Source: an uncultured bacterium
GTDB lineage: Bacteria; Verrucomicrobiota; Kiritimatiellia; PWTM01
Assembly (NCBI GenBank): GCA_900661335.1
Contig: CAACVY010000001.1
Location: 1 to 59,378, forward strand
Length of the DNA: 59,378 bases
Direction of reading: 5' to 3'
In this document: piece after piece, positions 1-59,378 of the stretch
Layout of the letters: every line of letters starts with the position of its first letter
Numbering within the stretch: position 1 is the first letter of the stretch
The notes under the pieces: model-generated
Databases searched by the model: none
Told to the model about the DNA's origin: nothing
What the model saw: only the letters and a program-made list of their open reading frames with translations
Translations under genes and position numbers: made by a program

Positions 1-97
1 CCGCCACCTCGCCGTTTTTAATCGGCACGTTGAAGTCCACCCGGCACAACACGCGCCGGCCTTTCAAATCGACATCACGCACGGTCAACTTATTCAT
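1..97 (-). CDS. pgk: Phosphoglycerate kinase, N-terminal fragment (runs off the window start)
   Basis: Manual translation from ATG at 97 gives [32 protein letters not shown], containing the PGK signature RVDFNVP. GGAGG lies upstream and the gene follows gap. Confidence 0.95.
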
Positions 98-116
98 CCT
101 TGCACCTCCCCAGCGG

Positions 117-179
117 GTCCCGGAACGCAATGCGGGATGCAGACAACCGGCGCCTGCACCCCGCATCCGTTCGAGGGAC
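117..179 (-). other. Long imperfect intercistronic stem-loop between gap and pgk
   Basis: Nested inverted repeats GTCCC/GGGAC (117-121/175-179), ATGCGGG/CCCGCAT (130-136/160-166) and TGCAG/CTGCA (138-142/154-158). No U-tract follows on the minus strand. Confidence 0.6.
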
Positions 180-182
180 GGT

Positions 183-1376
<1,194 letters not shown>

Positions 1377-1645
1377 CTATGCTGCCGGGATAGTCCCTGA
1401 GGGTCGGTGCAAGTGTCGCGTGGCCTCTGTCTCAGGCCGATCTCTGCACAGCTCTGACGCTTGGGGGCTTGGGTGCGTTCCATCGTCCATGGGGATGGGA
1501 GGTGGTTGCGGGGTGGTTTACGGGGCCAGACGCGAATCAGTCAAATGTGCGAGCCGGCCGACGGATCGTATCGACGTGGGCGGTTTCCAACTCCGTAGTG
1601 TGAGTCGCGAGATGGGGTGGGTTTGGTGTACACTAGGTGCCGCGC

Positions 1646-1722
1646 GGGCGGTTAGCTCAGTTGGCCAGAGCGTCTGGTTTACACCCAGAAGGTCGCAGGT
1701 TCGAGCCCTGCACCGCCCACCA
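1646..1722 (+). tRNA. tRNA-Val (anticodon TAC)
   Basis: Acceptor stem GGGCGGT/ACCGCCC, D-arm GCTC/GAGC, anticodon arm TCTGG-TTTACAC-CCAGA, T-arm GCAGG-TTCGAGC-CCTGC and an encoded CCA. Confidence 0.97.
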
Positions 1723-1727
1723 GTTGC

Positions 1728-3524
1728 TTAGGGGGTGCGGCGGATTCTCCAAAACTGGACATCGTTGGTGGTCGTGGGCTTGTGAACGCGTACGAAGCTC
1801 GAACTGGCCATGATGGCTGTCGCAGGCACAAAGGCACCGTTCGCCAGGTTGGTGCACAGTTGCACGTCGTATACCAACCCGGTCCATGCGGGGAAGCCGA
1901 TCCGCTCGCCGTTCCATTCGGTGATGCGCACGCAGGATGCGGCGCTAGTGGGATCGGTGCCAGCGAGAAACTCCTCCAAATTGGTCCAACCATCGCCGTC
2001 GGGATCGTCTCCAGCCCGGGAAGAGTCCGAGCTTCGGGGATCGGGATGGCCGAAGTACTGGGTCATCCAGGCATCTGGAAGGCCATCGCTGCCTGTCACG
2101 GGCCGGGTGTCCCGTTGGAAGGAAATCACCCGTACGTGGCAAGGCGGCGAAGCATTGGTGAGGAAGTCCCACAAGCGTACGACCGCCCGGTCGTAGTAGC
2201 TCGAGCCCAGAGGGTCCAGCCGCGAGCTGTTTAAGATGGCGTTGGGCGTGTAGCGGAGCACAAGGCCGGACAAGGTCCAGGTGCCGTACGTCGTGCTGGC
2301 AGTCATGAGTTCGGCAGTGCAAGTGCGGGAATCCCGGCTGAGAGCCAGCAGAGTGACTTGATTGACGCCAGGAATGGAAGGTTGCACTGCAGCGGTAACG
2401 GCATCCAACACTCGATCCGGTGTCCATGGCGGCGTGTCGGTTGGCGGATAGGCTTGCCGTACATTGGCCACGTCGGTCGTGTGAAGGGTAGCGCCGCGGC
2501 CATCGGCATGCGCCCGGTAGTACATGATGGCCTCGCGCAGCGCAGTATTGGTTTCAGCCGGATCTTCGCTGGTATGAGCCAAGCCGAGGGCATGGCCGAG
2601 CTCATGCGTGAGAACTTCCTCGAACGTCGAGGGGTTGTTGAGCGCCGAGGCAGTGTGTTGGAGGATCACATACCCGCGTTGGATATAATCGAACGCCGCT
2701 CCAGCCACAATACCGCCCAGGCCGCCAGTGGGACACAATGAGGTGTCATAGCGGTACACGAACCCGCCGATTCCGAGGGTGCTGCTGGACGAAATTCGGC
2801 CGTAGAGGTCATGAACTTGCACGTACACGACGCCGGCCTGGTCCGTCATGGTGTCGGCCGCGCGGCCGAACGATTGGATGCCGAGGTTTGTGAAGCTCAG
2901 TGATGTAACCTTCGCCCACGCAGAAAGAGCGGTCTCGAGCGCAGTGAGAACCTGGTTCGTCGTGAGACCGGAGGGGAGGGCGTCGAGGTCCACCCAAATG
3001 CCCACCGGCTGAGCGCGATCGGCTTGGGTCCAGCGGCATGGTGCCCCGGTGAACGCGTTGGTCGTCATTCCACTCAACTCGGCCCATACCTCGCGTTCCC
3101 ACAAGGTCACGTCGGCGGGGGGCACTGCACACCGCCAGGCCTCGCTGCGGTGAGGCCGGACCAGCGGCGCGGGCACGGCTGCGTCTGGAGTCTGCAGGAT
3201 CTGCAGCCGACGCCGCGGTGTTCGCCGCGTCGCGAACCGGTAGCATTCGCCAACTTTGAACATCGGTTCGCATCCAACCCACTCGCCGTGGTCCCCCAGT
3301 CGTCCGCCAGGGAATTCGATCAGGATCCACGAACCGCAGCGGCCATACTCGACGTTCTCGACCTCGATGGCAGCAACCGTGCGAAGTCGTCCTTGGTCAT
3401 CTCGTTCCGAACGCCACGCGCGGACGCGACCAAACAGGACCACTTCGGCTTCCGGAGCCTCGATGGATGCCCATATTGCAGCTGGCGCGGCCAAGAGCAG
3501 AAAGACTGCAGAACGGATGTTCAT
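1728..3524 (-). CDS. Secreted matrixin/M10-like metzincin metalloprotease with Ca-binding DxDGD repeats
   Basis: Signal peptide MNIRSAVFLLLAAPAAIWA, zinc motif HELGHALGLAH with a Met-turn (AIMY), and DGLPDAW...DPDGDGWTNLEEFLAGTDP near the C-terminus. The ORF-track extension to 4172 is probably non-coding. Confidence 0.8.
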   Translation of the reverse strand: MNIRSAVFLLLAAPAAIWASIEAPEAEVVLFGRVRAWRSERDDQGRLRTVAAIEVENVEYGRCGSWILIEFPGGRLGDHGEWVGCEPMFKVGECYRFATRRTPRRRLQILQTPDAAVPAPLVRPHRSEAWRCAVPPADVTLWEREVWAELSGMTTNAFTGAPCRWTQADRAQPVGIWVDLDALPSGLTTNQVLTALETALSAWAKVTSLSFTNLGIQSFGRAADTMTDQAGVVYVQVHDLYGRISSSSTLGIGGFVYRYDTSLCPTGGLGGIVAGAAFDYIQRGYVILQHTASALNNPSTFEEVLTHELGHALGLAHTSEDPAETNTALREAIMYYRAHADGRGATLHTTDVANVRQAYPPTDTPPWTPDRVLDAVTAAVQPSIPGVNQVTLLALSRDSRTCTAELMTASTTYGTWTLSGLVLRYTPNAILNSSRLDPLGSSYYDRAVVRLWDFLTNASPPCHVRVISFQRDTRPVTGSDGLPDAWMTQYFGHPDPRSSDSSRAGDDPDGDGWTNLEEFLAGTDPTSAASCVRITEWNGERIGFPAWTGLVYDVQLCTNLANGAFVPATAIMASSSFVRVHKPTTTNDVQFWRIRRTP

Positions 3525-4341
3525 ATTCCACTGCCAGAGTATTTCAAGGGCGGAGGGCGTGCAAGAAAGTGGATTTTGGCATGGATACTGGGCTTCGCGC
3601 GGGCTTCTCTGGGACCGTTTTTCGTTGCGCTGAAGAACTGGGAGGTTGGGGGACGGGCGGGTGGCCAGCGCACGGTTTAGCGCAAGCGCAATGTGGCTCG
3701 CGGGCTTGCAGCTTCTCCGGTTAAGGTCGCTGGCTCCGCTTCTGCGTCTTGAACCGGCTTGCACACAGGGGGCTTCGCCGTCAGGGCGACCGCAATCTCG
3801 GTCAACGCGAACCTCGGCCAAATGGCGACTGGAGTTTCGAAACTCGCTGCGGTTGATGGCGGTAACTATTACTTGTGTGGCTAGGCCGTCCTGCCTTCCG
3901 GTCAATTCCAAGAACGCTTGAACGAATCTCCGCGGACCGTTGACCCGGGATGACCTCGCGCGGTCGCTCACTGCGGGCGAGTGGCACACCGTGGCTGTCG
4001 TTGGTGCGCACTGGGACAGGCGACGGGGGCTCGGTTTGGGTGGGTGGCTGTGTGGACAATGGCGGCGGGCTTCCCGGTTCTCGAAACCGATGAAATAGAC
4101 CTTTCGTGCCGGCTCGAGCTCGTCGAATGGGGGCAGACTAAAATCTGCCTGGAAGCCCCGGGGATCCTGCACATGGGCCGTAGGCTTTTCGCCGATGCCG
4201 GCGCAAACGGGGTGGAAAGGAGCGTATGGTCTATTACTGGCGGGTGTCGTCCACGCGTTCCATCCAGGTGCGGACGATGAATTGGGGGTCGTTTTGACTG
4301 GTAGAGGACCAATTCACCTTGAGTTTGTCACGACACCGGTG

Positions 4342-4369
4342 TTGCGAGCGACGCAAGGGAGGGTATCAT
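4342..4369 (+). promoter_or_regulatory. Putative sigma70 promoter of hom-lysC-cimA
   Basis: TTGCGA-16 bp-TATCAT, about 80 nt upstream of the hom ATG. Confidence 0.45.
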
Positions 4370-4451
4370 ATTTTGACTTGTCCCGGCCAGTGGAAACGTG
4401 GGCGGGAGCCTTTGCCCGGCCACCGATGCCGGGCCGGAAGCGGTTTTTGGT

Positions 4452-5777
4452 ATGTCGGAGCCAGTTGAGTTTGGTGTCGCAGTTATTGGTTTTGGTACGG
4501 TGGGCGCCGGCGTGGTGGATTTGCTCACGAAGCACCAGGACCTGTTAACGGAGCGAGCGGGGCTGCGCCCTTTGTTGCGGGGCGTGGGAGATTTGGATTT
4601 AGACCGCCCTCGCGGCGTGCGGGTGGATCGATCGCTATTGACTCGGGATGTGGAGGGGCTGATCCGACGCCCGGACGTGCACATTGTCGTGGAAACAGTG
4701 GGGGGAACCAAAGCGGCTCGGGACATTGTGTTAGCCGCATTGCGTGAGAGGAAGCCCGTGGTGACGGCGAACAAGGCGTTGTTGGCCGAGCAAGGGCCAG
4801 AGTTGTTTCAGGTCGCTCGGGACCACGGTGCGGGAATTTATTTCGAGGCGTCGGTGGCGGGGGGGGTGCCGGTCATCCGGGCCGTGCGCGAGGGGTTGGT
4901 GGCGAACCGGATTGCGCGGATTTACGGAATTTTGAACGGCACGTGCAATTACATCCTTACTCGCATGGAAGAGGACGGGGCCACGTTCGACGCTGCGTTA
5001 CAGGCGGCGCAGCAGGCTGGCTATGCGGAGACCGACCCTTCGTTGGACGTGGACGGCATTGATACGGCGCACAAAGCAGTCATCTTGGCGTCGCTTGCGT
5101 GTGGCCGGCCGGTGCCATTTTCGGCGGTGGGCGTCGAGGGAATTCGAAGTGTGGCGACGGTGGACTTGGAGTATGCGCGGACTCTGGGCTACAGCATCAA
5201 GCTCATGGCCGTGATTCGGAACGACCCCGGGGGTGTGAGTGTCCACGTCGGCCCATGTTTGGTGCCTCGGTACCATCTTTTGGGGCAGGTGCGGGCAGAA
5301 TACAACGCAGTGCTGGTGCGCGGTGATGCGGCGGGTGACACCGTGTACTGTGGGCGCGGAGCGGGCCGGTATCCGACCGCTAGCGCGATCGTGAGCGACA
5401 TCATGGATGCGGCCCGGCGCCGTCAGTATGCGGAGGCCCACCCAGATGCGTTTCGGGGAGAACCGCCGAAGATCCGGGCTGACGCTTATGACCGGGCACG
5501 TTGGTACATTCGCTTGATGCTCATGGATCGGCCTGGTATGTTGGCGCGCGCCGCGGACGTATTCGGACGGCACGAGATCAGTTTGGCGTCCGTAGTCCAG
5601 CGGGAAGGATGGCACGACACGTATGTGCCGGTGCTATTCTTGACTCATCCGGCCATGTACGGCGCGGTGCGACGGGCAGTTCGGGAACTGGCCCGGTTGG
5701 AAGGCATCGGAGGCCTGCCAGTATGCTTCCGGATTGAGGACCTGGCAGGGGACGAAGTTCCTCTATCGTCCCGATAA
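4452..5777 (+). CDS. hom: Homoserine dehydrogenase with C-terminal ACT domain
   Basis: GFGTVG, VVTANK, FEASVAGGVP, GILNGTCNYIL, GRGAG and ACT-like DRPGMLA motifs. Confidence 0.95.
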   Translation: MSEPVEFGVAVIGFGTVGAGVVDLLTKHQDLLTERAGLRPLLRGVGDLDLDRPRGVRVDRSLLTRDVEGLIRRPDVHIVVETVGGTKAARDIVLAALRERKPVVTANKALLAEQGPELFQVARDHGAGIYFEASVAGGVPVIRAVREGLVANRIARIYGILNGTCNYILTRMEEDGATFDAALQAAQQAGYAETDPSLDVDGIDTAHKAVILASLACGRPVPFSAVGVEGIRSVATVDLEYARTLGYSIKLMAVIRNDPGGVSVHVGPCLVPRYHLLGQVRAEYNAVLVRGDAAGDTVYCGRGAGRYPTASAIVSDIMDAARRRQYAEAHPDAFRGEPPKIRADAYDRARWYIRLMLMDRPGMLARAADVFGRHEISLASVVQREGWHDTYVPVLFLTHPAMYGAVRRAVRELARLEGIGGLPVCFRIEDLAGDEVPLSSR

Positions 5778-5797
5778 ATTAGTGAAACGGAGCAGCG

Positions 5798-7063
5798 ATG
5801 GCGTTGTTGGTCCAAAAGTACGGTGGGACCTCGGTAGCGAACGCCGAGTGTATGCGGAATGTGGCCCAGCGGATCGCGCGAACTCGGTCCGAAGGGCATC
5901 AGGTGGTGGTGGTCGTTAGCGCGATGGGCGACACGACGGACGACTTGATCGCGCTGGCCAAGCAGGTGAATCCGGATCCCGACCCACGGGAGATGGACAT
6001 GCTGCTGGCCACGGGCGAGCAAGTGTCCATCGCGATTTTAACGATGGCGCTGCACCACATCGGCGTTCCGGCGATTTCGTTCACGGGTCCCCAAGCGGGA
6101 ATTTTTGCTGAAAGCGTTCACCTGAAGGGCCGGATTATCGACGTACGTCCCAAGCGAATCGTGGAAGCGTTGCGCCATGGCAAGGTGGTGATCGTGGCGG
6201 GGTTTCAAGGTTTGGATGAACAGGAGGACATCGTGACGCTTGGCCGCGGCGGATCGGACATGACCGCGGTGGCGTTGGCTTGGGCGCTCAAAGCAGACCG
6301 GTGCCAGTTCTTCAAGGACGTGCGCGGGGTCTTTACCGCGGATCCGCGCATCGTTCCAGAAGCACGAAAACTGGACGAGATTTCTTATGATGAGATGCTG
6401 GAATTGGCGAGCATGGGTGCCGCCGTGTTGCAATCTCGTGCGGTGGAGTTCGCCAAGCAGTATGGCGTGCCCCTTGAAGTGCTGTCCAGCTTCGAAGACG
6501 AACCGGGTACCATCGTGCGAGAAGAGGTGAAAGCTATGGAACATGTGGTGGTGCGTGGAGTCGCGGCGGATCGAAATCAGGCGAAGATCACGATTTTGAA
6601 GGTTCCGGACCGGCCGGGGATCGCGGCGACGATTTTCGACGCGATCGCTCGTGCCAACGTCAACGTCGACATGATTGTGCTGAACGTCCGCTCGCAAGGG
6701 CAGTTAGCGGACCTTTCCTTTACCGTTCCCGAAGGGGATCTAAAGGTCGCCTTGAAGGCGGTGCAGTCGGTCGTTCCCGAGGTGTCGTCGGAGGGCGTCA
6801 TCTACGACACGAACATCGCGAAGGTCAGCATCGTGGGGGTAGGCATGCGTAGCCACTCGGGCATCGCGGCACGCATGTTCTCGGCATTGGCCAAGGCCGG
6901 CATTGACATCCACATGATTTCCACTTCGGAAATCAAGATCTCGGTGGTGATTCCTAAGGAAAAAGCTGATGAGGCGGTTCGGGTACTGCACCGTGAATTC
7001 CGGTTGGACCGGCCCGTGACCACGGTGCGCACGCGGGTAGTCCGCCGGCGGAGCCGTTCATGA
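5798..7063 (+). CDS. lysC: Aspartate kinase
   Basis: VQKYGGTSV, VVSAMG, TLGRGGSD and two ACT domains (ISTSEIKIS). Confidence 0.96.
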   Translation: MALLVQKYGGTSVANAECMRNVAQRIARTRSEGHQVVVVVSAMGDTTDDLIALAKQVNPDPDPREMDMLLATGEQVSIAILTMALHHIGVPAISFTGPQAGIFAESVHLKGRIIDVRPKRIVEALRHGKVVIVAGFQGLDEQEDIVTLGRGGSDMTAVALAWALKADRCQFFKDVRGVFTADPRIVPEARKLDEISYDEMLELASMGAAVLQSRAVEFAKQYGVPLEVLSSFEDEPGTIVREEVKAMEHVVVRGVAADRNQAKITILKVPDRPGIAATIFDAIARANVNVDMIVLNVRSQGQLADLSFTVPEGDLKVALKAVQSVVPEVSSEGVIYDTNIAKVSIVGVGMRSHSGIAARMFSALAKAGIDIHMISTSEIKISVVIPKEKADEAVRVLHREFRLDRPVTTVRTRVVRRRSRS

Positions 7064-8694
7064 GCCGGCGGATCGAGATCTATGACACAACGCTCCGAGA
7101 CGGAGCGCAGAGCCCGAGGGTGTTTTTCAGCGAGGCGGGGAAACTCCAGATTGCGCGGCGGCTCGACGCGTTCGGGATGGACTACATCGAGGGCGGGTTT
7201 CCGGCGTCCAATCCGAAAGATGCGGGATTCTTCCAAGAAGCGGCACGGTTGTCTTGGACGACCTCGCAAGTGGTGGCCTTTGGCAGTACGCGTCGTGCTC
7301 GGACGTCGGTGGGCGAGGACCCCGGCATCCGCGCGCTGCTGGAAACCCCAGTACCCGCGGTGGCGATCTTTGGTAAAGCGTGGCGGTTGCACGTACGCGA
7401 CGTGTTGAAGACCACGGACGCCGAGAATCTGCGCATGGTCTCGGATTCGGTGCGGGCGTTGAAGGCCGCCGGCCGTGAAGTGGTGTTCGACGCAGAGCAT
7501 TTTTTTGATGGCTACCGCGACGATGCGGCCTACGCCATGGCAGTGTTGGCCGCTGCGCGGGAGGCGGGCGCCGACGTTCTCGTGCTGTGCGATACCAATG
7601 GTGGATCGTTGCCCGATGCCGTCGCGCAGATTACCCGAGAAGTGGTTCAGCGATTTGGGGGGCGCATTGGGATTCATGCCCACAACGATGGCGAGCTTGC
7701 CGTGGCCAACACGTTGGCCGCGGTCCAAGCGGGGGCCGTGCACGTCCAGGGGACCATCAACGGATTTGGCGAGCGTTGTGGGAACGCCAACCTCTGCTCG
7801 ATCATTCCCAATCTCGTTCTCAAGATGGGACTCGATTGCACGGCGGCGCGGTCGCTGAAAGAGTTGCGCGCGTTGTCGGAGTTCGTGTACGAACTGGCGG
7901 ACATTCCGCCCAACCCTCGATTGCCGTTCGTGGGCGAGGATGCCTTCGCTCATAAAGCGGGCATGCATGCGGATGCCGTTCGGAAGAACCCACGCGCCTA
8001 TGAGCACATCCCGCCCGAGTCGGTCGGTCACCAGCGCCGAATCCTCGTGTCGGAGCTTTCCGGGGCTAGCAACGTGCTCATGAAGGCGATCGAAATGGGG
8101 ATGCACCTCGATCGGGATTCCCGGGAAGTTCGTGACATTTTGCTCGAGTTGGAGCGCCTTGAGCGACAGGGATACCAATTCGAAGCGGCGGATGCCTCGT
8201 TCAAGCTTTTGGTTCAAAAGGTCCTTCGGAGACACCGCGCCTTTTTCCACTTGGAGGGGTACCGCGTGATCGTGGAGAAACGTCGCGCTGGAGAACCTTG
8301 CGTGTCGGAAGCGACCGTGAAGTTGCGAGTGAACGACCAGTTGGTGCACACGGTCGGCGAAGGCGATGGCCCCGTGGACGCGCTGAACCATGCCTTGCAG
8401 AAGGCGCTTATTCCGTTCTACCCCTCGATCCGTGAGGTTCGGCTGGTGGACTACAGCGTCCGCATTTTGGACGCCAAGGCCGGCACTGCTGCGAAAACGC
8501 GCGTCTTGATCGAGTCGGCAGCGGGCCGACACCATTGGAACACGATGGGGGTGTCGGACAACATCATCGAAGCTTCTTGGGACGCCTTGGTCGAAGGAAT
8601 CGAATACAAGCTTCTCCTCGACGAACAGGAGGGGAAGACTTCCTCTCCGGCTACGAGCTCCGCGACGGCCGCCGAACCCCCGTCAGAGTCCTAG
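7060..8694 (+). CDS. cimA: Citramalate synthase (LeuA/CimA family)
   Basis: DTTLRDGAQ, CimA-type FDAEHFFDG, HAHND, GERCGNAN and AFAHKAGMH. ATGA overlap with lysC. Confidence 0.9.
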   Translation: MSRRIEIYDTTLRDGAQSPRVFFSEAGKLQIARRLDAFGMDYIEGGFPASNPKDAGFFQEAARLSWTTSQVVAFGSTRRARTSVGEDPGIRALLETPVPAVAIFGKAWRLHVRDVLKTTDAENLRMVSDSVRALKAAGREVVFDAEHFFDGYRDDAAYAMAVLAAAREAGADVLVLCDTNGGSLPDAVAQITREVVQRFGGRIGIHAHNDGELAVANTLAAVQAGAVHVQGTINGFGERCGNANLCSIIPNLVLKMGLDCTAARSLKELRALSEFVYELADIPPNPRLPFVGEDAFAHKAGMHADAVRKNPRAYEHIPPESVGHQRRILVSELSGASNVLMKAIEMGMHLDRDSREVRDILLELERLERQGYQFEAADASFKLLVQKVLRRHRAFFHLEGYRVIVEKRRAGEPCVSEATVKLRVNDQLVHTVGEGDGPVDALNHALQKALIPFYPSIREVRLVDYSVRILDAKAGTAAKTRVLIESAAGRHHWNTMGVSDNIIEASWDALVEGIEYKLLLDEQEGKTSSPATSSATAAEPPSES

Positions 8695-8813
8695 GCTTCT
8701 CCGCGGCGTTCGACCGTGGGCGACGGGCAAGGAATTGGCCGGATACGGCCGGCGAATGGGGCGAAAAGCCAACGCCTTGCGTAAGGCGAATGCCGAAATG
8801 GGAAGGTGTTCCC

Positions 8814-9827
8814 TTACACCACGCGGGCGCCGAGAGGTTCACCGCGCACGGTGACGAGGGAGTACCCAAATGCCTCGCAAAGGTCGTGGGGTGGGGGGAT
8901 ACCTGTGACCATAAGGATCCCAGCGGAGTCGCCACCGACCGCACCGGCTCCGCACACCTTGGCGGCGCCGCCGCGCTGTTCCACGGCCGCCACGAACTGA
9001 GCGACTCGCGACGGCACGACACCGATCCGACATAGGAGGGCGTGGTTGTCCCGCACCGCCTGGCAAAACTTCTCTGTCTGGTCGCCACGTAGCGCGGATT
9101 CCATGCGTGTGGTGACTTCGGAAAAATCGTCCCACAACAAGCTGGCATCGCCGTGGCGGCGCCGGACTTCCGCAACGCACTCACCCGTCGTAGTGACCGG
9201 TTGGCCGGTGTTGACCAAGACCATTGGGATCTTCGGCAACGGGATGCGTTCCACCTGGCCCTGTTGGAACCGCGCGCATCCTCCGTGGAGCGAGATGTAA
9301 GAGTCTACACCGCTCGGAAACCCGTGTTGCAGGCGTTCCACCTCGAGGCTGTACTGGTAGTACCAATCGGGCCGAAACTCTACCCGGAAATAATGTCCGA
9401 TGGCGCGGAGCATGGAAAGAATGGTCGCCGCCGACGACCCCAGGCCACACCCGATGGGAATGTTCGAGTGGAGACGGAAGTGCAGTCGGCGCTGAAGTTT
9501 CAGGTGCAGTCCGTCCAAAACAATAATGAACGCGTACTGAAACAGCTCGATGGGCTTCCGGAGAACCTGCCGGATGGTCAGGCGTCCCTCAAGAAACAGT
9601 TGGTAGTTGCGGAGGACCCGCCGTCGAAAGTCGCGAAGGGCTAGCAACGTATAGGACTCGCACTCGTGGAGGTCCGATAACTCGATCCCCACAGTTTCGT
9701 CTCCCGGTGGACCCTCGCGAATTTCGACGACGGCGCTGCGGTCAATCGCCATCGCGAGCGCAGGACGTCCGTAGACGACCGCATGTTCACCACTCAAAAT
9801 CAACTTGCCTGGCGCAATCGCTTTCAT
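8814..9827 (-). CDS. mvk: Mevalonate kinase (GHMP kinase)
   Basis: PGKLILSGEHAVVYG, PIGCGLGSSAA, HGFPSGVD and KVCGAG motifs. Last gene of the mevalonate operon. Confidence 0.9.
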   Translation of the reverse strand: MKAIAPGKLILSGEHAVVYGRPALAMAIDRSAVVEIREGPPGDETVGIELSDLHECESYTLLALRDFRRRVLRNYQLFLEGRLTIRQVLRKPIELFQYAFIIVLDGLHLKLQRRLHFRLHSNIPIGCGLGSSAATILSMLRAIGHYFRVEFRPDWYYQYSLEVERLQHGFPSGVDSYISLHGGCARFQQGQVERIPLPKIPMVLVNTGQPVTTTGECVAEVRRRHGDASLLWDDFSEVTTRMESALRGDQTEKFCQAVRDNHALLCRIGVVPSRVAQFVAAVEQRGGAAKVCGAGAVGGDSAGILMVTGIPPPHDLCEAFGYSLVTVRGEPLGARVV

Positions 9828-10993
9828 GCTCGTTCGTACACCCGTTTGTGCTGGCTCATGCCCGCCAAACGGAATGGCCCCGTGCGGTACTGGGCGAACA
9901 CATACTCGCCGCCATCGCGGGGCATCGACAGTGTCACTATATCCTCATATTGCTGGTAGTCCAATTCGACGCGTTCCGCCAAGCGTCGCGCGTGAGCCTC
10001 CGACCACAGCGCCGCCCGGTACCCAGGCTGGACGACGCCGCTAAACCACTCGGCCGTGCATCCCGATCCGTAACTGAATAGGCCGATCCGATCCCCCGAG
10101 AGGTCGTCTGGACATGTATCGAACAACGCCGTGAGGGACTCGTACAGCGATGCCGCATATGTATTCCCCGTTTGACGGTTGTACGCGAGACCATACGAGA
10201 TCCGTCGAGCAGTTTCCTCGGCGGACCAAGCCGGCCATCCCGCTTGGCGGTGAAGCTGCTGGAGCCCTTTTTCTACGATCCGGGTAAACGGCAAGTGGCA
10301 GCATAGCCGCTGAAGGTGGTCCCATTGGAGGCCCGATGCGTCACGGTAGCGCTTCCAGCATTCCACCATGGCATTCAAGTAGACCCGGGTCGAGTATGGC
10401 CCATCCACCAAGGCTTCTTCACGATAGTTGGGTCGCCAGAAGTCCATGACGTCGTCCGCGTAGGTTCCCCGCCAGGGATCGAGGGCGAGCAGCCGCGGCT
10501 GGGCGCAGACACGCATGGCCACCGCCCCGGCGCCTTGCGTGGGCTCGCCAGGGCTACGCAGGTCATACCGCGCAATGTCGGCCGCGATGATCAACACCGC
10601 CCGTCCTGGGTGCGCCGCGACCCACGCGCACGCAAACTGTAAGGCTGCGGTGCCAGAATAGCAGGCCTGCTTGAGCTCCACGGCTGTGCACCGTTCAGGC
10701 AATTCAAGCAGACCATGCACGAACATGGCGGCGGCCTTCGATTGATCTACGCCGGTTTCAGTAGCGAAGAGAAGCCAGTCAAGATCTTCCACGCCATCCG
10801 CTTCGACAATTGGAAGCGCAGCGTTGGCGCCCATGGTCACGACGTCTTCATCGGGCGGTGCCACCGCCATGCGCTCTTGCCCTAAGCCGACGCGGTACTT
10901 GTTCGGGTCTACTTGGCGTACCGCGGCCAGCTTGGCAAGGTCGAGGTAGTAGGCCGGGCAGTAAAAACTCAGCCGATCGATCCCCACTTTCAC
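9824..10993 (-). CDS. mvaS: Hydroxymethylglutaryl-CoA synthase
   Basis: VGIDRLSFY, catalytic Cys in ELKQACYSG, GEPTQGAGAVAM, DFWRPNY and FSYGSG. GTG start overlaps the fni stop. Confidence 0.95.
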   Translation of the reverse strand: MKVGIDRLSFYCPAYYLDLAKLAAVRQVDPNKYRVGLGQERMAVAPPDEDVVTMGANAALPIVEADGVEDLDWLLFATETGVDQSKAAAMFVHGLLELPERCTAVELKQACYSGTAALQFACAWVAAHPGRAVLIIAADIARYDLRSPGEPTQGAGAVAMRVCAQPRLLALDPWRGTYADDVMDFWRPNYREEALVDGPYSTRVYLNAMVECWKRYRDASGLQWDHLQRLCCHLPFTRIVEKGLQQLHRQAGWPAWSAEETARRISYGLAYNRQTGNTYAASLYESLTALFDTCPDDLSGDRIGLFSYGSGCTAEWFSGVVQPGYRAALWSEAHARRLAERVELDYQQYEDIVTLSMPRDGGEYVFAQYRTGPFRLAGMSQHKRVYERA

Positions 10994-12078
10994 GTTCCGT
11001 CCTCCAGTTCCCGGGGAAGAAGCAAATCGGTCCGTCCGATGAGTTCTCGAGCACTCCGAAGACCCGTCAACCACAGGGCCACTCGGAACTCGTGCTCGAA
11101 TTGACGGATCAGCTCCACAACGCGCTCTGTAGATTCCATCGCGGGGGCCAAGAAGGGCCGCGCCACGCCTACCAACGAGGCTCCCAACGCCATCGCTTTG
11201 ACCATGTCCAGCCCCGAACGAATGCCCCCGGAAGCGATGAGCGTCATGCCGCGCTCGCGAAACGGAGCCAACGCCCGTAACGCAATCGGTGTGGGCACCC
11301 CCCAGTCCTGAAAGGTCTGCCCTAGGTCGTCGCCGACGCCCGCGGCACGCCGGCGATGGCCTTCGATCCGGCTCCATGAGGTGCCCCCCGCGCCCGCCAC
11401 GTCCAAAATACGAATTCCAGCGGTCCAAAGCGCCTGGGCGTCGGCGGGCGAGACGCCTGCGCCCACCTCTTTGACCACCACCGGCACGGGCAACTGCGCG
11501 GCGATGGCCCCGATCTTTTGCACTAGGCCTCCAAATCGAGTTTGTCCTTCGGGCTGAACCGCCTCTTGCAAAGGATTGCAGTGCAAGATCAAGGCGTCGG
11601 CGCGAAGGTGTTCCACGGCTCGCCGACACTGTTCGAGGCCATAGCCATAATTGAGCTGCACCGCGCCCAAGTTAGACAAGAGTACGGTCGAGGGTGCCAG
11701 CGGCCGCAAATCGAAACTGGCCGCCGTTTCCGGGTGCTCGATCATCACGCGCTGGGAGCCCACCCCCATCGCGACGCGACACAACTCGGCGGCTCGCGCC
11801 AAGTTGTGGTTGATCCGTTGCAACCGTTCGCCTCGCCCGCCGGTCATGGAGGAGATGAGCAAGGGAAGAGCGAGGGTGCGTCCTAAGAACTCGATCGAGG
11901 TGTCCACGTCCTCAAGGTCATACTCCGGAAGCGCTCGGTGCCAAAGTTGAATGCGATCGAAGTACCGGCGGTTTCGATCCGCCTCGGCATCGCGGAGAAT
12001 GATCTCGATGGCTTGTTCTTTTCGGTGTGGCCCGGAGGGGTCCGATGGAATCGGACCTGACGAGTTCCGTGCGTTCAT
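10990..12078 (-). CDS. fni: Type 2 (FMN-dependent) isopentenyl-diphosphate delta-isomerase
   Basis: SSMTGG, MGVGSQR, HCNPLQEAVQPEG, VKEVGAG, GAGGTSW and IASGGIR. ATGA overlap with HMGR. Confidence 0.95.
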   Translation of the reverse strand: MNARNSSGPIPSDPSGPHRKEQAIEIILRDAEADRNRRYFDRIQLWHRALPEYDLEDVDTSIEFLGRTLALPLLISSMTGGRGERLQRINHNLARAAELCRVAMGVGSQRVMIEHPETAASFDLRPLAPSTVLLSNLGAVQLNYGYGLEQCRRAVEHLRADALILHCNPLQEAVQPEGQTRFGGLVQKIGAIAAQLPVPVVVKEVGAGVSPADAQALWTAGIRILDVAGAGGTSWSRIEGHRRRAAGVGDDLGQTFQDWGVPTPIALRALAPFRERGMTLIASGGIRSGLDMVKAMALGASLVGVARPFLAPAMESTERVVELIRQFEHEFRVALWLTGLRSARELIGRTDLLLPRELEDGT

Positions 12079-13187
12079 TCCGAAGTCTCCGAGTCGGTAC
12101 CGGCTCGCTCCAAACGCAGGTGGGCTCGGACGAGTTCTCCCGGATTGGTCAGCGCCGCCAAGAGCGACAACTCGCCGCACAAGACAACGGCCGCGGCGAT
12201 CATGGCGAGTCGCTGAGCGGCTCGTCCCGGTTCTGAACTTGCCGCGCAACCTAGCAGTTGAAGATGCTTGCGGACCCATGGAAGGGCCTTCCCGGCGCCG
12301 ACGGTTCCCACCACCAAGTTCGGAAGCGTCACAGAAAAGTACAGCGTGTCCGACTGCGCCTCGGCCCACGTCGTTCCTTGCGATCCTTCGACGATGTTAG
12401 CCGCGTCTTGCCCGGTGGCTAGGTAGAGAGCCAGCAGCATGTTGGCAAAGTGAGCATTGGCGGACCGCAGTGAGCCGGCCAACGAGGACCCGAGAAGGTT
12501 TTTGCGCACGTTCAACTCCTCGATGGCCATGGGACTGGATCGGAGAATTCGACGGCAGACGGACGAAGGGAGTTCGCATTCTGCGACGACAAAGCGGCCC
12601 CGTCCCAACAGCCCGTTCACGGCCGAGACTTTTTTGTCCGTGCAGTAGTTGGCGGAGACCGACACGGCGCGTAGCTGCGGCCATTCGCGGACCATCCAGT
12701 CCAACACTTGTTGGGCCGCGCGTGTGACCATGTTGTGACCGGCGGCGTCGCCCGTCCAAAGTTCCAGCCGTACGAAAAGAAGCCGACCGCAGACTTCCCA
12801 GTGCAGGCGTTGGAATCGTGCAAAGCGACTGCCGGTCGTCGCCACTTGGGCGAGGTCGGCTTCGCGGGCTTGAAGAGCCGCGCCGATCCGCGCCGCTTCG
12901 AGGGCCGAGGGGGCTTCCAACAGCACGGAGCGGGTCATGCCTTCGCGAACCACGGCGACGCGAATACCGCCGGCCTCCCGTGTGGCCCGGGCGCCTCGAG
13001 CCACGGACGGCCACAGTGGGGTTTCCAGGGTCGCCAGGGGGACCCACACCTCTGCAGGTGCGTCCACGCCGATTAGCCGCACAGGACCCACCACCCGGAC
13101 CGGGAAGGGGATCGTGTGCGACCGGCCTCCAGGGACGGTGTGCGATGTTCGATCAGTCGGTGGCGCGGTCATTCGTTTGGCGTCCAT
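12075..13187 (-). CDS. HMG-CoA reductase, short class I-like bacterial form (start 13187 or 13172)
   Basis: VPLATLETPLWPSVARGA, GDAAGHNM, SANYCTDKK, TGQDAANIVEGS, VGTVG and GELSLLAA...HLRLER. Confidence 0.92.
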   Translation of the reverse strand: MDAKRMTAPPTDRTSHTVPGGRSHTIPFPVRVVGPVRLIGVDAPAEVWVPLATLETPLWPSVARGARATREAGGIRVAVVREGMTRSVLLEAPSALEAARIGAALQAREADLAQVATTGSRFARFQRLHWEVCGRLLFVRLELWTGDAAGHNMVTRAAQQVLDWMVREWPQLRAVSVSANYCTDKKVSAVNGLLGRGRFVVAECELPSSVCRRILRSSPMAIEELNVRKNLLGSSLAGSLRSANAHFANMLLALYLATGQDAANIVEGSQGTTWAEAQSDTLYFSVTLPNLVVGTVGAGKALPWVRKHLQLLGCAASSEPGRAAQRLAMIAAAVVLCGELSLLAALTNPGELVRAHLRLERAGTDSETSE

Positions 13188-13338
13188 ATTACGTGAAAGC
13201 TGGCCGGTGCGCCAGGCATACCCACTGGGGACGGTGCGCGGTTTGGGAGATGGTTTTGCTTGGCTTCTCCGTGAGGACTTGCTAGACTGCCGGCTCGGAC
13301 GGTAAATCCGTCCCATAAACAAGAAAGGAGTGATCCAT

Positions 13339-14331
13339 ATGGCGAGGCCAGTAACACTGTTCACCGGTCAGTGGGCGGATCTTCCGCTGGAAACGATGTG
13401 CCAAAAGGCAAAAGACTTCGGGTACGACGGCCTGGAGCTTGCCTGTTGGGGGGACCATTTCGAGGTCGCAAAAGCCAACGCGGCCTATTGCAAAGCCAAG
13501 CGCGAATTGTTGGCGAGATACGGACTGAAGGTGTACGCGATTTCCAGCCACCTGGTGGGTCAAGCGGTGTGCGACCGTATCGACGAGCGCCACAAGGGCA
13601 TTCTGCCGGACTACGTGTGGGGCGATGGGGACCCTGAAGGTGTTCGTCGCCGCGCGGCGAAGGAAATGATCGCCACGGCAAAGGCCGCCGCCGCATTGGG
13701 TGTACAGGTGGTCAATGGATTCACCGGTTCCTCGATCTGGCATCTGCTTTATGCGTTCCCGCCGACGCCGCAGTCCATGATCGACGAGGGATATGCCGAC
13801 TTCGCTCGGCGCTGGAAACCTATCCTCGATGCTTTCCAGAAAGCCGGTGTGAAGTTCGCGCTGGAAGTTCACCCGACCGAAATCGCCTTTGACATCGTCA
13901 GCGCAGAACGCGCGCTCAAGGCCGTGGACAACCATCCTGCGTTTGGCTTCAACTTCGATCCCAGCCACCTAGCATACCAAGGCGTGGACTACGTCGAGTT
14001 CATTCGGCGGTTCCGAGATCGCATTTTCCACGTTCACATGAAAGACGTGGGAGTCGCGAAAACGCCTCGGCTGAGCGGCGTGTTTGGCGGTCACCTGCCG
14101 TTCGGCGATCCTCGCAGGTACTGGGACTTCCGTAGCCTGGGGCGCGGCAGCGTGGACTTCGAGGCCATCATCCGCGCGTTGAACGAGATCAACTATCGTG
14201 GTCCGTTATCGGTGGAGTGGGAAGACTCCGGAATGGACCGCGAGCACGGCGCGCGGGAGGCTTGCCAGTTCGTCCGCCGTTTGGATTTCGAGCCTTCGGC
14301 CGTTGCGTTCGACGCTGCATTCGAGCGCTAA
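13339..14331 (+). CDS. Sugar phosphate isomerase/epimerase (xylose-isomerase-like TIM barrel, AP_endonuc_2 family)
   Basis: [29 protein letters not shown] and LSVEWED metal-binding motifs, with a strong AGGAG SD. Confidence 0.88.
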
Positions 14332-14344
14332 GCGAAACGCGTAG

Positions 14345-14369
14345 CCCGTCCGCGAGCTCGTTGGACGGG
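14345..14369. terminator. Hairpin after the isomerase gene (terminator or REP-like)
   Basis: CCCGTCC-GCGAGCTCGTT-GGACGGG preceded by GTAG, in a convergent intergenic region. Confidence 0.4.
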
Positions 14370-14632
14370 ATGTGCACCGCCGGCGCACCTACGGTGGGTT
14401 CGCCGGCGGTAGCTTTTTTCGGGGGTTCGCATGGCCCATGCCGTGGTGCTCGAGTGCGGGTCTGGGTGTGATTCCATTTCATCATGATCTAACCACCGGT
14501 CGGTGTCGCGACGGCCAGGCACGGGTCCAGGAGGGCATATCGGTGCGATTTCCTAACCGGGCCGAACCCGTGTGGCGCGACGTCCCGAATAAGCCCTGCG
14601 AACCCGCAGGGGCGAAGGCGGCTCCGCTGGTT

Positions 14633-15727
14633 TCAAGTGGCGGCGGTGGGCTCGGCGCCAAGGGAAGTGAGGCGCGGCTGTTCGTGCGTCAGGCAGTGGA
14701 CCGACCCAAGCCCAAGAAGGAGATCCACCGCATGGATCCCCACCACCGTGCGGTCCGGGAACAGGTCGGCCAAGATTCCAAGCGCGAGCCGGTCATGGGG
14801 ATCGTTGAACGTGGGCACGAGCACCACGTGGTTGGCAATGTAGAAGTTGAGGTAGCTGGCAGGAAGTCGCCGCCCTCGAAAAGTGAGCGGTTCGGGCATC
14901 GGGATGGGTACGAGCGTGGGTCGCTCTCCATTTTCCAGGCGCATGCTCTGCAACCGTTCCAGATTCTCTTTTAGCCTCGCGTGGTTCTCATCGTGGGGGC
15001 GATGTTCGATGGCATAGACGATGGTGGTCGGGTTCACGAAGCGGCAGACGTCGTCCACATGCCCATGAGTATCATCGTCGCCGACGAGTCCTCGGGCCAG
15101 CCACACCACGTTGGAAGCCCCCAGCCATTTCGCGAAAACGGCTTGGTAGTCCTCTCGGGTGAAGCCAGGATTGCGCACTTGGATGTGTTCGTCCAGCAAG
15201 CACTCTTCGGTGACCAGAACGGTGCCGCGGCCGTTGACATCGAACGCTCCGCCTTCGAGCACGACACGACGGCCGCGATGCATGGGTTCTATGCGGACCA
15301 GGCCGAGCAGCTCGGCCACGTGGCGTGCGATCTCCGCATCGTTGTGCCAATCGGGATATTTGGCCCATGCGTTGAAGGCAAAGTGCAGAACGACGGGACG
15401 AGGCTGTCCGATGGCCTCCGCGAAGATGGGACCGGCATCGCGAGTCCAGCTTCGATCGCTCGGAATTCGGTAAAACTCTACATGATGCAAGGGCGCACCG
15501 CTGGCGTCCAAGATTGCCCGTACGACCCGTTCATGTTGCGGCGAACTGACGATGATGCGAACTAGTTCTCCCGTGGACGCCGGGCGGCGGACCATGTCGG
15601 CAAAATCCCACTGCACCGCCGCGAGCTTCCCCGGCCAGTCCTTACGGCTGTGGGGCCAACAGAGCCAGGTCGCTTCGTGGGGTTCCCATTCCGCGGGGTG
15701 ACGGAACCGTGGGAGATCGGCGCTCAT
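14633..15727 (-). CDS. aguA: Agmatine/peptidylarginine deiminase family protein
   Basis: PAEWEPH, WTRDAGP, LEGGAFDVNG, DDTHGHVD, ASYLNFY and catalytic GSVHCLT. Confidence 0.9.
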   Translation of the reverse strand: MSADLPRFRHPAEWEPHEATWLCWPHSRKDWPGKLAAVQWDFADMVRRPASTGELVRIIVSSPQHERVVRAILDASGAPLHHVEFYRIPSDRSWTRDAGPIFAEAIGQPRPVVLHFAFNAWAKYPDWHNDAEIARHVAELLGLVRIEPMHRGRRVVLEGGAFDVNGRGTVLVTEECLLDEHIQVRNPGFTREDYQAVFAKWLGASNVVWLARGLVGDDDTHGHVDDVCRFVNPTTIVYAIEHRPHDENHARLKENLERLQSMRLENGERPTLVPIPMPEPLTFRGRRLPASYLNFYIANHVVLVPTFNDPHDRLALGILADLFPDRTVVGIHAVDLLLGLGSVHCLTHEQPRLTSLGAEPTAAT

Positions 15728-15743
15728 GTTGGGTGCGCTGGTT

Positions 15744-15956
15744 TTAAGGCCCCGGGCTTGAACTCGGCCCTGGCGCGGCCGGAGGTGGTAGTGGTTCTAT
15801 CGGCCTGTAGCGCAGGTGCCACGCCCGGACGGCAAGTCCGACCAGCGCCAAAAAGAGTATCCGGCGCAGCCAGCGACGTTCGTCCGGGGTGAGCACAAAC
15901 CACGAGCGGAGAACGGTGCTCGCTGGGCTGGAACTCCATGAACCGCGCGGCTTCAT
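15744..15956 (-). CDS. Small single-pass membrane protein (70 aa)
   Basis: Fills the leuS-aguA gap (7 bp and 16 bp spacers), has a GGGGA SD, one hydrophobic helix and a Pro-rich tail. Confidence 0.6.
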   Translation of the reverse strand: MKPRGSWSSSPASTVLRSWFVLTPDERRWLRRILFLALVGLAVRAWHLRYRPIEPLPPPAAPGPSSSPGP

Positions 15957-15963
15957 TTCCCCA

Positions 15964-18471
15964 TCAATTCGTGGCGATGTTCACCAGCCGCCCCGGTACG
16001 ACCACTACTTTGCGAACCTGCCGGCCTTCAAGCCATCGGGTCACGTTGGGATCCTTCATGGCCATCGCCTCGATTTCCATGTGCGAGGCACTGGCGGGCA
16101 CGCGGATCCGCCCGCGCACGCGCCCGTTGACTTGTACGGCGAGTTCGTGCTCGTCTCGAACCAACGCCTCCGGCCGTGCCACCGGCCATCCCGATTTCAG
16201 GATGCTTTGCTCGTGTCCCAGCTCTCTCCAGAGTTCCTCGGCGATGTGTGGTGCGAACGGGCCAAGGAGCCGGACGATGGTTTCGAACATTTCTCGATAG
16301 GCCGCTCGACGAGGTGCGGGCGAGTCAGCCGAGATCGGCAGCCGCTCCACCGCATTGAATAGCTCCATGATGGCCGCGATGGCGGTGTTGAAATGGAACG
16401 ACTCCTCGATGTCACGGGTCACTTTCTGGATCGTTTCGTGCAACTTCCGGTAGACCTCGCGTGCATCAGGTTCCAACGAAGCCGGGTCCACTGGCTCATT
16501 CGGGGCCGAGCGCAGCACGTCTAGGGTTTCGTACCCCCTTCGCCATAAGCGATTCAAGAACCGAAACGCCCCCTCGACCGCAGTGTCGCTCCATTCGGCG
16601 TCTTTTTCGGGCGGTCCGATGAACAGTGTGTACAACCGGAGGGTGTCCGCGCCATACTCACGGATCAACTCGTCCGGGCTCACGACATTGCCTTTGGACT
16701 TCGACATCTTATACAGCTGCCCGTCTTTTTCGCTGCGCTTGCAGATCATGCCCTGGGTGAACAGCGCGGCGAACGGCTCGCGAAACGCCACATACCCCGC
16801 GCGGTGGAGGACTTTGACGATGAACCGGGAGTAGAGTAAGTGAAGGACGGCGTGCTCGATGCCGCCGATGTATTGGTCCACGGGCAGCCATCGATTGACG
16901 TCGTCCGGAATGAACGGTCGGTCTTCTAGTCGCGGATTGATGTAGCGAAGGAAGTACCAGCAGGAGCATAGCCACTGCGCGATCGTGTCGGACTCGCGGC
17001 GCGCGGGGGCACCACACTTCGGACAGGTGGTGGAAAGGAAGCGTTCGTGTCGAGCCAAAGGATTTCCTTGCTCTGACCGAAAATCCACATCGTCGGGCAA
17101 CAGCACCGGAAGTTGCGATTCCGGCACCGGCACGGTCCCACACTGTGGGCAGTAGACGATCGGAATGGGCGCACCCCAGTAGCGCTGGCGGCTGATGAGC
17201 CAGTCGCGGATTTTCCACGTGACGGCGAAGTCACCCACTCCGTGTTCCTTAGCCCATCGGATCATGTCCGGCATCGCTTCGCGATTGCCCCGGCCCGTGA
17301 ACGGACCCGAGTGGACGAGTACGCCGTCGTCGACCCAGGCCGCGGTCATGGTGGTGGGGTCGAGCGGGTGCGCGGGATCCTGAATCACCACGCGGATCGG
17401 AAGCCCATACTTGCGAGCGAATTCGAAGTCACGCTGATCGTGCGCGGGAACGGCCATCACTGCGCCGGTTCCATAGTCCATCACCACGTAGTTGGTAACC
17501 CACAGCGGGACGCGCTCGCCGTTATAGGGGTTGACCACATGGTAGCCGGTGAATACCCCTTCTTTGGGTGCCGTTTCCGCTGTACGCTGCTGGACGCTCA
17601 ACATTTCTTGGCGCTTGGCGAATGCCTCGACCTCGGCACGCCGGGGATGATTCGCCATCAGTTTCTGAACCAGCGGATGTTCCGGGGCAATCGCCATAAA
17701 CGTCACGCCGTAGATCGTGTCCGGCCGTGTCGTGAAGATCGTGCACAGGTCGCCCGTTTCGGCCACTCGGAAGTCAATTCGCGCACCTTCGGAGCGCCCC
17801 AGCCAATTGGCCTGCATCGCGCGGACGCGCTCGGGCCAACGGTCTAACAGCGCCAGGTCGTCGAGCAGCTGCTGTGCGTACTCCGTGATTTTGAAGAACC
17901 ATTGTGTCAACATTCGGCGGGTCACAGGACGGCCGCATCGGTCGCAAGTGCCATCCGATCGAACCTCTTCGTTCGCCAATGTCGTGCAGAATTCGCACCA
18001 ATTGACGGGGGCGTTTTTCCGGTATGCCAGCCCTTGGTGGTACAGGAGCAGGAACAGCCATTGGGTCCACTTGTAGTAGCCAGGGTGGCACGTAGCGATT
18101 TCGCGCGACCAATCGTAGCCCACACCCCAGGAGCGGATTTGTCGCTTCATCTGGGCGATGTTGTTGAGCGTCCATTCCTTCGGGTGCACGCCCCGCTGCT
18201 TCGCCGCGTTTTCCGCGGGCAACCCGAACGCGTCCCAGCCCATGGGAGTGAGGACGCGATAGCCTTGGGTCAGTTTGTATCGTGCGACTGCATCCCCAAT
18301 GATGTAGTTTCGCCCGTGGCCCACATGCAGTGTGCCAGAGGGATAAGGGAACATGACCAGGCAGTAGTACTTCCGGTCCGAGTTGCGGGTGTCCACCCGG
18401 AAAAACCCCTGCTCGTCCCAAAAGGCCTGCCACTTGGGTTCGATTTCGGAAAACGGATATCGTTCGTTCAT
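15964..18471 (-). CDS. leuS: Leucine--tRNA ligase
   Basis: [13 protein letters not shown] (HIGH motif), editing domain FTTRPDT, SRQRYWG and KMSKS. Confidence 0.98.
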
Positions 18472-18742
18472 GTACGACCTTTCTCGAACATTAGAGCCAT
18501 TTATACCGGAATCTGACCATTCTGTCGCGCCCAACGGTCGATAGTGAGCCGGTTGCGCTGTTCAGGATGCGGGCTTCAAAAGCTGGTAAGGCCCCAATGC
18601 CGAAAACGGGCTGACCCCGCCCCCCGCTCGAAACCGCCGATTTTCTCACTCTCGATCCGTTCGGTCCCGCAGCACACGCGTATTGTTTAGACCCTCCGCA
18701 TCTGGACGCGGGGAGGCGTTGCGCCGCAGATCGAAACGGCGT

Positions 18743-18796
18743 GGAGGGTCGGGCTCCACCCCGACCCGATCCGGACGCGGTGGAACGCGTCCCTCC
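18743..18796. repeat. Inverted pair of 24-nt REP-like palindromic units
   Basis: GGAGGGTCGGGCTCCACCCCGACC (18743-18766, +) and GGAGGGACGCGTTCCACCGCGTCC (18773-18796, -) share a head and loop but have different, fully complementary stems. Confidence 0.7.
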
Positions 18797-19063
18797 AGGC
18801 TCGAACTGGGCCGGGCGCCTTTCCTGCCCCGCGCTCCCTCGCCTCTCGCCCCAGCCTCCGAGCCTCTCGCGGCTTTGCAGCGCGATCGGTTCTCCGATGG
18901 CTTGCCGCCCCGTTGGAACGGGTCACGCCGGGAAAACAGCCGCGCAAACCGCTGTGGCGTGGCGTCGACGCCAACCGACGGCGCGGGAACTTTTTTTCGA
19001 ACGGCCTGCCAATCGCGCGGGCAATTCGGTCGAGCGGGGTCATCTCCGTACCGGAAAGCTCGA

Positions 19064-20584
19064 TCAGAAGTAGATATCCCGTTCGCCGGCCGCGACGCGT
19101 TGATAGGCAGCGTCAAACGCGGGCCACCACCGGGGCATAGTGCGGCGGACTTCTCCGATCTCGCGCTGGAGGACTCTTTCGCCGGCTTCTCGTGTCGGCT
19201 CGCTGGCAAAATCGTCGAGCCATTCGCGGTAGGTGAGGATCGCGTTGAGCTTACAGAATCGGGCCTCCGCTCCGCTGCGCAACAGGTCCATGATGCATTG
19301 TCCGGTTCGTCCGCAGCGATAGCCGGCGGTACAGAACGACACAATCAAGCCCATCTCGGCGAGATCCCGCACCAAATCGTCCAGCGAGCGGGTGTCGCCC
19401 AACATGAACTGCTGGCGTTCCATGGATTGTTCAGAGCGCACATCGCTGGTCGAGTAACCGCCGACTGCGATCCGCGCCGAGCCATCGGTCTGCGTAACGC
19501 CCAACTGCAATAGGCGCCGCCGGACGTCGGGCGGTTCGCGAGCCGTCAGGATCATGCCCGTGTAAGGGACGGCCAACCGCAACAGCACGACGATTCGCTC
19601 CATGTCCGTATCCGATACGCGCCATCGGGTTTCTTGGACATATGGGGCGTGGTCGGCCGGCTCGAGGCGGGGGAACGATATCGTATGCGGCCCGACGCCG
19701 AACACCCGTTCCAGTTCGATCGCGTGCGCCAACAAGCCCATGACTTCGAACTTCCAATCTCCGAGCCCGAACAATGCACCAATACCGACGTCGTCAATGC
19801 CCGCGGCCATCGCCCGGTGCATGGTGTACAATCGCCACGAGTAATTGGCCTTGAACGCCGCCGGATGAACCTGCCGGTACAGTTCCGGATCGTACGTTTC
19901 TTGGAACACCTGGTACGTACCCAGCCCAGCCTCGTGGAGACGACGAAGTTCTTCGATGCGCAGCGGGGGCGCATTGACGTTGACACGACGGATGGATCCC
20001 CAGCCGACGCGTGCACGGACCCGCACCGAGTAGATCGTCCGGATGCACTCGCAGATGAAGTCCACGTCCATGGACGGATGTTCGCCGAAGACAATGATCA
20101 GCCGTTTATGGCCAATGCGGCCCGCGAGCACTTCCACTTCGTTCCGTAGCTCCGTCATGCTCAATACCCGGCGGTCCATGTGCCGGTTCTCCACGCGTAG
20201 GCCACAGTACAGGCAGTTGTTGACGCAGCAATTGCCGATGTAGAGGGGGGCGAACGTGACGATGCGCCGGTCGTAGACCTTCAACTTGATTTCCGCGGCG
20301 ACGGTGCGCATCTCCTCCCAGAGGGCGGGGTCGGTGACGTGGAGGAGCGTTGCCAATTCGTCCAGGGATAGCGTGTGAATCGCTCGGGCCTTGGCCAAGA
20401 TGTCCCGTACCCGTTGGGCATCGGGTGGCTGTTCCGCCGCGCGCTGCAAGTGTGCACGAATCGCGTTGGGGTCGATAAAATCCCGGCCGCCCGGTCGCCA
20501 AGCGGCGATTTCATCCATGTTGATTCGACTTTGGGCCCAGCTGGCCACGTCGTGAGTCACTTGCGAGGATGTCGGACTCGTCAT
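19064..20584 (-). CDS. hydG: [FeFe]-hydrogenase H-cluster radical SAM maturase HydG
   Basis: FAPLY-x3-CVNNCLYC radical SAM motif, FQETY, GPHTISFPR and C-terminal auxiliary-cluster motif FCTAGYRC-x19-C. ATGA overlap with hydF. Confidence 0.93.
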   Translation of the reverse strand: MTSPTSSQVTHDVASWAQSRINMDEIAAWRPGGRDFIDPNAIRAHLQRAAEQPPDAQRVRDILAKARAIHTLSLDELATLLHVTDPALWEEMRTVAAEIKLKVYDRRIVTFAPLYIGNCCVNNCLYCGLRVENRHMDRRVLSMTELRNEVEVLAGRIGHKRLIIVFGEHPSMDVDFICECIRTIYSVRVRARVGWGSIRRVNVNAPPLRIEELRRLHEAGLGTYQVFQETYDPELYRQVHPAAFKANYSWRLYTMHRAMAAGIDDVGIGALFGLGDWKFEVMGLLAHAIELERVFGVGPHTISFPRLEPADHAPYVQETRWRVSDTDMERIVVLLRLAVPYTGMILTAREPPDVRRRLLQLGVTQTDGSARIAVGGYSTSDVRSEQSMERQQFMLGDTRSLDDLVRDLAEMGLIVSFCTAGYRCGRTGQCIMDLLRSGAEARFCKLNAILTYREWLDDFASEPTREAGERVLQREIGEVRRTMPRWWPAFDAAYQRVAAGERDIYF

Positions 20585-21843
20585 AGGGGAACCTCCGCCA
20601 TGGGGTTCGCCGCCGCGCGAAAGGCGCGATAGGCATTCGGAAATGGTTCGAGCACGCGATCGAGGACTCCCCGGGCCAACGAGATGGCCAAGCCATAGTT
20701 CGTGATCGGCACTCCGGCTTCCCGAGCACGCTCGATGCGCGTCAGCGTTTCGCGTCGGGTAAGCATGCAGGATCCACAATGGACCACTACGTCGTAGCCG
20801 CTCAAATCATCGGGGTAATCCCGCCCCTGCATATACTCGATGCACAGTTCGGCGCCCACCATGGATCGCAGCCATCGGGGGAGCTTCGATCGGCCGATGT
20901 CATCCTCCAATGGGTGGTGAGAGCAAGTCTCGGCGATCAGCACGCGGCTCTGGGGACGCAAGCGCGTGAGCGCCGCTGCGCCCCGAGCGAGCTCGTCTAG
21001 ATCGCCTCGGGCACGGGCCATGAGAATGGAGAACGTCGTGCACCGAATACCTGCGGGTGTGGAACGGACCATCATATCTACGACTTGCGAGTCGCACACC
21101 ACGAGGTCCGGAGGACGCGGAAGGCTGGCGAGGGTCTCGGCGTAGCGGCATTCTTTCACAACCGTCACCACCAAGTCGTGATCCAAGGCATCGCGGATCG
21201 CTTGCACCTGCGGCAGAATCAACCGGCCGCGAGGAGCGGAAATGTCAATCGGGACGATCAGCACCAGCCAGCCACCCTTGGGAAGCAAATCGCCGAGCAA
21301 GGGCGGAACCGCCAGCACGGCATCCGGCAGCGCCTGTTCGAGTAGCCGTCGGAACCGGCGTGCAATGTCCTCGCGCTGCGCCGCGTCGACCGCGCACGCC
21401 GTGATCCAGCCCACGGTGGATTTGGCGAGACTGTCCTTTTGAATTTCTGAAACGGGCCCGAGGTCGGACTTGTTGACGACACCCACCACCGGCACCCGGC
21501 GCGCTCGGGCGGCGGCCAAAACTTCTTCTTCGGGCGGCCCCCACTGTCCAGGTTCGCATACCAACACGACTACGTCGCACCTCTGCATCGCGGCATAGGT
21601 CCGCCGGCGACGCGCTTCGCCAAGCTCGCTCACGTCGTCCAGCCCGGCGGTATCCAGTAGAACCACGGGTCCGAGGGGCCATAACTCCATCGACTTTTCC
21701 ACTACGTCCGTGGTCGTTCCCGGGATTGGCGACGTGATCGCGAGGTCTTGCCCGACCAGGTAGTTCATCAGGCTGGATTTGCCGACATTCGTCCGGCCGA
21801 AGAATCCGATGTGCAAGCGCAGTGATTTGGGTGCGGTGTTCAT
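20581..21843 (-). CDS. hydF: [FeFe]-hydrogenase maturation GTPase HydF
   Basis: GRTNVGKSS, PGTTTD, DTAG, NKSD, APRGRLILPQ and the CSHH...HCGSC cluster motif. Confidence 0.96.
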   Translation of the reverse strand: MNTAPKSLRLHIGFFGRTNVGKSSLMNYLVGQDLAITSPIPGTTTDVVEKSMELWPLGPVVLLDTAGLDDVSELGEARRRRTYAAMQRCDVVVLVCEPGQWGPPEEEVLAAARARRVPVVGVVNKSDLGPVSEIQKDSLAKSTVGWITACAVDAAQREDIARRFRRLLEQALPDAVLAVPPLLGDLLPKGGWLVLIVPIDISAPRGRLILPQVQAIRDALDHDLVVTVVKECRYAETLASLPRPPDLVVCDSQVVDMMVRSTPAGIRCTTFSILMARARGDLDELARGAAALTRLRPQSRVLIAETCSHHPLEDDIGRSKLPRWLRSMVGAELCIEYMQGRDYPDDLSGYDVVVHCGSCMLTRRETLTRIERAREAGVPITNYGLAISLARGVLDRVLEPFPNAYRAFRAAANPMAEVPL

Positions 21844-22130
21844 GGGGAAGGGGGAGGGGTGGCTGGTGGAACCTCCGGTGGGGATGTCTTTGCGAGCGCG
21901 GAGCGGACAGTGACCCCTTCGACTCGGCCGAGCCGACCCGTGAGTTGGCCAAGCTCGTCGGTGGTGGCATCCACGACCAGGGTGATAATGTGGAGTCCCC
22001 TCCGGGGATAGGGCAATCCGAGGCGCGCGACGATCAAATCTCCATGATCGGACAACACGCGGTTGACCTCCGCAGCGACCCGCTGACGGTTTTCAACGAT
22101 AATCCCGACAAACCCTAAACGCTTCTCCAT
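21840..22130 (-). CDS. TM1266-family iron-only hydrogenase system putative regulator (ACT/NikR-C-like fold)
   Basis: MEKRLGFVGIIVE...VNRVLS...ARLGLPY...LTGRLGRVEGVTVRS pattern. First gene of the hydF-hydG operon, with a GGAG SD. Confidence 0.88.
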   Translation of the reverse strand: MEKRLGFVGIIVENRQRVAAEVNRVLSDHGDLIVARLGLPYPRRGLHIITLVVDATTDELGQLTGRLGRVEGVTVRSALAKTSPPEVPPATPPPSP

Positions 22131-22260
22131 GGACTACTCCTGGTGGTGCGAACGGTAGTCTGAGGAAGGTGTTCGACCGCATGGGCCGGACTGGCCACGC
22201 TCGGATGCTCACCCTCGGTGTCAGACCGACGTCCTGACCTCAGGTGCGACTACGATACCA
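22131..22260 (-). ncRNA. Candidate cis-regulatory leader RNA of the TM1266-hydF-hydG operon
   Basis: Hand-folded three-way junction plus an SD-sequestering hairpin, just downstream of an extended -10 (TGGTATCGT). See findings. Confidence 0.5.
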
Positions 22261-22459
22261 CAAAAGTTCGCAGATCGCGAAGCCCGACCAGTTTCAGGAT
22301 GTCGGCGCGCTGCTCAAAAGCCAGGAAAAAGGCGAAGCCCAACGCGGCGTTTGGCCATTCAGACCCGGTTCTAAGCCAGGCTCAGTTAGCGCGTGGAATC
22401 TCGGCGGTAAGCGCAGGGGGCACGTGCAATCACCCGCCCGCCACCGCCATGGTGCGACC

Positions 22460-23335
22460 TCAGCGCAATGGCCGAGAGCGCGAGTCCCAAAGCGAACGCA
22501 GCGCGAGCCACAGAAATGTTGGGACCACCCGCAGGTATCTGGGGCCTAAGCGGCGTGGCTCTTGAAGCAATCGGTACAGCCACTGCAATCCCGATCGTTG
22601 GACCCACCTCGGCGCGTCGGTTCGAATCCCAGCCAAGATATCAAACGCCGCACCCACACCCACGAGCACCGGGGAGGGGTCCGTGGGAGCGTGGTCCGGC
22701 CACCGACGGTGCCAGTCGGCCATGAATTGCTCTTGCTTCGGCGTGCTCATGCCGACCCAGAGCAGCTCGACCCGGGCGATGCGAACTGCGCTCAACAACG
22801 CGGTCCACTCGTCTCCGGTCAGAGGACGAAAGGGCAGTGGCCAGGAGCCGGCGATCGTCACATGCGGGTACATGAAACGGACGCGATGCTCCAGGGCTTG
22901 CAGGACCTCTGGGGTGGAGCCCACAAATCCATGACGGAGGCCGGACGTGCTGGCGGCAATGTCCGGAGCGGAGGGTGGGGCGGAGGACCACATCAGGACT
23001 TTGCGCATGAGATCCGGGCCGTACACTCGACCGACGAGGGGAACTCTTCGAAGTCGTGCGAGCCACACCAAGGGCATGCCGTCTGGCACCGTCAGCCACG
23101 AGGCGTTGTGGATGTCCTTCAGCTGAGGATCGCGTTGGCACTCCACCACGCCGTGGGCGCCGGTCACGCAGACGTAGCCCCCGATGCGGTGGCGCGCGGC
23201 GCGCACGATCATTTCAGCCGCCCGGTCCAAAGTGACGGCGCTGATTTGTACGCCGGCCACGTCGAACCGTGAAGGCAGCTCAGTGGGAACCTGCAAGATC
23301 TCCGCCACGACGTTGAAACCTCTTCGACTACTCAA
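22460..23335 (-). CDS. WecB/TagA/CpsF family glycosyltransferase
   Basis: VPDGMPLVW, RVYGPDLM, VGMSTPKQE, GVGAAFD and WLYRLLQEPRRL. TTG start overlapping the upstream stop is inferred. Confidence 0.9.
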   Translation of the reverse strand: MSSRRGFNVVAEILQVPTELPSRFDVAGVQISAVTLDRAAEMIVRAARHRIGGYVCVTGAHGVVECQRDPQLKDIHNASWLTVPDGMPLVWLARLRRVPLVGRVYGPDLMRKVLMWSSAPPSAPDIAASTSGLRHGFVGSTPEVLQALEHRVRFMYPHVTIAGSWPLPFRPLTGDEWTALLSAVRIARVELLWVGMSTPKQEQFMADWHRRWPDHAPTDPSPVLVGVGAAFDILAGIRTDAPRWVQRSGLQWLYRLLQEPRRLGPRYLRVVPTFLWLALRSLWDSRSRPLR

Positions 23336-24699
23336 CGAGCTCCTCGGCCCGAAACGATGGCCCAGAAGGTTTGCGCCAGGATCAACAAATCCAGCCAAAC
23401 GGACCAATTGCGGACGTAGTACACGTCCCAGCGCGCCATTTCATGGATGTCGAGATCACTGCGGCCTCGGATTTGCCAAAGCCCGGTAATCCCGGGGCGC
23501 ACACGCTCGCGCACCCGGCGCGCATGGGGTGGGAGCACGGCGTGGTGATAGTTCGGCAACGGCCGAGGGCCGACCAGCGACATTTCTCCCCGCAGAACGT
23601 TCCAAACTTGTGGAATTTCGTCCAGCGACCAACGGCGCAGCACGCGTCCGATCAGACTCACGCGCCAATCATTGTTTAGCTTGTGGGTTCGGGTCCATTC
23701 CTCGCGGAAGGCTGGATCGTTCGCGAGGCGTTCTTCGAGTTGCCGTTCGGCATCGGGTACCATCGTCCGCAGTTTCCAGATTCGGAATGGCTGACCTCCC
23801 TCGCCGATTCGCTCTTGGGAGAACAGTGGCCAGCGACGATCCCAGAGTAAAATTGCCAGCATGGCAAGCACGCCCAGCGGCAACCACAGGGGGGCCAAGA
23901 CGAACAAGAGCAGCAAGTCAAGAGCTCGCTTGAGCCCGCGCCAACGCGGATCGGCGAGTTGGTTGGTGATCGTTAACCCCATGATGCCTTGGAGATCTTC
24001 TGGCACGACATTCAATGCCGTGTCGACCAATAGCTCCGGCACGAGCACCACCTTGCGATAGTTACGGAGAGGGCCATCGAGAAGTTGCTCCAGCGCTGGG
24101 CTAGTCAAACCCGATTGCGCCAGGATGATGGACTCGAATTCTTTGGCCCCTCGTTCGATCTCCGCTGGGAGCTGGGAATCGTCGGCCGTCCATCGGATGA
24201 CTCGGGCGGGTCGATATCCGATCGCAGGGTGAGATTGCAGCCAGTTCGCCACGGTATCCAGTAAGGGCGGGTCGCCGATCAGGATGACCGGCGCCCCCCA
24301 CCATGCATGATAGGCTAGGCGCTCTCGAACGATGTGCCGGGCGATCGGCAGGCCGATGGCGGCGGCTGCATACGCGATAAAATACGAGCCGCGATTGGCC
24401 GCCGGCGCAAAATCGCCTACGAACACGATCACGGCGGCCAGCGCGTAGATTGCGGCGAGCAGGCGCTCCACATGGCAGAGTTCGACCGCTGGGTTCAACC
24501 CCCAACCGGGAACAAGTTCGAGCCACAATGCCGCCAAGGCCCAAACAGGCACTACCAAAAGGCTGTAGCGCAGAGAGACCGGGGTGCCCACGAGCCAATG
24601 CATGACGAGGTCACCGAACCACAGGCCGGCCAGCAGCACCGCGCAATCCACCGCCAAAATCGTGCTGGTCGCCAGTGATTTTCGAACGGACAGCGTCAT
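23332..24699 (-). CDS. WbaP/WcaJ-type undecaprenyl-phosphate sugar phosphotransferase
   Basis: N-terminal TM bundle, then KRALD, KLRTM, SLDEIPQ, GEMSLVGPRP, PGITGLWQ and YVRNWS. Confidence 0.92.
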   Translation of the reverse strand: MTLSVRKSLATSTILAVDCAVLLAGLWFGDLVMHWLVGTPVSLRYSLLVVPVWALAALWLELVPGWGLNPAVELCHVERLLAAIYALAAVIVFVGDFAPAANRGSYFIAYAAAAIGLPIARHIVRERLAYHAWWGAPVILIGDPPLLDTVANWLQSHPAIGYRPARVIRWTADDSQLPAEIERGAKEFESIILAQSGLTSPALEQLLDGPLRNYRKVVLVPELLVDTALNVVPEDLQGIMGLTITNQLADPRWRGLKRALDLLLLFVLAPLWLPLGVLAMLAILLWDRRWPLFSQERIGEGGQPFRIWKLRTMVPDAERQLEERLANDPAFREEWTRTHKLNNDWRVSLIGRVLRRWSLDEIPQVWNVLRGEMSLVGPRPLPNYHHAVLPPHARRVRERVRPGITGLWQIRGRSDLDIHEMARWDVYYVRNWSVWLDLLILAQTFWAIVSGRGAR

Positions 24700-24778
24700 A
24701 GTTTACGATCCCAGCGAACGTTCGCTTCGGGGCCACCGCCGCCGCGCTGCGGATTTTTTTGCGAATTCTAAGCTAGGG

Positions 24779-24807
24779 TTGCCTTTTGTCACACGCGAAG
24801 ATACAAT
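24779..24807 (+). promoter_or_regulatory. Sigma70 promoter of the + strand sugar transferase, overlapping a probable divergent promoter
   Basis: TTGCCT-17 bp-TACAAT on +. GTGACA-16 bp-TAGAAT on - (24792-24765). Confidence 0.55.
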
Positions 24808-24925
24808 ATCTAAATGTTTGTTCCAAGGATCCAGTGAAAGTGATGCACGACGTGGCAGCCTTGGTCGAGGGCTTCTATTTGAACCTGCGGCACGCGGGTC
24901 GATTCTGGAGTTGGAGAATTTCCGG

Positions 24926-26509
24926 ATGCGAGCCTTGTTCCGACGTTTGAGAAAGACGACGCTGTATTTGATTATGGCCGACGCCATGTGTTTCTTCGCC
25001 GCCTTCGGGCTCGCCATGCGGATTCGGTTCCGCCCGAATATCAACGTGATCGAGCTCCGAACCGGCGAGATGATCCCCGAGCTCGCGTTCGTATTGCTCC
25101 TGTCGTTCACGCTTGTGCCGATGGTGTTCAACTTGCTTCGACTTTACCAGCGTCGCGTCCTGTTGTCGCCGCCGTGGCACGCCGTTCAGATCCTCAAGGG
25201 AGTCGCCATCGTCGGCGCGACGTACATTGTGCTGCAGTTTTTGACCAAGTCCACTCTGTTGGTCCAGTCTAGGTGGGTCATGGCGATGTGGCTGGGGATC
25301 ACTGCGGCTGGGCTGTTAGTCCACCGTATGCTGGTGCTCCCATTTTTGCTTCGCTTATGTGCGCGCAACCTTCTGCATCGCCGCATCGCCCTGATGGGAG
25401 TTAACGACGTCAGTGTCCGTTTTGCGCGCGAGCTGCTGGCCAACCCGGATCGGTATTTGGTGCGCCCGATTGGGTTCATCAGCGATTCGGTGGCGGTCGG
25501 CGTCGAGCCCGTTCCAGGCTTACCGGTGCTGGGGCCTTTGTCCAAGCTCGAGATCTTGACGGACCTTCACCAACTTGAGGGCGCCATTTTGATGGCCCAA
25601 GGGCAGGACTATGACACGCTGCTGCAGACGGTGGAAACCTGCGCTCGAACCTTCGGTTGGGTGGAGGTGCATGCAGACCGGATTGCCACGCTGAGCCGAG
25701 ATTTGGATCCGGACACGTACTTCGACATTCCGTTTTTGCGGATGGGAAATGCAGCCCAAGGGGCGTGGATCCGGTGGCAAAAGCGGGTGTTCGATGTGAC
25801 GCTCGCGGGTCTCGCGATCGTCGTGTTGGCACCGGTCTTCGGACTGATCGCGGTACTGGTCCGGCTGACCTCTCCAGGACCGATCTTTTACGTGAGCGAG
25901 CGCGTAGGTCAGGGTGGCCGGAAGTTTCGGTTTTACAAATTCCGTACGATGGTGACGGGTGCGGACCGCGATCCAACGCGGCGCGAACAGGTCAAGCGGT
26001 TGTACACTGACCCAGATCAGGCCATGCCGCAAAAGGTCGTCAATCCAGCGCTGCTCACGCCAATTGGAATTTTCCTCCGCAAGTGGGCCCTGGACGAGTT
26101 GCCGCAGTTGTGGAACGTGTTGAAAGGCGATATGTCCCTCGTGGGACCTAGGCCGCTGCCACCGGACGAGTACGAACTGCAAACCGAATGGCAAAAGGGC
26201 CGGTTCGATGTTCCCCCTGGCTGCACGGGCTTGTGGAAAGTATACGCGGCACAGTATACGGAGATGCCGTTCAGCCAAGCGGCCATGTACGACATCTTTT
26301 ATGCGCGTAACGCCAACCTCGTGATGGACGTCACCATCCTGTTCAAAACTGCTTGGATTGTCCTGCGCGGGCTGGCGGATGGTCCCATTCCGCCGCGAAG
26401 TTCTCCTGAGTCGCGCGCACGCCATCGGGTCGCGCCGGCGCCTTCCGCGCCACCGGTTCGCGCCCCGTTCGCTGAAACGCCTTCGACGAATGCCACCACA
26501 TCGAGCTGA
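24926..26509 (+). CDS. Second exopolysaccharide polyprenyl glycosylphosphotransferase (Bac_transf)
   Basis: Four N-terminal TM helices and a CoA-binding-like domain, then KRVFD, SPGPIFY, YKFRTM, LDELPQLWNVLKGDMSLVGPRP and PGCTGLW. Confidence 0.9.
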   Translation: MRALFRRLRKTTLYLIMADAMCFFAAFGLAMRIRFRPNINVIELRTGEMIPELAFVLLLSFTLVPMVFNLLRLYQRRVLLSPPWHAVQILKGVAIVGATYIVLQFLTKSTLLVQSRWVMAMWLGITAAGLLVHRMLVLPFLLRLCARNLLHRRIALMGVNDVSVRFARELLANPDRYLVRPIGFISDSVAVGVEPVPGLPVLGPLSKLEILTDLHQLEGAILMAQGQDYDTLLQTVETCARTFGWVEVHADRIATLSRDLDPDTYFDIPFLRMGNAAQGAWIRWQKRVFDVTLAGLAIVVLAPVFGLIAVLVRLTSPGPIFYVSERVGQGGRKFRFYKFRTMVTGADRDPTRREQVKRLYTDPDQAMPQKVVNPALLTPIGIFLRKWALDELPQLWNVLKGDMSLVGPRPLPPDEYELQTEWQKGRFDVPPGCTGLWKVYAAQYTEMPFSQAAMYDIFYARNANLVMDVTILFKTAWIVLRGLADGPIPPRSSPESRARHRVAPAPSAPPVRAPFAETPSTNATTSS

Positions 26510-26670
26510 CTGCTATGGGTTCTGGGGAGTGTCCGCATTCGCCGAGGGCGGGGCAGTCGCACGCTTGATTGGCATGCAATTCATCGGGTCCGAGGGGACC
26601 GAGGCCGTGCTCGTGGCAGATTGTCTTGCTTCATTCGCCTGCGTCAAGTCTTGGCATCCCACGACTCACG

Positions 26671-26699
26671 CGGGATTGGCCGATGCATCGGCGGTTCCG
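26671..26699. terminator. Hairpin between convergent genes
   Basis: Perfect palindrome GCCGATGCATCGGC (26679-26692), extended by flanking CGGGA/TTCCG pairing. Confidence 0.4.
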
Positions 26700-26753
26700 A
26701 AGTGTCTTTGTGAATCGTTCTGGCCTGTGGCCCCATCGAGAGCGGTCTGAGGC

Positions 26754-27878
26754 CTAGACGGCCCGATCAAAAAACTCTCGGATGACCGCCACCACACGAT
26801 TCAACTGGGCCTCGGTCATTTCGGGGTAGATGGGCAAGGAGAGAATTTCTTGTGCCAAGCGTTCCGCCACCGGGAATTGGCCTCGTTTCCAGCCCATGTG
26901 CGCATAGGCCGGTTGGAGGTGAATCGGCACGGGGTAGTGAATCAATGCTCCGATCCCGTGTTCTTGCAACCAAGCCAGTAGCCGGTCACGGTAGGAGGTG
27001 CGAATCACGTAGAGATGCCATACCGGTTCCACATCGGCTTGTGCCTTTGGCAGCTGCAGATCGCCTACGCCTTTCAGGAGTTCCTCATACCGCGCTGCCA
27101 GCTCGCGCCGTCGCGCATTCCAAGTATCCAGGTGTGCCAGTTTGGCGTTCAACACGGCCGCCTGCAACGTGTCGAGACGGCTGTTCTCCCCGCAGAGCTC
27201 GTGGATGTACTTCACCTTCGAGCCGTAGTTTCTCAGCGTGGCGATGCGGTCCGCTAACGCCTCGTCGTTGGTGGTCACCGCTCCCCCGTCGCCATAGGCG
27301 CCTAGGTTCTTGCCCGGATAAAAACTGAAGGCGGCGAGCACGCCCAACGAACCGCACCGGCGGCCACGATACCGCGCGCCATGGGCCTGGGCCGCATCTT
27401 CCACCAAATGCAGACCATATCGCTCGCAGATCGCACCGATCGCAGCAATGTCCGCCGGATGGCCATAAAGATGAACCGGCAGTACCGCGCGGGTTCGGTC
27501 CGTGATCGCCGCCTCGATTTGTGCCGGGTTCATGGTGAAGGTGTCTGGTTCGCAGTCCACCAGGACTGGTTTCGCTCCCACCGCTGTGACAGCCAGGGCG
27601 GTGGCGATAAAACTGTTGGCCACCGTGATCACTTCATCCCCGGGGCGGATCTCGAGCGCGCGGAGCGCGAGTTTCAGGGCGTCCAAGCCCGAGGCCACCC
27701 CGACGGCTCGTCGGCATTCGCAGAACGAGGCGAACGCAGATTCAAACTCCGCGAGCTCGTGTCCAAGGATGAAATCCGCCCGTGTCAATGTCGCATCGAG
27801 TCGCCGCCGCACTTCAGGTTCGATCGCGCGAAACTGCGCGACGAGATCCACGAGTGGTATTCGATTCTCGTAGGTCAC
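26754..27878 (-). CDS. DegT/DnrJ/EryC1/StrS sugar aminotransferase (FdtB/QdtB-like)
   Basis: IPLVDL, PVHLYG, EDAAQAHGA, PLP lysine motif FSFYPGKNLGAYGDGG and NSRLDTLQAA. Confidence 0.93.
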   Translation of the reverse strand: MTYENRIPLVDLVAQFRAIEPEVRRRLDATLTRADFILGHELAEFESAFASFCECRRAVGVASGLDALKLALRALEIRPGDEVITVANSFIATALAVTAVGAKPVLVDCEPDTFTMNPAQIEAAITDRTRAVLPVHLYGHPADIAAIGAICERYGLHLVEDAAQAHGARYRGRRCGSLGVLAAFSFYPGKNLGAYGDGGAVTTNDEALADRIATLRNYGSKVKYIHELCGENSRLDTLQAAVLNAKLAHLDTWNARRRELAARYEELLKGVGDLQLPKAQADVEPVWHLYVIRTSYRDRLLAWLQEHGIGALIHYPVPIHLQPAYAHMGWKRGQFPVAERLAQEILSLPIYPEMTEAQLNRVVAVIREFFDRAV

Positions 27879-27937
27879 CGATTAACCTCCGGATGGTTAC
27901 GTTGGACTTCGCGAGCCCCTCGCTCCCAAAGCTCATT

Positions 27938-28939
27938 TTACCTCCCTTCGGGGCCTCGCGTACCTTCTTCGGCGAGCGAGTGGCCCGGGGCCAACCCCAC
28001 CGCGCGGGCCCAGTCCGTGCCACTCCACGTCTGCCCGTTCCAACGTACCTCGATCAATTCGATCGCGCCGACGGCGGCAGCGATTTCGAGTGGCGCAGTT
28101 CGCAGTACATGTCCAACTGGCGCGCGGCCGACAGTCGCACGGCAGCGGAGGACTTCGATTCGCACGCCGCGAAATTGAAAATACGGAACCTGCAAGGGTG
28201 GAAAGATCCGAGCCCGGATCCAGGCACTCAACGCCCGAGCGGGCTGAGTCCAACGGACTTCAAGGTCTTCGAACGGGAACTGACCTTTCGGATGGTAGGT
28301 TACGTACCGCGGGTCCTGAGGCACTGCCCCCAAGTTGCCACTGGCGATCGCGGGCAAACTCTCCTGGACCAGCGCCACGCCCTCCTTCAGTGCACGCTCA
28401 TACAAATCCCAGGCTGTGGTGTCGTCGCGGATCGGCCAGCGGCGCATGGCATAGATCGGGCCGTCGTCAACCCCGACGGCTTCGACCCGGTGCAGCGTGA
28501 CGCCCATGAACAAAAGTCCATCGTGGATGGCCCAGGCGAACGGGTCGCACCCGCGGAGCAATGGCAGTGGGGCATGGTGCAAGTTGACGGTGCCGCGTTT
28601 CGGGATCGTCACCAAGGGCGGGGCCAAAAGACGCCGGCACTGCACACTCAATAATAGATCGGCATTCACCTCCGCCACACGCTGGCAGATGAGCGGGTCA
28701 TTGGGGTTGGCGGGCTGCAGCAGGGTCGCTCCGTCCTGGTAGCCGAGCTCCCGTGCATGACGGACCAGCGATTCGCGCCACGTGTCTTCGCCGCGATCGC
28801 CAGGGTCCGCCAGCACGAGAGGAACCTCGCAGCCGATTTCCCGCAGCGCATGTAGAACTCGAACGGCTGCGGTGCCGTTACCAATCAAGACGACCGAGGG
28901 GGCCTTCAAACTCGTCGCTCCACCAGGACGGGACGGCAC
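27938..28939 (-). CDS. N10-formyl-THF-dependent (sugar) N-formyltransferase
   Basis: NLHHAPLPLLRG (N-x-H...LP) and GVDDG catalytic motifs plus an Fmt/ArnA-like C-terminal domain, located within a dTDP-sugar operon. Confidence 0.82.
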   Translation of the reverse strand: MPSRPGGATSLKAPSVVLIGNGTAAVRVLHALREIGCEVPLVLADPGDRGEDTWRESLVRHARELGYQDGATLLQPANPNDPLICQRVAEVNADLLLSVQCRRLLAPPLVTIPKRGTVNLHHAPLPLLRGCDPFAWAIHDGLLFMGVTLHRVEAVGVDDGPIYAMRRWPIRDDTTAWDLYERALKEGVALVQESLPAIASGNLGAVPQDPRYVTYHPKGQFPFEDLEVRWTQPARALSAWIRARIFPPLQVPYFQFRGVRIEVLRCRATVGRAPVGHVLRTAPLEIAAAVGAIELIEVRWNGQTWSGTDWARAVGLAPGHSLAEEGTRGPEGR

Positions 28940-29370
28940 GGTTCGTGGGCCGTAGCCGCCATGGTTTCGAAAGCCTCTCGGCTCCGGATATAGTCGCTTT
29001 CGTCGTACTCCATGCTCGCCAAGGCCAACAAATCCGTGGCCGGCTCGAAGTCATGCACGACGCGCCAAACTCGCGGCGGTAAGTACAATCCTCGATCACG
29101 CCGGTCTAACCGGACCACGGCGGTTTGCCCGCGGCCGTTGTCCAGTTCCACCGTGCACGCCCCGCGCAGGCACACCAACACTTCTTCGGTCCCAAGGTGG
29201 GCGTGTCCCCCACGCACGTGTCCCGGCTGAAGGTCGGTAATATACAAGACTTTGCGGATTTGGAATGGTATGGCGTCCGTCCGTGGTCCCGGCTGTAACA
29301 TGATCAACGTGCCGCCGCTTCGGCCACGGTGCTCGACCAACGGGATCCAGCGGTATAGCCCCTCACTCAT
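28906..29370 (-). CDS. FdtA/QdtA-family cupin, dTDP-4-keto-6-deoxyglucose 3,4-ketoisomerase
   Basis: IPFQIRKVLY, RGGHAH, GLYLPPRVW and YDESDYIR. ATGA overlap with rmlB. Confidence 0.9.
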   Translation of the reverse strand: MSEGLYRWIPLVEHRGRSGGTLIMLQPGPRTDAIPFQIRKVLYITDLQPGHVRGGHAHLGTEEVLVCLRGACTVELDNGRGQTAVVRLDRRDRGLYLPPRVWRVVHDFEPATDLLALASMEYDESDYIRSREAFETMAATAHEPCRPVLVERRV

Positions 29371-30344
29371 TCTTGATCTCCAGAGTCCAGCCCGAGCTGT
29401 TTGCGATACAGTGCTACGTATTCCTTCAGGTAGTCGGCCAACGTGCGAGTGGGACGCCAACCTAGTGCACGGACTTTATCCGAGTTGACCGAGTAGCGCA
29501 GGTCCTGGCCCGGCCGATTAGGAATGAAGACAAATGCGTCCTTCGGGTCTACACCGACGGCCTGCGCGGCCATCGAAGCTGCCTCCAACACGCTGTGTTC
29601 TTCGCCCGAGGACACGTTGTAGATCTCGCCCACCTGACCGCGTTCCATGATCAGAAAAATCGCTTCGCAGTTGTCGCCGGCATACAGCCATTCGCGCCGG
29701 TAACTGCCGTCGCCGTGAATGGTCATTTTCTTTCCGCGGAGCAGAAACTCGATCGTTTTGGCCAGCAGCTTTTCCGGATACTGCCCAAAGCCATAGTTGT
29801 TACAGCTTCGGATAATCTGCACCGGCAACCCGTAGGTGTTCTTCCAGCCTAATACGAGTTGGTCAGCCGCGGCTTTGGTGGCGGAGTAGGGGTTGGACGG
29901 ACACAGCCGATCCGTTTCCTTAAACGAACCCCGAAGGATTGTTCCGTAGACTTCGTCCGTCGAAATCTGCACGAACAGCGGCCGGTCCGTTTCATCCTTC
30001 GCGCGCACGAGCTCCAACAGATTGTATACGCCCTGGACGTTGCTATGAAAGAAGTCCTGGTTGGCGAGAATCGCATTGTCCACATGGGATTCGGCCGCGA
30101 AGTTTACGATCGCCTCTACACCCACCGGGAGGTGGGTCAGCTCGCAAATGTCCGCCTTGATGAAGTGATAATTCGGGAAGCGCTCGAAGCCAAGGTCCTG
30201 CCGTGCCGCGTAGGTGACCTTGTCCACGTTGACCACCTCATAGCCACGTTCCAAGGCCATGCGGACGAAATAGGACCCGATGAACCCAAGGCCGCCCGTG
30301 ACCATGATCCGCTTGAGCCTGCTTCGTGCGATTCTTCCTGTCAT
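29367..30344 (-). CDS. rmlB: dTDP-glucose 4,6-dehydratase
   Basis: GGLGFIG, DKVTYA, NFAAESHVD, STDEVYG, YSATK, NNYG...QYPEK and RPGQDLRY. Confidence 0.92.
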   Translation of the reverse strand: MTGRIARSRLKRIMVTGGLGFIGSYFVRMALERGYEVVNVDKVTYAARQDLGFERFPNYHFIKADICELTHLPVGVEAIVNFAAESHVDNAILANQDFFHSNVQGVYNLLELVRAKDETDRPLFVQISTDEVYGTILRGSFKETDRLCPSNPYSATKAAADQLVLGWKNTYGLPVQIIRSCNNYGFGQYPEKLLAKTIEFLLRGKKMTIHGDGSYRREWLYAGDNCEAIFLIMERGQVGEIYNVSSGEEHSVLEAASMAAQAVGVDPKDAFVFIPNRPGQDLRYSVNSDKVRALGWRPTRTLADYLKEYVALYRKQLGLDSGDQE

Positions 30345-30818
30345 GGCGATTGGTCTCTTTTCGTTGGTTATCTTATCTGACCACGATCGCCACGCAAAAC
30401 TCCTAACGCGGTGGGTCGCGCGATCCGAGGTGCAAAAACGATGCGGGGTTCTAGTCCCAACGCTGCGGCGCCCCAACCGTGCGCCAGTATTCAGGCCAAT
30501 CCGTGTAGCAGGTGTACTTACACCGCGACCGCGGCAAAGGCACCGAAGTGGAACCAACGTAGCAGCAGCGCCGGACCTGCACTCGCTACGTGTCCGATGC
30601 TTCTGCCCTAGCGTCTCATACACTTTGACCATGCCGCGGCGTCCCCTCCGGCTGAAATCCCACGTCGCGGAGTGCTTACAAGATGAGCGTGAGAATTGCA
30701 GCGCTGCTGTGCGATGCCTGCAGGCGCCTCGTGGTTCGAAGCGGTGGCCCGTTCCGTGGACCTGGATCCATAAGAATCTCTCGGGGCAACTGGAAGTACC
30801 GTCGTTGGGCCGGAGTTT

Positions 30819-30863
30819 TCCAAGGTTTGGACAAACTTGGTTGCACGCCGTCCGAGCCTTGGA
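30819..30863. repeat. Pair of TCCRA-N3-TTGGA palindromes starting 32 bp apart
   Basis: TCCAAGGTTTGGA at 30819 and TCCGAGCCTTGGA at 30851. The same arrangement occurs at 50779/50811. Confidence 0.6.
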
Positions 30864-31044
30864 TGGCGGACGCCCGACCGCAGGAACAATTCCCCCCAAT
30901 CTCTTTCCAGACCCGCGGCGTCAACACGGCCGGCGGCGATTGGCCGCGTTGAATTGCTGCCTTGTCGTCGCTTCCAACCCAGGTGGGCGGACATGCTTGG
31001 GTGACTCGACAAGGCGCCGCCTTTGAGCGAGCTTAGTATGCCCC

Positions 31045-33048
31045 ATGCAACCTGGCAGTCAGTTGGTGACGACCATCGGCGAGCGGTGCCGCGTATGCTA
31101 CACGTGCGTGCGCGACTGCCCGGCGAAGGCCATTCGGATTGCCGGTGGGCAGGCGAGAGTCGTTCCGGAGCGCTGTATCGGCTGCGGGAATTGTTACCGC
31201 GTATGCAGCCAAAAGGCGAAGCAGGTGTACGATTCTCGGAATGATGTGCGCGCTCTGCTGGCTTCTGGCCGCACGGTGGCGGCCATCGTGGCGCCGAGTT
31301 ACCCTGCCGAGTTTTCAGACCTGGAACCCTCGCAGGTGGCCGGCATGATCCGCCGCTTGGGCTTTCAACTCGTGTGTGAAACCGCATTCGGAGCCGATTT
31401 GGTCGCCCAGGAGTACCGGCGGCTGCTTGAAACGGACCGTGGCCGTTTCATCGGAACGACCTGCCCTGCCGTGGTCGCCTATGTTCAAAAATACTTGCCC
31501 GAGTTAGTGCCGAACCTCGCGCCGATCGTGTCGCCCATGATCGCAGAAGCCCGTGCACTCCGGCGTATTCATGGGGATGAACTCGCGGTGGTGTTCATCG
31601 GGCCCTGTTTGGCCAAAAAGGTCGAAGCCGACGGGATGGGGGCGCAGACTGCGGAAGTCGAAGCGGTCCTTACCTTTGTCGAGCTACGCGCAATGTTGCG
31701 CGAGGCGGGTATCGAACCGCGCCCGGCATCGGAAGAGCGCGACTTTGATCCTCCTCATCCCACGTTGGGCGCGCTGTTTCCAATCAGTCGCGGACTGCTC
31801 CAGGCCGCGCATTTGCGCGAGGACCTTTTGGAGGGCACCATCGTGGCGGCCGATGGGCGCCCCGCGTTTTTGCAAGCGTTGAGCGACTTCGCGGCGGGCG
31901 CGCTGGACGTCCGCCTGCTGGAAGTGCTCTGCTGTAACGGCTGTGTCATGGGGGCGGGGATGAGTGTGGACGCGCCGCTGTTCCAGCGCCGGATGGCGGT
32001 CAGCCGTCACGCGCGACGGCGTGTCGAACGATCCGATCCCGCGACTGAAGAACTCATTCGTCACCGCTTGGCCGGTCTCGACCTCCGCGCGGAGTTCCGG
32101 CCAGAAAAACTCCCCCCGAGCGCTGTCCCGCCGGAGGAATTGAAACGGATCTTGGCGGTGATGGGCAAGCTCAGCCCGGAGGACGAACTGAACTGTGGGG
32201 CGTGTGGCTACTCGACCTGCCGTGAGCACGCTGCGGCCATCTATTTGGGGCTGGCCGAAAGCGAGATGTGCCTCCCGTACACGATCGACCGTTTGCGGGA
32301 ATCGCTTAAGGAGTTGAGCGAGTCCAACGCGCAGTTGGCCAGCGCGCGCGAAGCCCTGATGAATGCGGAGAAACTGGCCAGCATGGGGCAGTTGGCCGCG
32401 GGCATCGCCCACGAGATCAACAACCCACTCGGGGTGATCCTCCTGTATGCAAAGATGTTGTTGAACGAAATTCCACCGGCCTCGCAGGCGCGTCAAGATC
32501 TGGCGCTGATTGCCGAACAGGCCGAACGGTGCCGAAACATCGTGTCAGGGTTGCTCAACTTCGCGCGACGGAATCGTGTCGTCCGGCGTCCGACCAATCT
32601 CATCGAACTGGTCGAACGCTGTCGACGAGGGGTCGTGATTCCGGACCATGTCTACGTGTATGTTCGGCATAACATGCGCGATCCGATGGCGGAAGTGGAC
32701 GGCGACCAGATCCTGCAGGTGTTGACCAACCTGATCGTCAATGCTGTCGAGGCGATGCCCAATGGGGGCGAGCTGACGATTGAAACCGATGATACGGACG
32801 AGGAAGTCATCCTCCGAGTGCGGGATACGGGTTGTGGAATTCCGCCCCAGAACTTGCCCAAGATTTTCGAGCCTTTCTTCACGACCAAGCAGATCGGGAA
32901 AGGCACCGGACTTGGCTTGGCGGTGGCCTATGGAATCGTCAAAATGCACCGAGGGCGGATCGAAGTTACGTCGAATGCGGATCCCTCTCGCGGGCCGACC
33001 GGCACGACGTTCACGGTGACCTTGCCCCGTCGAGCGGAGGAGGTGTGA
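31045..33048 (+). CDS. Sensory (group C-like) [FeFe]-hydrogenase domain fused to an FeS domain and a histidine kinase
   Basis: Two [4Fe-4S] motifs (CRVCYTCVRDCP, CIGCGNCYRVC), H-cluster motifs TTCP, GPCLAKKVE and EVLCCNGCVMG, FeS domain NCGACGYSTC...MC, H-box AHEINNP, and N/G1/F/G2 boxes. Confidence 0.88.
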   Translation: MQPGSQLVTTIGERCRVCYTCVRDCPAKAIRIAGGQARVVPERCIGCGNCYRVCSQKAKQVYDSRNDVRALLASGRTVAAIVAPSYPAEFSDLEPSQVAGMIRRLGFQLVCETAFGADLVAQEYRRLLETDRGRFIGTTCPAVVAYVQKYLPELVPNLAPIVSPMIAEARALRRIHGDELAVVFIGPCLAKKVEADGMGAQTAEVEAVLTFVELRAMLREAGIEPRPASEERDFDPPHPTLGALFPISRGLLQAAHLREDLLEGTIVAADGRPAFLQALSDFAAGALDVRLLEVLCCNGCVMGAGMSVDAPLFQRRMAVSRHARRRVERSDPATEELIRHRLAGLDLRAEFRPEKLPPSAVPPEELKRILAVMGKLSPEDELNCGACGYSTCREHAAAIYLGLAESEMCLPYTIDRLRESLKELSESNAQLASAREALMNAEKLASMGQLAAGIAHEINNPLGVILLYAKMLLNEIPPASQARQDLALIAEQAERCRNIVSGLLNFARRNRVVRRPTNLIELVERCRRGVVIPDHVYVYVRHNMRDPMAEVDGDQILQVLTNLIVNAVEAMPNGGELTIETDDTDEEVILRVRDTGCGIPPQNLPKIFEPFFTTKQIGKGTGLGLAVAYGIVKMHRGRIEVTSNADPSRGPTGTTFTVTLPRRAEEV

Positions 33049-34238
33049 TGGAGCGTTGGCGTGTTTTAGTGGTGGACGACGAACCCGGGATGTGCCGGGG
33101 TGTCCAGCGGGTGTTGCAACGTCACACCGTGCAACTGCCCGACTTGGGGGCCGAGATCGGGTTTGAAACTGAGGGCGTGGAAACGCTAAGCGAGGCGCGG
33201 GCGGCGCTGACGGCCCGACGGCCGGATCTCATCTTGCTCGACTACAAGCTGCCCGATGGATCGGGGCTGGATTTTTTGCGCGAGCTTCGAACCAGCCAGT
33301 GGGATGGATTGGTGATCATTATTACTGCGTTCGCCTCATTGGACGTTGCGGTCGCGGCGACGCGCAACGGGGCCTTCGATTTCTTGGCCAAACCGTTTGC
33401 GCCGGAAGAACTCGAGACGGTGGTTTCCAAGGCCGTGCGGACGCTTGTGGTCGAACGTCGTGCAAGGCGGTTGGAAGAAGAGCGGCGCCGTACGCGTCTG
33501 GAGTTCCTGTCGGTTCTTGCGCATGAGCTCAAAGCGCCCATTGGGGTGGTGGAGGGAATTTTGCGCCTGATGGCCTCGCGGGTGTTGGGAGCGGATATTT
33601 CCGCCTATGACCGACACATTCACCGCGCGTTGGCCCGGCTGGAAGGAATGCGCAAGCTGATTTTGGACTTGTTGGATCTGACCCGGATCGAGGCTGGCGA
33701 ACGGCGGCGTGAGCTCGGGCGCGTGGATGTGGCTGAGGTGGCGCGCGCCGCCCTCGACATGGTGGCCAGCGATGCCGCGGCACGAAAGATCCAGCTCCGC
33801 TTGCACGCGCAGCCACCGGTCGAGCTGTGGGCCGACCGTAGCGAATTGGAAATCATCCTGAACAACCTAGTGAGCAATGCAGTAAAGTACAACCGCGACG
33901 AAGGATCGGTGGACGTCTGGCTCCGGCGCCTAGAGGACGGCGTGGAGATCGAGGTGGCGGACACCGGGGTGGGGATGACCGAGGAAGAACAGGCACGGTT
34001 GTTTCGAGAATTCTCGAGGATCCGCAACGAAAAAACGCGGAACATTCCGGGCAGTGGATTGGGCCTATCGACCGTGAAAAAGCTGGTGCAAATCTATCGC
34101 GGCGAGATTACGGTCCGCAGTCAACCGGACGTCGGTTCGACCTTCACCGTCCGATTGCGCGATGCAACGGCTGCGAATCCGTCCACCCCGCCGCAGGCTC
34201 AGGTGATCTCGCCAACTCCCGTGGCGGAATCGCGCTGA
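33048..34238 (+). CDS. Hybrid receiver-histidine kinase (REC-HisKA-HATPase)
   Basis: LVVDDE, LLDYKLPD, ITA and KPF receiver motifs, then AHELKAP, NLVSNAVKY, DTGVG and GSGLGL. Start overlaps the upstream stop (TGATG). Confidence 0.92.
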   Translation: MERWRVLVVDDEPGMCRGVQRVLQRHTVQLPDLGAEIGFETEGVETLSEARAALTARRPDLILLDYKLPDGSGLDFLRELRTSQWDGLVIIITAFASLDVAVAATRNGAFDFLAKPFAPEELETVVSKAVRTLVVERRARRLEEERRRTRLEFLSVLAHELKAPIGVVEGILRLMASRVLGADISAYDRHIHRALARLEGMRKLILDLLDLTRIEAGERRRELGRVDVAEVARAALDMVASDAAARKIQLRLHAQPPVELWADRSELEIILNNLVSNAVKYNRDEGSVDVWLRRLEDGVEIEVADTGVGMTEEEQARLFREFSRIRNEKTRNIPGSGLGLSTVKKLVQIYRGEITVRSQPDVGSTFTVRLRDATAANPSTPPQAQVISPTPVAESR

Positions 34239-34396
34239 TCACAGGTACGGCAGAAGGGTCGGATTTCGTCACGGTGGTCAAGAAGGTGTCGCTGTGGGCG
34301 GCGCTCGGGGGATCGGTGTTTTGTTCGCGGTTTCCTGACGTGACCACCATGGCGGGCGCGTGGTGTCTCGATGTGCGATGCGCCCGAGCGGTTCGC

Positions 34397-36454
34397 TCAT
34401 CGGGGGGTGAAATCTTCACTGCTCGACCACACGGCGATGGCGAGGGGATCAAGTACGATGTGATGCGTGCAGACCTCTGGCGCGACGGTCATCGAAGTCA
34501 ACTCCAACTTCCAGTGACCTGCGGGGAGTTCGAAGCGCATGGGAGTACGTGCGCCATTGATTAGCACCAACAGGTCGGGTTCGGGTGAGTGACTTCCGGT
34601 GTGAACCGGGTGTCCACTGAGATGAAAGCCCAACGCACTGCCGCGATGCCAATCGGGAGTGCCCCCATCCGGTCCGAACCACACGATGTCCGGGCCGACG
34701 CCATCCGGCCCGCGCCCGGTTAAAAACCTCGTTCGACGAAGCGACCGGAACCGGGCGCGCAACCGAATCAGCGCGCGGACCCATGCATGCAATTCAGCGT
34801 TTTTGTCAAGCAACGACCAGTCCACCCAGCCGAGCGGGTTATCTTGCGCGTAGACGTTGTTGTTACCCTGCTGCGTGCGACCCAACTCGTCACCCGCCAG
34901 CAACATCGGGACGCCCTGAGCGAGTAGCACGCAGGCCAACAGGTTTTTTTGCTGGCGCAGGCGAAGTGCCTCGATGGCCGGGTTATCCGAAGGGCCTTCG
35001 ACGCCGCAGTTAAACGAGAAATTGATTTGATCACCGTCGCGCCCGCCTTCGCAGTTGGCCTCGTTGCGCGGTCGCGTATAGCGAACAAGATCTGCCAGGG
35101 TGAAACCATCGTGGCAGGTGACGTAGTTCACGCTTGTCAACGGTCCATGGGGGCGGCCGGTGTAGAGGTCCGAACTGCCGGCGAGGCGCGTGGCCAGCGC
35201 GCCGAGAAAGCCCGGGTCACCGCGCCAGAACCTTCGCACGTCGTCGCGGAATCGTCCATTCCATTCCAACCAAGAACGGCCAGGGAAGTTGCCAACTTGA
35301 TAGAGACCGGCGGCGTCCCAAGGCTCGGCGACGAGGCGTACGTTGCGCAGGACGGGGTCCGCGGCGATGTGGGCGAGGAGGGGCGGGTCGCGTAATGGCA
35401 TGCCATCCGGCCCTCGCGTGAGCGCGGCGGCGAGGTCGAACCGGAGGCCGTCTACGTGGAAATCTTGAACCCATCGGCGGAGAACCTGGACGATCAAGTC
35501 AGCCACCGGTGGCTCGTTGGCGTTGACCGTGTTGCCGCACCCCGTGTAATTGGCGAAGTCCTCGGTGCCTGGACGGCGAAGGTAGTAGAGGTCGCGGTCT
35601 AGCGCTTTGAAGTGAAACACCGGTCCGCCGGCGCCCCATTCGCCCGTGTGGTTGAAGACCACGTCCAGCCACACTTCGATCCCCGCGGAGTGCAGTCGCC
35701 GTACGAGCTCGCGGAACTCGTCCAACGCACCTGTGGCGGTGGTGGCGGCGGCGTACTTCGAGTTGGGGGCGCCCCACGCGATGGGGTCGTATCCCCAGAA
35801 GTTCCGCAAGTGTCGGCGATGACGGGCTTCGAGGAAAAATGCCATTTCGTCGAACTCCTGCAGCGGCAGGAACTCCACCGCGGTGACGCCGAGATCCACG
35901 AGATACGGGATCTTTTCCATGAAGCCCGCGTAGGTTCCCGGGTGCTGCACGCGTGAGGACGGGTGCGCGGTGAAACCGCGGAGGTGCACTTCGTACACGA
36001 CGAGATCCTCGAGTCGGTGACGCGGGGACTGGTCGCCTCGCCAGTCGAACCGCGAGAAGTCCACGACCACGCACTTGGGAAATTCGGCTCCGTGATGGCG
36101 CCAGCGCCCAGGGGTCAGGCCTCGAGGGTCGCCCCACGGGGCTGGCCACGCCAGCGCGCTGGCCGCTGGATCCAAGATCCATTGCGTCGGATCGCCACCA
36201 GGTATTTCGACGCGGTATACATACAGCGCGCCATGCTGCACACCCGGCACATGCACGCACCAAAGATCTTCGATGCGGTGGTGTTCGGGGTCGAGCGCCA
36301 AGGTCTCGAACGGCTGCTCGTCATCCGGGTTCTCGAACAGCATTAGGTACACGCGCCGCGCACGCGCGCAGCGCAACACGAACCGCGTGCCATCGGGTTC
36401 CACCCGTGCGCCGCATTCGAGCGGTCCGTCCATGCACAGAAGTCGAGAATCCAT
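34397..36454 (-). CDS. glgX: Glycogen debranching enzyme/isoamylase (GH13); start uncertain
   Basis: YEVHLRGFT, NFWGY, DVVFNHT, NYTGCGNT, DGLRFDLA, AEPWD and CHDGFTLAD. Confidence 0.93.
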   Translation of the reverse strand: MDSRLLCMDGPLECGARVEPDGTRFVLRCARARRVYLMLFENPDDEQPFETLALDPEHHRIEDLWCVHVPGVQHGALYVYRVEIPGGDPTQWILDPAASALAWPAPWGDPRGLTPGRWRHHGAEFPKCVVVDFSRFDWRGDQSPRHRLEDLVVYEVHLRGFTAHPSSRVQHPGTYAGFMEKIPYLVDLGVTAVEFLPLQEFDEMAFFLEARHRRHLRNFWGYDPIAWGAPNSKYAAATTATGALDEFRELVRRLHSAGIEVWLDVVFNHTGEWGAGGPVFHFKALDRDLYYLRRPGTEDFANYTGCGNTVNANEPPVADLIVQVLRRWVQDFHVDGLRFDLAAALTRGPDGMPLRDPPLLAHIAADPVLRNVRLVAEPWDAAGLYQVGNFPGRSWLEWNGRFRDDVRRFWRGDPGFLGALATRLAGSSDLYTGRPHGPLTSVNYVTCHDGFTLADLVRYTRPRNEANCEGGRDGDQINFSFNCGVEGPSDNPAIEALRLRQQKNLLACVLLAQGVPMLLAGDELGRTQQGNNNVYAQDNPLGWVDWSLLDKNAELHAWVRALIRLRARFRSLRRTRFLTGRGPDGVGPDIVWFGPDGGTPDWHRGSALGFHLSGHPVHTGSHSPEPDLLVLINGARTPMRFELPAGHWKLELTSMTVAPEVCTHHIVLDPLAIAVWSSSEDFTPR

Positions 36455-36605
36455 TGTGGGTCCGAACGTATAATGGTACGACCGTTGGACGCGTAAGCGA
36501 ATCGAATCCTTCAAGGCATTGCGGTTGACCTTTTAGGCGGCAATCCGTCGCTCGCCAGTCAGGCAGCTCTTTCCCGACTGTGTCGACCCGCCATCCGCCC
36601 ATACG

Positions 36606-37955
36606 TCACTGCGCGGCGACCTCGGGCGGGTTCCCCGGTTCGAGGCAAAAGAGCGCGGATCCTTGCGCCGTTTCGAGATCGTCTGTATTGCGAACGAGAA
36701 ATAGCTTCCTGTGGGCCCACACGGGTGGAGCCCAGGTTTGGGTGGCCAAGAACACACGACACCGCCCTTCCACTGCGCAGCCTTCGCGGCGAATCCGAAG
36801 CGAAAAGAAATGTCCCAGTTCACTGGACCCCAAGACGCCCGTCGGCGTGGACACGAGCCAACCTCGGCCCATGCGAACTGGGACCGCGCGCGGGCCGGAC
36901 GGCAGACAAGCGACTTCATTCCATTGGAGAGGTTCGCGCCACAATTCGGTGCCCGTGTCCAAGTCCAGCGCCACCAGGGCGGTATCGCCTGGCCCATGAC
37001 CCGTCACGCCCACCCACATGCCGGAGACCACAACGGGCTGCATGAAGTGCACGCCGACCGCGCGATTGGTCCACACAGGAGTGATTCGACCGTCGGGCTC
37101 GATTTGAACCATCACGGTGCCGGCCCCGTAACACTCCGAAATGACGATGCGGTTCCCGATGATGGTGGGTGGGGCGGCGTTGACCGACTCGAAGCGTCGT
37201 CCCCTCCAGGCAAAACGGGCCAGTTCTTGCCCTGACTCCTCATCGAGGACCAACAAACCGCCATTGGGCGGATCGCTTTCGCCGCCCGTGAAACACACTA
37301 CACATCGGCGCCCGTACAACGTAGCGGGGACCGGAGCCGCATAGCCCGCGCTCCAGCCATGGCCGGCGGTCCAGAGCAACGTTCCATCGGACAGCGAAAA
37401 GGCTCGCACGCACGGCCCGGTACCCGTACCGATGTTGACGATGACCCGATGGCCGAGCACCAGCGGGGTGGCACCCGAACCGAAAAAGTTACGGCCGGTG
37501 TTGAATTCACGACATAAGTCCCGCGACCAGATCGGGTGGCCGTCCTTTAGCCCCACAACGTCCAGCCCTCCATCCGGCCCGAGTGCGATGACGCGATCGT
37601 TTGCGACTACGGCGGGTGCGCGCGGTCCACCGTTGTAGCCGTAGCGGTCTCGATAGTCCGTGGGTCGCGCGAACCGCCAACGTCGCTGGCCGGTTTCGAT
37701 GTCGTAGGCATCGATACAAATCTCTTCCCCGATGCGATGGGCGAGCACGACGGTAGTCCCCACCACGGCTGGCGCTGCAAACCCTTCGCCTTTGGGCACG
37801 CTCCACACCACCCGCCAAGTTTGGCTTGTAACAGGTGGCCACGGCTCGGACGTGGTCATGGACCAAGTCGGCCCCAGCAGGTGCGGCCAGTCCGCTGCGA
37901 GAACCCACTGTGCAATGCCGAGGGTGCCGATCAGTATGATTCGATGGCTGTTCAC
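36606..37955 (-). CDS. Secreted PQQ-like beta-propeller repeat protein
   Basis: Signal peptide followed by ADWPHLLGP, repeated A(L/Y)DxxTGxxxW blades and a TWAPPV motif. Confidence 0.8.
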   Translation of the reverse strand: MNSHRIILIGTLGIAQWVLAADWPHLLGPTWSMTTSEPWPPVTSQTWRVVWSVPKGEGFAAPAVVGTTVVLAHRIGEEICIDAYDIETGQRRWRFARPTDYRDRYGYNGGPRAPAVVANDRVIALGPDGGLDVVGLKDGHPIWSRDLCREFNTGRNFFGSGATPLVLGHRVIVNIGTGTGPCVRAFSLSDGTLLWTAGHGWSAGYAAPVPATLYGRRCVVCFTGGESDPPNGGLLVLDEESGQELARFAWRGRRFESVNAAPPTIIGNRIVISECYGAGTVMVQIEPDGRITPVWTNRAVGVHFMQPVVVSGMWVGVTGHGPGDTALVALDLDTGTELWREPLQWNEVACLPSGPRAVPVRMGRGWLVSTPTGVLGSSELGHFFSLRIRREGCAVEGRCRVFLATQTWAPPVWAHRKLFLVRNTDDLETAQGSALFCLEPGNPPEVAAQ

Positions 37956-38162
37956 GGAAACACCTATACGTCCAACTCACGTCGTCCGCACCCGCAACAC
38001 GACCGGCAGCAAACTTGCGTCGCCCTCCGTTCGCGTCCAGAAGAGTTTCGGATCTGCTCGACGCACACGCGAAGCATTATGAAACCCGGCCCAGGCCTTT
38101 CGTGTTGACAGGATCCCGCGTAGGGCCTGGTGTCGATTCCGCCGACGAATCCGCGGGGGTGG

Positions 38163-40697
38163 TTACGATGGGGTTTCCAAAGGGTTCGCTCGACGGCGCA
38201 GAAGCCAGATCAGCCATGCCACGAGCCACATGCCGCGACCAGCCAACGCAATGTAGAACGGCCCACGCGAGGGGCGGTACTCCCATTCGACCTGGTGAGT
38301 GCCTGCGGGCACCCGGAGGGCCTGAAACAACGCATCCGCCACGTGCAGCGTGGCAGGGCGGCCGTCGACACGGACGATCCAATCTGGATCGTACTTGGTC
38401 GCGCGGACCAGCCAGCCGTCCGCGGAGAGCCGGACCTCGGCTTTTATGAGAGCTGGCTCGTCGTGAACAATCCGGATCTCGTGATCGAGCGATTGTTCAA
38501 CGGCCGCGGAGTCGGCTCCCTGGAGTACGGATTCCGCAAGGGGATCGAAATTGGGAGCACTGATGCGATCCAGGGCTTGGCGTTGGCCCTCGGCCGTCGC
38601 CGGGACGGGAGTGACCACGCGAGGAACGAACAGGCGTGGGCGGGCACCGTCAAACGCGACGATCCGGACGAGTTGTTGGTCCGCTGGCACATCACTGCTC
38701 GGCACGATCGCGCCGGCTTGTTGAACCAAACCTAGTTTCGCGACCTCCCGGAACCGGCCGCGGTTGCCGTCCATCCGGTCCAGCTGCTCCGCGGCCCCGG
38801 GCACGGTGACAAAGAACCGGACGGCCCCCAGACTCCACATGCGAAGCTGGTCACGGATATGTTGGAAGAACCCTGCGTAATCGGATGGCAATCGAGATAC
38901 GCTGACTGGATCGAAGAGATCACAGCCCGACACCTGAAGGTAGGACATGCGCAAGAGGTTGAACACCGACTGCAAGCCGGGGTGCTCCGGTGGAAGGAGC
39001 TTGAACCGCCCCTCACTGCGGTGGTGAGCGACGAATTCCGTGAGCGGGTTAGGCTCTAGAATGTGGCGGTACTCGCGGCCGGAGGCGTATCGTCGGTTGA
39101 CCCACCCCAGTTGTACCAATGCCAAGACCGCGAGCCATGCAATCGCCCAGCGGTTGGCTCGCGAGGGATCCGCCCACGGCCGGCGGCGGTGGATCCAGCT
39201 CAGCCCGCCGATCGCCAATCCACTGAGAAGGACCACGCTAAGCGATGAAGCGACGGCCGTGCGCCAGGCCGCCATGGCTTGTTCGGATGTGAATTCTTCG
39301 CTCATTCGGGCTGCGAGAAACGCTTCGCGACCACTGAGTAACTCGAGCAGCAAAAACAGTCCAACCGCTCCGAGCCCGATGCACACGACAACAAACGGTT
39401 CCCTCAGGAACCCGAAGCCAAAGCTCGCTCGGACTGGTTCGGGCGTGCGGTGCGCGATGCGTTCAATGCCCTCGGCCATCGCCGGCAGCGCGAACAACAA
39501 ACCGGGCATCCACCACTTTTCCGGGTTACGAATCGTCCCGAGGTACGGGAGTGAAAATACCAGCCGATAAAACGGCGTGTACCGCCCCCATGCGAGCACC
39601 AAGCAGACTGCGCAGCCGACAAGCGAAATCCACAGCCAACGGCGCCGACGGTTCGATGGATAGCCGCGAAGGCTCCACCAACCGGCCAGTACCCATACTA
39701 CGGGGATGAGCCCCAAGTAGTGGCCGGTCAACGAAAAATTTCGGAAGCCGCGGCGATGGACTTCCCAGCCAGGCGTGCGACCGATTCGGCCCCAATAGGG
39801 CGCGGTTTCGGACCTCATACTCAATCCGAAGTAAGGGCCAGAAACCAACGTCCAGGTCTCGTTTGGAGGCAAGCTCCACTGCGTCGCCCAGTTGTATCGC
39901 TCGGCTGGATCGTCGGCCATGCCACTTTGCACGCCGGCGATTTGCGTACGGAACATGACGTGGACCGTTTGCCATGCCAGTAAAAAGCTCGCCGCCACGA
40001 GTGCAAGACCCCGGCCGGCTAGACCGACCCATTCGCGCACGTTCGCTCGGTCCGGCCAATGACGGGCGAGGAATATCGCAGCGATGGTGAGCGCAAAAAA
40101 CACGCCAATGTCCGGCACCTCGGCGATCGCCATCCCCAGGCAGCCACCAGCCAAGGCGTACGGTAAAATCGCGCGGTCTTGAATGCCGCGTTCCAAAAAC
40201 CCCACCGCCAATGCGGCGAAGCCCAACGCGGCCGCGCGGACCGTGAGGCCCAATACCGCAAAGCTAAAGCAACTTCCGCTCAGGGCTGTGACGACGCCTG
40301 TGAGTGCAGATGCCAATGGGGAAAATCCCAGCTGGCGCAGCGCCCAATAGATCGCTCCAGCGACGAGGGCCAACAGCACTACCACGAACTCGCGACGGTA
40401 ATGGTGAGGGCCGAACAGCGACTCGCCGAGGCTGGCGGTGGAAATCGCGAATTGCTGTCCCCCTTGGCCAAAGAAGAACTGGTTGTCCCAGACTCGCAGC
40501 ATGGCGGCAGGACATCGGTACGTCGGACTCAACGCGGATTCGATGTTTCCGTCGTTGAAGTCCAGCACCCACGAGGGGCGCAGCAACACGTGGGCCATGG
40601 ACACTGCTGCGAGTAGCGCGGTGGCGATCACGGCACCGGCGGCCCAGGTCCAAGCCCTGCAGGGCACGGACGAATGGTCGGGGGACATTCGGCTCAT
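38163..40697 (-). CDS. YfhO-like multi-pass membrane protein (putative GT-C glycosyltransferase)
   Basis: More than 10 hydrophobic segments, ATQWSLP, YWGR and RNPEK motifs, and C-terminal YDPDWIVRVDG...VPAGTHQVEWEY. GAGGA SD before 40697. Confidence 0.72.
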   Translation of the reverse strand: MSRMSPDHSSVPCRAWTWAAGAVIATALLAAVSMAHVLLRPSWVLDFNDGNIESALSPTYRCPAAMLRVWDNQFFFGQGGQQFAISTASLGESLFGPHHYRREFVVVLLALVAGAIYWALRQLGFSPLASALTGVVTALSGSCFSFAVLGLTVRAAALGFAALAVGFLERGIQDRAILPYALAGGCLGMAIAEVPDIGVFFALTIAAIFLARHWPDRANVREWVGLAGRGLALVAASFLLAWQTVHVMFRTQIAGVQSGMADDPAERYNWATQWSLPPNETWTLVSGPYFGLSMRSETAPYWGRIGRTPGWEVHRRGFRNFSLTGHYLGLIPVVWVLAGWWSLRGYPSNRRRRWLWISLVGCAVCLVLAWGRYTPFYRLVFSLPYLGTIRNPEKWWMPGLLFALPAMAEGIERIAHRTPEPVRASFGFGFLREPFVVVCIGLGAVGLFLLLELLSGREAFLAARMSEEFTSEQAMAAWRTAVASSLSVVLLSGLAIGGLSWIHRRRPWADPSRANRWAIAWLAVLALVQLGWVNRRYASGREYRHILEPNPLTEFVAHHRSEGRFKLLPPEHPGLQSVFNLLRMSYLQVSGCDLFDPVSVSRLPSDYAGFFQHIRDQLRMWSLGAVRFFVTVPGAAEQLDRMDGNRGRFREVAKLGLVQQAGAIVPSSDVPADQQLVRIVAFDGARPRLFVPRVVTPVPATAEGQRQALDRISAPNFDPLAESVLQGADSAAVEQSLDHEIRIVHDEPALIKAEVRLSADGWLVRATKYDPDWIVRVDGRPATLHVADALFQALRVPAGTHQVEWEYRPSRGPFYIALAGRGMWLVAWLIWLLRRRANPLETPS

Positions 40698-41332
40698 AGG
40701 ACAGTTCCTCGAATCCTGCGATGCTAGCATGGTGCCACGAACAGCGCGATCGGGTCGCTGAGCGCATTCGATTGATTCCGTGTTCTGAGGGCAACAGCAT
40801 CCCAGCATGACGACGGCTGTCTTCTGGTGAGACTGGGTGCCGATGTGCCGCGAGGTGGGCGGGTCCACTGCGACGTTGTGGGGCATCGACTCGATTCGAG
40901 CCCAAGGTCCACACTTGACCCCAACCGCATGCCACACCGGAACGAAGTTTCTGGAAAAACGCCGCGTTCCGTGGAACGTGAACGACTACAAAGTTCCCAA
41001 GCGGCCCCAGTCAGCGAGGGTCCACGCTACCGCGTCCGTTGCCGTGGCGGTCGCCTGACGCCCAGCCTTGCTTTGGCCACTCTGTGAGCGGGGAGCTTCG
41101 CGGCTTCAGTTTCGCGGAGCGGTGGTGTTTTGGCGAGAGATTGCGGCGGCTGTGGCGGGTAGGGCAGCTCCGGGCTTTGACGGCCGGAGGTATCGCTGCG
41201 CGACGAGCGTTCCGCGAACGAATTGCATGTCCGGTGTCGAGCAAGTATATTTTTGTTATATCTGGTCAGGCCGGTGTCCGTCCGCGAGAGCGGATGCACG
41301 GCAACGACCTCTAGAAGCAGGAGTGGATTCCC

Positions 41333-42565
41333 ATGGCGACGAAACGGAGTGTGAACACTTTAGTAGGCAACATGGTCATTGCACAGAGTGGGGGCCCGAC
41401 GGCGGTGATTAACCAGAGCCTGGTCGGGGCCATTCTGGAGGCGAAGAAGCATCCGGAGATCCGGAAGATCTACGGGTCGCTTCACGGCTTGAAAGGGTTG
41501 TTGGAGGAACGCTTGTGCGATCTTCGGAAAGAAACGCCAGCCAACCTGGAGCTTGTGGCTCGAACGCCATCGGCGGCGTTGGGCTCGGTCCGAAAGAAAC
41601 CCACGCCTGAAGAGTGTGCCCAAATCTTCCAGGTGCTCCAGAAGTACGACATTCGCTACTTCTTCTACATCGGCGGCAACGACAGCGCGGAAACGACCCA
41701 CATCATCAACGAGGAGGCGCGCAAGGCTGGCTTCCCAATACGGTGCTTCCACATCTGCAAGACGATCGACAACGACCTGCGCGAAAACGATCACACGCCC
41801 GGATACGGCAGCGCGGCGAAGTTCGTCGCCCAGGCGTTCATGGGGGACAACCTCGACAACCGCTCGCTGCCTGGTGTGAAAATCAATGTCGTAATGGGCC
41901 GCCACGCGGGATTTTTGACGGCGGCGTCGGCCTTGGCGCGAGTTTGGCCGGATGACGGACCGCACTTGATCTATTTGCCTGAGCGGCCGTTCTCCATGGA
42001 GAAATTCGTGTTAGACGTGCAAGAGGTGTACGCCAAGTACGGCCGCTGTGTGGTGGCCGTGTCGGAAGGCATCGCGGATGAGCACGGCGAGCCGATCGCA
42101 AGCAAGTTCATCAAGGAAACGGACTCCCACGGCAACGTGCAGTTGAGCGGCTCTGGCGCGCTCGGGGACCTGCTCGCTCGCGAGGTCAAAGAAAAGGCGA
42201 AGATCTCGCGGGTTCGGGCGGACACGTTCGGGTATCTGCAGCGGTCCTTCGTGGGTGTCGTTTCCGAAGTGGATGCTCGGGAGGCTCGCCAGGTGGGTGT
42301 GATGGCCATTCGGTTCGCTACGCGTGGGGATGTCACCAGTGGCAGCACCGCGATTCGGCGAGCACCAGGACGGGCGTACAAGATTTCGATCGAATGCGTA
42401 GAGCTGTCCAAGGTGGCGAAAGAAACCCGTCACATGCCCGACGAGTTCATTGCGCCCTCTGGGCACGACGTGACCCAAGCGTTCCTAGAGTATGTCCGGC
42501 CAATCGTGGGCGAGCTCCCGAAGATCGGTCGCCTGAAGATGGTTCCGGTTCCGAAAAAGGATTGA
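41333..42565 (+). CDS. pfp: 6-phosphofructokinase, probably PPi-dependent
   Basis: AQSGGPTAVIN, IGGNDS, KTIDND and VMGRHAG. Asp in GGND and Lys in KTIDND are the PPi-type signature. Confidence 0.85.
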   Translation: MATKRSVNTLVGNMVIAQSGGPTAVINQSLVGAILEAKKHPEIRKIYGSLHGLKGLLEERLCDLRKETPANLELVARTPSAALGSVRKKPTPEECAQIFQVLQKYDIRYFFYIGGNDSAETTHIINEEARKAGFPIRCFHICKTIDNDLRENDHTPGYGSAAKFVAQAFMGDNLDNRSLPGVKINVVMGRHAGFLTAASALARVWPDDGPHLIYLPERPFSMEKFVLDVQEVYAKYGRCVVAVSEGIADEHGEPIASKFIKETDSHGNVQLSGSGALGDLLAREVKEKAKISRVRADTFGYLQRSFVGVVSEVDAREARQVGVMAIRFATRGDVTSGSTAIRRAPGRAYKISIECVELSKVAKETRHMPDEFIAPSGHDVTQAFLEYVRPIVGELPKIGRLKMVPVPKKD

Positions 42566-42628
42566 GCCACCTGATTTCGAGGGTTCGGGGTTGCACCCAT
42601 CGTGGGTGAACGGCCCTCGGCTACTTGG

Positions 42629-42988
42629 ATGAACCGGCACGTTGTCATCACCGTCATTCTGTTGATTTGCAGCAACGTCTTCATGACGTTTGCGTGGTAC
42701 GCTCACCTTCGCAATTTGTCCGACCGGCCGTGGTTCATCGCGGCGCTGGCGAGCTGGGGGATTGCATTGTTCGAGTACATGCTGCAAGTCCCAGCCAACC
42801 GTATCGGACACCAGGTTCTCAGCGTGCCTCAGCTCAAAATCTTGCAGGAAGCGATCACGCTGACGGTCTTCGTGCCGTTCTCGGTGCTGTATCTGCGGGA
42901 ACCGGTGCGGAGCGACTACGTCTGGGCGGCGTTGTGCGTGATGGGTGCGGTCTTCTTCGTATTTCGGGCCAAACTGATGGGCTCATGA
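42629..42988 (+). CDS. DMT-family small membrane protein (DUF486-like)
   Basis: SNVFMTFAWYAHL, SWGIALFEY, QVPANRIG and QLKILQE motifs, with four TM helices. Confidence 0.85.
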   Translation: MNRHVVITVILLICSNVFMTFAWYAHLRNLSDRPWFIAALASWGIALFEYMLQVPANRIGHQVLSVPQLKILQEAITLTVFVPFSVLYLREPVRSDYVWAALCVMGAVFFVFRAKLMGS

Positions 42989-43013
42989 CTCCATCCGCCC
43001 GGCGGTCGGTACG

Positions 43014-43484
43014 ATGAGCGAACCGCGAGCACAGGGTAGCTCGATCCCTTGGCGGCAGATCCAACCGCTTCCAGCCCGTGCGTTGGCACTGGCGGCGTGG
43101 GTGTTCTCGCGTCAAAAGGACGGAGAGCACAAATTCGCCCACTCGTGGCGCGTGATGCGACGAGTTCGGGGGCCGATGCTCCGTGCGGCGGCGGCACTCC
43201 ACGACGTGGTGGAAAGCGGGGGGTGCACGCTGGAAGACTTGTGCGCAGCGGGTTTTCCTGACCGTGTTGTGCAGTGGGTGGACTTACTTTCGAAGCGCCC
43301 GGGCGAAGAGTACCTTGCCTATATTCGCCGCCTGGCCGTTTCGAAAGCGGCACGAACGATCAAGCTAGCCGACTTGGCCGATAACATGGTCCACAAAGGT
43401 CGCACCGACCCGGATCGCCGAGCTCGCTACATGACTGCCTTGGCGTGGTTGCGGCCCCGACGGCCTCGCAAGCTGTCCGCATAA
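43014..43484 (+). CDS. HD-domain protein, small alarmone hydrolase (SAH/Mesh1)-like
   Basis: H...AAALHDVVE, LLSK...EEYLAYIRR and IKLADLADN. Confidence 0.7.
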   Translation: MSEPRAQGSSIPWRQIQPLPARALALAAWVFSRQKDGEHKFAHSWRVMRRVRGPMLRAAAALHDVVESGGCTLEDLCAAGFPDRVVQWVDLLSKRPGEEYLAYIRRLAVSKAARTIKLADLADNMVHKGRTDPDRRARYMTALAWLRPRRPRKLSA

Positions 43485-43797
43485 CTTCCTCGCAGGCTAG
43501 TCCGTCGGAAGTCAGGTGTCGGAGGCACTAGGACGCGCCCATGGTGGGCCACGCCTGCACCCGTGGCGTTTCCCCCAAGCGCTGTCGAGTGAGTCATTTC
43601 CGGTGTTTTGCCTTCAAAATCGAAAGGATCTGCGCGGTTCCAGATTGATCTTGGCCGCCGTACCTGTTGAGTCCCATCGTGCGGCGGTGGCCGAAGTCGT
43701 GTCGTGGAAGGGAAAGCCCGTCACTTCGTACGCCCACGTGGAAATTCGTCAACGCACTCCATGACCCGCCACAGAGCAAAGGTGAGGTGGCGTGGCT

Positions 43798-45057
43798 CTA
43801 AGCTGAGGCGTCCCGCGCAGTTGTGGTACGAACCTCGGCCATAAGAAGGCCGAACGCGATCGCGAGCAAATTCAGTCCAATGTCCGGCATCCGTGGTCGG
43901 CGCGTGAACGTGAGCCATTGCAACGACTCCGCCCAACATGCCACAATGAGGAATCCCAATGCGATCCAACCCCAATGGCATCCGCACGCACGAACTTGTC
44001 GAAGACGAAATCCAAAACTCCGTTGCGCGAGCCACGCAAACACCGCGAACACGGCGAGATGGCCGGTTTTGTGCAAGTCGATTCGCGCGATGGACCGACG
44101 AACACGCGCCGCTATTTGGTGTGCGAGGGTGGGTACTTGGGTTGTTTTCTGCGCCGGCGGTGGGGGAGAAGGGGACGCAGCGGCTTCGCTCGCTGAAGGT
44201 AGGACCGGCTTGGCAGACACAGCCTGCTGGGGGCCTTGGGAAACACCTGAGACTGAGGGCTCCGGTACGTTGGCCCATTGCTGCAGGTGGTGTTGGAACC
44301 GTGCGATGGCGGAGTCGGGCACCCACATCCCTACCCAAATCAGTGCAGTCCATGCCGCCAACGCCCATCCACCTCGTCGAGTGCCCAACCGCAGGCATCG
44401 AAAGCTGTGAACGGCCAGCGCAACCCAAAGCAGCGCCCAGGCCGCAAAGACCCATGTGGTAGCCGGGTGCTGCACCGCGCGGACCGCTTCGAAGCGGGAG
44501 CACTCCAGCGTGCCTCCCTCCCCTTGATGGGCGAGGGCGAAGGTCCAGGACTCTGCGTCGGGAGGCGGGTGAAAGCGATGCTCGAATGCATGCCACCCTC
44601 GCGTGCCGGTGAGTTCGGCGGCCGTATGCGGCAGATCCCATCGGGCACGTCCGTCGCGGTCACGCACGAAGAAGAGCGCCCGTGCGACTAAATATGGGTA
44701 CTCACCGGGTTGAATTCTCTCGCCCCGCCAGGATCCGCGAACGACGATGGCTTCCGCCGGTTGAGGATTGGTGATCACGTACCGCAAGATCGGGTGACAG
44801 GTGGGGGACGCCGCCAGGCGAACGACTGGAGATGTCGAGGTGCGAACCCACTCGACGCCCGGGTCGTGGACTCCCATCCATGCGGCGTGGATCCCATTCG
44901 ATGGAATCGCGTCGTCGGGTGCCCAGGGTGGGAGCAAATTCTGGCCGACGTCCCGGTACAGAGGCCACGAGAGAAAAAAGGTCCACATGGCCACCAGCGA
45001 GGCGATCACTGGGGCCACGATTCGCGCGGCAGTTGGATGTTCGACATTCTGGTTCAC
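43798..45057 (-). CDS. Membrane protein with an extracytoplasmic domain and a C-terminal VanZ-like domain
   Basis: N-terminal TM helix, beta-rich soluble region, and KTGHLAVF...ESLQ...R...DIGLN VanZ pattern. Confidence 0.7.
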   Translation of the reverse strand: MNQNVEHPTAARIVAPVIASLVAMWTFFLSWPLYRDVGQNLLPPWAPDDAIPSNGIHAAWMGVHDPGVEWVRTSTSPVVRLAASPTCHPILRYVITNPQPAEAIVVRGSWRGERIQPGEYPYLVARALFFVRDRDGRARWDLPHTAAELTGTRGWHAFEHRFHPPPDAESWTFALAHQGEGGTLECSRFEAVRAVQHPATTWVFAAWALLWVALAVHSFRCLRLGTRRGGWALAAWTALIWVGMWVPDSAIARFQHHLQQWANVPEPSVSGVSQGPQQAVSAKPVLPSASEAAASPSPPPPAQKTTQVPTLAHQIAARVRRSIARIDLHKTGHLAVFAVFAWLAQRSFGFRLRQVRACGCHWGWIALGFLIVACWAESLQWLTFTRRPRMPDIGLNLLAIAFGLLMAEVRTTTARDASA

Positions 45058-45068
45058 GCGGCAGAGCC

Positions 45069-46127
45069 CTACGGGAACAGCGGAAGGCGGATCTCACGAC
45101 CTTCCTGCATGCTTCGCCAAACTGCCTCGGTGAACTCCATGTAACGGACGCCATCCTCGAACGTAGTGAGGCGCACGGGCTGTTCGCCGCGGATGGCGGC
45201 CACGAAGTCCGCTTCGACTCGCCACTCACCACGTTCATGTGGTGGGATCTCTAGACGGGCAAGGCCTGCATCGCCTCGTCGCCCCATCCACAGTTGGCCG
45301 TCACGGAACACCAGCACGGCAAGATCCCCGTACAGCCACGTGCCGGCACCTTCTTGGAACGCGGTGACGGTACTCTGTTGGATGTGGAGTAGGGCGCCCC
45401 CGGCCAATTCCGCGAGGACGTCGAGGTGATCGGGGATGCGCACGGCGCCCAGCGAGCCGTCCTCACGCCGGCGATAGGGGACGAAGACGCGGCCCATGGC
45501 CATGACCCGAGTGGCCTCGCCAACCCAGCGCAAAATCATTTCGTAGACCACGCCGAGCATCTGGATGTTGAAGCCGTTGAGTGCAATGTCTTGGCGCCAG
45601 TGCAACGGCTGATCAGGGTCCAAGAACCCCCGCGGCTCACGGTGTTCGATGTAGCGGAGCGTGCCCAGCTGTCCCTCCGCGAGCAAGCGGCGAACCGTCA
45701 GATCCACGCCCAAGCTGAACGGCGAGGGAACGATTTGGGCCACCAAGTGAGGACGACGCCGTGCCGCCTCCCACATGGCTCGGGCCTCGGCGGCGTTCAT
45801 GGCCATGCGGGCCTCGGTCAATACGTGCTTGCCGCATTCAAGCGCGGCGATTGTGATGGGCGCGTGAAGATATGGCCAGGTGCCGATCACGATCGCGTTG
45901 GTCTCCGGATCTTCCACCGCTTCGCGCCAGTGACGGTAAATCCGGGGGATCCCAAATTGTTCCGCGACGCGTCGCGAGGACGCCTCGGTTCGGTTAACAA
46001 CGCCGACAATGCGGACCCCGGGCAATGCTTGCAACCCGGGGATGTGACGCAGACAGGTGTTGGCGCCGGCGCCGACGATGCCCACTCGGATGTCGAGATT
46101 CGAAGTGTTCATGGTGGCTTCGCTCAT
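45069..46127 (-). CDS. Gfo/Idh/MocA family oxidoreductase
   Basis: VGIVGAG, IGTWPYLH and GKHVLTEARMA (EKP variant). ATGA overlap with gcvPA. Confidence 0.9.
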   Translation of the reverse strand: MSEATMNTSNLDIRVGIVGAGANTCLRHIPGLQALPGVRIVGVVNRTEASSRRVAEQFGIPRIYRHWREAVEDPETNAIVIGTWPYLHAPITIAALECGKHVLTEARMAMNAAEARAMWEAARRRPHLVAQIVPSPFSLGVDLTVRRLLAEGQLGTLRYIEHREPRGFLDPDQPLHWRQDIALNGFNIQMLGVVYEMILRWVGEATRVMAMGRVFVPYRRREDGSLGAVRIPDHLDVLAELAGGALLHIQQSTVTAFQEGAGTWLYGDLAVLVFRDGQLWMGRRGDAGLARLEIPPHERGEWRVEADFVAAIRGEQPVRLTTFEDGVRYMEFTEAVWRSMQEGREIRLPLFP

Positions 46128-47461
46128 GTAAGTGCGGATTCCAGGCGTGCGGCCAAAATCTCGATTTCCTCTTTGGTCCGCTTCTCGGTAAAAGCGAGCA
46201 ACAGCACGCGATCCATATCGCGGTAGTAGCGGCTCACAGGAAATCCTGCTGCGATGCCGTGATCCAGGAGGCGCCCCACGACCTCTGAAGCGTCGCGCGG
46301 CAACACCAGTGCGAACTCGTTGAAAAAGGGCCGCTCGAAGGCGCGCCGAACGCCAGGGATTCGGGTGAGTCGCTGCAGGGCATACGTCGCATTGGCGGCG
46401 CAGGTTCGTGCCAGCTCGACGAAGCCTTCACGGCCAAGGAGGCACAAGAAGATCAACGCCCGCAGGGCGCACAGCGCTTCGTTGGTGCAAATGTTGGACG
46501 TCGCCTTCTCGCGACGTATATGCTGCTCGCGGGCCTGGAGAGTCAGGACGAATCCTCGTCTGCCTCGCTTGTCCTGAGTGACCCCGACGACGCGCCCCGG
46601 CATTTGACGCACATGCGCTCGTCGCGTCGCCATGAAGCCGAGGTAGGGCCCGCCGAACGACAGCGGCAGCCCGAGGCTTTGTCCCTCGCCGGTGGCGATG
46701 TCCATGCCCATGTCGCCCGGGGGTTTCAACAGCGCCAACGAGATCGGATACACCGAGAGGATAGCCAGCGCTCCTGCGCGGTGGGCCGCGTCCGCCAGGT
46801 CGGAATAGTCGTCCACACATCCGAAAAAGTTCGGGTTTTGTAGGACCAACACGGCGGTGTGTTCGTCCAACCTGGAGCGTATGGCTTCGCGGTCAGTTCC
46901 GCCATTGCGCAGCGGGATTTCCTCGTACTCGATCTGCAGGTTCCGAGTATACGAACGCAGCATCGTCCGGTAGATCGGATTGACCCCTTCGTCCACGAGC
47001 ACGCGCGGCCGCTCGGTGATCCGCAGCCCCATCATGACAGCTTCGAAGAGGGCAGTACCGCCGTCATAGAGCGAGGCATTGGCCACGTCCATTTGGGTCA
47101 GGCGGGCGATCATCGTTTGATACTCGAAGATGGCCTGTAAGGTGCCCTGCGAGGCCTCGGGCTGGTACGGCGTGTAGGCTGTGAAAAACTCGCCGCGGGA
47201 GGCCAGGGCGTCCACGGCGGATGGGATGAAATGGTCGTAGAACCCGCCGCCGCAGAAGTTGACCAACTGAGCAGAATTGCGCGCGGCGAGCGCCCGAATT
47301 TCGCGGAGCATCTCCATCTCCGAGAGGCCAGGGGGGAGTCGAAAGTCATCCGTCTGCCATTCGGCCGGAATGTCGGCAAAGAGGTCGTCTACGCTCCGGG
47401 CGCCCACCGCGCTCAGCATGCGCTGGATGTCATCCGAAGACGCTGAGGTGAAATTAGTCAT
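46124..47461 (-). CDS. gcvPA: Glycine dehydrogenase (decarboxylating) subunit 1
   Basis: TAYTPYQPEASQGTLQAIFEYQ, NASLYDG, GEGQSLG and REQHIRREKATSNICTN. Confidence 0.95.
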   Translation of the reverse strand: MTNFTSASSDDIQRMLSAVGARSVDDLFADIPAEWQTDDFRLPPGLSEMEMLREIRALAARNSAQLVNFCGGGFYDHFIPSAVDALASRGEFFTAYTPYQPEASQGTLQAIFEYQTMIARLTQMDVANASLYDGGTALFEAVMMGLRITERPRVLVDEGVNPIYRTMLRSYTRNLQIEYEEIPLRNGGTDREAIRSRLDEHTAVLVLQNPNFFGCVDDYSDLADAAHRAGALAILSVYPISLALLKPPGDMGMDIATGEGQSLGLPLSFGGPYLGFMATRRAHVRQMPGRVVGVTQDKRGRRGFVLTLQAREQHIRREKATSNICTNEALCALRALIFLCLLGREGFVELARTCAANATYALQRLTRIPGVRRAFERPFFNEFALVLPRDASEVVGRLLDHGIAAGFPVSRYYRDMDRVLLLAFTEKRTKEEIEILAARLESALT

Positions 47462-47787
47462 GTCGATCCCTTTCTCGCCATGAATGTGCGTCATGATGAC
47501 GCGGTCCGCTAGTCGTTGCAACGATGAACGAGGGAAGGCCCGGTGAGGTGGGTCGGGAGGGGCCGTGGAGACCGCGGGCATTTCGCGACATACGCGGCGG
47601 GATTGAGTTCGATGTTCCATCCTTGCGACCGAGATGCTGCGTGAGAATGCAACGGCCGCCGAATCGGTTTTGCGTATGGAGTCGGGACCACAGTGCCAGC
47701 GCTTTGGCCTCAGTTGAGCCAGTCCGCACTGGCTGCCCCTTCGCTCAGCCAGGGTGAACCACCAGCGCGCGTGAGCCCCGCGGCCGG

Positions 47788-50130
47788 TTACTTGACCTGG
47801 AGCCAGGGTTCTCCGGTGCCGGCAATGACCGCTTGGCCAAACGCAACCCCGCCGTCGTTGGGAGCAACTTTCTGGTGGGTCAGCACCCTGAACCCGCGGT
47901 GTTCTAACTCGTTCGACAAGCTCTCGTGGAGAAGACGGTTCATAAATACACCGCCGGACATTCCGACCGTCGTCATGCCGGTTTGCTCCCGTGCATGTTC
48001 TACCATGCGCAGCGCGGCTTGGACCATTGCGGCGTGGAACGTGCGTGCAATATCCGGAACGCGGTCGAGGAGCCGAGGCACCGCGTAGAGCCAACGAAAC
48101 AGCGGTGACCAGTCCACCCACAGAAATTCCCCCTCGAGTTCCGCGGACCAAAACGTACGGGCGAGCGACTCGTCCGCCCAACCCGGCCGTGCGCGGGCCT
48201 CCAAGCGTACGGCGGTCTGTCCCTCATATGTGACGGTTTCCGGCGCCAGGTGCAGCGCTGCGGCAACGGAGTCAAAGACGCGACCCGCTGCATGCGTCGC
48301 GAACACGTTCCACGATCGTTGAACTTGGGCTTGCCAGATCTCGGCGGTGCGTTCGGGAATTCCAAGGCGGCGTGCGATCGCTTCCAGCGAATCCACCTTT
48401 AACACGAGCCACCGCGCAAAGATCTGTCGTACGGGCTCGCGCACGGCCGCGTCCCCGCCGAGAAGCGGTGCAGGTCGGAACGACGCCAGGCGGCGCGCAT
48501 GGGCGAAGTTAGGAAGGAGGAACAACTCCGCGCCCCAGATCGTTCCATCGGGCCCCAAGCCGGTGCCATCCCAAGCTAACACCAGGCCCGACTCGCACCC
48601 ATGCTCGGCGAGCACCGCCACGGCGTGTGCATGGTGGTGCTGAATGCGCACGACCGACCCATGATGCTTCAATGCCAGTTCCTCGCCCAGGCGAGTGGAG
48701 TGGTAGTCCGGATGCAGATCCACGGCCACCACCGAAGGGTGGATGCGAAGAAAGTCCGGTAGTGAAGTTGCAACTTTGCGCAAGTGCGCCACAGCTTCGG
48801 GCGCTTCGAGGTCCCCGATGTGGGGCGACATCCAAACGCAGTTGCCCTCGGCCACCGCGACCGTGTTCTTCAGCTCGGCACCCATAGCCAGTACCGATCG
48901 TTGGAGCGGCCGATGCAACCGAACAGGCTCGGGCGCCCACCCGCGGGCACGCCGCCAGACCTGCAAGGTTCCAGATCGCGGGGTGGCCAGAGAGTCGTCA
49001 GCGCGAAATTGGATCTCCCGGTTGTGGAGCAACAACAGATCCGCCACATCGCGCAACGCGGTAAGAGCTTCTTCGTTGGACAAACAGATCGGCGCACCAC
49101 TTCGGTTGCCGCTGGTCATGACCAGTAAGTCGAATGGAGGAACGGGGTCGTCACGGAGAGGCATCCCTAGCAACAGTTGCAGTGGCGTGGCGGGCAACAT
49201 GATGCCGATGGTGCCCGTGTCAGGTGAAAGCCATTCCACCAGCCGTTGGCCAAGCGGCGTTGGGTCTAGGATGACAATCGGGGTTACGGGCGGTCCGAGG
49301 GCGTCGCGGAGTTCGTCCGGGACCACGACGTACCGAAGGAGGGTGTCCAAGTCGCGCGCCATGACGGCGAGGGGTTTCGAGGGGCGGCGCTTGCGCTCGC
49401 GGAGCCGGCGGACCGCATCGGGCTGGGTCGCGTCCACCGCCAGTAGAAACCCGCCCATGCCCCGCAGTGCGACAATGCGACCCGCTGCCAAGGCGGCCCG
49501 CGCAACGCGAATCGGTTCGCCCGACACCGGTTGGCCGTCGGATGTGACCAGCTGCAGACGTGGGCCGCAGATCGGGCATGCGATGCTCTCCGCGTGAAAT
49601 CGCCGGTCGCTCGGATCCTCGTATTCGCGTTGACACGCGGCACAGAGAGGAAACACGCGCATGGTGGTGCGCACACGATCGTACGGCATGGACTCGATCA
49701 CGGTGTAGCGAGGTCCGCAGTCGCAGCACGTGGTGAAGGGATACCCATACCGGCGGTTGGAGGGATCCAGGACTTCTACACGGCACGCGTCGCACATCGC
49801 CATGTCCGGTGGAATCCCAGGTCGCGCGGTGGGATCCTCCCCGCCATACCGAATGTGGAAAGGTCCGTGTGCTCCGGGGGGAATCCGCATGAGCTCCACG
49901 GTGCGGATCGAGTCCACTCGAGCACGCGGCGGGAGGCGCGACGGCAACTCGTCCAAAAACCGCTGCACCAGCTCCTCGGGTCCTTCGAGTGCCAACCGCA
50001 CGGTGCCCGTGCGGTTCTGCACCCACCCGCCCAGCCCTGCGGCCGTGGCCAGGCGGTGGAGCGCGGGACGGAACCCCACGCCCTGGACGATCCCAGTGAG
50101 GTCAACGACATGACGGATCCAACACGACAC
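47788..50130 (-). CDS. hypF: Carbamoyltransferase HypF
   Basis: Acylphosphatase motif GIVQGVGFRP, two Zn fingers (CDAC/CCDCGPR and CAAC/CPICGP), VMTSGN, QHHHAH, DGTG and PNDGG. Confidence 0.95.
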   Translation of the reverse strand: MSCWIRHVVDLTGIVQGVGFRPALHRLATAAGLGGWVQNRTGTVRLALEGPEELVQRFLDELPSRLPPRARVDSIRTVELMRIPPGAHGPFHIRYGGEDPTARPGIPPDMAMCDACRVEVLDPSNRRYGYPFTTCCDCGPRYTVIESMPYDRVRTTMRVFPLCAACQREYEDPSDRRFHAESIACPICGPRLQLVTSDGQPVSGEPIRVARAALAAGRIVALRGMGGFLLAVDATQPDAVRRLRERKRRPSKPLAVMARDLDTLLRYVVVPDELRDALGPPVTPIVILDPTPLGQRLVEWLSPDTGTIGIMLPATPLQLLLGMPLRDDPVPPFDLLVMTSGNRSGAPICLSNEEALTALRDVADLLLLHNREIQFRADDSLATPRSGTLQVWRRARGWAPEPVRLHRPLQRSVLAMGAELKNTVAVAEGNCVWMSPHIGDLEAPEAVAHLRKVATSLPDFLRIHPSVVAVDLHPDYHSTRLGEELALKHHGSVVRIQHHHAHAVAVLAEHGCESGLVLAWDGTGLGPDGTIWGAELFLLPNFAHARRLASFRPAPLLGGDAAVREPVRQIFARWLVLKVDSLEAIARRLGIPERTAEIWQAQVQRSWNVFATHAAGRVFDSVAAALHLAPETVTYEGQTAVRLEARARPGWADESLARTFWSAELEGEFLWVDWSPLFRWLYAVPRLLDRVPDIARTFHAAMVQAALRMVEHAREQTGMTTVGMSGGVFMNRLLHESLSNELEHRGFRVLTHQKVAPNDGGVAFGQAVIAGTGEPWLQVK

Positions 50131-50144
50131 ACTTACAGCCTACG

Positions 50145-50597
50145 TCAGAAGCGGCGCGGCTGCGACCCAGGATAGCGGTAGGATCCCTGGAGCGGGAAGA
50201 CGTCTTTGAGGTGCCGAACCTCGGGACGGGCACCGTCGGGAGTGCCGATGACCTCCACGACATCGAAGCGAATGAACTGTGGCGGGTGGCGGGGAAAACG
50301 GCGTTGTATATAACGAAGTGCGGCGCGCGAAAGGTAACGGCGCTTGGCGCTGTCTACCGCTGCTGCAGGCCGACCGAAGGTTTCGCTGGCGCGGGTTTTG
50401 ACTTCCAGGAACACCAGCGTGTCGCCTTCCCATCCAACCAAGTCCAGTTCGTCTCGACGGCCCACGCGTACGCGTCGGCCAATGATACGCATTCCCGCGC
50501 GCCGCAGTTCGGCTTCAGCGATTCGTTCGCCCCACTCGCCAGGTCGGAGCATTTCGGCGCCCGTTGCCCCGAGCCATCGCAGGAGTGCCTGCCACAC
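50145..50597 (-). CDS. yraN: YraN family (UPF0102) endonuclease-like protein; start uncertain (50597 or 50552)
   Basis: GEWGERIA, ELDLV, LVFLEVKTR and RFDVVEV. TATAAT lies upstream at 50625-50620. Confidence 0.88.
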   Translation of the reverse strand: MWQALLRWLGATGAEMLRPGEWGERIAEAELRRAGMRIIGRRVRVGRRDELDLVGWEGDTLVFLEVKTRASETFGRPAAAVDSAKRRYLSRAALRYIQRRFPRHPPQFIRFDVVEVIGTPDGARPEVRHLKDVFPLQGSYRYPGSQPRRF

Positions 50598-50778
50598 GGA
50601 CCGCGCGTTCACACGGAGAATTATACGACCCTGCGGGGTAGGGCAGCGAGCAACAAAGTTGCTTGGCTTCTGGCCACAGGTAGCTAAGCGCGCGAATGTC
50701 TTCCACGAGTTACGGGGCCGAACGAACCCATGGCGCAGGTCGCGACTGGCGTTACCGAGGTCGAAAGCGCTGACACTA

Positions 50779-50823
50779 TCCAACCTTTGGACGGGACACC
50801 CGTGAACTTCTCCAAACCTTGGA
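50779..50823. repeat. Pair of TCCAA-N3-TTGGA palindromes starting 32 bp apart
   Basis: TCCAACCTTTGGA at 50779 and TCCAAACCTTGGA at 50811. Confidence 0.65.
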
Positions 50824-51661
50824 CACTTTGCGGCCTGCGGCGTCCAATCCTTTCGGAGGGCGCGTCGGTCAGCCTCCTGTTCTTCTTCGTGGCAGTCTTT
50901 CTTTCTTCCTGCGCACGGGCGAGGGCCGGCGGCCCGACACTAGGAACCTTCCCTAGCTCCCACAGTGGGTCCGCCGCACGCCAACCCGTGCGCTCAGCGA
51001 CTCGGTTCGTCCTCGCTTCCATCCGGGTTCGTCCCAATCCTCTTCGCCGCCCCCTGCAGCATGAACACTACCGAGGAGCGTGTCGCATCCGTTGGGTCAA
51101 GCCGCTCATTGGGCTCAGATTAGACTTGCGCTGACGCCCCAGTGGGTCGAACTGTCGCCGCGTGCCGATACTCCTCTTCCTCGCTCAACACGTAGTACGG
51201 CGCCTTGGCCAAATCCGCGCCACCGCCACGATCGATTTCGGATGCCTCTTCCGCCACGCAACCCGGTCCTACAGCACGCACACGGGCCGATTCGGTACAT
51301 ACCGCCGGCTCCAACATACGCACAAGGAGACACACCTACGGAGAAGGTAGCAGGTTCGACTCATGCAAACGGTAGTATCATTGGGCGAAGCCGCAGGCGC
51401 TGGGCGGCCAGTGAACCCCAATGACATCGGTCATCCTACGCCGGAGGACCTTCGCAGCTGACTCCGAGACGCCGTCGAGGGTGTCCGACACGTTCATGGA
51501 ACCATATTTACGTCGCGAACGGCGGCGACGAGACCTTTGGGCGCGTTCGGCGCGGAGCCCGGAAACTGGACCTCCATGGAACCCGAGCGGATCACGGCCG
51601 ACGAGGTTCTCGCGGGCCCAAGGGGCAGGTGAAACGAAAACTGATCGGCCAGCCAATCGTG

Positions 51662-51700
51662 GGGTTGCAACCCAGCAGTATTTTTGCGATAGTTGCAAAA
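51662..51700 (+). promoter_or_regulatory. Putative promoter of the glycoside hydrolase cluster overlapped by two palindromes
   Basis: TTGCAA-17 bp-GATAGT with an extended TG. GGGTTGCAACCC covers the -35 and TTTTGCGATAGTTGCAAAA covers the -10. Confidence 0.5.
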
Positions 51701-51749
51701 CTCGCTTGTTCCAGCTGCGGCGGGCGCGAGTGGGGTCAAATTGGAGCGA

Positions 51750-52973
51750 ATGCAAAAGGTTCAACCAAGGTCCTGGAAGTTTGTGGCGCGCGATCCAGGG
51801 GCGCGGGTCGTCCTACGGGATAGTCGCGCCGTGGGCGTGTGGTGGGCATGGGTGCTGCTCGCGGTTCTGTTGCCGTTGGCTCGTGGCGCTGACTCAGGCG
51901 CAGTGGGCGGTGCGACGAACGAGGAAGAGGAATGGAACTTGTACGCCCGGCTGCAGCCCGTGCCGCTGACGGGGAAGTTCGAGGACCCAGAGTACAACAT
52001 TTGGTGCGGCTCAGCCATTCGGGGAGAGGACGGACGGTACCATCTGTTTTATTCGCGTTGGCCTCGGCGGCTGGGACATCAGGCCTGGGTGACTCACTCC
52101 GAAGTGGCCCGGGCCGTCAGTGATTCTCCGTTTGGTCCGTGGAAACATCAGGAGGTCGTGTTGCCAGCTCGTGGCACGAATTTCTGGGATGGCTCGTGCA
52201 CGCACAACCCGACCGTGGTGCGGATCGGCGGGCGCTACTACCTTTACTACATGGGGAACTATGGCGACGGAGTGGTGGGGCGATCGTTGAATTGGACGCA
52301 TCGAAATCGGCAACGGATTGGCGTAGCCGTTGCGGATTCTCCCGAGGGTCCGTGGCAACGGTTCGACCGGCCGATTCTGGATGTCACGGACCGACCCGAC
52401 GCGCCGGATGCGCTGATGGTGTCCAACCCGAGCGTCACAGAGCGTCCGACGGGTGGCGTGCTCATGGTGTACAAGGCGGTGGGATTGGAGCGGCCGTTGC
52501 CGTTCGGCGGGCCGGTCGTGCACTTGGTCGCCACGGCGGAGAGTCCGCTGGGTCCGTTCACGAAGACCTACCGAAAAGTGTTCGGGGCGCCCGGGGTGAT
52601 GTTTGCGGCCGAGGACCCCTTCATTTGGTGGGACGGCCGGCGATATCGGGCGATCGTGAAGGACAACGCCGGCCATTTCACGAAACAAGGCTATTCGCTG
52701 GCGTTGTGGGAGTCGGACGATGGGTTGGAATGGCGCTTGGCAAAGTACCCGCTGGTTGCGAAGCCGGAGGTCGTTTGGGCGGACGGACGACGCCAAACGT
52801 TGACGGCGTTGGAGCGACCGCAGCTACTTTTCTCACAGGGCCGTCCGATCGCGTTGTTGTGTGCGGCCGCCGAGACTCGCGACCGTACTGGAAGCTTTAA
52901 TATCCAGATTCCGATTGCCCCGGTGCCCCGCGGTGTGAAGAACCAGATAGATCGCGGCGAAGTCGCTCCATGA
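51750..52973 (+). CDS. Secreted five-bladed beta-propeller glycoside hydrolase (GH43/62/32/117-like superfamily); start uncertain
   Basis: Hydrophobic signal segment, YHLFYSRW, AVSDSPFGPW, HNPTV, VAVADSPEGPW, SNPS, EDPFIW and ERPQL. Confidence 0.8.
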   Translation: MQKVQPRSWKFVARDPGARVVLRDSRAVGVWWAWVLLAVLLPLARGADSGAVGGATNEEEEWNLYARLQPVPLTGKFEDPEYNIWCGSAIRGEDGRYHLFYSRWPRRLGHQAWVTHSEVARAVSDSPFGPWKHQEVVLPARGTNFWDGSCTHNPTVVRIGGRYYLYYMGNYGDGVVGRSLNWTHRNRQRIGVAVADSPEGPWQRFDRPILDVTDRPDAPDALMVSNPSVTERPTGGVLMVYKAVGLERPLPFGGPVVHLVATAESPLGPFTKTYRKVFGAPGVMFAAEDPFIWWDGRRYRAIVKDNAGHFTKQGYSLALWESDDGLEWRLAKYPLVAKPEVVWADGRRQTLTALERPQLLFSQGRPIALLCAAAETRDRTGSFNIQIPIAPVPRGVKNQIDRGEVAP

Positions 52974-53758
52974 ACCGCGGCAGTGTTCCTGCTTGGGTGG
53001 CGCTTGGGCTTTGGGTGGCGGTGTGCACGCAGGCCGCGCCGCCCTCGCCGACTTCCCAGTGGGCGCTGGTGTGGGCGGATGAATTCGATGGCTCGGAGGC
53101 GGATTTGGATCGCCGGTGGGAATCGCAAAACGGGCCCAGCACCCATATCCTCTGCAGCCGCTGGCGGGAGAATGTCTCGGTTTCGAATGGCCTGCTTCGC
53201 CTCGTGGCGCGAAAAGAACGCCGAGGCGGTCAGGATTGGGCCGCAGGATCCATTTGGACCCGCGAGAAGTTTTTGTACGGGTACTTCGAATGCCGGTACC
53301 GTTACGCTGGGGCCACGGGTTTGAACAACTCGTTTTGGCTGATGCCCGTGCGCGGCGAGGACATCGTCACGGGCAAATTCTTTGAGATCGACATCAACGA
53401 AGGTCACTACCCCAACCGCATCAACACGAATATCCACAACCATTCGGATATCATAGAGACCAACGGGCGCCGGCGACATCCAAGTTGGCCCCGTTCCTGG
53501 ACGATTCCCGACGCAGATTTTTCCAAGGAGTTTCAAGTGTTTGGGCTGTTGTGGAACGAGCGCGAATTGGTCTTTTTCCATAACGGGAAAGAGCTCCGTC
53601 GAGAGCCCAATCGCATTTGTCATAGTCCTGCCCGAGTGTGGCTAAGTTTGGCCGTGATCTCATGGGCCGGGCCGGTCACGGAAGCCAGCCACAATCAGGC
53701 GATGGAAGTGGATTATGTGCGCATTTACCGGATCCAGACTGGGAGCCGTGCAGATTGA
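52970..53758 (+). CDS. Secreted GH16 glycoside hydrolase
   Basis: Signal peptide, WALVWADEFDG, FLYGYFECR, SFWL, catalytic EIDINE and MEVDYVRIY. Confidence 0.9.
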   Translation: MNRGSVPAWVALGLWVAVCTQAAPPSPTSQWALVWADEFDGSEADLDRRWESQNGPSTHILCSRWRENVSVSNGLLRLVARKERRGGQDWAAGSIWTREKFLYGYFECRYRYAGATGLNNSFWLMPVRGEDIVTGKFFEIDINEGHYPNRINTNIHNHSDIIETNGRRRHPSWPRSWTIPDADFSKEFQVFGLLWNERELVFFHNGKELRREPNRICHSPARVWLSLAVISWAGPVTEASHNQAMEVDYVRIYRIQTGSRAD

Positions 53759-53882
53759 TATTGCGTGCGACTGTGCACGGGGGCGAAATTGTGTGTAGAG
53801 AGCGCCACGCAAAGAGACGAGTAGACTGATGGGGCATTCACTGGAGGCCGTGGATCATTCAGCGAGGGACGCAGCAGAGGTT

Positions 53883-56504
53883 ATGGCGATGATACGGCGG
53901 ATCATTGGCAGTGGTGTGTGGGTAGCGCTGAATCTCCTTACGAGCACCGCGTGGGTGGATGAAGTCCCGGCCTCTTATGAAGTGGTGTGGGACAGCCCGA
54001 GCGAGAACCCACGGGGGTCCATGCCCCTGGGCAACGGCAACGTAGGGCTCAATGTATGGGCCTTGCGCAATGGAGCCGTGCATCTGTTGATCAGCAAGAC
54101 GGACGCCTGGGACGAGAACGCGCGCTTGGTGAAGGTGGGGCAAGTCGTGGTTCGATTTCCGCCGGAATGTTTTGCTCGGGCCTTCCGCCAGCAACTCGAC
54201 GTGCGTACAGCGACGGTCCGAATTGCGACGGAATACGAGGGCCGTCCCACAGAGATCCGCATTTGGGTAGATGCGTTACATCCCGTCATTCACGTGGATG
54301 CGGAAATCCCTGCCACGGCCACAATCGAACTGTGGCGAACGAATCGCAGCCCGATCGCGTTGCAGTGTAGTGACATCCTCCATCGAGCGCCCGCCGCGTA
54401 TGCTGAACCGCAATGGGCGGAACCCGATACAATCTGTACGGGATGGACAGACCGCATTGGTTGGTTCCACCACAACGCGCGATCGCTCGGGTTCGAGCTG
54501 ACGCGCATACAACAGGGCCTGACTGGCTTTCCGCAAGAAGATCCGCTCCTTCACCGGACCTTCGGTGCGATCGTTACGGCTCAGTCTGGGCAGCGGTTGG
54601 ATGACGCGCGCTTACAATCGCGCCACGGCTTTCAGATCCATGTCCTGACGCTTCAACCCGCGTCACCGGCGCAGTGGGTCGCGGCGATGAACGATGTGAT
54701 CCGGGACGACGCTCGGTCGGACTATACGGCCCACACAAACTGGTGGGCAGAGTTCTGGTCCCGTAGTTGGATCCACGCCCGTCGCAGTCGGGGCACGGCC
54801 TCCCTAAGCATCCTGGACAATGGTCTTCCTTTTCAAGTCGGGCGGGATCAAAAGGGTGAAAACCGTTTTGCGGGCGAACTGCGGGAGGTCCGCATCCAAA
54901 CCAACACCGCGGGGCGCTTGGTCATCGAGGCCCGTGCGCGGCCAGCGGCGCGAGAGACGGGCAGGATCGTGGACAAAATCACTCCGGGCGGGCGAGATGG
55001 CTTTCTCCTGGATGCCTATCCCGGGAACTCGCTACGACTCATTGCGGGCGGCCATGTATGGGTGACCAACGGCGTGTTGCCGGCCAACCGTTGGGCACAA
55101 ATTCGGGTGGAGGGCAACGACTGGGGTTGGCGCGTGGAGTTGAACGGGCAAGTCCTGGTTGAGTTGGACGGGGCCCACGTTGCCGACGACGCGGCGCTGA
55201 TCAGTCACCGGTATGCCCTGCAAAGGTTCATTACGGCGTGTGCAGGTCGGGGGGCCTATCCGATCAAATTCAATGGATCCATTTTTACGGTCGCTCCGGA
55301 CCAGAATCGCGATCACGATTTTCGCCGATGGGGTCCTGGGTATTGGTGGCAAAACACGCGGCTGCCTTATTACCCCATGTGTGCGGCGGGAGATGTGGAT
55401 CTGATGCGTCCCCTCTTCCGGATGTATGCCGAGGAGCTGGTGCCGTTGTGTCGCTACCGAACACGGCTGTACTGCGGGCACGAGGGTATTTTTTATCCGG
55501 AGTGCATCTATTTCTGGGGGGCGATCTTCCCTGAGGTGTATGGTTGGACGCCGTTCGAACAGCGGGCAGACAAACTTCAAGAGTCCGGTTATCACAAGTG
55601 GGAGTGGGTGGGAGGACTGGAGCTGGCCTGGCTATTGCTGGACTACTACGACTACACATTGGATCGGGACTATTTTCAGCGCGTCGTATGGCCCGTGGCG
55701 CGAGAGGTTCTTTCGTTCTTCGATCAGCACTATCCCGACGGCCCTGATGGCCGGATGCGGATGCACCCGGCCCAGGCATGCGAAACGTGGTGGGACTGCA
55801 CAAACCCGATGCCGGAACTGGCTGGGTGCATCGCGGTGTCCGAGCGCCTGCTGGGAATGCCGGAGTTGAGCAGTGCGGATCGCCAGTTTCTATCGCGGTT
55901 CCGGGCGCGGTTGCCTCCATTGCCGGTCCGGCAAGTGAATGGAGAGACCGCGTTGGCTCCCGCCGCGGAGTTTGCCAACAAGCGGAACATCGAGAATCCG
56001 GAACTGTACGCAGTGTTTCCGTTCCGACTCATCGCTATCGGCCGACCGAACACCGAATGGGGATGGGCCGCGTTGCGGCATCGTTGGGACCGTGGACACT
56101 CCGGTTGGCGCCAAGACGACATCTTCATGGCCTATCTAGGCTTAGCGGAGGATGCACGGCGGAACTTGGTCGCGCGCGCTCGCCATCACGATCCGCAAGA
56201 ACGTTTCCCTGCATTTTGGGGCCCGAACTATGACTGGACCCCCGACCAATGCCATGGGGGTGTGCTGATGAAGGCATTTCAGTCCATGTTGCTACAAACC
56301 GATGGACGCCGAATCTACCTGCTTCCAGCATGGCCAGCAGACTGGGACGCCGACTTCAAGCTTCACGCGCCTTACCGCACAGTGGTCGAGGGTAAAGTTC
56401 GAAACGGACGGTTGACCGATCTTCGGGTCACGCCACCGGAACGCCGAGCGGACATCGTCATTTGGCCTGAAGTCGTCGGGAGTGGACGGTCGGCGACGCC
56501 TTGA
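53883..56504 (+). CDS. GH95-like (alpha/alpha)6 glycosidase (DUF5703-type) with an inserted lectin/LamG-like segment
   Basis: SMPLGNG N-terminus, IKFNGSIF, WWQNTR, ENPELYAVFPF, WGPNYDWTPDQ and LLPAWP. A beta-rich insert lies in the middle. Confidence 0.72.
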   Translation: MAMIRRIIGSGVWVALNLLTSTAWVDEVPASYEVVWDSPSENPRGSMPLGNGNVGLNVWALRNGAVHLLISKTDAWDENARLVKVGQVVVRFPPECFARAFRQQLDVRTATVRIATEYEGRPTEIRIWVDALHPVIHVDAEIPATATIELWRTNRSPIALQCSDILHRAPAAYAEPQWAEPDTICTGWTDRIGWFHHNARSLGFELTRIQQGLTGFPQEDPLLHRTFGAIVTAQSGQRLDDARLQSRHGFQIHVLTLQPASPAQWVAAMNDVIRDDARSDYTAHTNWWAEFWSRSWIHARRSRGTASLSILDNGLPFQVGRDQKGENRFAGELREVRIQTNTAGRLVIEARARPAARETGRIVDKITPGGRDGFLLDAYPGNSLRLIAGGHVWVTNGVLPANRWAQIRVEGNDWGWRVELNGQVLVELDGAHVADDAALISHRYALQRFITACAGRGAYPIKFNGSIFTVAPDQNRDHDFRRWGPGYWWQNTRLPYYPMCAAGDVDLMRPLFRMYAEELVPLCRYRTRLYCGHEGIFYPECIYFWGAIFPEVYGWTPFEQRADKLQESGYHKWEWVGGLELAWLLLDYYDYTLDRDYFQRVVWPVAREVLSFFDQHYPDGPDGRMRMHPAQACETWWDCTNPMPELAGCIAVSERLLGMPELSSADRQFLSRFRARLPPLPVRQVNGETALAPAAEFANKRNIENPELYAVFPFRLIAIGRPNTEWGWAALRHRWDRGHSGWRQDDIFMAYLGLAEDARRNLVARARHHDPQERFPAFWGPNYDWTPDQCHGGVLMKAFQSMLLQTDGRRIYLLPAWPADWDADFKLHAPYRTVVEGKVRNGRLTDLRVTPPERRADIVIWPEVVGSGRSATP

Positions 56505-56758
56505 AGAATCGGTTCGAAACGCGGAACAGCGCGCCCACGCATCGCAGGGGGCTGGGACTGTGGAACCATTCCGAGGCGGGGCGCGACGGTGCGCGAGACG
56601 CCAGTGAACTACGTGCGCATGGGTGGCGGCCTTAGGGGCCTGCTTTGAAATGGGTTCTCCTGTGGGGCGAATTCGAGAGTGGCCCGGGATGTCGTGCAGG
56701 ATCGGACTCGAGGCGAGCATGGGGACCGCGTGGCCTGCCGATGCGGTCGTTTGTAGAA

Positions 56759-58111
56759 TCAGTAGGTGTACACGCTGCCGCCGATGAATTCCCGGATAAT
56801 CGAATTGGCGGGGATGCACGAGTCGTCGTGGACCTCGCGCAAAGGTTCCAACCACTCGGCTAGACGTTTGGCCCGCAGGTAGGCATCCTGCCGTCGGGGG
56901 TCGTCGCGGCAAAGCTTCATGGCTTCGGGCAGGAACGTGATGACACGCGGCTTGAGAATCGACAACTCGTGGGGCAACGCGCTGTTGAGGATGTAATCCG
57001 CGGTGTTGATGTAGGGGATGATGTACTTGAGCTCACTGGTTCGCACGTAGTGCCAATGGGTGATGGTCTGAACTGGCGCGTGGTTCCGTTGCCGGGCATC
57101 GCGGACCATGCGGCGCATCATCCGCAGGTCGGCCCAGCGCAAAAACACGCCATACCCGTTGCGAACTTGCTCGAGGGTTTCGATGTACAGACGAAACTTC
57201 TGATGGTCGGGTACTGCGGCCGTGAGCGGCCCGTAAAGTCCATGCAGGCTGTCGACGAGGAGAATCTCGTCCTTGCCCAGTTGCATAGGATGGACATCCA
57301 AGGTCCGCCGCCCGGTCTGGAAGTCATAGTGCGGGGTGCGAATGGGCCGCCCTTCCAGCAGCGCAGCCAGGTCGCGGTTGATTCGCTCGATGTCTAAGGC
57401 GTTGGGAGTTTCGTAGTCGTAGTCACCGTACTCGTCGCGGGGGTGGTTTTCTAGGTCAAAAAAGTAGTGGTCGAGATTGATCGGCACTAGGCGAAGCCCG
57501 AGCTCCCGCAGGTATTCCGACAGCCGCATCGTCGTGGTCGTTTTCCCCGACGACGAGGGGCCTGCAATGATGACCAGTCGTACGGTCCCTTGCCGTTCGC
57601 GGATTCGCTCGGCCGCTACGCGAAGATCTCGGTCGAAGCGAGCCTCCGCCTCGCGGACCAGTTCCGGGAAGCGACCCGACTCGACCCACTCGTTGAGGTG
57701 GTCGATGGTGTCGCACCGGTGGTCAAGGTTCCAGAGGAGAACCTCATAAATGATCCGGTACGGGATGTTATCGGTGGCTTCAACCCGCCTTGCTCGTGCG
57801 TCACGAAGCCGTGCCCGCTCGTGCCGATAGATGATGTATGCGCGGGCGACCTCGGGGTAACCGGAGTCCATGAGGATACGCTCGACGATGTCTTGGATGT
57901 CCTCGACGGTAGGCGGCGTGGAGCCGTAGGCCTGAACCAGCCAGGCTTCCACCTTTTCGGCGAGTCGTTCGGCCTCCTCGCGGCTGCCTTGGCGCAGAGA
58001 TGCGAACGCTTTGAGAATCGCGACGACGATTCGCTCGCGATCGTAGGGCACCGCCGTGCCGTCCCGCTTGATGACAGTTCGGGGGGCGGTCGGTGGATGA
58101 TCCGGCGGCAT
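56759..58111 (-). CDS. ATP-cone domain fused to a uridine-kinase-like P-loop kinase
   Basis: VIKRDG...YDRERI...VEDIQDIVE...ARAYIIYR (ATP-cone), Walker A AGPSSSGKTT, LDHYF and RRMVRD. Confidence 0.85.
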   Translation of the reverse strand: MPPDHPPTAPRTVIKRDGTAVPYDRERIVVAILKAFASLRQGSREEAERLAEKVEAWLVQAYGSTPPTVEDIQDIVERILMDSGYPEVARAYIIYRHERARLRDARARRVEATDNIPYRIIYEVLLWNLDHRCDTIDHLNEWVESGRFPELVREAEARFDRDLRVAAERIRERQGTVRLVIIAGPSSSGKTTTTMRLSEYLRELGLRLVPINLDHYFFDLENHPRDEYGDYDYETPNALDIERINRDLAALLEGRPIRTPHYDFQTGRRTLDVHPMQLGKDEILLVDSLHGLYGPLTAAVPDHQKFRLYIETLEQVRNGYGVFLRWADLRMMRRMVRDARQRNHAPVQTITHWHYVRTSELKYIIPYINTADYILNSALPHELSILKPRVITFLPEAMKLCRDDPRRQDAYLRAKRLAEWLEPLREVHDDSCIPANSIIREFIGGSVYTY

Positions 58112-58113
58112 GG

Positions 58114-59378
58114 TTAGTACAGGGTCTCTGCAAATCCCTCGAGCTTCTTGATCCGGCTCGGATGCCGAAGCTTCCGCAGCGCCTTGGCCTCGATTTGGCG
58201 GATCCGCTCACGGGTTACTTTGAAGCGGCGTCCCACTTCCTCCAAGGTCCGGGAGTAACCGTCCACGAGGCCGAACCGAAGCTTCAATACCTCTTGTTCG
58301 CGTTCCGTCAGCGTTTGAAGCACCTCGCGCAATCGCTCCTTGAGCATGGACTGCCCGGCGGCATCCGCGGGATCCTCCACGCTCGTATCCGCGATGAAAT
58401 CGCCGAAGGTCGTATCATCGCTGTCGCCAACTGGGTTGTGGAGGGAAATGGGCTGCTGTGCCATTTTGAGAATGCTCCGCACCCTCTCCACGGGCATGTT
58501 CATCTCCTCGGCGAGTTCCTCCGTGGTGGGTTCGCGCCCGAACTCTTGCTGCAACTGCTTCTGCACACGCATCAGCTTGTTGATCGTTTCGATCATGTGC
58601 ACCGGGATGCGGATTATGCGGGCCTGGTCGGCAATGGAACGTGTGATGGCTTGGCGAATCCACCACGTGGCGTAGGTGCTGAATTTGTAGCCGCGCCGCC
58701 ACTCGAATTTTTCGACCGCTTTCATCAATCCCATGTTGCCTTCTTGGATGAGATCCAAGAACGACAGACCACGGTTGGTGTACTTCTTGGCAATGCTGAT
58801 GACCAGCCGCAGGTTGGCTTCTACCATATCCGACTTGGCTCGCAGGGCCTTGCGCATCCACGACTTGAGCTCTTGATAGCGCGCTTCGAACTCTCCAACG
58901 GGCACCAAAGCATCGCGGGCGATTTCCGTCAGTTTTTGCTCCGCCTCCGCACGCCGAGCGGCCGCCGCTCGACCGGTCAAGCCATCCCGGCCGTCGTAGG
59001 CGCGACGGGCCATTCGGAACTGCTGGTAGACCTCGTCCGCGATGGCCATGCTGTCCTCGATCGCTTTTTGCTTGAAGCAGAGCTTCTCCAATAGATCCGA
59101 CATCTGCCGGCGAGCCTGCTCGAATGCTTTCCGGCGCTGTTCGTACGCGGGCCGCTTCGGATCCGTTCGTTGCCACGCGTCGAACCGCTCCAAGGCCACC
59201 TTGTGGGCGCGTCGAATTTCGGAGCAGAGCCGCGGCAGCGATTTCAGGTACTTGTCCCGTCTGGGCGCCAGCTTGTCGTTCACCACTCGGTCGAACCGTT
59301 CGCGGGAGCTCAAGAGCCGTTCCGCGATGCCGAGAAAAGCTCGAACGGCAAAGCCGAACGCGAGGAAACACTTCCGCG
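58114..59378 (-). CDS. rpoD: Primary sigma factor RpoD (N-terminus outside the window)
   Basis: [39 protein letters not shown] and [20 protein letters not shown]. The frame stays open to the window end. Confidence 0.97.

Follow-up and report, generated by a model that had tools for sequence, protein, structure and literature searches.

Introduction

Protein-dependent attenuation is represented by PyrR at the pyr leader in Bacillus and, similarly, by HutP at hut and TRAP at trp. Small-aptamer riboswitches that terminate transcription as OFF switches include preQ1-I, guanidine-III, and SAM/SAH. At the level of RNA motifs, the k-turn is defined by a 3-nt bulge followed by tandem sheared G.A/A.G pairs, situated between a canonical and a non-canonical stem. 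TM1266-family proteins have carried the label "putative iron-only hydrogenase system regulator" since the structure of 2006; to our knowledge, neither a target of these proteins nor an RNA-binding member of the ACT/NikR-C fold is known.

The locus described here is located in a window of 59,378 nucleotides, the whole stretch of DNA that was analysed. On its minus strand, a genuine regulatory RNA hairpin, conserved across many lineages and apparently not yet catalogued, is situated at the 5' end of an mRNA for H-cluster maturation, where it probably switches the maturation genes off upon binding by a putative partner. With moderate confidence, the 5' leader of the TM1266-hydF-hydG mRNA can be assigned to an uncatalogued, widespread family of cis-acting attenuator RNAs. 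An earlier note on this DNA had proposed a conserved, structured cis-regulatory leader dedicated to the [FeFe]-hydrogenase maturation genes, and the comparative data support this proposal.

Conserved core motif of the leader

Ahead of TM1266-hydF-hydG, the core motif forms an irregular hairpin of 33 nt, form A (Table 1), with a covariance-model envelope spanning 22249-22209. The IUPAC pattern derived from relatives matches the window once, versus no match in each of 100 shuffles. The covariance model R2, which rests on 75 sequences from other genomes and excludes the window, recognizes the core with 30.5 bits (E 1.9e-6), and the runner-up match reaches 13 bits. The model R1, derived from 24 relatives, for which its positives are circular and only its negatives informative, scores the core at 36.2 bits. 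A second R1 match in the window's own genome (C53, 18.9 bits, E 0.4) is devoid of the CUGA half and was taken as chance. As an isolated 38-mer, the core folds into the form A hairpin at -17.2 kcal/mol.

Table 1. Features of the leader and the downstream genes in the window
Feature	Coordinates	Strand	Basis
Terminator-like hairpin and U tract (UUCGCGAUCUGCGAA CUUUUGUGGU)	22267..22281	-	consensus scan
Extended -10-like box TGGTATCGT (-10 = TATCGT, 22257-22252)	22252..22260	-	sequence; TANNNT peak of relatives
Conserved core motif (form A hairpin): CCUGAGGUCAGG, stem-loop, CUGACACCGAGGG	22212..22244	-	IUPAC pattern, R1, R2, fold
S1, 5' strand, CCUGAGGUCAGG, consensus yCUGmGGyrAGG	22233..22244	-	alignments A1, A3; duplex-energy test
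P2 stem-loop: GGAC (22234-22231) with GUCU (22226-22223), loop GUCG	22223..22234	-	covariation on A3
S2, 3' strand, CUGACACCGAGGG, consensus CUGArnYYAAGGG	22212..22224	-	fold; inner-helix pair counts
Variable distal P3 hairpin (GCGUGGCC...GGCCCAUGC), sequence not conserved	22179..22200	-	sequence, relatives, fold
CACCUUCCUCAG, contiguous 3' strands of P3 (22171-22165) and P1 (22165-22160)	22160..22171	-	MFE of 92-nt segment
Candidate RBS region: GACUAC (22160-22155)/GUAGUC (22137-22132) hairpin, SD AGGAG (22141-22137), AUG (22130-22128)	22128..22160	-	sequence, folds
TM1266-family gene, 96 aa, ACT/NikR-C-like protein	21840..22130	-	TIGR03959, PF21699, PDB 2NZC, AF2, Foldseek
hydF, H-cluster maturation GTPase	20581..21843	-	TIGR03918, 500.9 bits
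hydG, radical-SAM maturase	19064..20779	-	TIGR03955, 452.4 bits

The hairpin is built from two nearly invariant strands, S1 (CUGmGGyrAGG) and S2 (CUGArnYYAAGG), which are alike when read 5' to 3' and therefore form a pseudo-two-fold-symmetric duplex. This duplex possesses two G.U/G-C ends, purine-purine mismatches, and a covarying centre of 2 bp, and is capped by a freely covarying stem-loop. In the fold of the window, C22218 and C22217 of S2 pair with G22238 and G22239 of S1, and GGG at 22214-22212 pairs with U22242, C22243, and C22244. S1 acts as the switching strand, whose partner is either S2 or the sequence at 22165-22160.

In alignment A3, 91.7% of the cells are paired versus 79.2% in shuffles, changes occur on both sides in seven of ten pairs, and sliding of the partner collapses the pairing; no measure was reached in the shuffles (0/500). 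Covariation, which the earlier note had named as a check, is found in the P2 hairpin, where five of six pairs have changed on both sides and the observed scores were likewise reached by 0/500 shuffles. The inner helix of 2 bp shows pair counts of GC49/GU17/AU6 and GC56/GU9/AU3, with the AU cells (6 and 3) compensatory, forming an AG<->CU and GA<->UC covariation. In addition, G.U pairs are abundant and compatible with the minus (RNA) strand only. The leader hence contains a conserved structured sensor backed by covariation, as in riboswitches. Folding energy was dropped as evidence, since the z-scores (-1.26 for 22260-22125, -1.55 and -1.78 for sub-segments, -0.9 to -1.8 overall) are not beyond chance.

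Promoter and genomic context

The -10 box ends 7 nt before the motif. The -10 assignment made in the earlier note agrees with the related leaders: 68 of the 126 possess a TANNNT box that ends 3-14 nt before the motif, and the positions of these boxes peak at 7-14 nt. A sigma-70 scan demanding a -35 box found no promoter. A look through public sequencing runs gave none covering 21500-22700. Judged from the position of these boxes, the motif is the predicted extreme 5' end of the transcript. Upstream, the ORF at 23407-22460 encodes a WecB/TagA/CpsF-family glycosyltransferase, whose transcript is closed by the terminator-like hairpin just before the leader promoter. Downstream, the true start of hydG is probably near 20485, because the family match starts at residue 99 of the listed ORF.

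Distribution and novelty

The motif was found in 126 non-identical leaders from many phyla. All 132 instances examined precede genes for TM1266 and/or HydG, HydF or HydE, and one precedes HydA. Within 61 related genomes, the motif is present in all 24 TM1266 leaders, and among 80 TM1266 loci from many phyla, 72 carry an upstream R1 match on the same strand at E<=1, including 55 at E<=0.01. Carriers comprise PVC bacteria, Omnitrophota, Spirochaetota, Bacteroidota, Atribacterota, Desulfobacterota, and Fibrobacterota, with Mangrovibacterium, Sunxiuqinia, Gaoshiqia, Desulfovibrio, and Desulfobaculum among the cultured ones. Each genome contains only one or two sites; one Desulfobaculum leader (L177) holds tandem copies. 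The smallest version, in the relative genome G179, comprises 33 nt with about 8 canonical pairs. An extended variant of about 100 nt possesses several conserved blocks and hairpins, in which AGGG of S2 and a downstream YCCC form a short conserved hairpin; 11 leaders of this variant, folded jointly by RNAalifold, yielded no convincing consensus (-5.3). A further match in G007 (L054, 31.4 bits) is probably chance; it has CCGGA in place of CUGA and a downstream ORF of no assigned identity. Those in G100 and G118 of the phylum sample, apparent motif-only genomes, are located inside ORFs and were rejected as chance.

The novelty suggested in the earlier note held against Rfam 15 (4227 covariance models), none of whose families matches the element. 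At gathering thresholds, the whole window yields only a tRNA at 1646-1719. At E<=10, the region 22050-22500 gives four chance-level matches (best E 0.69), none over the core at 22244-22212. One of the four, a snoRNA-like match of 24 nt (E 1.2), runs antisense to the downstream leader. Similarly, 20 related loci gave no match at gathering, and 20 extended-variant loci gave tRNAs only at E<=1. A literature search found nothing on the leader RNA, no RNA-level regulator, and nothing on the action of the TM1266 "regulator". The riboswitches of PMC3543383 are those of Moco and B12, unrelated to hyd genes.

Alternative conformers and regulatory output

All strings quoted in the earlier note are located on the minus strand as given there, including TGGTATCGT at 22260-22252, GCGUGGCC/GGCCCAUGC at 22200-22179, GUAGUC at 22253-22248 and 22137-22132, and GACUAC at 22160-22155. 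The three-way junction that it had folded by hand is essentially the MFE structure of 22246-22155 (RNAfold, -37.4 kcal/mol), consisting of P1 (CUGAGG, 22243-22238, with CCUCAG, 22165-22160), P2 (UCAGGAC-GUCG-GUCUGA, 22237-22221), and P3 (GAGGGUG, 22216-22210, with CACCUUC, 22171-22165); pairings equivalent to P1 and P3 are present in relatives. The note had also drawn attention to an AGCA/GAA loop resembling loop E and to a distal stem; both fall in a region that varies in relatives. In this junction conformer, form B, CACCUUCCUCAG is the partner of S2 and S1, and constrained folds of the full window leader give -50.0 kcal/mol for form B versus -45.1 kcal/mol for form A. The nearly invariant nucleotides and the covarying 2-bp helix define a compact hairpin that pairs the 5' strands of P1 and P3; the junction is probably not the sensing aptamer.

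Across the leaders, the duplex of S1 with the downstream leader has a mean energy of -14.6 kcal/mol versus -11.6 kcal/mol for the reversed-strand control (Wilcoxon p 1.5e-12), with a mean z of -1.74 and z < -2 in 45% of the instances. Of the 126 leaders, 97 contain a terminator-like site, which in 87 cases reaches <= -15 kcal/mol; among shuffled leaders, the count is 15/126, with none strong. Within these 97 leaders, the best S1 complement is inside the terminator hairpin in 78, over the 5' arm in 62 and over the 3' arm in 5, and the relatives' equivalent of 22160..22171 is the 5' arm of the terminator. Because the S1-complementary sequence in these relatives is an intrinsic terminator, the three-way junction has the appearance of an antiterminator, and the compact hairpin that of the OFF state with effector bound. 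The relatives thus possess mutually exclusive expression-platform structures of the riboswitch kind. Of the aptamer with a translational platform that the earlier note had suggested, the structured leader stands, but the junction is probably an alternative conformer of antiterminator type, and most relatives use intrinsic terminators.

In the window, neither the consensus scan nor a separate finder on L001 detected a terminator between the motif and the start codon (22212-22131); the only terminator-like sites on the minus strand near the leader by the consensus scan are upstream, at 22281-22267 and 22512-22497. The hairpin of GACUAC with GUAGUC, proposed to hide the RBS, is not seen in three same-genus leaders, and the SD region and its hairpin are identical in the constrained forms A and B. 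Pairing of UUCCU (from 22168-22164) with AGGAG as an anti-SD is likewise unsupported, as the SD hairpin is alike in both forms. The upstream GUAGUC (22253-22248), named as an alternative partner, overlaps the -10 box and the TSS and is probably not transcribed. It is homology with the relatives that suggests a regulatory output in the window. In G179, the end of S2 is AAGGAG, located 7 nt before the AUG of hydG.

A mechanism can be proposed from these conformers. Without the effector, the more stable three-way junction (form B, P1-P2-P3) would act as an antiterminator, and the genes would be ON. A trans effector would lock the weak form A hairpin, the terminator would form, and the genes would be OFF. 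In one relative, the SD is within the hairpin and would be hidden there instead of termination. In the window, where both conformers are present without a terminator, read-out may proceed by translation, Rho, or another route.

TM1266 as a candidate effector

The first gene behind the leader belongs to the TM1266 family (TIGR03959/PF21699). Its product scores above the curated cut-off (101.3 bits versus 60.8 for TIGR03959; 96.4 bits versus 27 for PF21699) and is similar to PDB 2NZC (E 1.1e-11; TM 0.92 by Foldseek). The Foldseek neighbours of its AF2 model (pLDDT 95.8) are 2NZC, the NikR C-domain (TM 0.86), IlvN, and the RelA ACT domain. An alignment of 18 TM1266 sequences contains no invariant His or Cys among its conserved columns, so a NikR-type metal site is unlikely. 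Neither family search nor Foldseek found a nucleic-acid-binding domain, which leaves the "regulator" annotation without other explanation. No known RNA-binding fold was found in TM1266, the S6/S10 Foldseek matches reflecting the generic ferredoxin-like fold only, and the consensus protein is not markedly basic.

Among the 61 relatives, the 24 genomes with the motif are precisely those with a strong TM1266 match, and HydG occurs in 33; the 12 HydG-positive genomes without a strong TM1266 match are also without the motif. These counts come from related genomes and are not independent samples. Upstream of hydG in 11 of these 12 genomes, scored with filters off over about 2-3 kb in nine and 300 nt in two, the best scores are 9.3 bits (R1) and 11.7 bits (R2). 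In seven genomes, the motif precedes hydG and the TM1266 gene is elsewhere, and TM1266 is present in all seven. At the unlinked TM1266 loci, no R1 match was found in the five genomes checked by covariance model, and no convincing match in G131 and G179 (L275 and L277); the motif was also not found in the leaders L270 and L282. As judged from these matches, the genome-level distribution of the RNA is one that tracks TM1266, not HydG. A dedicated, putatively trans-acting protein therefore co-occurs with the RNA site, as in protein-dependent attenuators, co-occurrence being distinct from binding. Co-inheritance as one cassette, with TM1266 as a regulatory subunit of the maturases, would give the same co-occurrence.

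The scans of more than 40 genomes used strict filters, by which real weak matches are missed, as in G131 and G179, negative under strict filters and positive once these were switched off. R1 gave no match in 43 TM1266-positive genomes of the phylum sample, many of which carry the longer, more elaborate variant. The phylum-wide R1 scan was rejected as a test of absence, being insensitive (it missed G131 and G179 and is blind to the extended variant). The complexity of the extended variant looks more riboswitch-like, which counts against the TM1266 model.

The idea that TM1266 binds its own leader, raised in the earlier note, is consistent with the genome-level co-occurrence, but the nearest structural neighbours of TM1266 in the ACT/NikR-C group are regulatory domains that bind small molecules or metals, which counts against an RNA-binding role. 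The TM1266-family ACT/NikR-C-like protein is favoured as the candidate effector over a metabolite riboswitch, and we give it an even chance. TM1266, probably oligomeric and possibly with a small ligand, would exert a PyrR-like negative autoregulation of the maturase operon. The broader proposal is held more tentatively, at somewhat less than an even chance: TM1266 proteins may constitute a new RNA-binding attenuation class, in which an oligomer, perhaps carrying a metabolite from H-cluster synthesis, would grip the pseudo-symmetric hairpin of the leader and end transcription of the hydG/hydF/hydE operon or prevent its translation, in more than 10 bacterial phyla.

Alternative explanations

A metabolite or ion riboswitch is a serious possibility, though the less probable one. 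The compact or extended hairpin would bind a small molecule linked to the synthesis of the H-cluster or to the redox state, with Tyr, Cys, SAM, 5'-deoxyadenosine, Fe2+, GTP, NAD(H), and p-cresol as candidates, the bound hairpin would permit the terminator, and TM1266 would simply be the leading gene, structural or regulatory, of the operon under control. The classic OFF layout, with a 5' conserved sensor, exclusive antiterminator and terminator, and a coherent gene set, fits this explanation, as do the motifs ahead of hydG or hydA without TM1266 in cis, the many blocks and hairpins of the ~100-nt variant, the tandem copies in L177, and the lack of any RNA-binding precedent known to us for the TM1266 fold. 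Against it, the motif was not found in the 12 HydG-positive genomes without a strong TM1266 match (11 of them scored with filters off upstream of hydG), and TM1266 is present in 7/7 genomes with an unlinked motif; the one or two sites per genome and the pseudo-dyad, which fits an oligomeric protein, point the same way, and the G179 version, with its 33 nt and ~8 canonical pairs, would make a small and weak aptamer for selective binding. The model of the earlier note, in which the junction P1-P2-P3 is a ligand-bound aptamer and ON switch with a translational GACUAC/GUAGUC platform in the window, is unlikely. It draws on the junction being the MFE of the 92-nt segment, on the contiguous P1/P3 partner strands in relatives, and on the conserved AGGG/YCCC hairpin of the extended variant, but near-invariance of the P1/P3 helix strands is unusual for aptamer helices, and the GG/YY covariation favours S1-S2 pairing. 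Furthermore, G179 has just the start codon 3' of S2, so the hairpin alone can act, the GACUAC/GUAGUC stem was not seen in the same-genus leaders, and the SD structure does not differ between the two constrained folds.

An effector-independent element or another trans factor is improbable. In this view, the hairpin would serve 5' stability or processing, pausing or Rho loading, or the binding of a global RNA-binding protein such as CsrA. The extreme 5' location and the two AGG/AAGG elements, with two GGA-like sites ~20 nt apart, are compatible with it; a constitutive hairpin, however, leaves unexplained why S1 is complementary to the 5' arms of terminators in a conserved manner and why the element is tied exclusively to maturase operons and TM1266 genomes, and for a CsrA-type site the conservation reaches well past GGA. 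Least credible is an operator for a transcription factor at the DNA level, overlapping the TSS, which the motif's location directly 3' of the -10 box would allow. Against it, compensatory changes keep the pairing in a stem that differs in length and sequence among relatives, the frequent G.U pairs would be A.C on the opposite strand, the conserved strands are direct and not inverted repeats in DNA, and terminator coupling is a property of RNA.

Comparison with known systems

The leader is a concrete and testable regulatory RNA element in many lineages of anaerobes. As a riboswitch, it would represent a new class reporting on H-cluster or redox metabolism; bound by TM1266, it would be the first RNA target of an ACT/NikR-C-like protein. 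It could serve as a handle for engineering H2 production and as a marker for annotating hyd operons in metagenomes.

Compared with NikR-C and the ACT domains (IlvN, RelA ACT), TM1266 has the same beta-alpha-beta-beta-alpha-beta arrangement with TM-scores of 0.75-0.86, and its relative 2NZC is also oligomeric, with four chains, but TM1266 is without an attached DNA-binding (RHH) or catalytic domain. The sequence layout of the RNA may resemble that of tandem sheared G.A/k-turn-like loops, with the rA of the 5' strand opposite GA of the 3' strand beside a G.U/G-C stem, and the G/m-over-AA mismatch pair on the outer side. Unlike the k-turn, it is devoid of a 3-nt bulge on one strand followed by G.A/A.G, its bulges being of 1 nt and 2 nt on opposite strands; by inspection of A3, tandem purine mismatches are possible and the bulge layout is different.

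With the OFF riboswitches preQ1-I, guanidine-III, and SAM/SAH, the leader shares a short 5' sensor, exclusive antiterminator/terminator or SD occlusion, and the control of a single coherent pathway. In contrast to them, no model of the 4227 in Rfam 15 recognizes it, even when the locus is scanned at E<=10, its genome distribution tracks a protein, and the strand that switches is the 5' one, which makes the alternative fold a three-way junction enclosing the sensor. In the PyrR/pyr system, the regulator gene is likewise usually the first behind the leader. As proposed for PyrR-like control here, TM1266 would bind an anti-antiterminator hairpin, a strand of which otherwise pairs with the 5' arm of the terminator, and binding would in both systems let the terminator form and repress the operon. 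There are also significant differences: PyrR has a PRTase fold and TM1266, here a candidate binder only, an ACT/NikR-C fold; the leader RNAs are unrelated in sequence and structure; and the hyd regulator and its target are unlinked in some genomes.

Locus and predicted fold of the leader

The leader of the TM1266-hydF-hydG mRNA occupies the intergenic region downstream of a glycosyltransferase gene on the minus strand. The longest, TTG-initiated frame of hydG overlaps hydF by approximately 200 nt; since the HydG family match begins at residue 99, the true hydG start is probably near 20485. The frame between hydG and leuS has no match in NCBIfam or Pfam and could be a spurious ORF. In the window's own genome, HydA is encoded on a different contig (C126), with no motif near it, and HydE is not found, an absence that says little in an assembly only 68% complete.

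Features of the leader and its surroundings
Feature	Position	Strand	Remark
WecB/TagA/CpsF-family glycosyltransferase	23407-22460	-	upstream gene
Intergenic region	between glycosyltransferase and TM1266-family gene	-	329 nt
Terminator-like site	22281-22267	-	closes upstream gene
Motif	22244-22212	-	CCUGAGGUCAGG / GGAC-GUCG-GUCU / CUGACACCGAGGG
Contiguous 3' strands of P3 and P1	22171-22160	-	CACCUUC, CUCAG
TM1266-family gene	22130-21840	-	TIGR03959, 101 bits
hydF	21843-20581	-	after TM1266-family gene
hydG	20779-19064	-	longest ORF
232-aa ORF	18646-19344	-	between hydG and leuS
leuS	beyond 232-aa ORF in minus-strand gene order	-	
Longer-variant leaders	L265, L267, L269, L281, L304-L312, L315, L318, L321		other families, same phylum

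All sequence strings quoted in the earlier note are found at their positions in the window, and the three-way junction that it proposed, comprising P1 (22243-22238 with 22165-22160), the P2 hairpin (22237-22221) and P3 (22216-22210 with 22171-22165), approximates the minimum free energy (MFE) fold of 22246-22155 (-37.4 kcal/mol, RNAfold). The folding z-scores, -1.26 for 22260-22125 and -1.55, -1.78 and -0.94 for parts, are unremarkable at this high G+C; therefore, thermodynamics alone would not separate this feature from chance.

A conserved motif ahead of TM1266 genes

A protein search of 61 related genomes (E<=0.001 for a match, E<=1e-24 for a strong match) finds TM1266 in 27, strongly in 24 of these, and the leaders of all 24 strong matches carry, 60-200 nt ahead of the start codon, a motif composed of yCUGmGGyrAGG, a variable stem-loop and CUGArnYYAAGG(G). 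A simple regular expression fits 23 of the 24, the remaining leader having GUG for CUG. In the window, the motif consists of the 5' strand of P1, P2, a CACC linker and the 5' strand of P3. R1, a covariance model built from the 24 leaders, matches once in the genome that contains the window (36.2 bits). Among the 61 relatives, its matches fall in the same 24 genomes that are TM1266-positive and in no others; the 24 positives are circular, the 37 negatives informative. An extra R1 match (31.4 bits, CCGGA for CUGA) lies away from hyd genes on contig C81 of another genome, G007 (L054:1501-1543, plus strand).

In a wider fetch of 80 TM1266 loci from PVC phyla, Omnitrophota, Fibrobacterota, Clostridia MAGs and others, 72 have an upstream same-strand R1 match at E<=1, including 55 at E<=0.01. 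R2, a covariance model built from 75 matches of this fetch with the window left out, recovers the window motif at 30.5 bits (E 1.9e-6; runner-up 13 bits), and the IUPAC pattern matches once in the window versus 0 in 100 shuffles. The element in the window is very probably a genuine conserved cis-regulatory RNA.

Starting from the RNA, a strict motif pattern matches at least 120 stretches in species-representative genomes. Among the 81 matches listed, at 80 loci, a TM1266 ORF lies within 1.5 kb downstream in 57; the other 24 comprise eight followed by less than 400 nt of sequence, five directly ahead of hydG (three Atribacterota records, one Treponemataceae MAG and one other MAG), one ahead of a group-A6 [FeFe] hydrogenase in a Syntrophales MAG, nine likely chance matches with no hairpin or an unrelated context, and one (L154) whose context is not clear-cut. 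Pooling gives 201 regular-expression matches, 149 with TM1266 within 1.2 kb, 132 of them unique and, after removal of six obvious artefacts of the expression, 126; together with six non-TM1266 cases, each of the resulting 132 instances has TM1266 and/or HydG/HydF/HydE downstream, and one has HydA.

The Syntrophales locus (L166, plus strand) contains two copies of the motif, at 2704-2735 and 4844-4875, one approximately 295 nt before the NADH-dependent group-A6 hydrogenase and the second before TM1266-hydG-hydE; it is the only case seen, among the matches listed, of the motif before a structural hydrogenase gene. In Desulfobaculum sp., one leader upstream of TM1266 carries the motif in tandem, approximately 230 nt apart (L177:5669-5702 and ~5902-5933, plus strand). 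Three Atribacterota-type loci (L189, L202 and L210) have a 111-125 aa ORF, with no NCBIfam match, right after hydG.

Architecture of the hairpin and the transcript start

In the motif alignment (A3), pairing over the ten modelled pairs amounts to 91.7%, versus 79.2% in shuffles; the fitting of A3 to the model biases this comparison towards the modelled structure. On each of five measures, all 500 shuffles fall short of the alignment, and sliding the partners by one column lowers pairing to 57-73%. P2 covaries freely across relatives. The inner 2-bp helix (G22239/G22238 with C22217/C22218) displays compensatory AG<->CU and GA<->UC exchanges, with A-U counts of 6 and 3 and many G.U pairs, whereas the outer C-G and U.G pairs are uninformative because they are invariant. 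The frequent G.U pairs are compatible with the minus strand only. The two conserved strands are alike when read 5' to 3' (CUG-N5-AGG versus CUG-N5/6-AAGG); hence, the duplex is pseudo-two-fold symmetric. As the alignment may be read, a C-G pair and a U.G pair at each duplex end would give way to G-over-A and m/r-over-A mismatches. On its own, the 38-mer of the window adopts exactly the modelled hairpin (-17.2 kcal/mol).

Among relatives, TANNNT boxes peak 7-14 nt upstream of the motif, and one ends 3-14 nt upstream in 68 of 126 leaders; the -10 element recognized in the earlier note, TATCGT (22257-22252), ends 7 nt before C22244 and agrees with this peak. Because this box lies just upstream, together with the terminator-like site, the mRNA probably begins with the motif. 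The upstream GUAGUC (22253-22248) suggested as an alternative pairing partner is probably not transcribed.

Alternative fold, terminators and output

The 13-nt 5' strand of the motif pairs with the downstream leader at a mean duplex energy of -14.6 kcal/mol, versus -11.6 for the reversed strand (Wilcoxon p 1.5e-12), with a mean z of -1.74 against 100 mononucleotide shuffles and z < -2 in 45% of instances. Of 126 leaders, 97 contain a terminator-like hairpin and its U tract between the motif and the gene, with 87 of these hairpins at <= -15 kcal/mol, versus 15 of 126, none strong, in shuffled leaders. The segment most complementary to the 5' strand falls within the terminator hairpin in 78 of the 97; by an overlap of at least 4 nt, it involves the 5' arm in 62, the 3' arm in five and neither in 30. 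This complement follows the variable positions of the 5' strand, as in L098, where a CGAUAAGG variant pairs with CUUAUCG. In the 3' strand, AAGGG is able to pair with CCC at the start of the 5' arm of the terminator; the alternative fold is therefore the P1-P2-P3 junction, with the 3' strands of P3 and P1 contiguous. In the full window leader, the junction (-50.0 kcal/mol) is 4.9 kcal/mol more stable than the hairpin (-45.1 kcal/mol).

The P1 and P3 pairings of the earlier note have counterparts in relatives. The junction would act as the default antiterminator, with the genes ON. An effector would lock the weak hairpin, free the terminator and turn the genes OFF, and stabilization of the hairpin more likely than not means OFF. 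An independent hint in this direction comes from G179, a genome with TM1266 on another contig, in which a compact motif (L289:2991-3029, minus strand) directly precedes hydG and its 3' end, AAGGAG, is the Shine-Dalgarno (SD) sequence, 7 nt from the AUG. Here, hairpin formation alone could act and would hide the SD.

No terminator is found in the window between 22212 and 22131, and one is also absent from most high-G+C relatives of the window's family. The GACUAC/GUAGUC stem, by which the ribosome-binding site was proposed to be hidden, appears in the local MFE fold (-10.4 kcal/mol, z -0.94) but is not seen in three same-genus leaders. The SD region has the same fold whether the leader is constrained to the hairpin or to the junction. 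By inspection, a P3-type hairpin starting from AAGGG/GAGGG is retained across the family-f1 leaders, with differing sequences.

R1 has no match in 43 TM1266-positive genomes of the phylum sample, and at least 16 of 39 leaders of these genomes contain, by inspection, a longer arrangement of approximately 100 nt or more. Its 5' part comprises a -10 box, yCUGAnnCCRRGG, a hairpin, a GCGGnGRAG-like block and a variable segment; its 3' part comprises UCGUUCUGAA-N4-6-GAGGG, a short GGG-UNCG-CCC hairpin, GGGYGnAAGGCGG and a terminator. The variant has two CUGA...RGGG blocks, and its UCGUUCUGAA segment is conserved. It is recognized by neither Rfam, R1 nor R2, and RNAalifold gives no clear consensus. 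In a few leaders (L270, L275, L277, L282 and others), no motif is seen by inspection.

Candidate effectors

HydG occurs in 33 of the 61 relatives, 12 of which are without a strong TM1266 match (three have weak ones only), and the motif is absent from all 12. Upstream of hydG in 11 of these (approximately 2-3 kb in nine, 300 nt in two), the best scores with filters off are 9.3 bits for R1 and 11.7 bits for R2. In seven genomes, including G179 and G131, the motif precedes hydG with TM1266 elsewhere, and a TM1266-family gene over the cut-off is present in all seven. At the unlinked TM1266 loci of the five other genomes, R1 has no match, and in G131 and G179 the leaders ahead of TM1266 (L275, L277) contain no convincing one. 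Two matches of the motif without TM1266 in the 151-genome phylum sample lie inside ORFs and are due to chance; there are no others. From this co-occurrence in relatives, unlinked motifs and the phylum sample, the RNA therefore tracks TM1266, not the maturases, the related genomes being non-independent samples. A leader and a TM1266 gene travelling as one cassette would give the same co-occurrence.

TM1266 is confidently assigned to the ACT/NikR-C-like domains (AF2 pLDDT 95.8), and Foldseek returns 2NZC (TM 0.92) and NikR-C (0.86), followed by IlvN and the ACT domain of RelA; both agree with the fold assigned in the earlier note, and no DNA-binding domain is present. No invariant His or Cys occurs among the conserved TM1266 alignment columns. 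The effector may well be the TM1266 protein itself, which would bind the leader hairpin in the manner of PyrR; co-occurrence and fold fit this model without proving it, and we know of no RNA-binding precedent for the fold. A metabolite bound directly, as in a riboswitch, is a more tentative possibility, for which the complexity of the longer leader variant is the best argument.

Comparison with known systems

As the earlier note expected, no Rfam 15 family matches the element. A twister-P1-like match in the same intergenic region (22336-22422, plus strand) reaches 17.2 bits versus a gathering threshold of 67.2 (E 0.69) and is taken as a chance match. Full-text literature searches bring up neither an RNA of this kind nor any account of what TM1266 does. 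Competition between a leader hairpin and an antiterminator is an established principle; what is new, as far as checked, is this family of RNAs, the genes it accompanies and the protein that may be its partner.

What the first reader, a model, noticed from the sequence alone, without database searches (positions are those of the whole stretch)
31045..34238. PAS-less sensory [FeFe]-hydrogenase-histidine kinase coupled to a receiver-kinase: putative H2-sensing phosphorelay
Seen: one polypeptide carries 2x[4Fe-4S], an H-cluster domain, an FeS domain, a short coiled coil and HisKA/HATPase, with no PAS domain between FeS and kinase. H-cluster motifs are TTCP, GPCLAKKVE and EVLCCNGC. The next gene (REC-HisKA-HATPase, no sensor or DNA-binding domain) overlaps by TGATG, and no output regulator is adjacent. 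Established: prototypical motifs are TSCCP, MPC and ExMxC, and loss of the proton-transfer Cys and the two Met residues characterises group C (HydS-type) sensory hydrogenases; kinase-linked forms are predicted but little characterised. Inference: H2 or redox state drives HK1, which phosphorylates the REC domain of HK2, which signals to a distant regulator. The hydF/hydG genes about 10 kb away could supply the cofactor.
Basis: partly seen in the sequence, partly recalled or inferred. Interest (0 to 1): 0.72.

Follow-up and report, generated by a model that had tools for sequence, protein, structure and literature searches.

The report
Hydrogenase-like sensor kinase with partner kinase
Two overlapping genes encode a hydrogenase-like iron-sulfur sensor fused straight to a signalling kinase plus a second receiver-kinase, a probable hydrogen-sensing relay of a widespread, already catalogued but biochemically untested type.

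Summary
Window 31045-33048 (+) encodes a 667-aa protein: 2x[4Fe-4S], H-cluster domain, Cx2Cx4Cx16C FeS domain, HisKA and HATPase, with no PAS. Gene 2 (33048-34238, 396 aa, REC-HisKA-HATPase) starts inside TGATG, a 1-nt overlap.

The reading as a HydS-type (group C/D) sensory [FeFe]-hydrogenase is supported. All four H-cluster cysteines are kept, while the proton-relay Cys and both Met are replaced.

The PAS-less kinase fusion is not unusual:
- 120 of 120 best database hits share it.
- It has been noted in print (10.1101/765248; PMC11406978; HydDB class C1, PMC5037454).
- This scan has noted it before on other DNA: 70 notes in at least 63 genomes.

- The REC-kinase partner is adjacent in 14 of 14 and 11 of 11 related loci; the two sets overlap.
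- Other phyla place the pair, plus one or two stand-alone receivers, inside hydCBA-hydEG operons.
- The spacing from the FeS domain to the phospho-His keeps heptad phase.
- The L3 motif is one residue shorter than canonical.

H2 sensing, HK1-to-HK2 phosphotransfer and the output remain untested. Verdict: new member of a known kind, moderate-low interest.

The parts
31045..33048 (+). HK1: HydS-type sensory [FeFe]-hydrogenase module fused to a histidine kinase (667 aa)
   Evidence: ORF; Pfam domains; 120 same-architecture homologues at 58-97% identity; AlphaFold2 model with mean pLDDT 90.5; Foldseek top hits are [FeFe]-hydrogenases plus the ZraS kinase core.
31078..31218 (+). N-terminal 2x[4Fe-4S] ferredoxin-like domain (residues 12-58; two CxxCxxCxxxC motifs)
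   Evidence: Fer4_10/Fer4_7/Fer4_9 matches. Cys15, 18, 21, 25, 44, 47, 50 and 54 are invariant or at least 90% conserved in 60 homologues.
31273..31956 (+). H-cluster domain (residues 77-304). L1 GTTCP at 31453-31467, L2 GPCLAKKVE at 31600-31626, L3 EVLCCNGC at 31921-31944
   Evidence: Fe_hyd_lg_C at 147 bits. Alignment to solved HydA chains maps the motifs. C140, C188, C297, C300, P141, S163, P164 and E194 are invariant in 60 homologues.
32188..32277 (+). C-terminal FeS domain, Cx2Cx4Cx16C (C384, C387, C392, C409)
   Evidence: PF04060 match. All four Cys are invariant. This motif is named as the hallmark of M2e/M2f sensory hydrogenases in PMC8163306 (passages read).
32272..32382 (+). Helical linker (signalling helix) running from the last FeS Cys into the DHp
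   Evidence: The model has a single helix at 410-475. The C409-to-H456 spacing is 47 aa in 120 of 120 close homologues. 28 of 32 wider kinase-fused representatives have spacings in heptad phase with 47.
32383..33033 (+). HisKA (447-509, phospho-His H456) and HATPase_c (552-663) transmitter of HK1
   Evidence: Pfam. Nearest NCBIfam models are AtoS/ZraS (NtrB-like), below their cut-offs. H456 is at least 90% conserved; N566, D594, G596, G598 and G622-L625 are invariant.
33048..34238 (+). HK2: REC-HisKA-HATPase receiver-kinase (396 aa). REC about 33048-33425, HisKA 33495-33698, HATPase 33834-34163. The start overlaps the HK1 stop by 1 nt
   Evidence: Sequence; Pfam. In 25 orthologues D10, D11, D65, T93, K115, H159, N277, D305, G307 and G309 are invariant. 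An orthologue is adjacent to the HK1 orthologue in 14 of 14 loci and 11 of 11 loci.
19067..20491 (-). hydG, H-cluster radical-SAM maturase (the ORF may extend to 20779)
   Evidence: TIGR03955 at 453 bits, cut-off 312; Pfam Radical_SAM + BATS.
20584..21843 (-). hydF, H-cluster maturation GTPase
   Evidence: TIGR03918 at 501 bits, cut-off 326; HydF_dimer and HydF_tetramer.

Best explanation
HK1 is a soluble sensor kinase. Its input module is a HydS-type (putatively sensory, low-turnover) [FeFe]-hydrogenase: two N-terminal [4Fe-4S] clusters, an H-cluster pocket and a C-terminal [4Fe-4S] domain.

The proposed mechanism has four steps:
1. The H-cluster is matured by HydE/F/G and reacts with H2, or equilibrates with the H2/ferredoxin redox poise through the N-terminal clusters.
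2. The resulting conformational change in the H-domain/FeS-domain is passed down one continuous, heptad-phased helix (residues 410-475) into the DHp. This switches autophosphorylation of H456.
3. HK1 works as a fixed two-gene unit with HK2. The most likely wiring is phosphotransfer from HK1-H456 to D65 of the HK2 receiver, which gates the HK2 kinase or phosphatase.
4. HK2 then acts on a response regulator encoded elsewhere. The biological target is most likely the single HydABC-type hydrogenase and its fermentative redox balance.

Shown: architecture, residue conservation, gene linkage, operon context in relatives. Inferred: H-cluster incorporation, H2 as the signal, the direction of phosphotransfer, and the target.
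For: Architecture and fold:
- Pfam domains, model and Foldseek hits agree on a hydrogenase module joined to a kinase core.

H-cluster pocket:
- The four H-cluster Cys (C140, C188, C297, C300), plus A-P-S, S-P, both Lys of L2 and E194, are conserved. They are invariant, or 118 of 118, in close homologues.
- The proton-relay Cys is replaced by Thr, M353 by Gly and M497 by Leu. Characterised TmHydS and TamHydS carry comparable substitutions (PMC8163306, passages read).

Maturases and the catalytic hydrogenase:
- hydG and hydF are in the window.
- HydE is above its cut-off in 5 of 5 near-complete relatives.
- Those 5 relatives have one sensor gene; four of them have one catalytic Fe_hyd_lg_C gene and G065 has three.

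Operon context in relatives:
- In Planctomycetota, Acidobacteriota and Krumholzibacteriia loci the HK1-HK2 pair sits inside Rex-hydC-hydB-hydA-...-hydE-hydG operons.
- HK2 is adjacent in 14 of 14 loci and 11 of 11 loci. At least one genome is counted in both sets.

Catalytic competence:
- All catalytic residues of both kinases and of the receiver are invariant.

Linker:
- The FeS-to-His spacing is 47 aa in 120 of 120 close homologues.
- Of 15 representatives with another spacing, 11 differ by a multiple of 7.
- Counted as distinct lengths, 4 of 8 differ by a multiple of 7, P=0.018.

Complex prediction (HK1 DHp-CA dimer with HK2 REC):
- Score 0.44, best of 3 controls 0.13; the tool's verdict is 'weak support'.
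- The mark was reached by 116 of 157 solved complexes and 2 of 215 mismatched pairs. At 0.60 or under, only 18 of those 157 solved complexes reached it, as did both mismatches.
- The runs agree in at least 88% of contacts and the partner pLDDT is at least 80.
- Kinase-receiver complexes have been solved, so the pass may reflect likeness only.
Against: - No member of the kinase-fused clade has been tested for H-cluster binding or H2 response. My literature searches found none.
- L3 is one residue shorter than in every characterised [FeFe]-hydrogenase. The authors of PMC11406978 could hardly find the P1-P3 motifs in group C1 proteins and left H2 sensing open (passage read).
- In TamHydS the C-terminal cluster is not reduced by H2 (PMC13104023, abstract and passages). 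A simple redox relay through that cluster is therefore unlikely.
- In 11 of 14 loci and 6 of 11 loci, stand-alone receivers lie between or beside the two kinases.
- One HK1-type protein (P0138) is fused to a receiver that is nearer to those stand-alone receivers (36-40% identity) than to the HK2 receiver. The primary acceptor of HK1 may therefore not be HK2.
- In this genome the pair is unlinked from hydABC, which lies on contig C126.
- No output regulator was identified.
Confidence: 0.55

Rival explanations
1. FeS/redox sensor without a [2Fe] subcluster (Nar1/NARF-like use of the fold). HK1 binds only [4Fe-4S] clusters and reports ferredoxin redox state, O2 or NO rather than H2.
For: - L3 has Cx2C instead of the canonical Cx3C spacing in the whole fused-output clade.
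- The residue after S-P is Met instead of Gln.
- PMC11406978 (passage read) could hardly find P1-P3 in C1 proteins.
- The protein carries three accessory cluster sites.
- In this genome the pair is unlinked from hydABC.
Against: - All four H-cluster Cys are invariant, and the L2 Lys pair, E194 and the A-P-S and S-P motifs that line the [2Fe] site in group A enzymes (roles recalled) are conserved or invariant across homologues.
- Every near-complete relative checked has HydE (5 of 5). hydG and hydF are in the window.
- In other phyla the gene sits between hydA and hydE/hydG.
- Characterised relatives with the same substitutions (TmHydS, TamHydS) do bind an H-cluster (PMC8163306, passages read).
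Confidence: 0.2
2. The two kinases are not in series. Either HK1 and HK2 act in parallel on a shared receiver (the stand-alone REC proteins of other lineages, or an unlinked one here), or the HK2 receiver is only a phosphate sink or feedback element.
For: - Two families of stand-alone REC proteins are embedded in the cluster in most lineages. L010 and L011 have both; L007 has one called plus an uncalled frame for the other.
- The receiver fused to the HK1-type protein P0138 resembles these stand-alone receivers, not the HK2 receiver.
- The HK2 receiver is under 30% identical to them in most comparisons.
- The complex score is only weak support.
Against: - In the window's own genus and family, and in one more genome of the class (G065), the stand-alone receivers are missing from the locus, yet HK1-HK2 stay adjacent. 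In the window the two genes overlap by one base; in the relatives they lie within about 10 nt of each other.
- The best match to the stand-alone receiver in three near-complete same-genus genomes is only 33-34% identical.
- HK2 receiver residues D10, D11, D65, T93 and K115 are invariant in 25 orthologues.
Confidence: 0.3
3. HK1 is primarily a working hydrogenase, with the kinase part secondary or inactive.
For: The N-terminal clusters give an electron path like that of small group A enzymes.
Against: - The proton-relay Cys and other residues of the group A proton pathway are replaced (CpI numbering recalled).
- Characterised relatives have low rates (PMC8163306, passages read).
- The kinase catalytic residues are invariant.
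- A canonical HydABC is present in the genome.
Confidence: 0.03

Closest known systems
Kinase-fused group C [FeFe]-hydrogenases noted in genome surveys: Elusimicrobia lineage V (10.1101/765248), Hydrogenedentota group C1 with HATPase_c and 'BfuT' with a His-kinase domain (PMC11406978), and HydDB class C1 'histidine kinase-linked (putative)' (PMC5037454; example Petrimonas mucosa, PMC7768429)
   Same: - The same fusion of a HydS-type module to a histidine-kinase transmitter without PAS.
- The same association with HydABC-type (group A3) hydrogenase genes and Rex in relatives.
- The same status: predicted, untested.
   Different: - In this genome the pair is unlinked from hydABC.
- These papers, in the passages I read, do not describe the invariably adjacent REC-kinase partner, the stand-alone receivers, the heptad-phased linker or the shortened L3.
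- The HydDB subgroup of this protein was not determined here.
TmHydS (Thermotoga maritima, group C, M2f) and TamHydS (Thermoanaerobacter mathranii, group D, M2e), the two characterised putative sensory [FeFe]-hydrogenases
   Same: - 2x[4Fe-4S] + H-domain + Cx2Cx4Cx16C domain.
- Proton-relay Cys lost.
- M353 to Gly as in TmHydS, and M497 to Leu as in TamHydS (PMC8163306 passages).
   Different: - TmHydS ends in a PAS domain and TamHydS in nothing. Neither is fused to a kinase.
- The PAS-type representatives keep the canonical C-x-G-G-C in L3, whereas this clade has C-x-G-C.
- In my FastTree tree all fused-output forms fall in one clade (SH-like support 96) apart from most PAS-only forms. TmHydS and TamHydS themselves were not in the tree.
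Regulatory [NiFe]-hydrogenase HoxBC with kinase HoxJ and regulator HoxA of Ralstonia eutropha (HydDB [NiFe] group 2b)
   Same: A low-activity hydrogenase used as an H2 sensor that controls a histidine kinase, which governs hydrogenase expression (class description in PMC5037454; mechanism recalled).
   Different: - Unrelated metal site and fold.
- There the sensor and the kinase are separate proteins and the NtrC-type output is known.
- Here sensor and kinase are one chain, a second kinase follows, and the output is unknown.
Multi-kinase, multi-receiver relays such as the Myxococcus RedCDEF four-component system and the Leptospira LvrA/LvrB hybrid kinases (recalled; LvrB is a weak NCBIfam hit)
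   Same: Two histidine kinases and receiver-only proteins encoded together without a DNA-binding output in the cluster.
   Different: No sequence orthology was shown. The wiring here is unknown.

Membership tests
Putative sensory [FeFe]-hydrogenases (HydS-type; groups C/D, subclasses M2f/M2e) | H-domain with the four H-cluster-ligating cysteines | tested here: met
   Fe_hyd_lg_C at 147 bits. C140, C188, C297 and C300 align to the ligand Cys of solved HydA and are invariant in 60 homologues.
Putative sensory [FeFe]-hydrogenases (HydS-type; groups C/D, subclasses M2f/M2e) | [quoted passage not shown] | tested here: met
   Fer4 dicluster families at residues 12-58. The eight Cys are conserved.
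Putative sensory [FeFe]-hydrogenases (HydS-type; groups C/D, subclasses M2f/M2e) | C-terminal Cx2Cx4Cx16C cluster motif | tested here: met
   C384-x2-C387-x4-C392-x16-C409, read from the sequence. PF04060 match. The motif is defined in PMC8163306 (passages read).
Putative sensory [FeFe]-hydrogenases (HydS-type; groups C/D, subclasses M2f/M2e) | Loss of the proton-relay Cys (C299) and of M353/M497 | tested here: met
   TSCCP becomes GTTCP, MPC becomes GPC, ExMxC becomes EVLCC.
Putative sensory [FeFe]-hydrogenases (HydS-type; groups C/D, subclasses M2f/M2e) | Binds an H-cluster and reacts slowly with H2 | not testable with these tools
   Needs maturation followed by FTIR/EPR. No tested member of the kinase-fused clade was found in the searches.
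Group C sensu M2f (TmHydS-like) | PAS domain after the C-terminal cluster | tested here: not met
   No PAS family at E<=0.01. Only 35 residues lie between FeS and HisKA, and they are modelled as one helix.
HydDB [FeFe] group C1, 'histidine kinase-linked (putative)' | Assignment by the HydDB classifier | not testable with these tools
   HydDB is not available here. PMC11406978 reports both C1 (with HATPase_c) and C3 (with a His-kinase domain) labels for kinase-bearing forms, so the subgroup stays open.
HydDB [FeFe] group C1, 'histidine kinase-linked (putative)' | Linked to a histidine kinase | tested here: met
   Fused in one chain, with a second kinase gene overlapping by 1 nt.
HisKA-family histidine kinases (both proteins) | H-box His and the N, G1, F and G2 boxes | tested here: met
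   HK1: H456, N566, D594/G596/G598 and G622-L625. HK2: H159, N277, D305/G307/G309. Pfam scores are above the cut-offs.
Response-regulator receiver domain (HK2 N-terminus) | Acidic pocket, phospho-Asp, and Thr/Lys switch residues | tested here: met
   D10, D11, D65, T93 and K115 are invariant in 25 orthologues. Response_reg at 79.6 bits.
Phosphorelay HK1 -> HK2 receiver | Specific phosphotransfer between the two proteins | tested here: inconclusive
   Adjacency in 14 of 14 and 11 of 11 loci. The complex prediction gave weak support only: 0.44 against a best control of 0.13, and the likeness to solved kinase-receiver pairs may explain the pass.

The most novel reading that the evidence does not exclude
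The HydS-kinase, the receiver-kinase and (in most phyla) two families of stand-alone receivers form a dedicated, ancient multi-kinase H2 relay that never carries a DNA-binding output in its cluster. Its output would then be either protein-level control by a phosphorylated single-domain receiver or by HK2 itself, or an unlinked sigma54-type activator (candidate in this genome: the NtrC-type regulator on contig C51, which has no HisKA-type kinase gene detected on that contig). The window's lineage would have reduced this relay to its two-kinase core. The heptad-locked helix from the FeS domain to the phospho-His would make this family the simplest system in which H2 sensing by an [FeFe] site can be read out directly as kinase activity.
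Probability: 0.25. Interest if true: 0.6.

Novelty: new member of a known kind. Interest (0 to 1): 0.33.

Why it matters
Whether group C/D [FeFe]-hydrogenases really sense H2, and how the signal leaves the protein, is still open. [quoted passage not shown]

A member in which the sensor is fused by a single rigid helix to a kinase gives a direct biochemical read-out: autophosphorylation with and without H2. That holds for the whole family, which was already catalogued, so this window adds no new kind of system.

The additions made here give concrete hypotheses and constructs for anyone who takes the family to the bench:
- the obligatory REC-kinase partner;
- the accompanying stand-alone receivers;
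- the heptad-phased linker;
- the shortened L3 motif.

Tried and rejected
- Hidden PAS domain: rejected (Pfam at E<=0.01; single helix 410-475 in the model).
- HK2 starting at TTG 32832: rejected in favour of ATG 33048, which has a Shine-Dalgarno sequence upstream, because all 25 orthologues start at that position.
- Longest-ORF gene calling on related loci gave spurious antisense and run-on ORFs. I replaced it with a codon-position GC filter.
- Fused HK1-HK2 or other forms over 1168 aa: none scored E<=1e-20. The tool itself calls this weak evidence.
- Orthologue of the stand-alone receivers in the window's genome: none found by tblastn at E<1e-8 except one 30%-identity hit. The eleven REC domains of the assembly are not close to them. 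The assembly is only 68% complete. In three near-complete same-genus genomes the best match was 33-34% identical.
- HydE in the window's genome: only a cross-hit on hydG. This is attributed to incompleteness, since 5 of 5 relatives have it.
- Sigma54 promoter consensus in the hydC-rex intergenic region of C126: none.
- Sigma70-type promoter scan upstream of HK1: 0 sites found, 0.9 expected. Uninformative.
- Expression: no RNA holder listed.
- Complex prediction: weak support only.
- Placing TmHydS or TamHydS in my tree, and running HydDB: not possible with the sequences and tools at hand.
- Supplements of PMC11406978 (Fig. S4, S5; Data Set S1) were not opened. They may show gene neighbourhoods that include the second kinase.

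Full report
**What is there**

The window carries two same-strand genes. HK1 (31045-33048, 667 aa) matches the following Pfam families:
- Fer4 dicluster families (residues 12-58);
- Fe_hyd_lg_C (77-304; 147 bits, cut-off 22);
- the small FeS family PF04060 (382-411);
- HisKA (447-509);
- HATPase_c (552-663).

No PAS family appears at E<=0.01.

HK2 is listed as an ORF from TTG 32832. However, ATG 33048 follows a GGAGGAGG box, overlaps the HK1 stop by one base (TGATG), and is where all 25 orthologues begin. HK2 is therefore a 396-aa REC-HisKA-HATPase protein.

Both flanking genes lie on the other strand: a sugar-nucleotide dehydratase and a GlgX-type debranching enzyme. No response regulator is adjacent.

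About 9.2 kb upstream lie hydG (TIGR03955, 453 bits, cut-off 312) and hydF (TIGR03918, 501 bits, cut-off 326).

**The hydrogenase module**

HMMER alignment to solved HydA chains puts the motifs as follows:
- GTTCP on TSCCP;
- GPCLAKKVE on MPCxxKKxE;
- EVLCC.NGC on EVMACPGGC.

The four cluster-ligating Cys are therefore present. The proton-relay Cys is Thr, the first Met is Gly and the second is Leu.

According to PMC8163306 (passages read), TmHydS has Gly/Ser and TamHydS Ser/Leu at the two Met positions. Both lack the relay Cys, and both carry the C-terminal Cx2Cx4Cx16C motif, which is exact here (C384, C387, C392, C409).

In an alignment of 60 homologues, C140, P141, S163, P164, C188, E194, C297, C300 and the four C-terminal Cys are invariant.

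An AlphaFold2 model built on that alignment has mean pLDDT 90.5 and pTM 0.71. Its best Foldseek matches are [FeFe]-hydrogenases (D. desulfuricans, T. kivui HydA, CbA5H, T. maritima HydA, CpI; probability 1.0). For the C-terminal part the match is the ZraS kinase core.

**No PAS, and a phased helix**

Only 35 residues separate the FeS domain from HisKA. The model makes residues 410-475 one helix that runs from the last cluster Cys through the phospho-His H456.

The spacing from the last Cys to the His behaves as follows:
- It is 47 residues in 120 of 120 close homologues.
- Among 32 more distant kinase-fused representatives, 28 have spacings of 33, 40, 47, 54 or 68, all in heptad phase.
- Of the 15 that differ from 47, 11 differ by a multiple of 7.
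- Counted as distinct lengths, 4 of 8 differ by a multiple of 7, binomial P=0.018.

This is the signature of a coiled-coil signalling helix whose register matters. It is the best clue to how the signal reaches the kinase.

**How common it is**

- All 120 best hits in the 5.8-billion-protein collection (58-97% identity, 590-695 aa) have the same domain set without PAS. Source names include Phycisphaerae, Planctomycetes, Latescibacteria, Lentisphaeria and Hydrogenedentes.
- A search of 1.84 billion 50%-identity representatives with the sensor part alone (residues 60-420) found 3291 at E<=0.001 and 485 at E<=1e-30.
- I classed the best 150 with my own regular expression and phmmer. The result was 37 with a kinase directly after the FeS domain, 9 with a kinase after a spacer, 62 with a roughly 170-residue tail, 16 with long non-kinase tails, 8 with short tails and 18 fragments.

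Pfam on 33 of these, chosen to cover the classes, showed a modular family:
- direct fusions to sigma54 AAA+ modules, 7 of them with an HTH domain found at the 1e-7 threshold used (11 proteins);
- direct fusions to GGDEF, GGDEF-HD, HisKA_3 kinase and kinase-REC;
- forms with a spacer domain: PAS-kinase, PAS-sigma54 and GAF-GAF-kinase.

Of four 170-residue tails scanned at E<=0.01, three gave weak PAS matches. I therefore take this class to be the classical PAS-type HydS.

In the window's own phylum, 91 of 301 sampled genomes have a match at E<=1e-60. Only 12, including this one, have the full kinase fusion. One more (G139) is broken by stop codons. The other 78 match the sensor part only.

**A clade-specific active-site detail**

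Column logos show that all sensory groups keep A-P-S, a single-Cys L1, S-P-M and F-I-G-P-C-x-A-K-K-x-E.

The kinase-, sigma54- and GGDEF-fused forms have C-x-G-C in L3. The PAS-type tails and group A enzymes have C-x-G-G-C.

The additional Cys296 of the window's protein is present in 98 of 118 close homologues but in only 4 of 32 wider kinase-fused representatives. It is therefore unlikely to be a ligand.

A FastTree tree of 136 sensor modules, rooted on five HydA sequences, places all fused-output forms in one clade (SH-like support 96). The window's protein sits within a 23-row clade (support 99). Many inner branches are unsupported, so I draw no finer conclusions.

The shortened L3 may be why the authors of PMC11406978 'were hardly able to find' motifs P1-P3 in group C1 proteins (passage read).

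**The partner kinase and the gene neighbourhood**

In 14 of 14 full-length loci from one-genome-per-species contigs, an HK2 orthologue (50-63% identity) follows HK1. These loci come from Verrucomicrobiota, Lentisphaerae, Planctomycetota, Acidobacteriota and Krumholzibacteriia.

The same holds in 11 of 11 other genomes of the window's phylum (44-72% identity). The two sets overlap: L003 and L024 appear to be the same contig.

D10, D11, D65, T93, K115, H159, N277, D305, G307 and G309 of HK2 are invariant in 25 orthologues.

Outside the window's family the pair is embedded in hydrogenase operons:
- Rex-HydC-HydB-HydA-HK1-REC-HK2-HydE-HydG (L006), with the same core order and small variations in L007, L010 and L015 (L011 has HydB-HydA-REC-HK1-REC-HK2 but no maturase genes in the locus);
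- HK1-HK2-REC-HydB-HydA (L009, L012, L014 and L016; L008 is cut within HydB, and L013 has only HK1-HK2-REC confirmed).

Stand-alone receivers of 127-147 aa (168 aa as called in L014) fall into two families. L010 and L011 have both. L007 has one called, plus an uncalled frame for the other.

The receiver fused to one HK1-type protein (P0138) resembles these stand-alone receivers (36-40% identity) rather than the HK2 receiver.

In the window's genus, its family and one more genome of the class (G065), the pair stands alone.

**The rest of this genome**

The assembly (2.63 Mb, 137 contigs) is 68% complete.
- It holds one further Fe_hyd_lg_C gene, on contig C126. This is a 586-aa HydA with canonical TSCCP, matching NF040763, 'NADH-dependent [FeFe] hydrogenase, group A6' (780 bits, cut-off 765). 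HydB and HydC lie next to it, with a divergent Rex.
- Three near-complete same-genus genomes and one same-family genome each have exactly two Fe_hyd_lg_C genes, one catalytic and one sensor.
- All five relatives checked have HydE above its cut-off. The missing hydE here is probably an assembly gap.
- The assembly has eleven REC domains: an OmpR-type, a LuxR-type, two NtrC-type (one on C51 with no HisKA-type kinase hit on that contig, by tblastn), three hybrid kinases, three single-domain receivers, and HK2.
- None is a close relative of the stand-alone receivers of other lineages.
- No sigma54 consensus lies in the hydC-rex intergenic region.

**Does HK1 talk to HK2?**

Gene linkage says the two proteins work together. 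It does not say how.

A complex prediction of the HK1 DHp-CA dimer with the HK2 receiver gave a score of 0.44, against a best control of 0.13:
- The tool's verdict was 'weak support'.
- The mark was reached by 116 of 157 solved complexes and 2 of 215 mismatches. At 0.60 or under, only 18 of those solved complexes reached it, as did both mismatches.
- The runs agree in at least 88% of contacts and the partner pLDDT is at least 80.

Kinase-receiver complexes have been solved, so the pass may only reflect likeness. I put the series wiring (HK1 to HK2-D65) at about even odds. The parallel or sink wiring is the main alternative.

**What is known already**

[quoted passage not shown] It also notes Rex nearby (10.1101/765248, passage read).
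- The Hydrogenedentota study reports C1 proteins with HATPase_c, 21 of 53 of them next to A3 hydrogenases, and a 'BfuT' form with a His-kinase domain (PMC11406978, passages read).
- Petrimonas mucosa has a C1 gene near hnd (PMC7768429, passage read).
- A 2022 review calls the sensory role putative (PMC8924675, passages read).
- My four literature searches turned up no biochemical test of a kinase-fused member.
- This scan has itself noted the fusion 70 times in at least 63 genomes.

**Verdict**

The object is a new member of a known, predicted kind. Interest is moderate-low. The system is a good experimental handle on an open question, but that is a property of the whole, already catalogued family, and nothing in this copy is exceptional beyond its separation from the hydrogenase operon.

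Noticed in passing
Proteins P0157, P0177, P0185, P0199, P0213, P0223, P0226, P0238, P0262, P0263, P0269; P0137, P0253; P0147; P0197: The HydS-type sensor module (2x[4Fe-4S], H-domain, FeS domain) is also fused directly, without PAS, to several other outputs: sigma54 AAA+ modules (7 of the 11 with an HTH found at the 1e-7 threshold), which would be one-component regulators; GGDEF; GGDEF-HD; a HisKA_3 kinase; and GAF-GAF-kinase. One literature search for sigma-54 with sensory [FeFe] hydrogenases found no paper describing these forms.
   Followed up: partly
L006:4081-5880, L007:3773-5485, L009:11524-13461, L015:4257-5975 versus G000 contig C126 (L001:1297-3054, minus strand): The HydA genes next to the sensor in four relatives have TSCSP in motif L1, with Ser at the position usually given as the cluster-ligating Cys. 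This genome's HydA has canonical TSCCP. PMC11406978 (passage read) already reports Ser as common at this position in BfuA sub-types.
   Followed up: partly
G139:C23:12383-14156 (L032): One genome of the phylum carries the HK1 orthologue in two pieces with in-frame TAG and TGA stops. A stand-alone receiver and HK2 still lie downstream. This is a likely pseudogene or sequencing error.
   Followed up: no
Proteins P0143, P0224, P0240, P0247, P0251: A well-supported subclade (support 100) sits inside the kinase-fused clade. Its roughly 210-residue C-terminal tails match no Pfam family at E<=0.01 in the two members scanned. This may be an unknown output domain.
   Followed up: partly
G000 contig C126, about 9980-10010, between hydC and rex: The sequence TGTGAAGAACGGCACAA in the hydC-rex intergenic region resembles a Rex operator half-palindrome (consensus recalled). 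My stricter pattern did not match it.
   Followed up: partly
window 8817-13364 (minus strand): A cluster of a GHMP-kinase-family gene, HMG-CoA synthase and HMG-CoA reductase, that is, mevalonate-pathway genes in a bacterium.
   Followed up: no
window 47791-50130 (minus strand): A full-length HypF carbamoyltransferase, a [NiFe]-hydrogenase maturation factor. This suggests the organism also has a [NiFe]-hydrogenase. I did not look for one.
   Followed up: no
G000 contig C39, about 31100-35100: A second HydB/HydC-like (NuoF/NuoE-like) gene pair, with a partial match to the N-terminal part of HydA but no H-domain. This is possibly a formate dehydrogenase or another NADH-linked complex.
   Followed up: no
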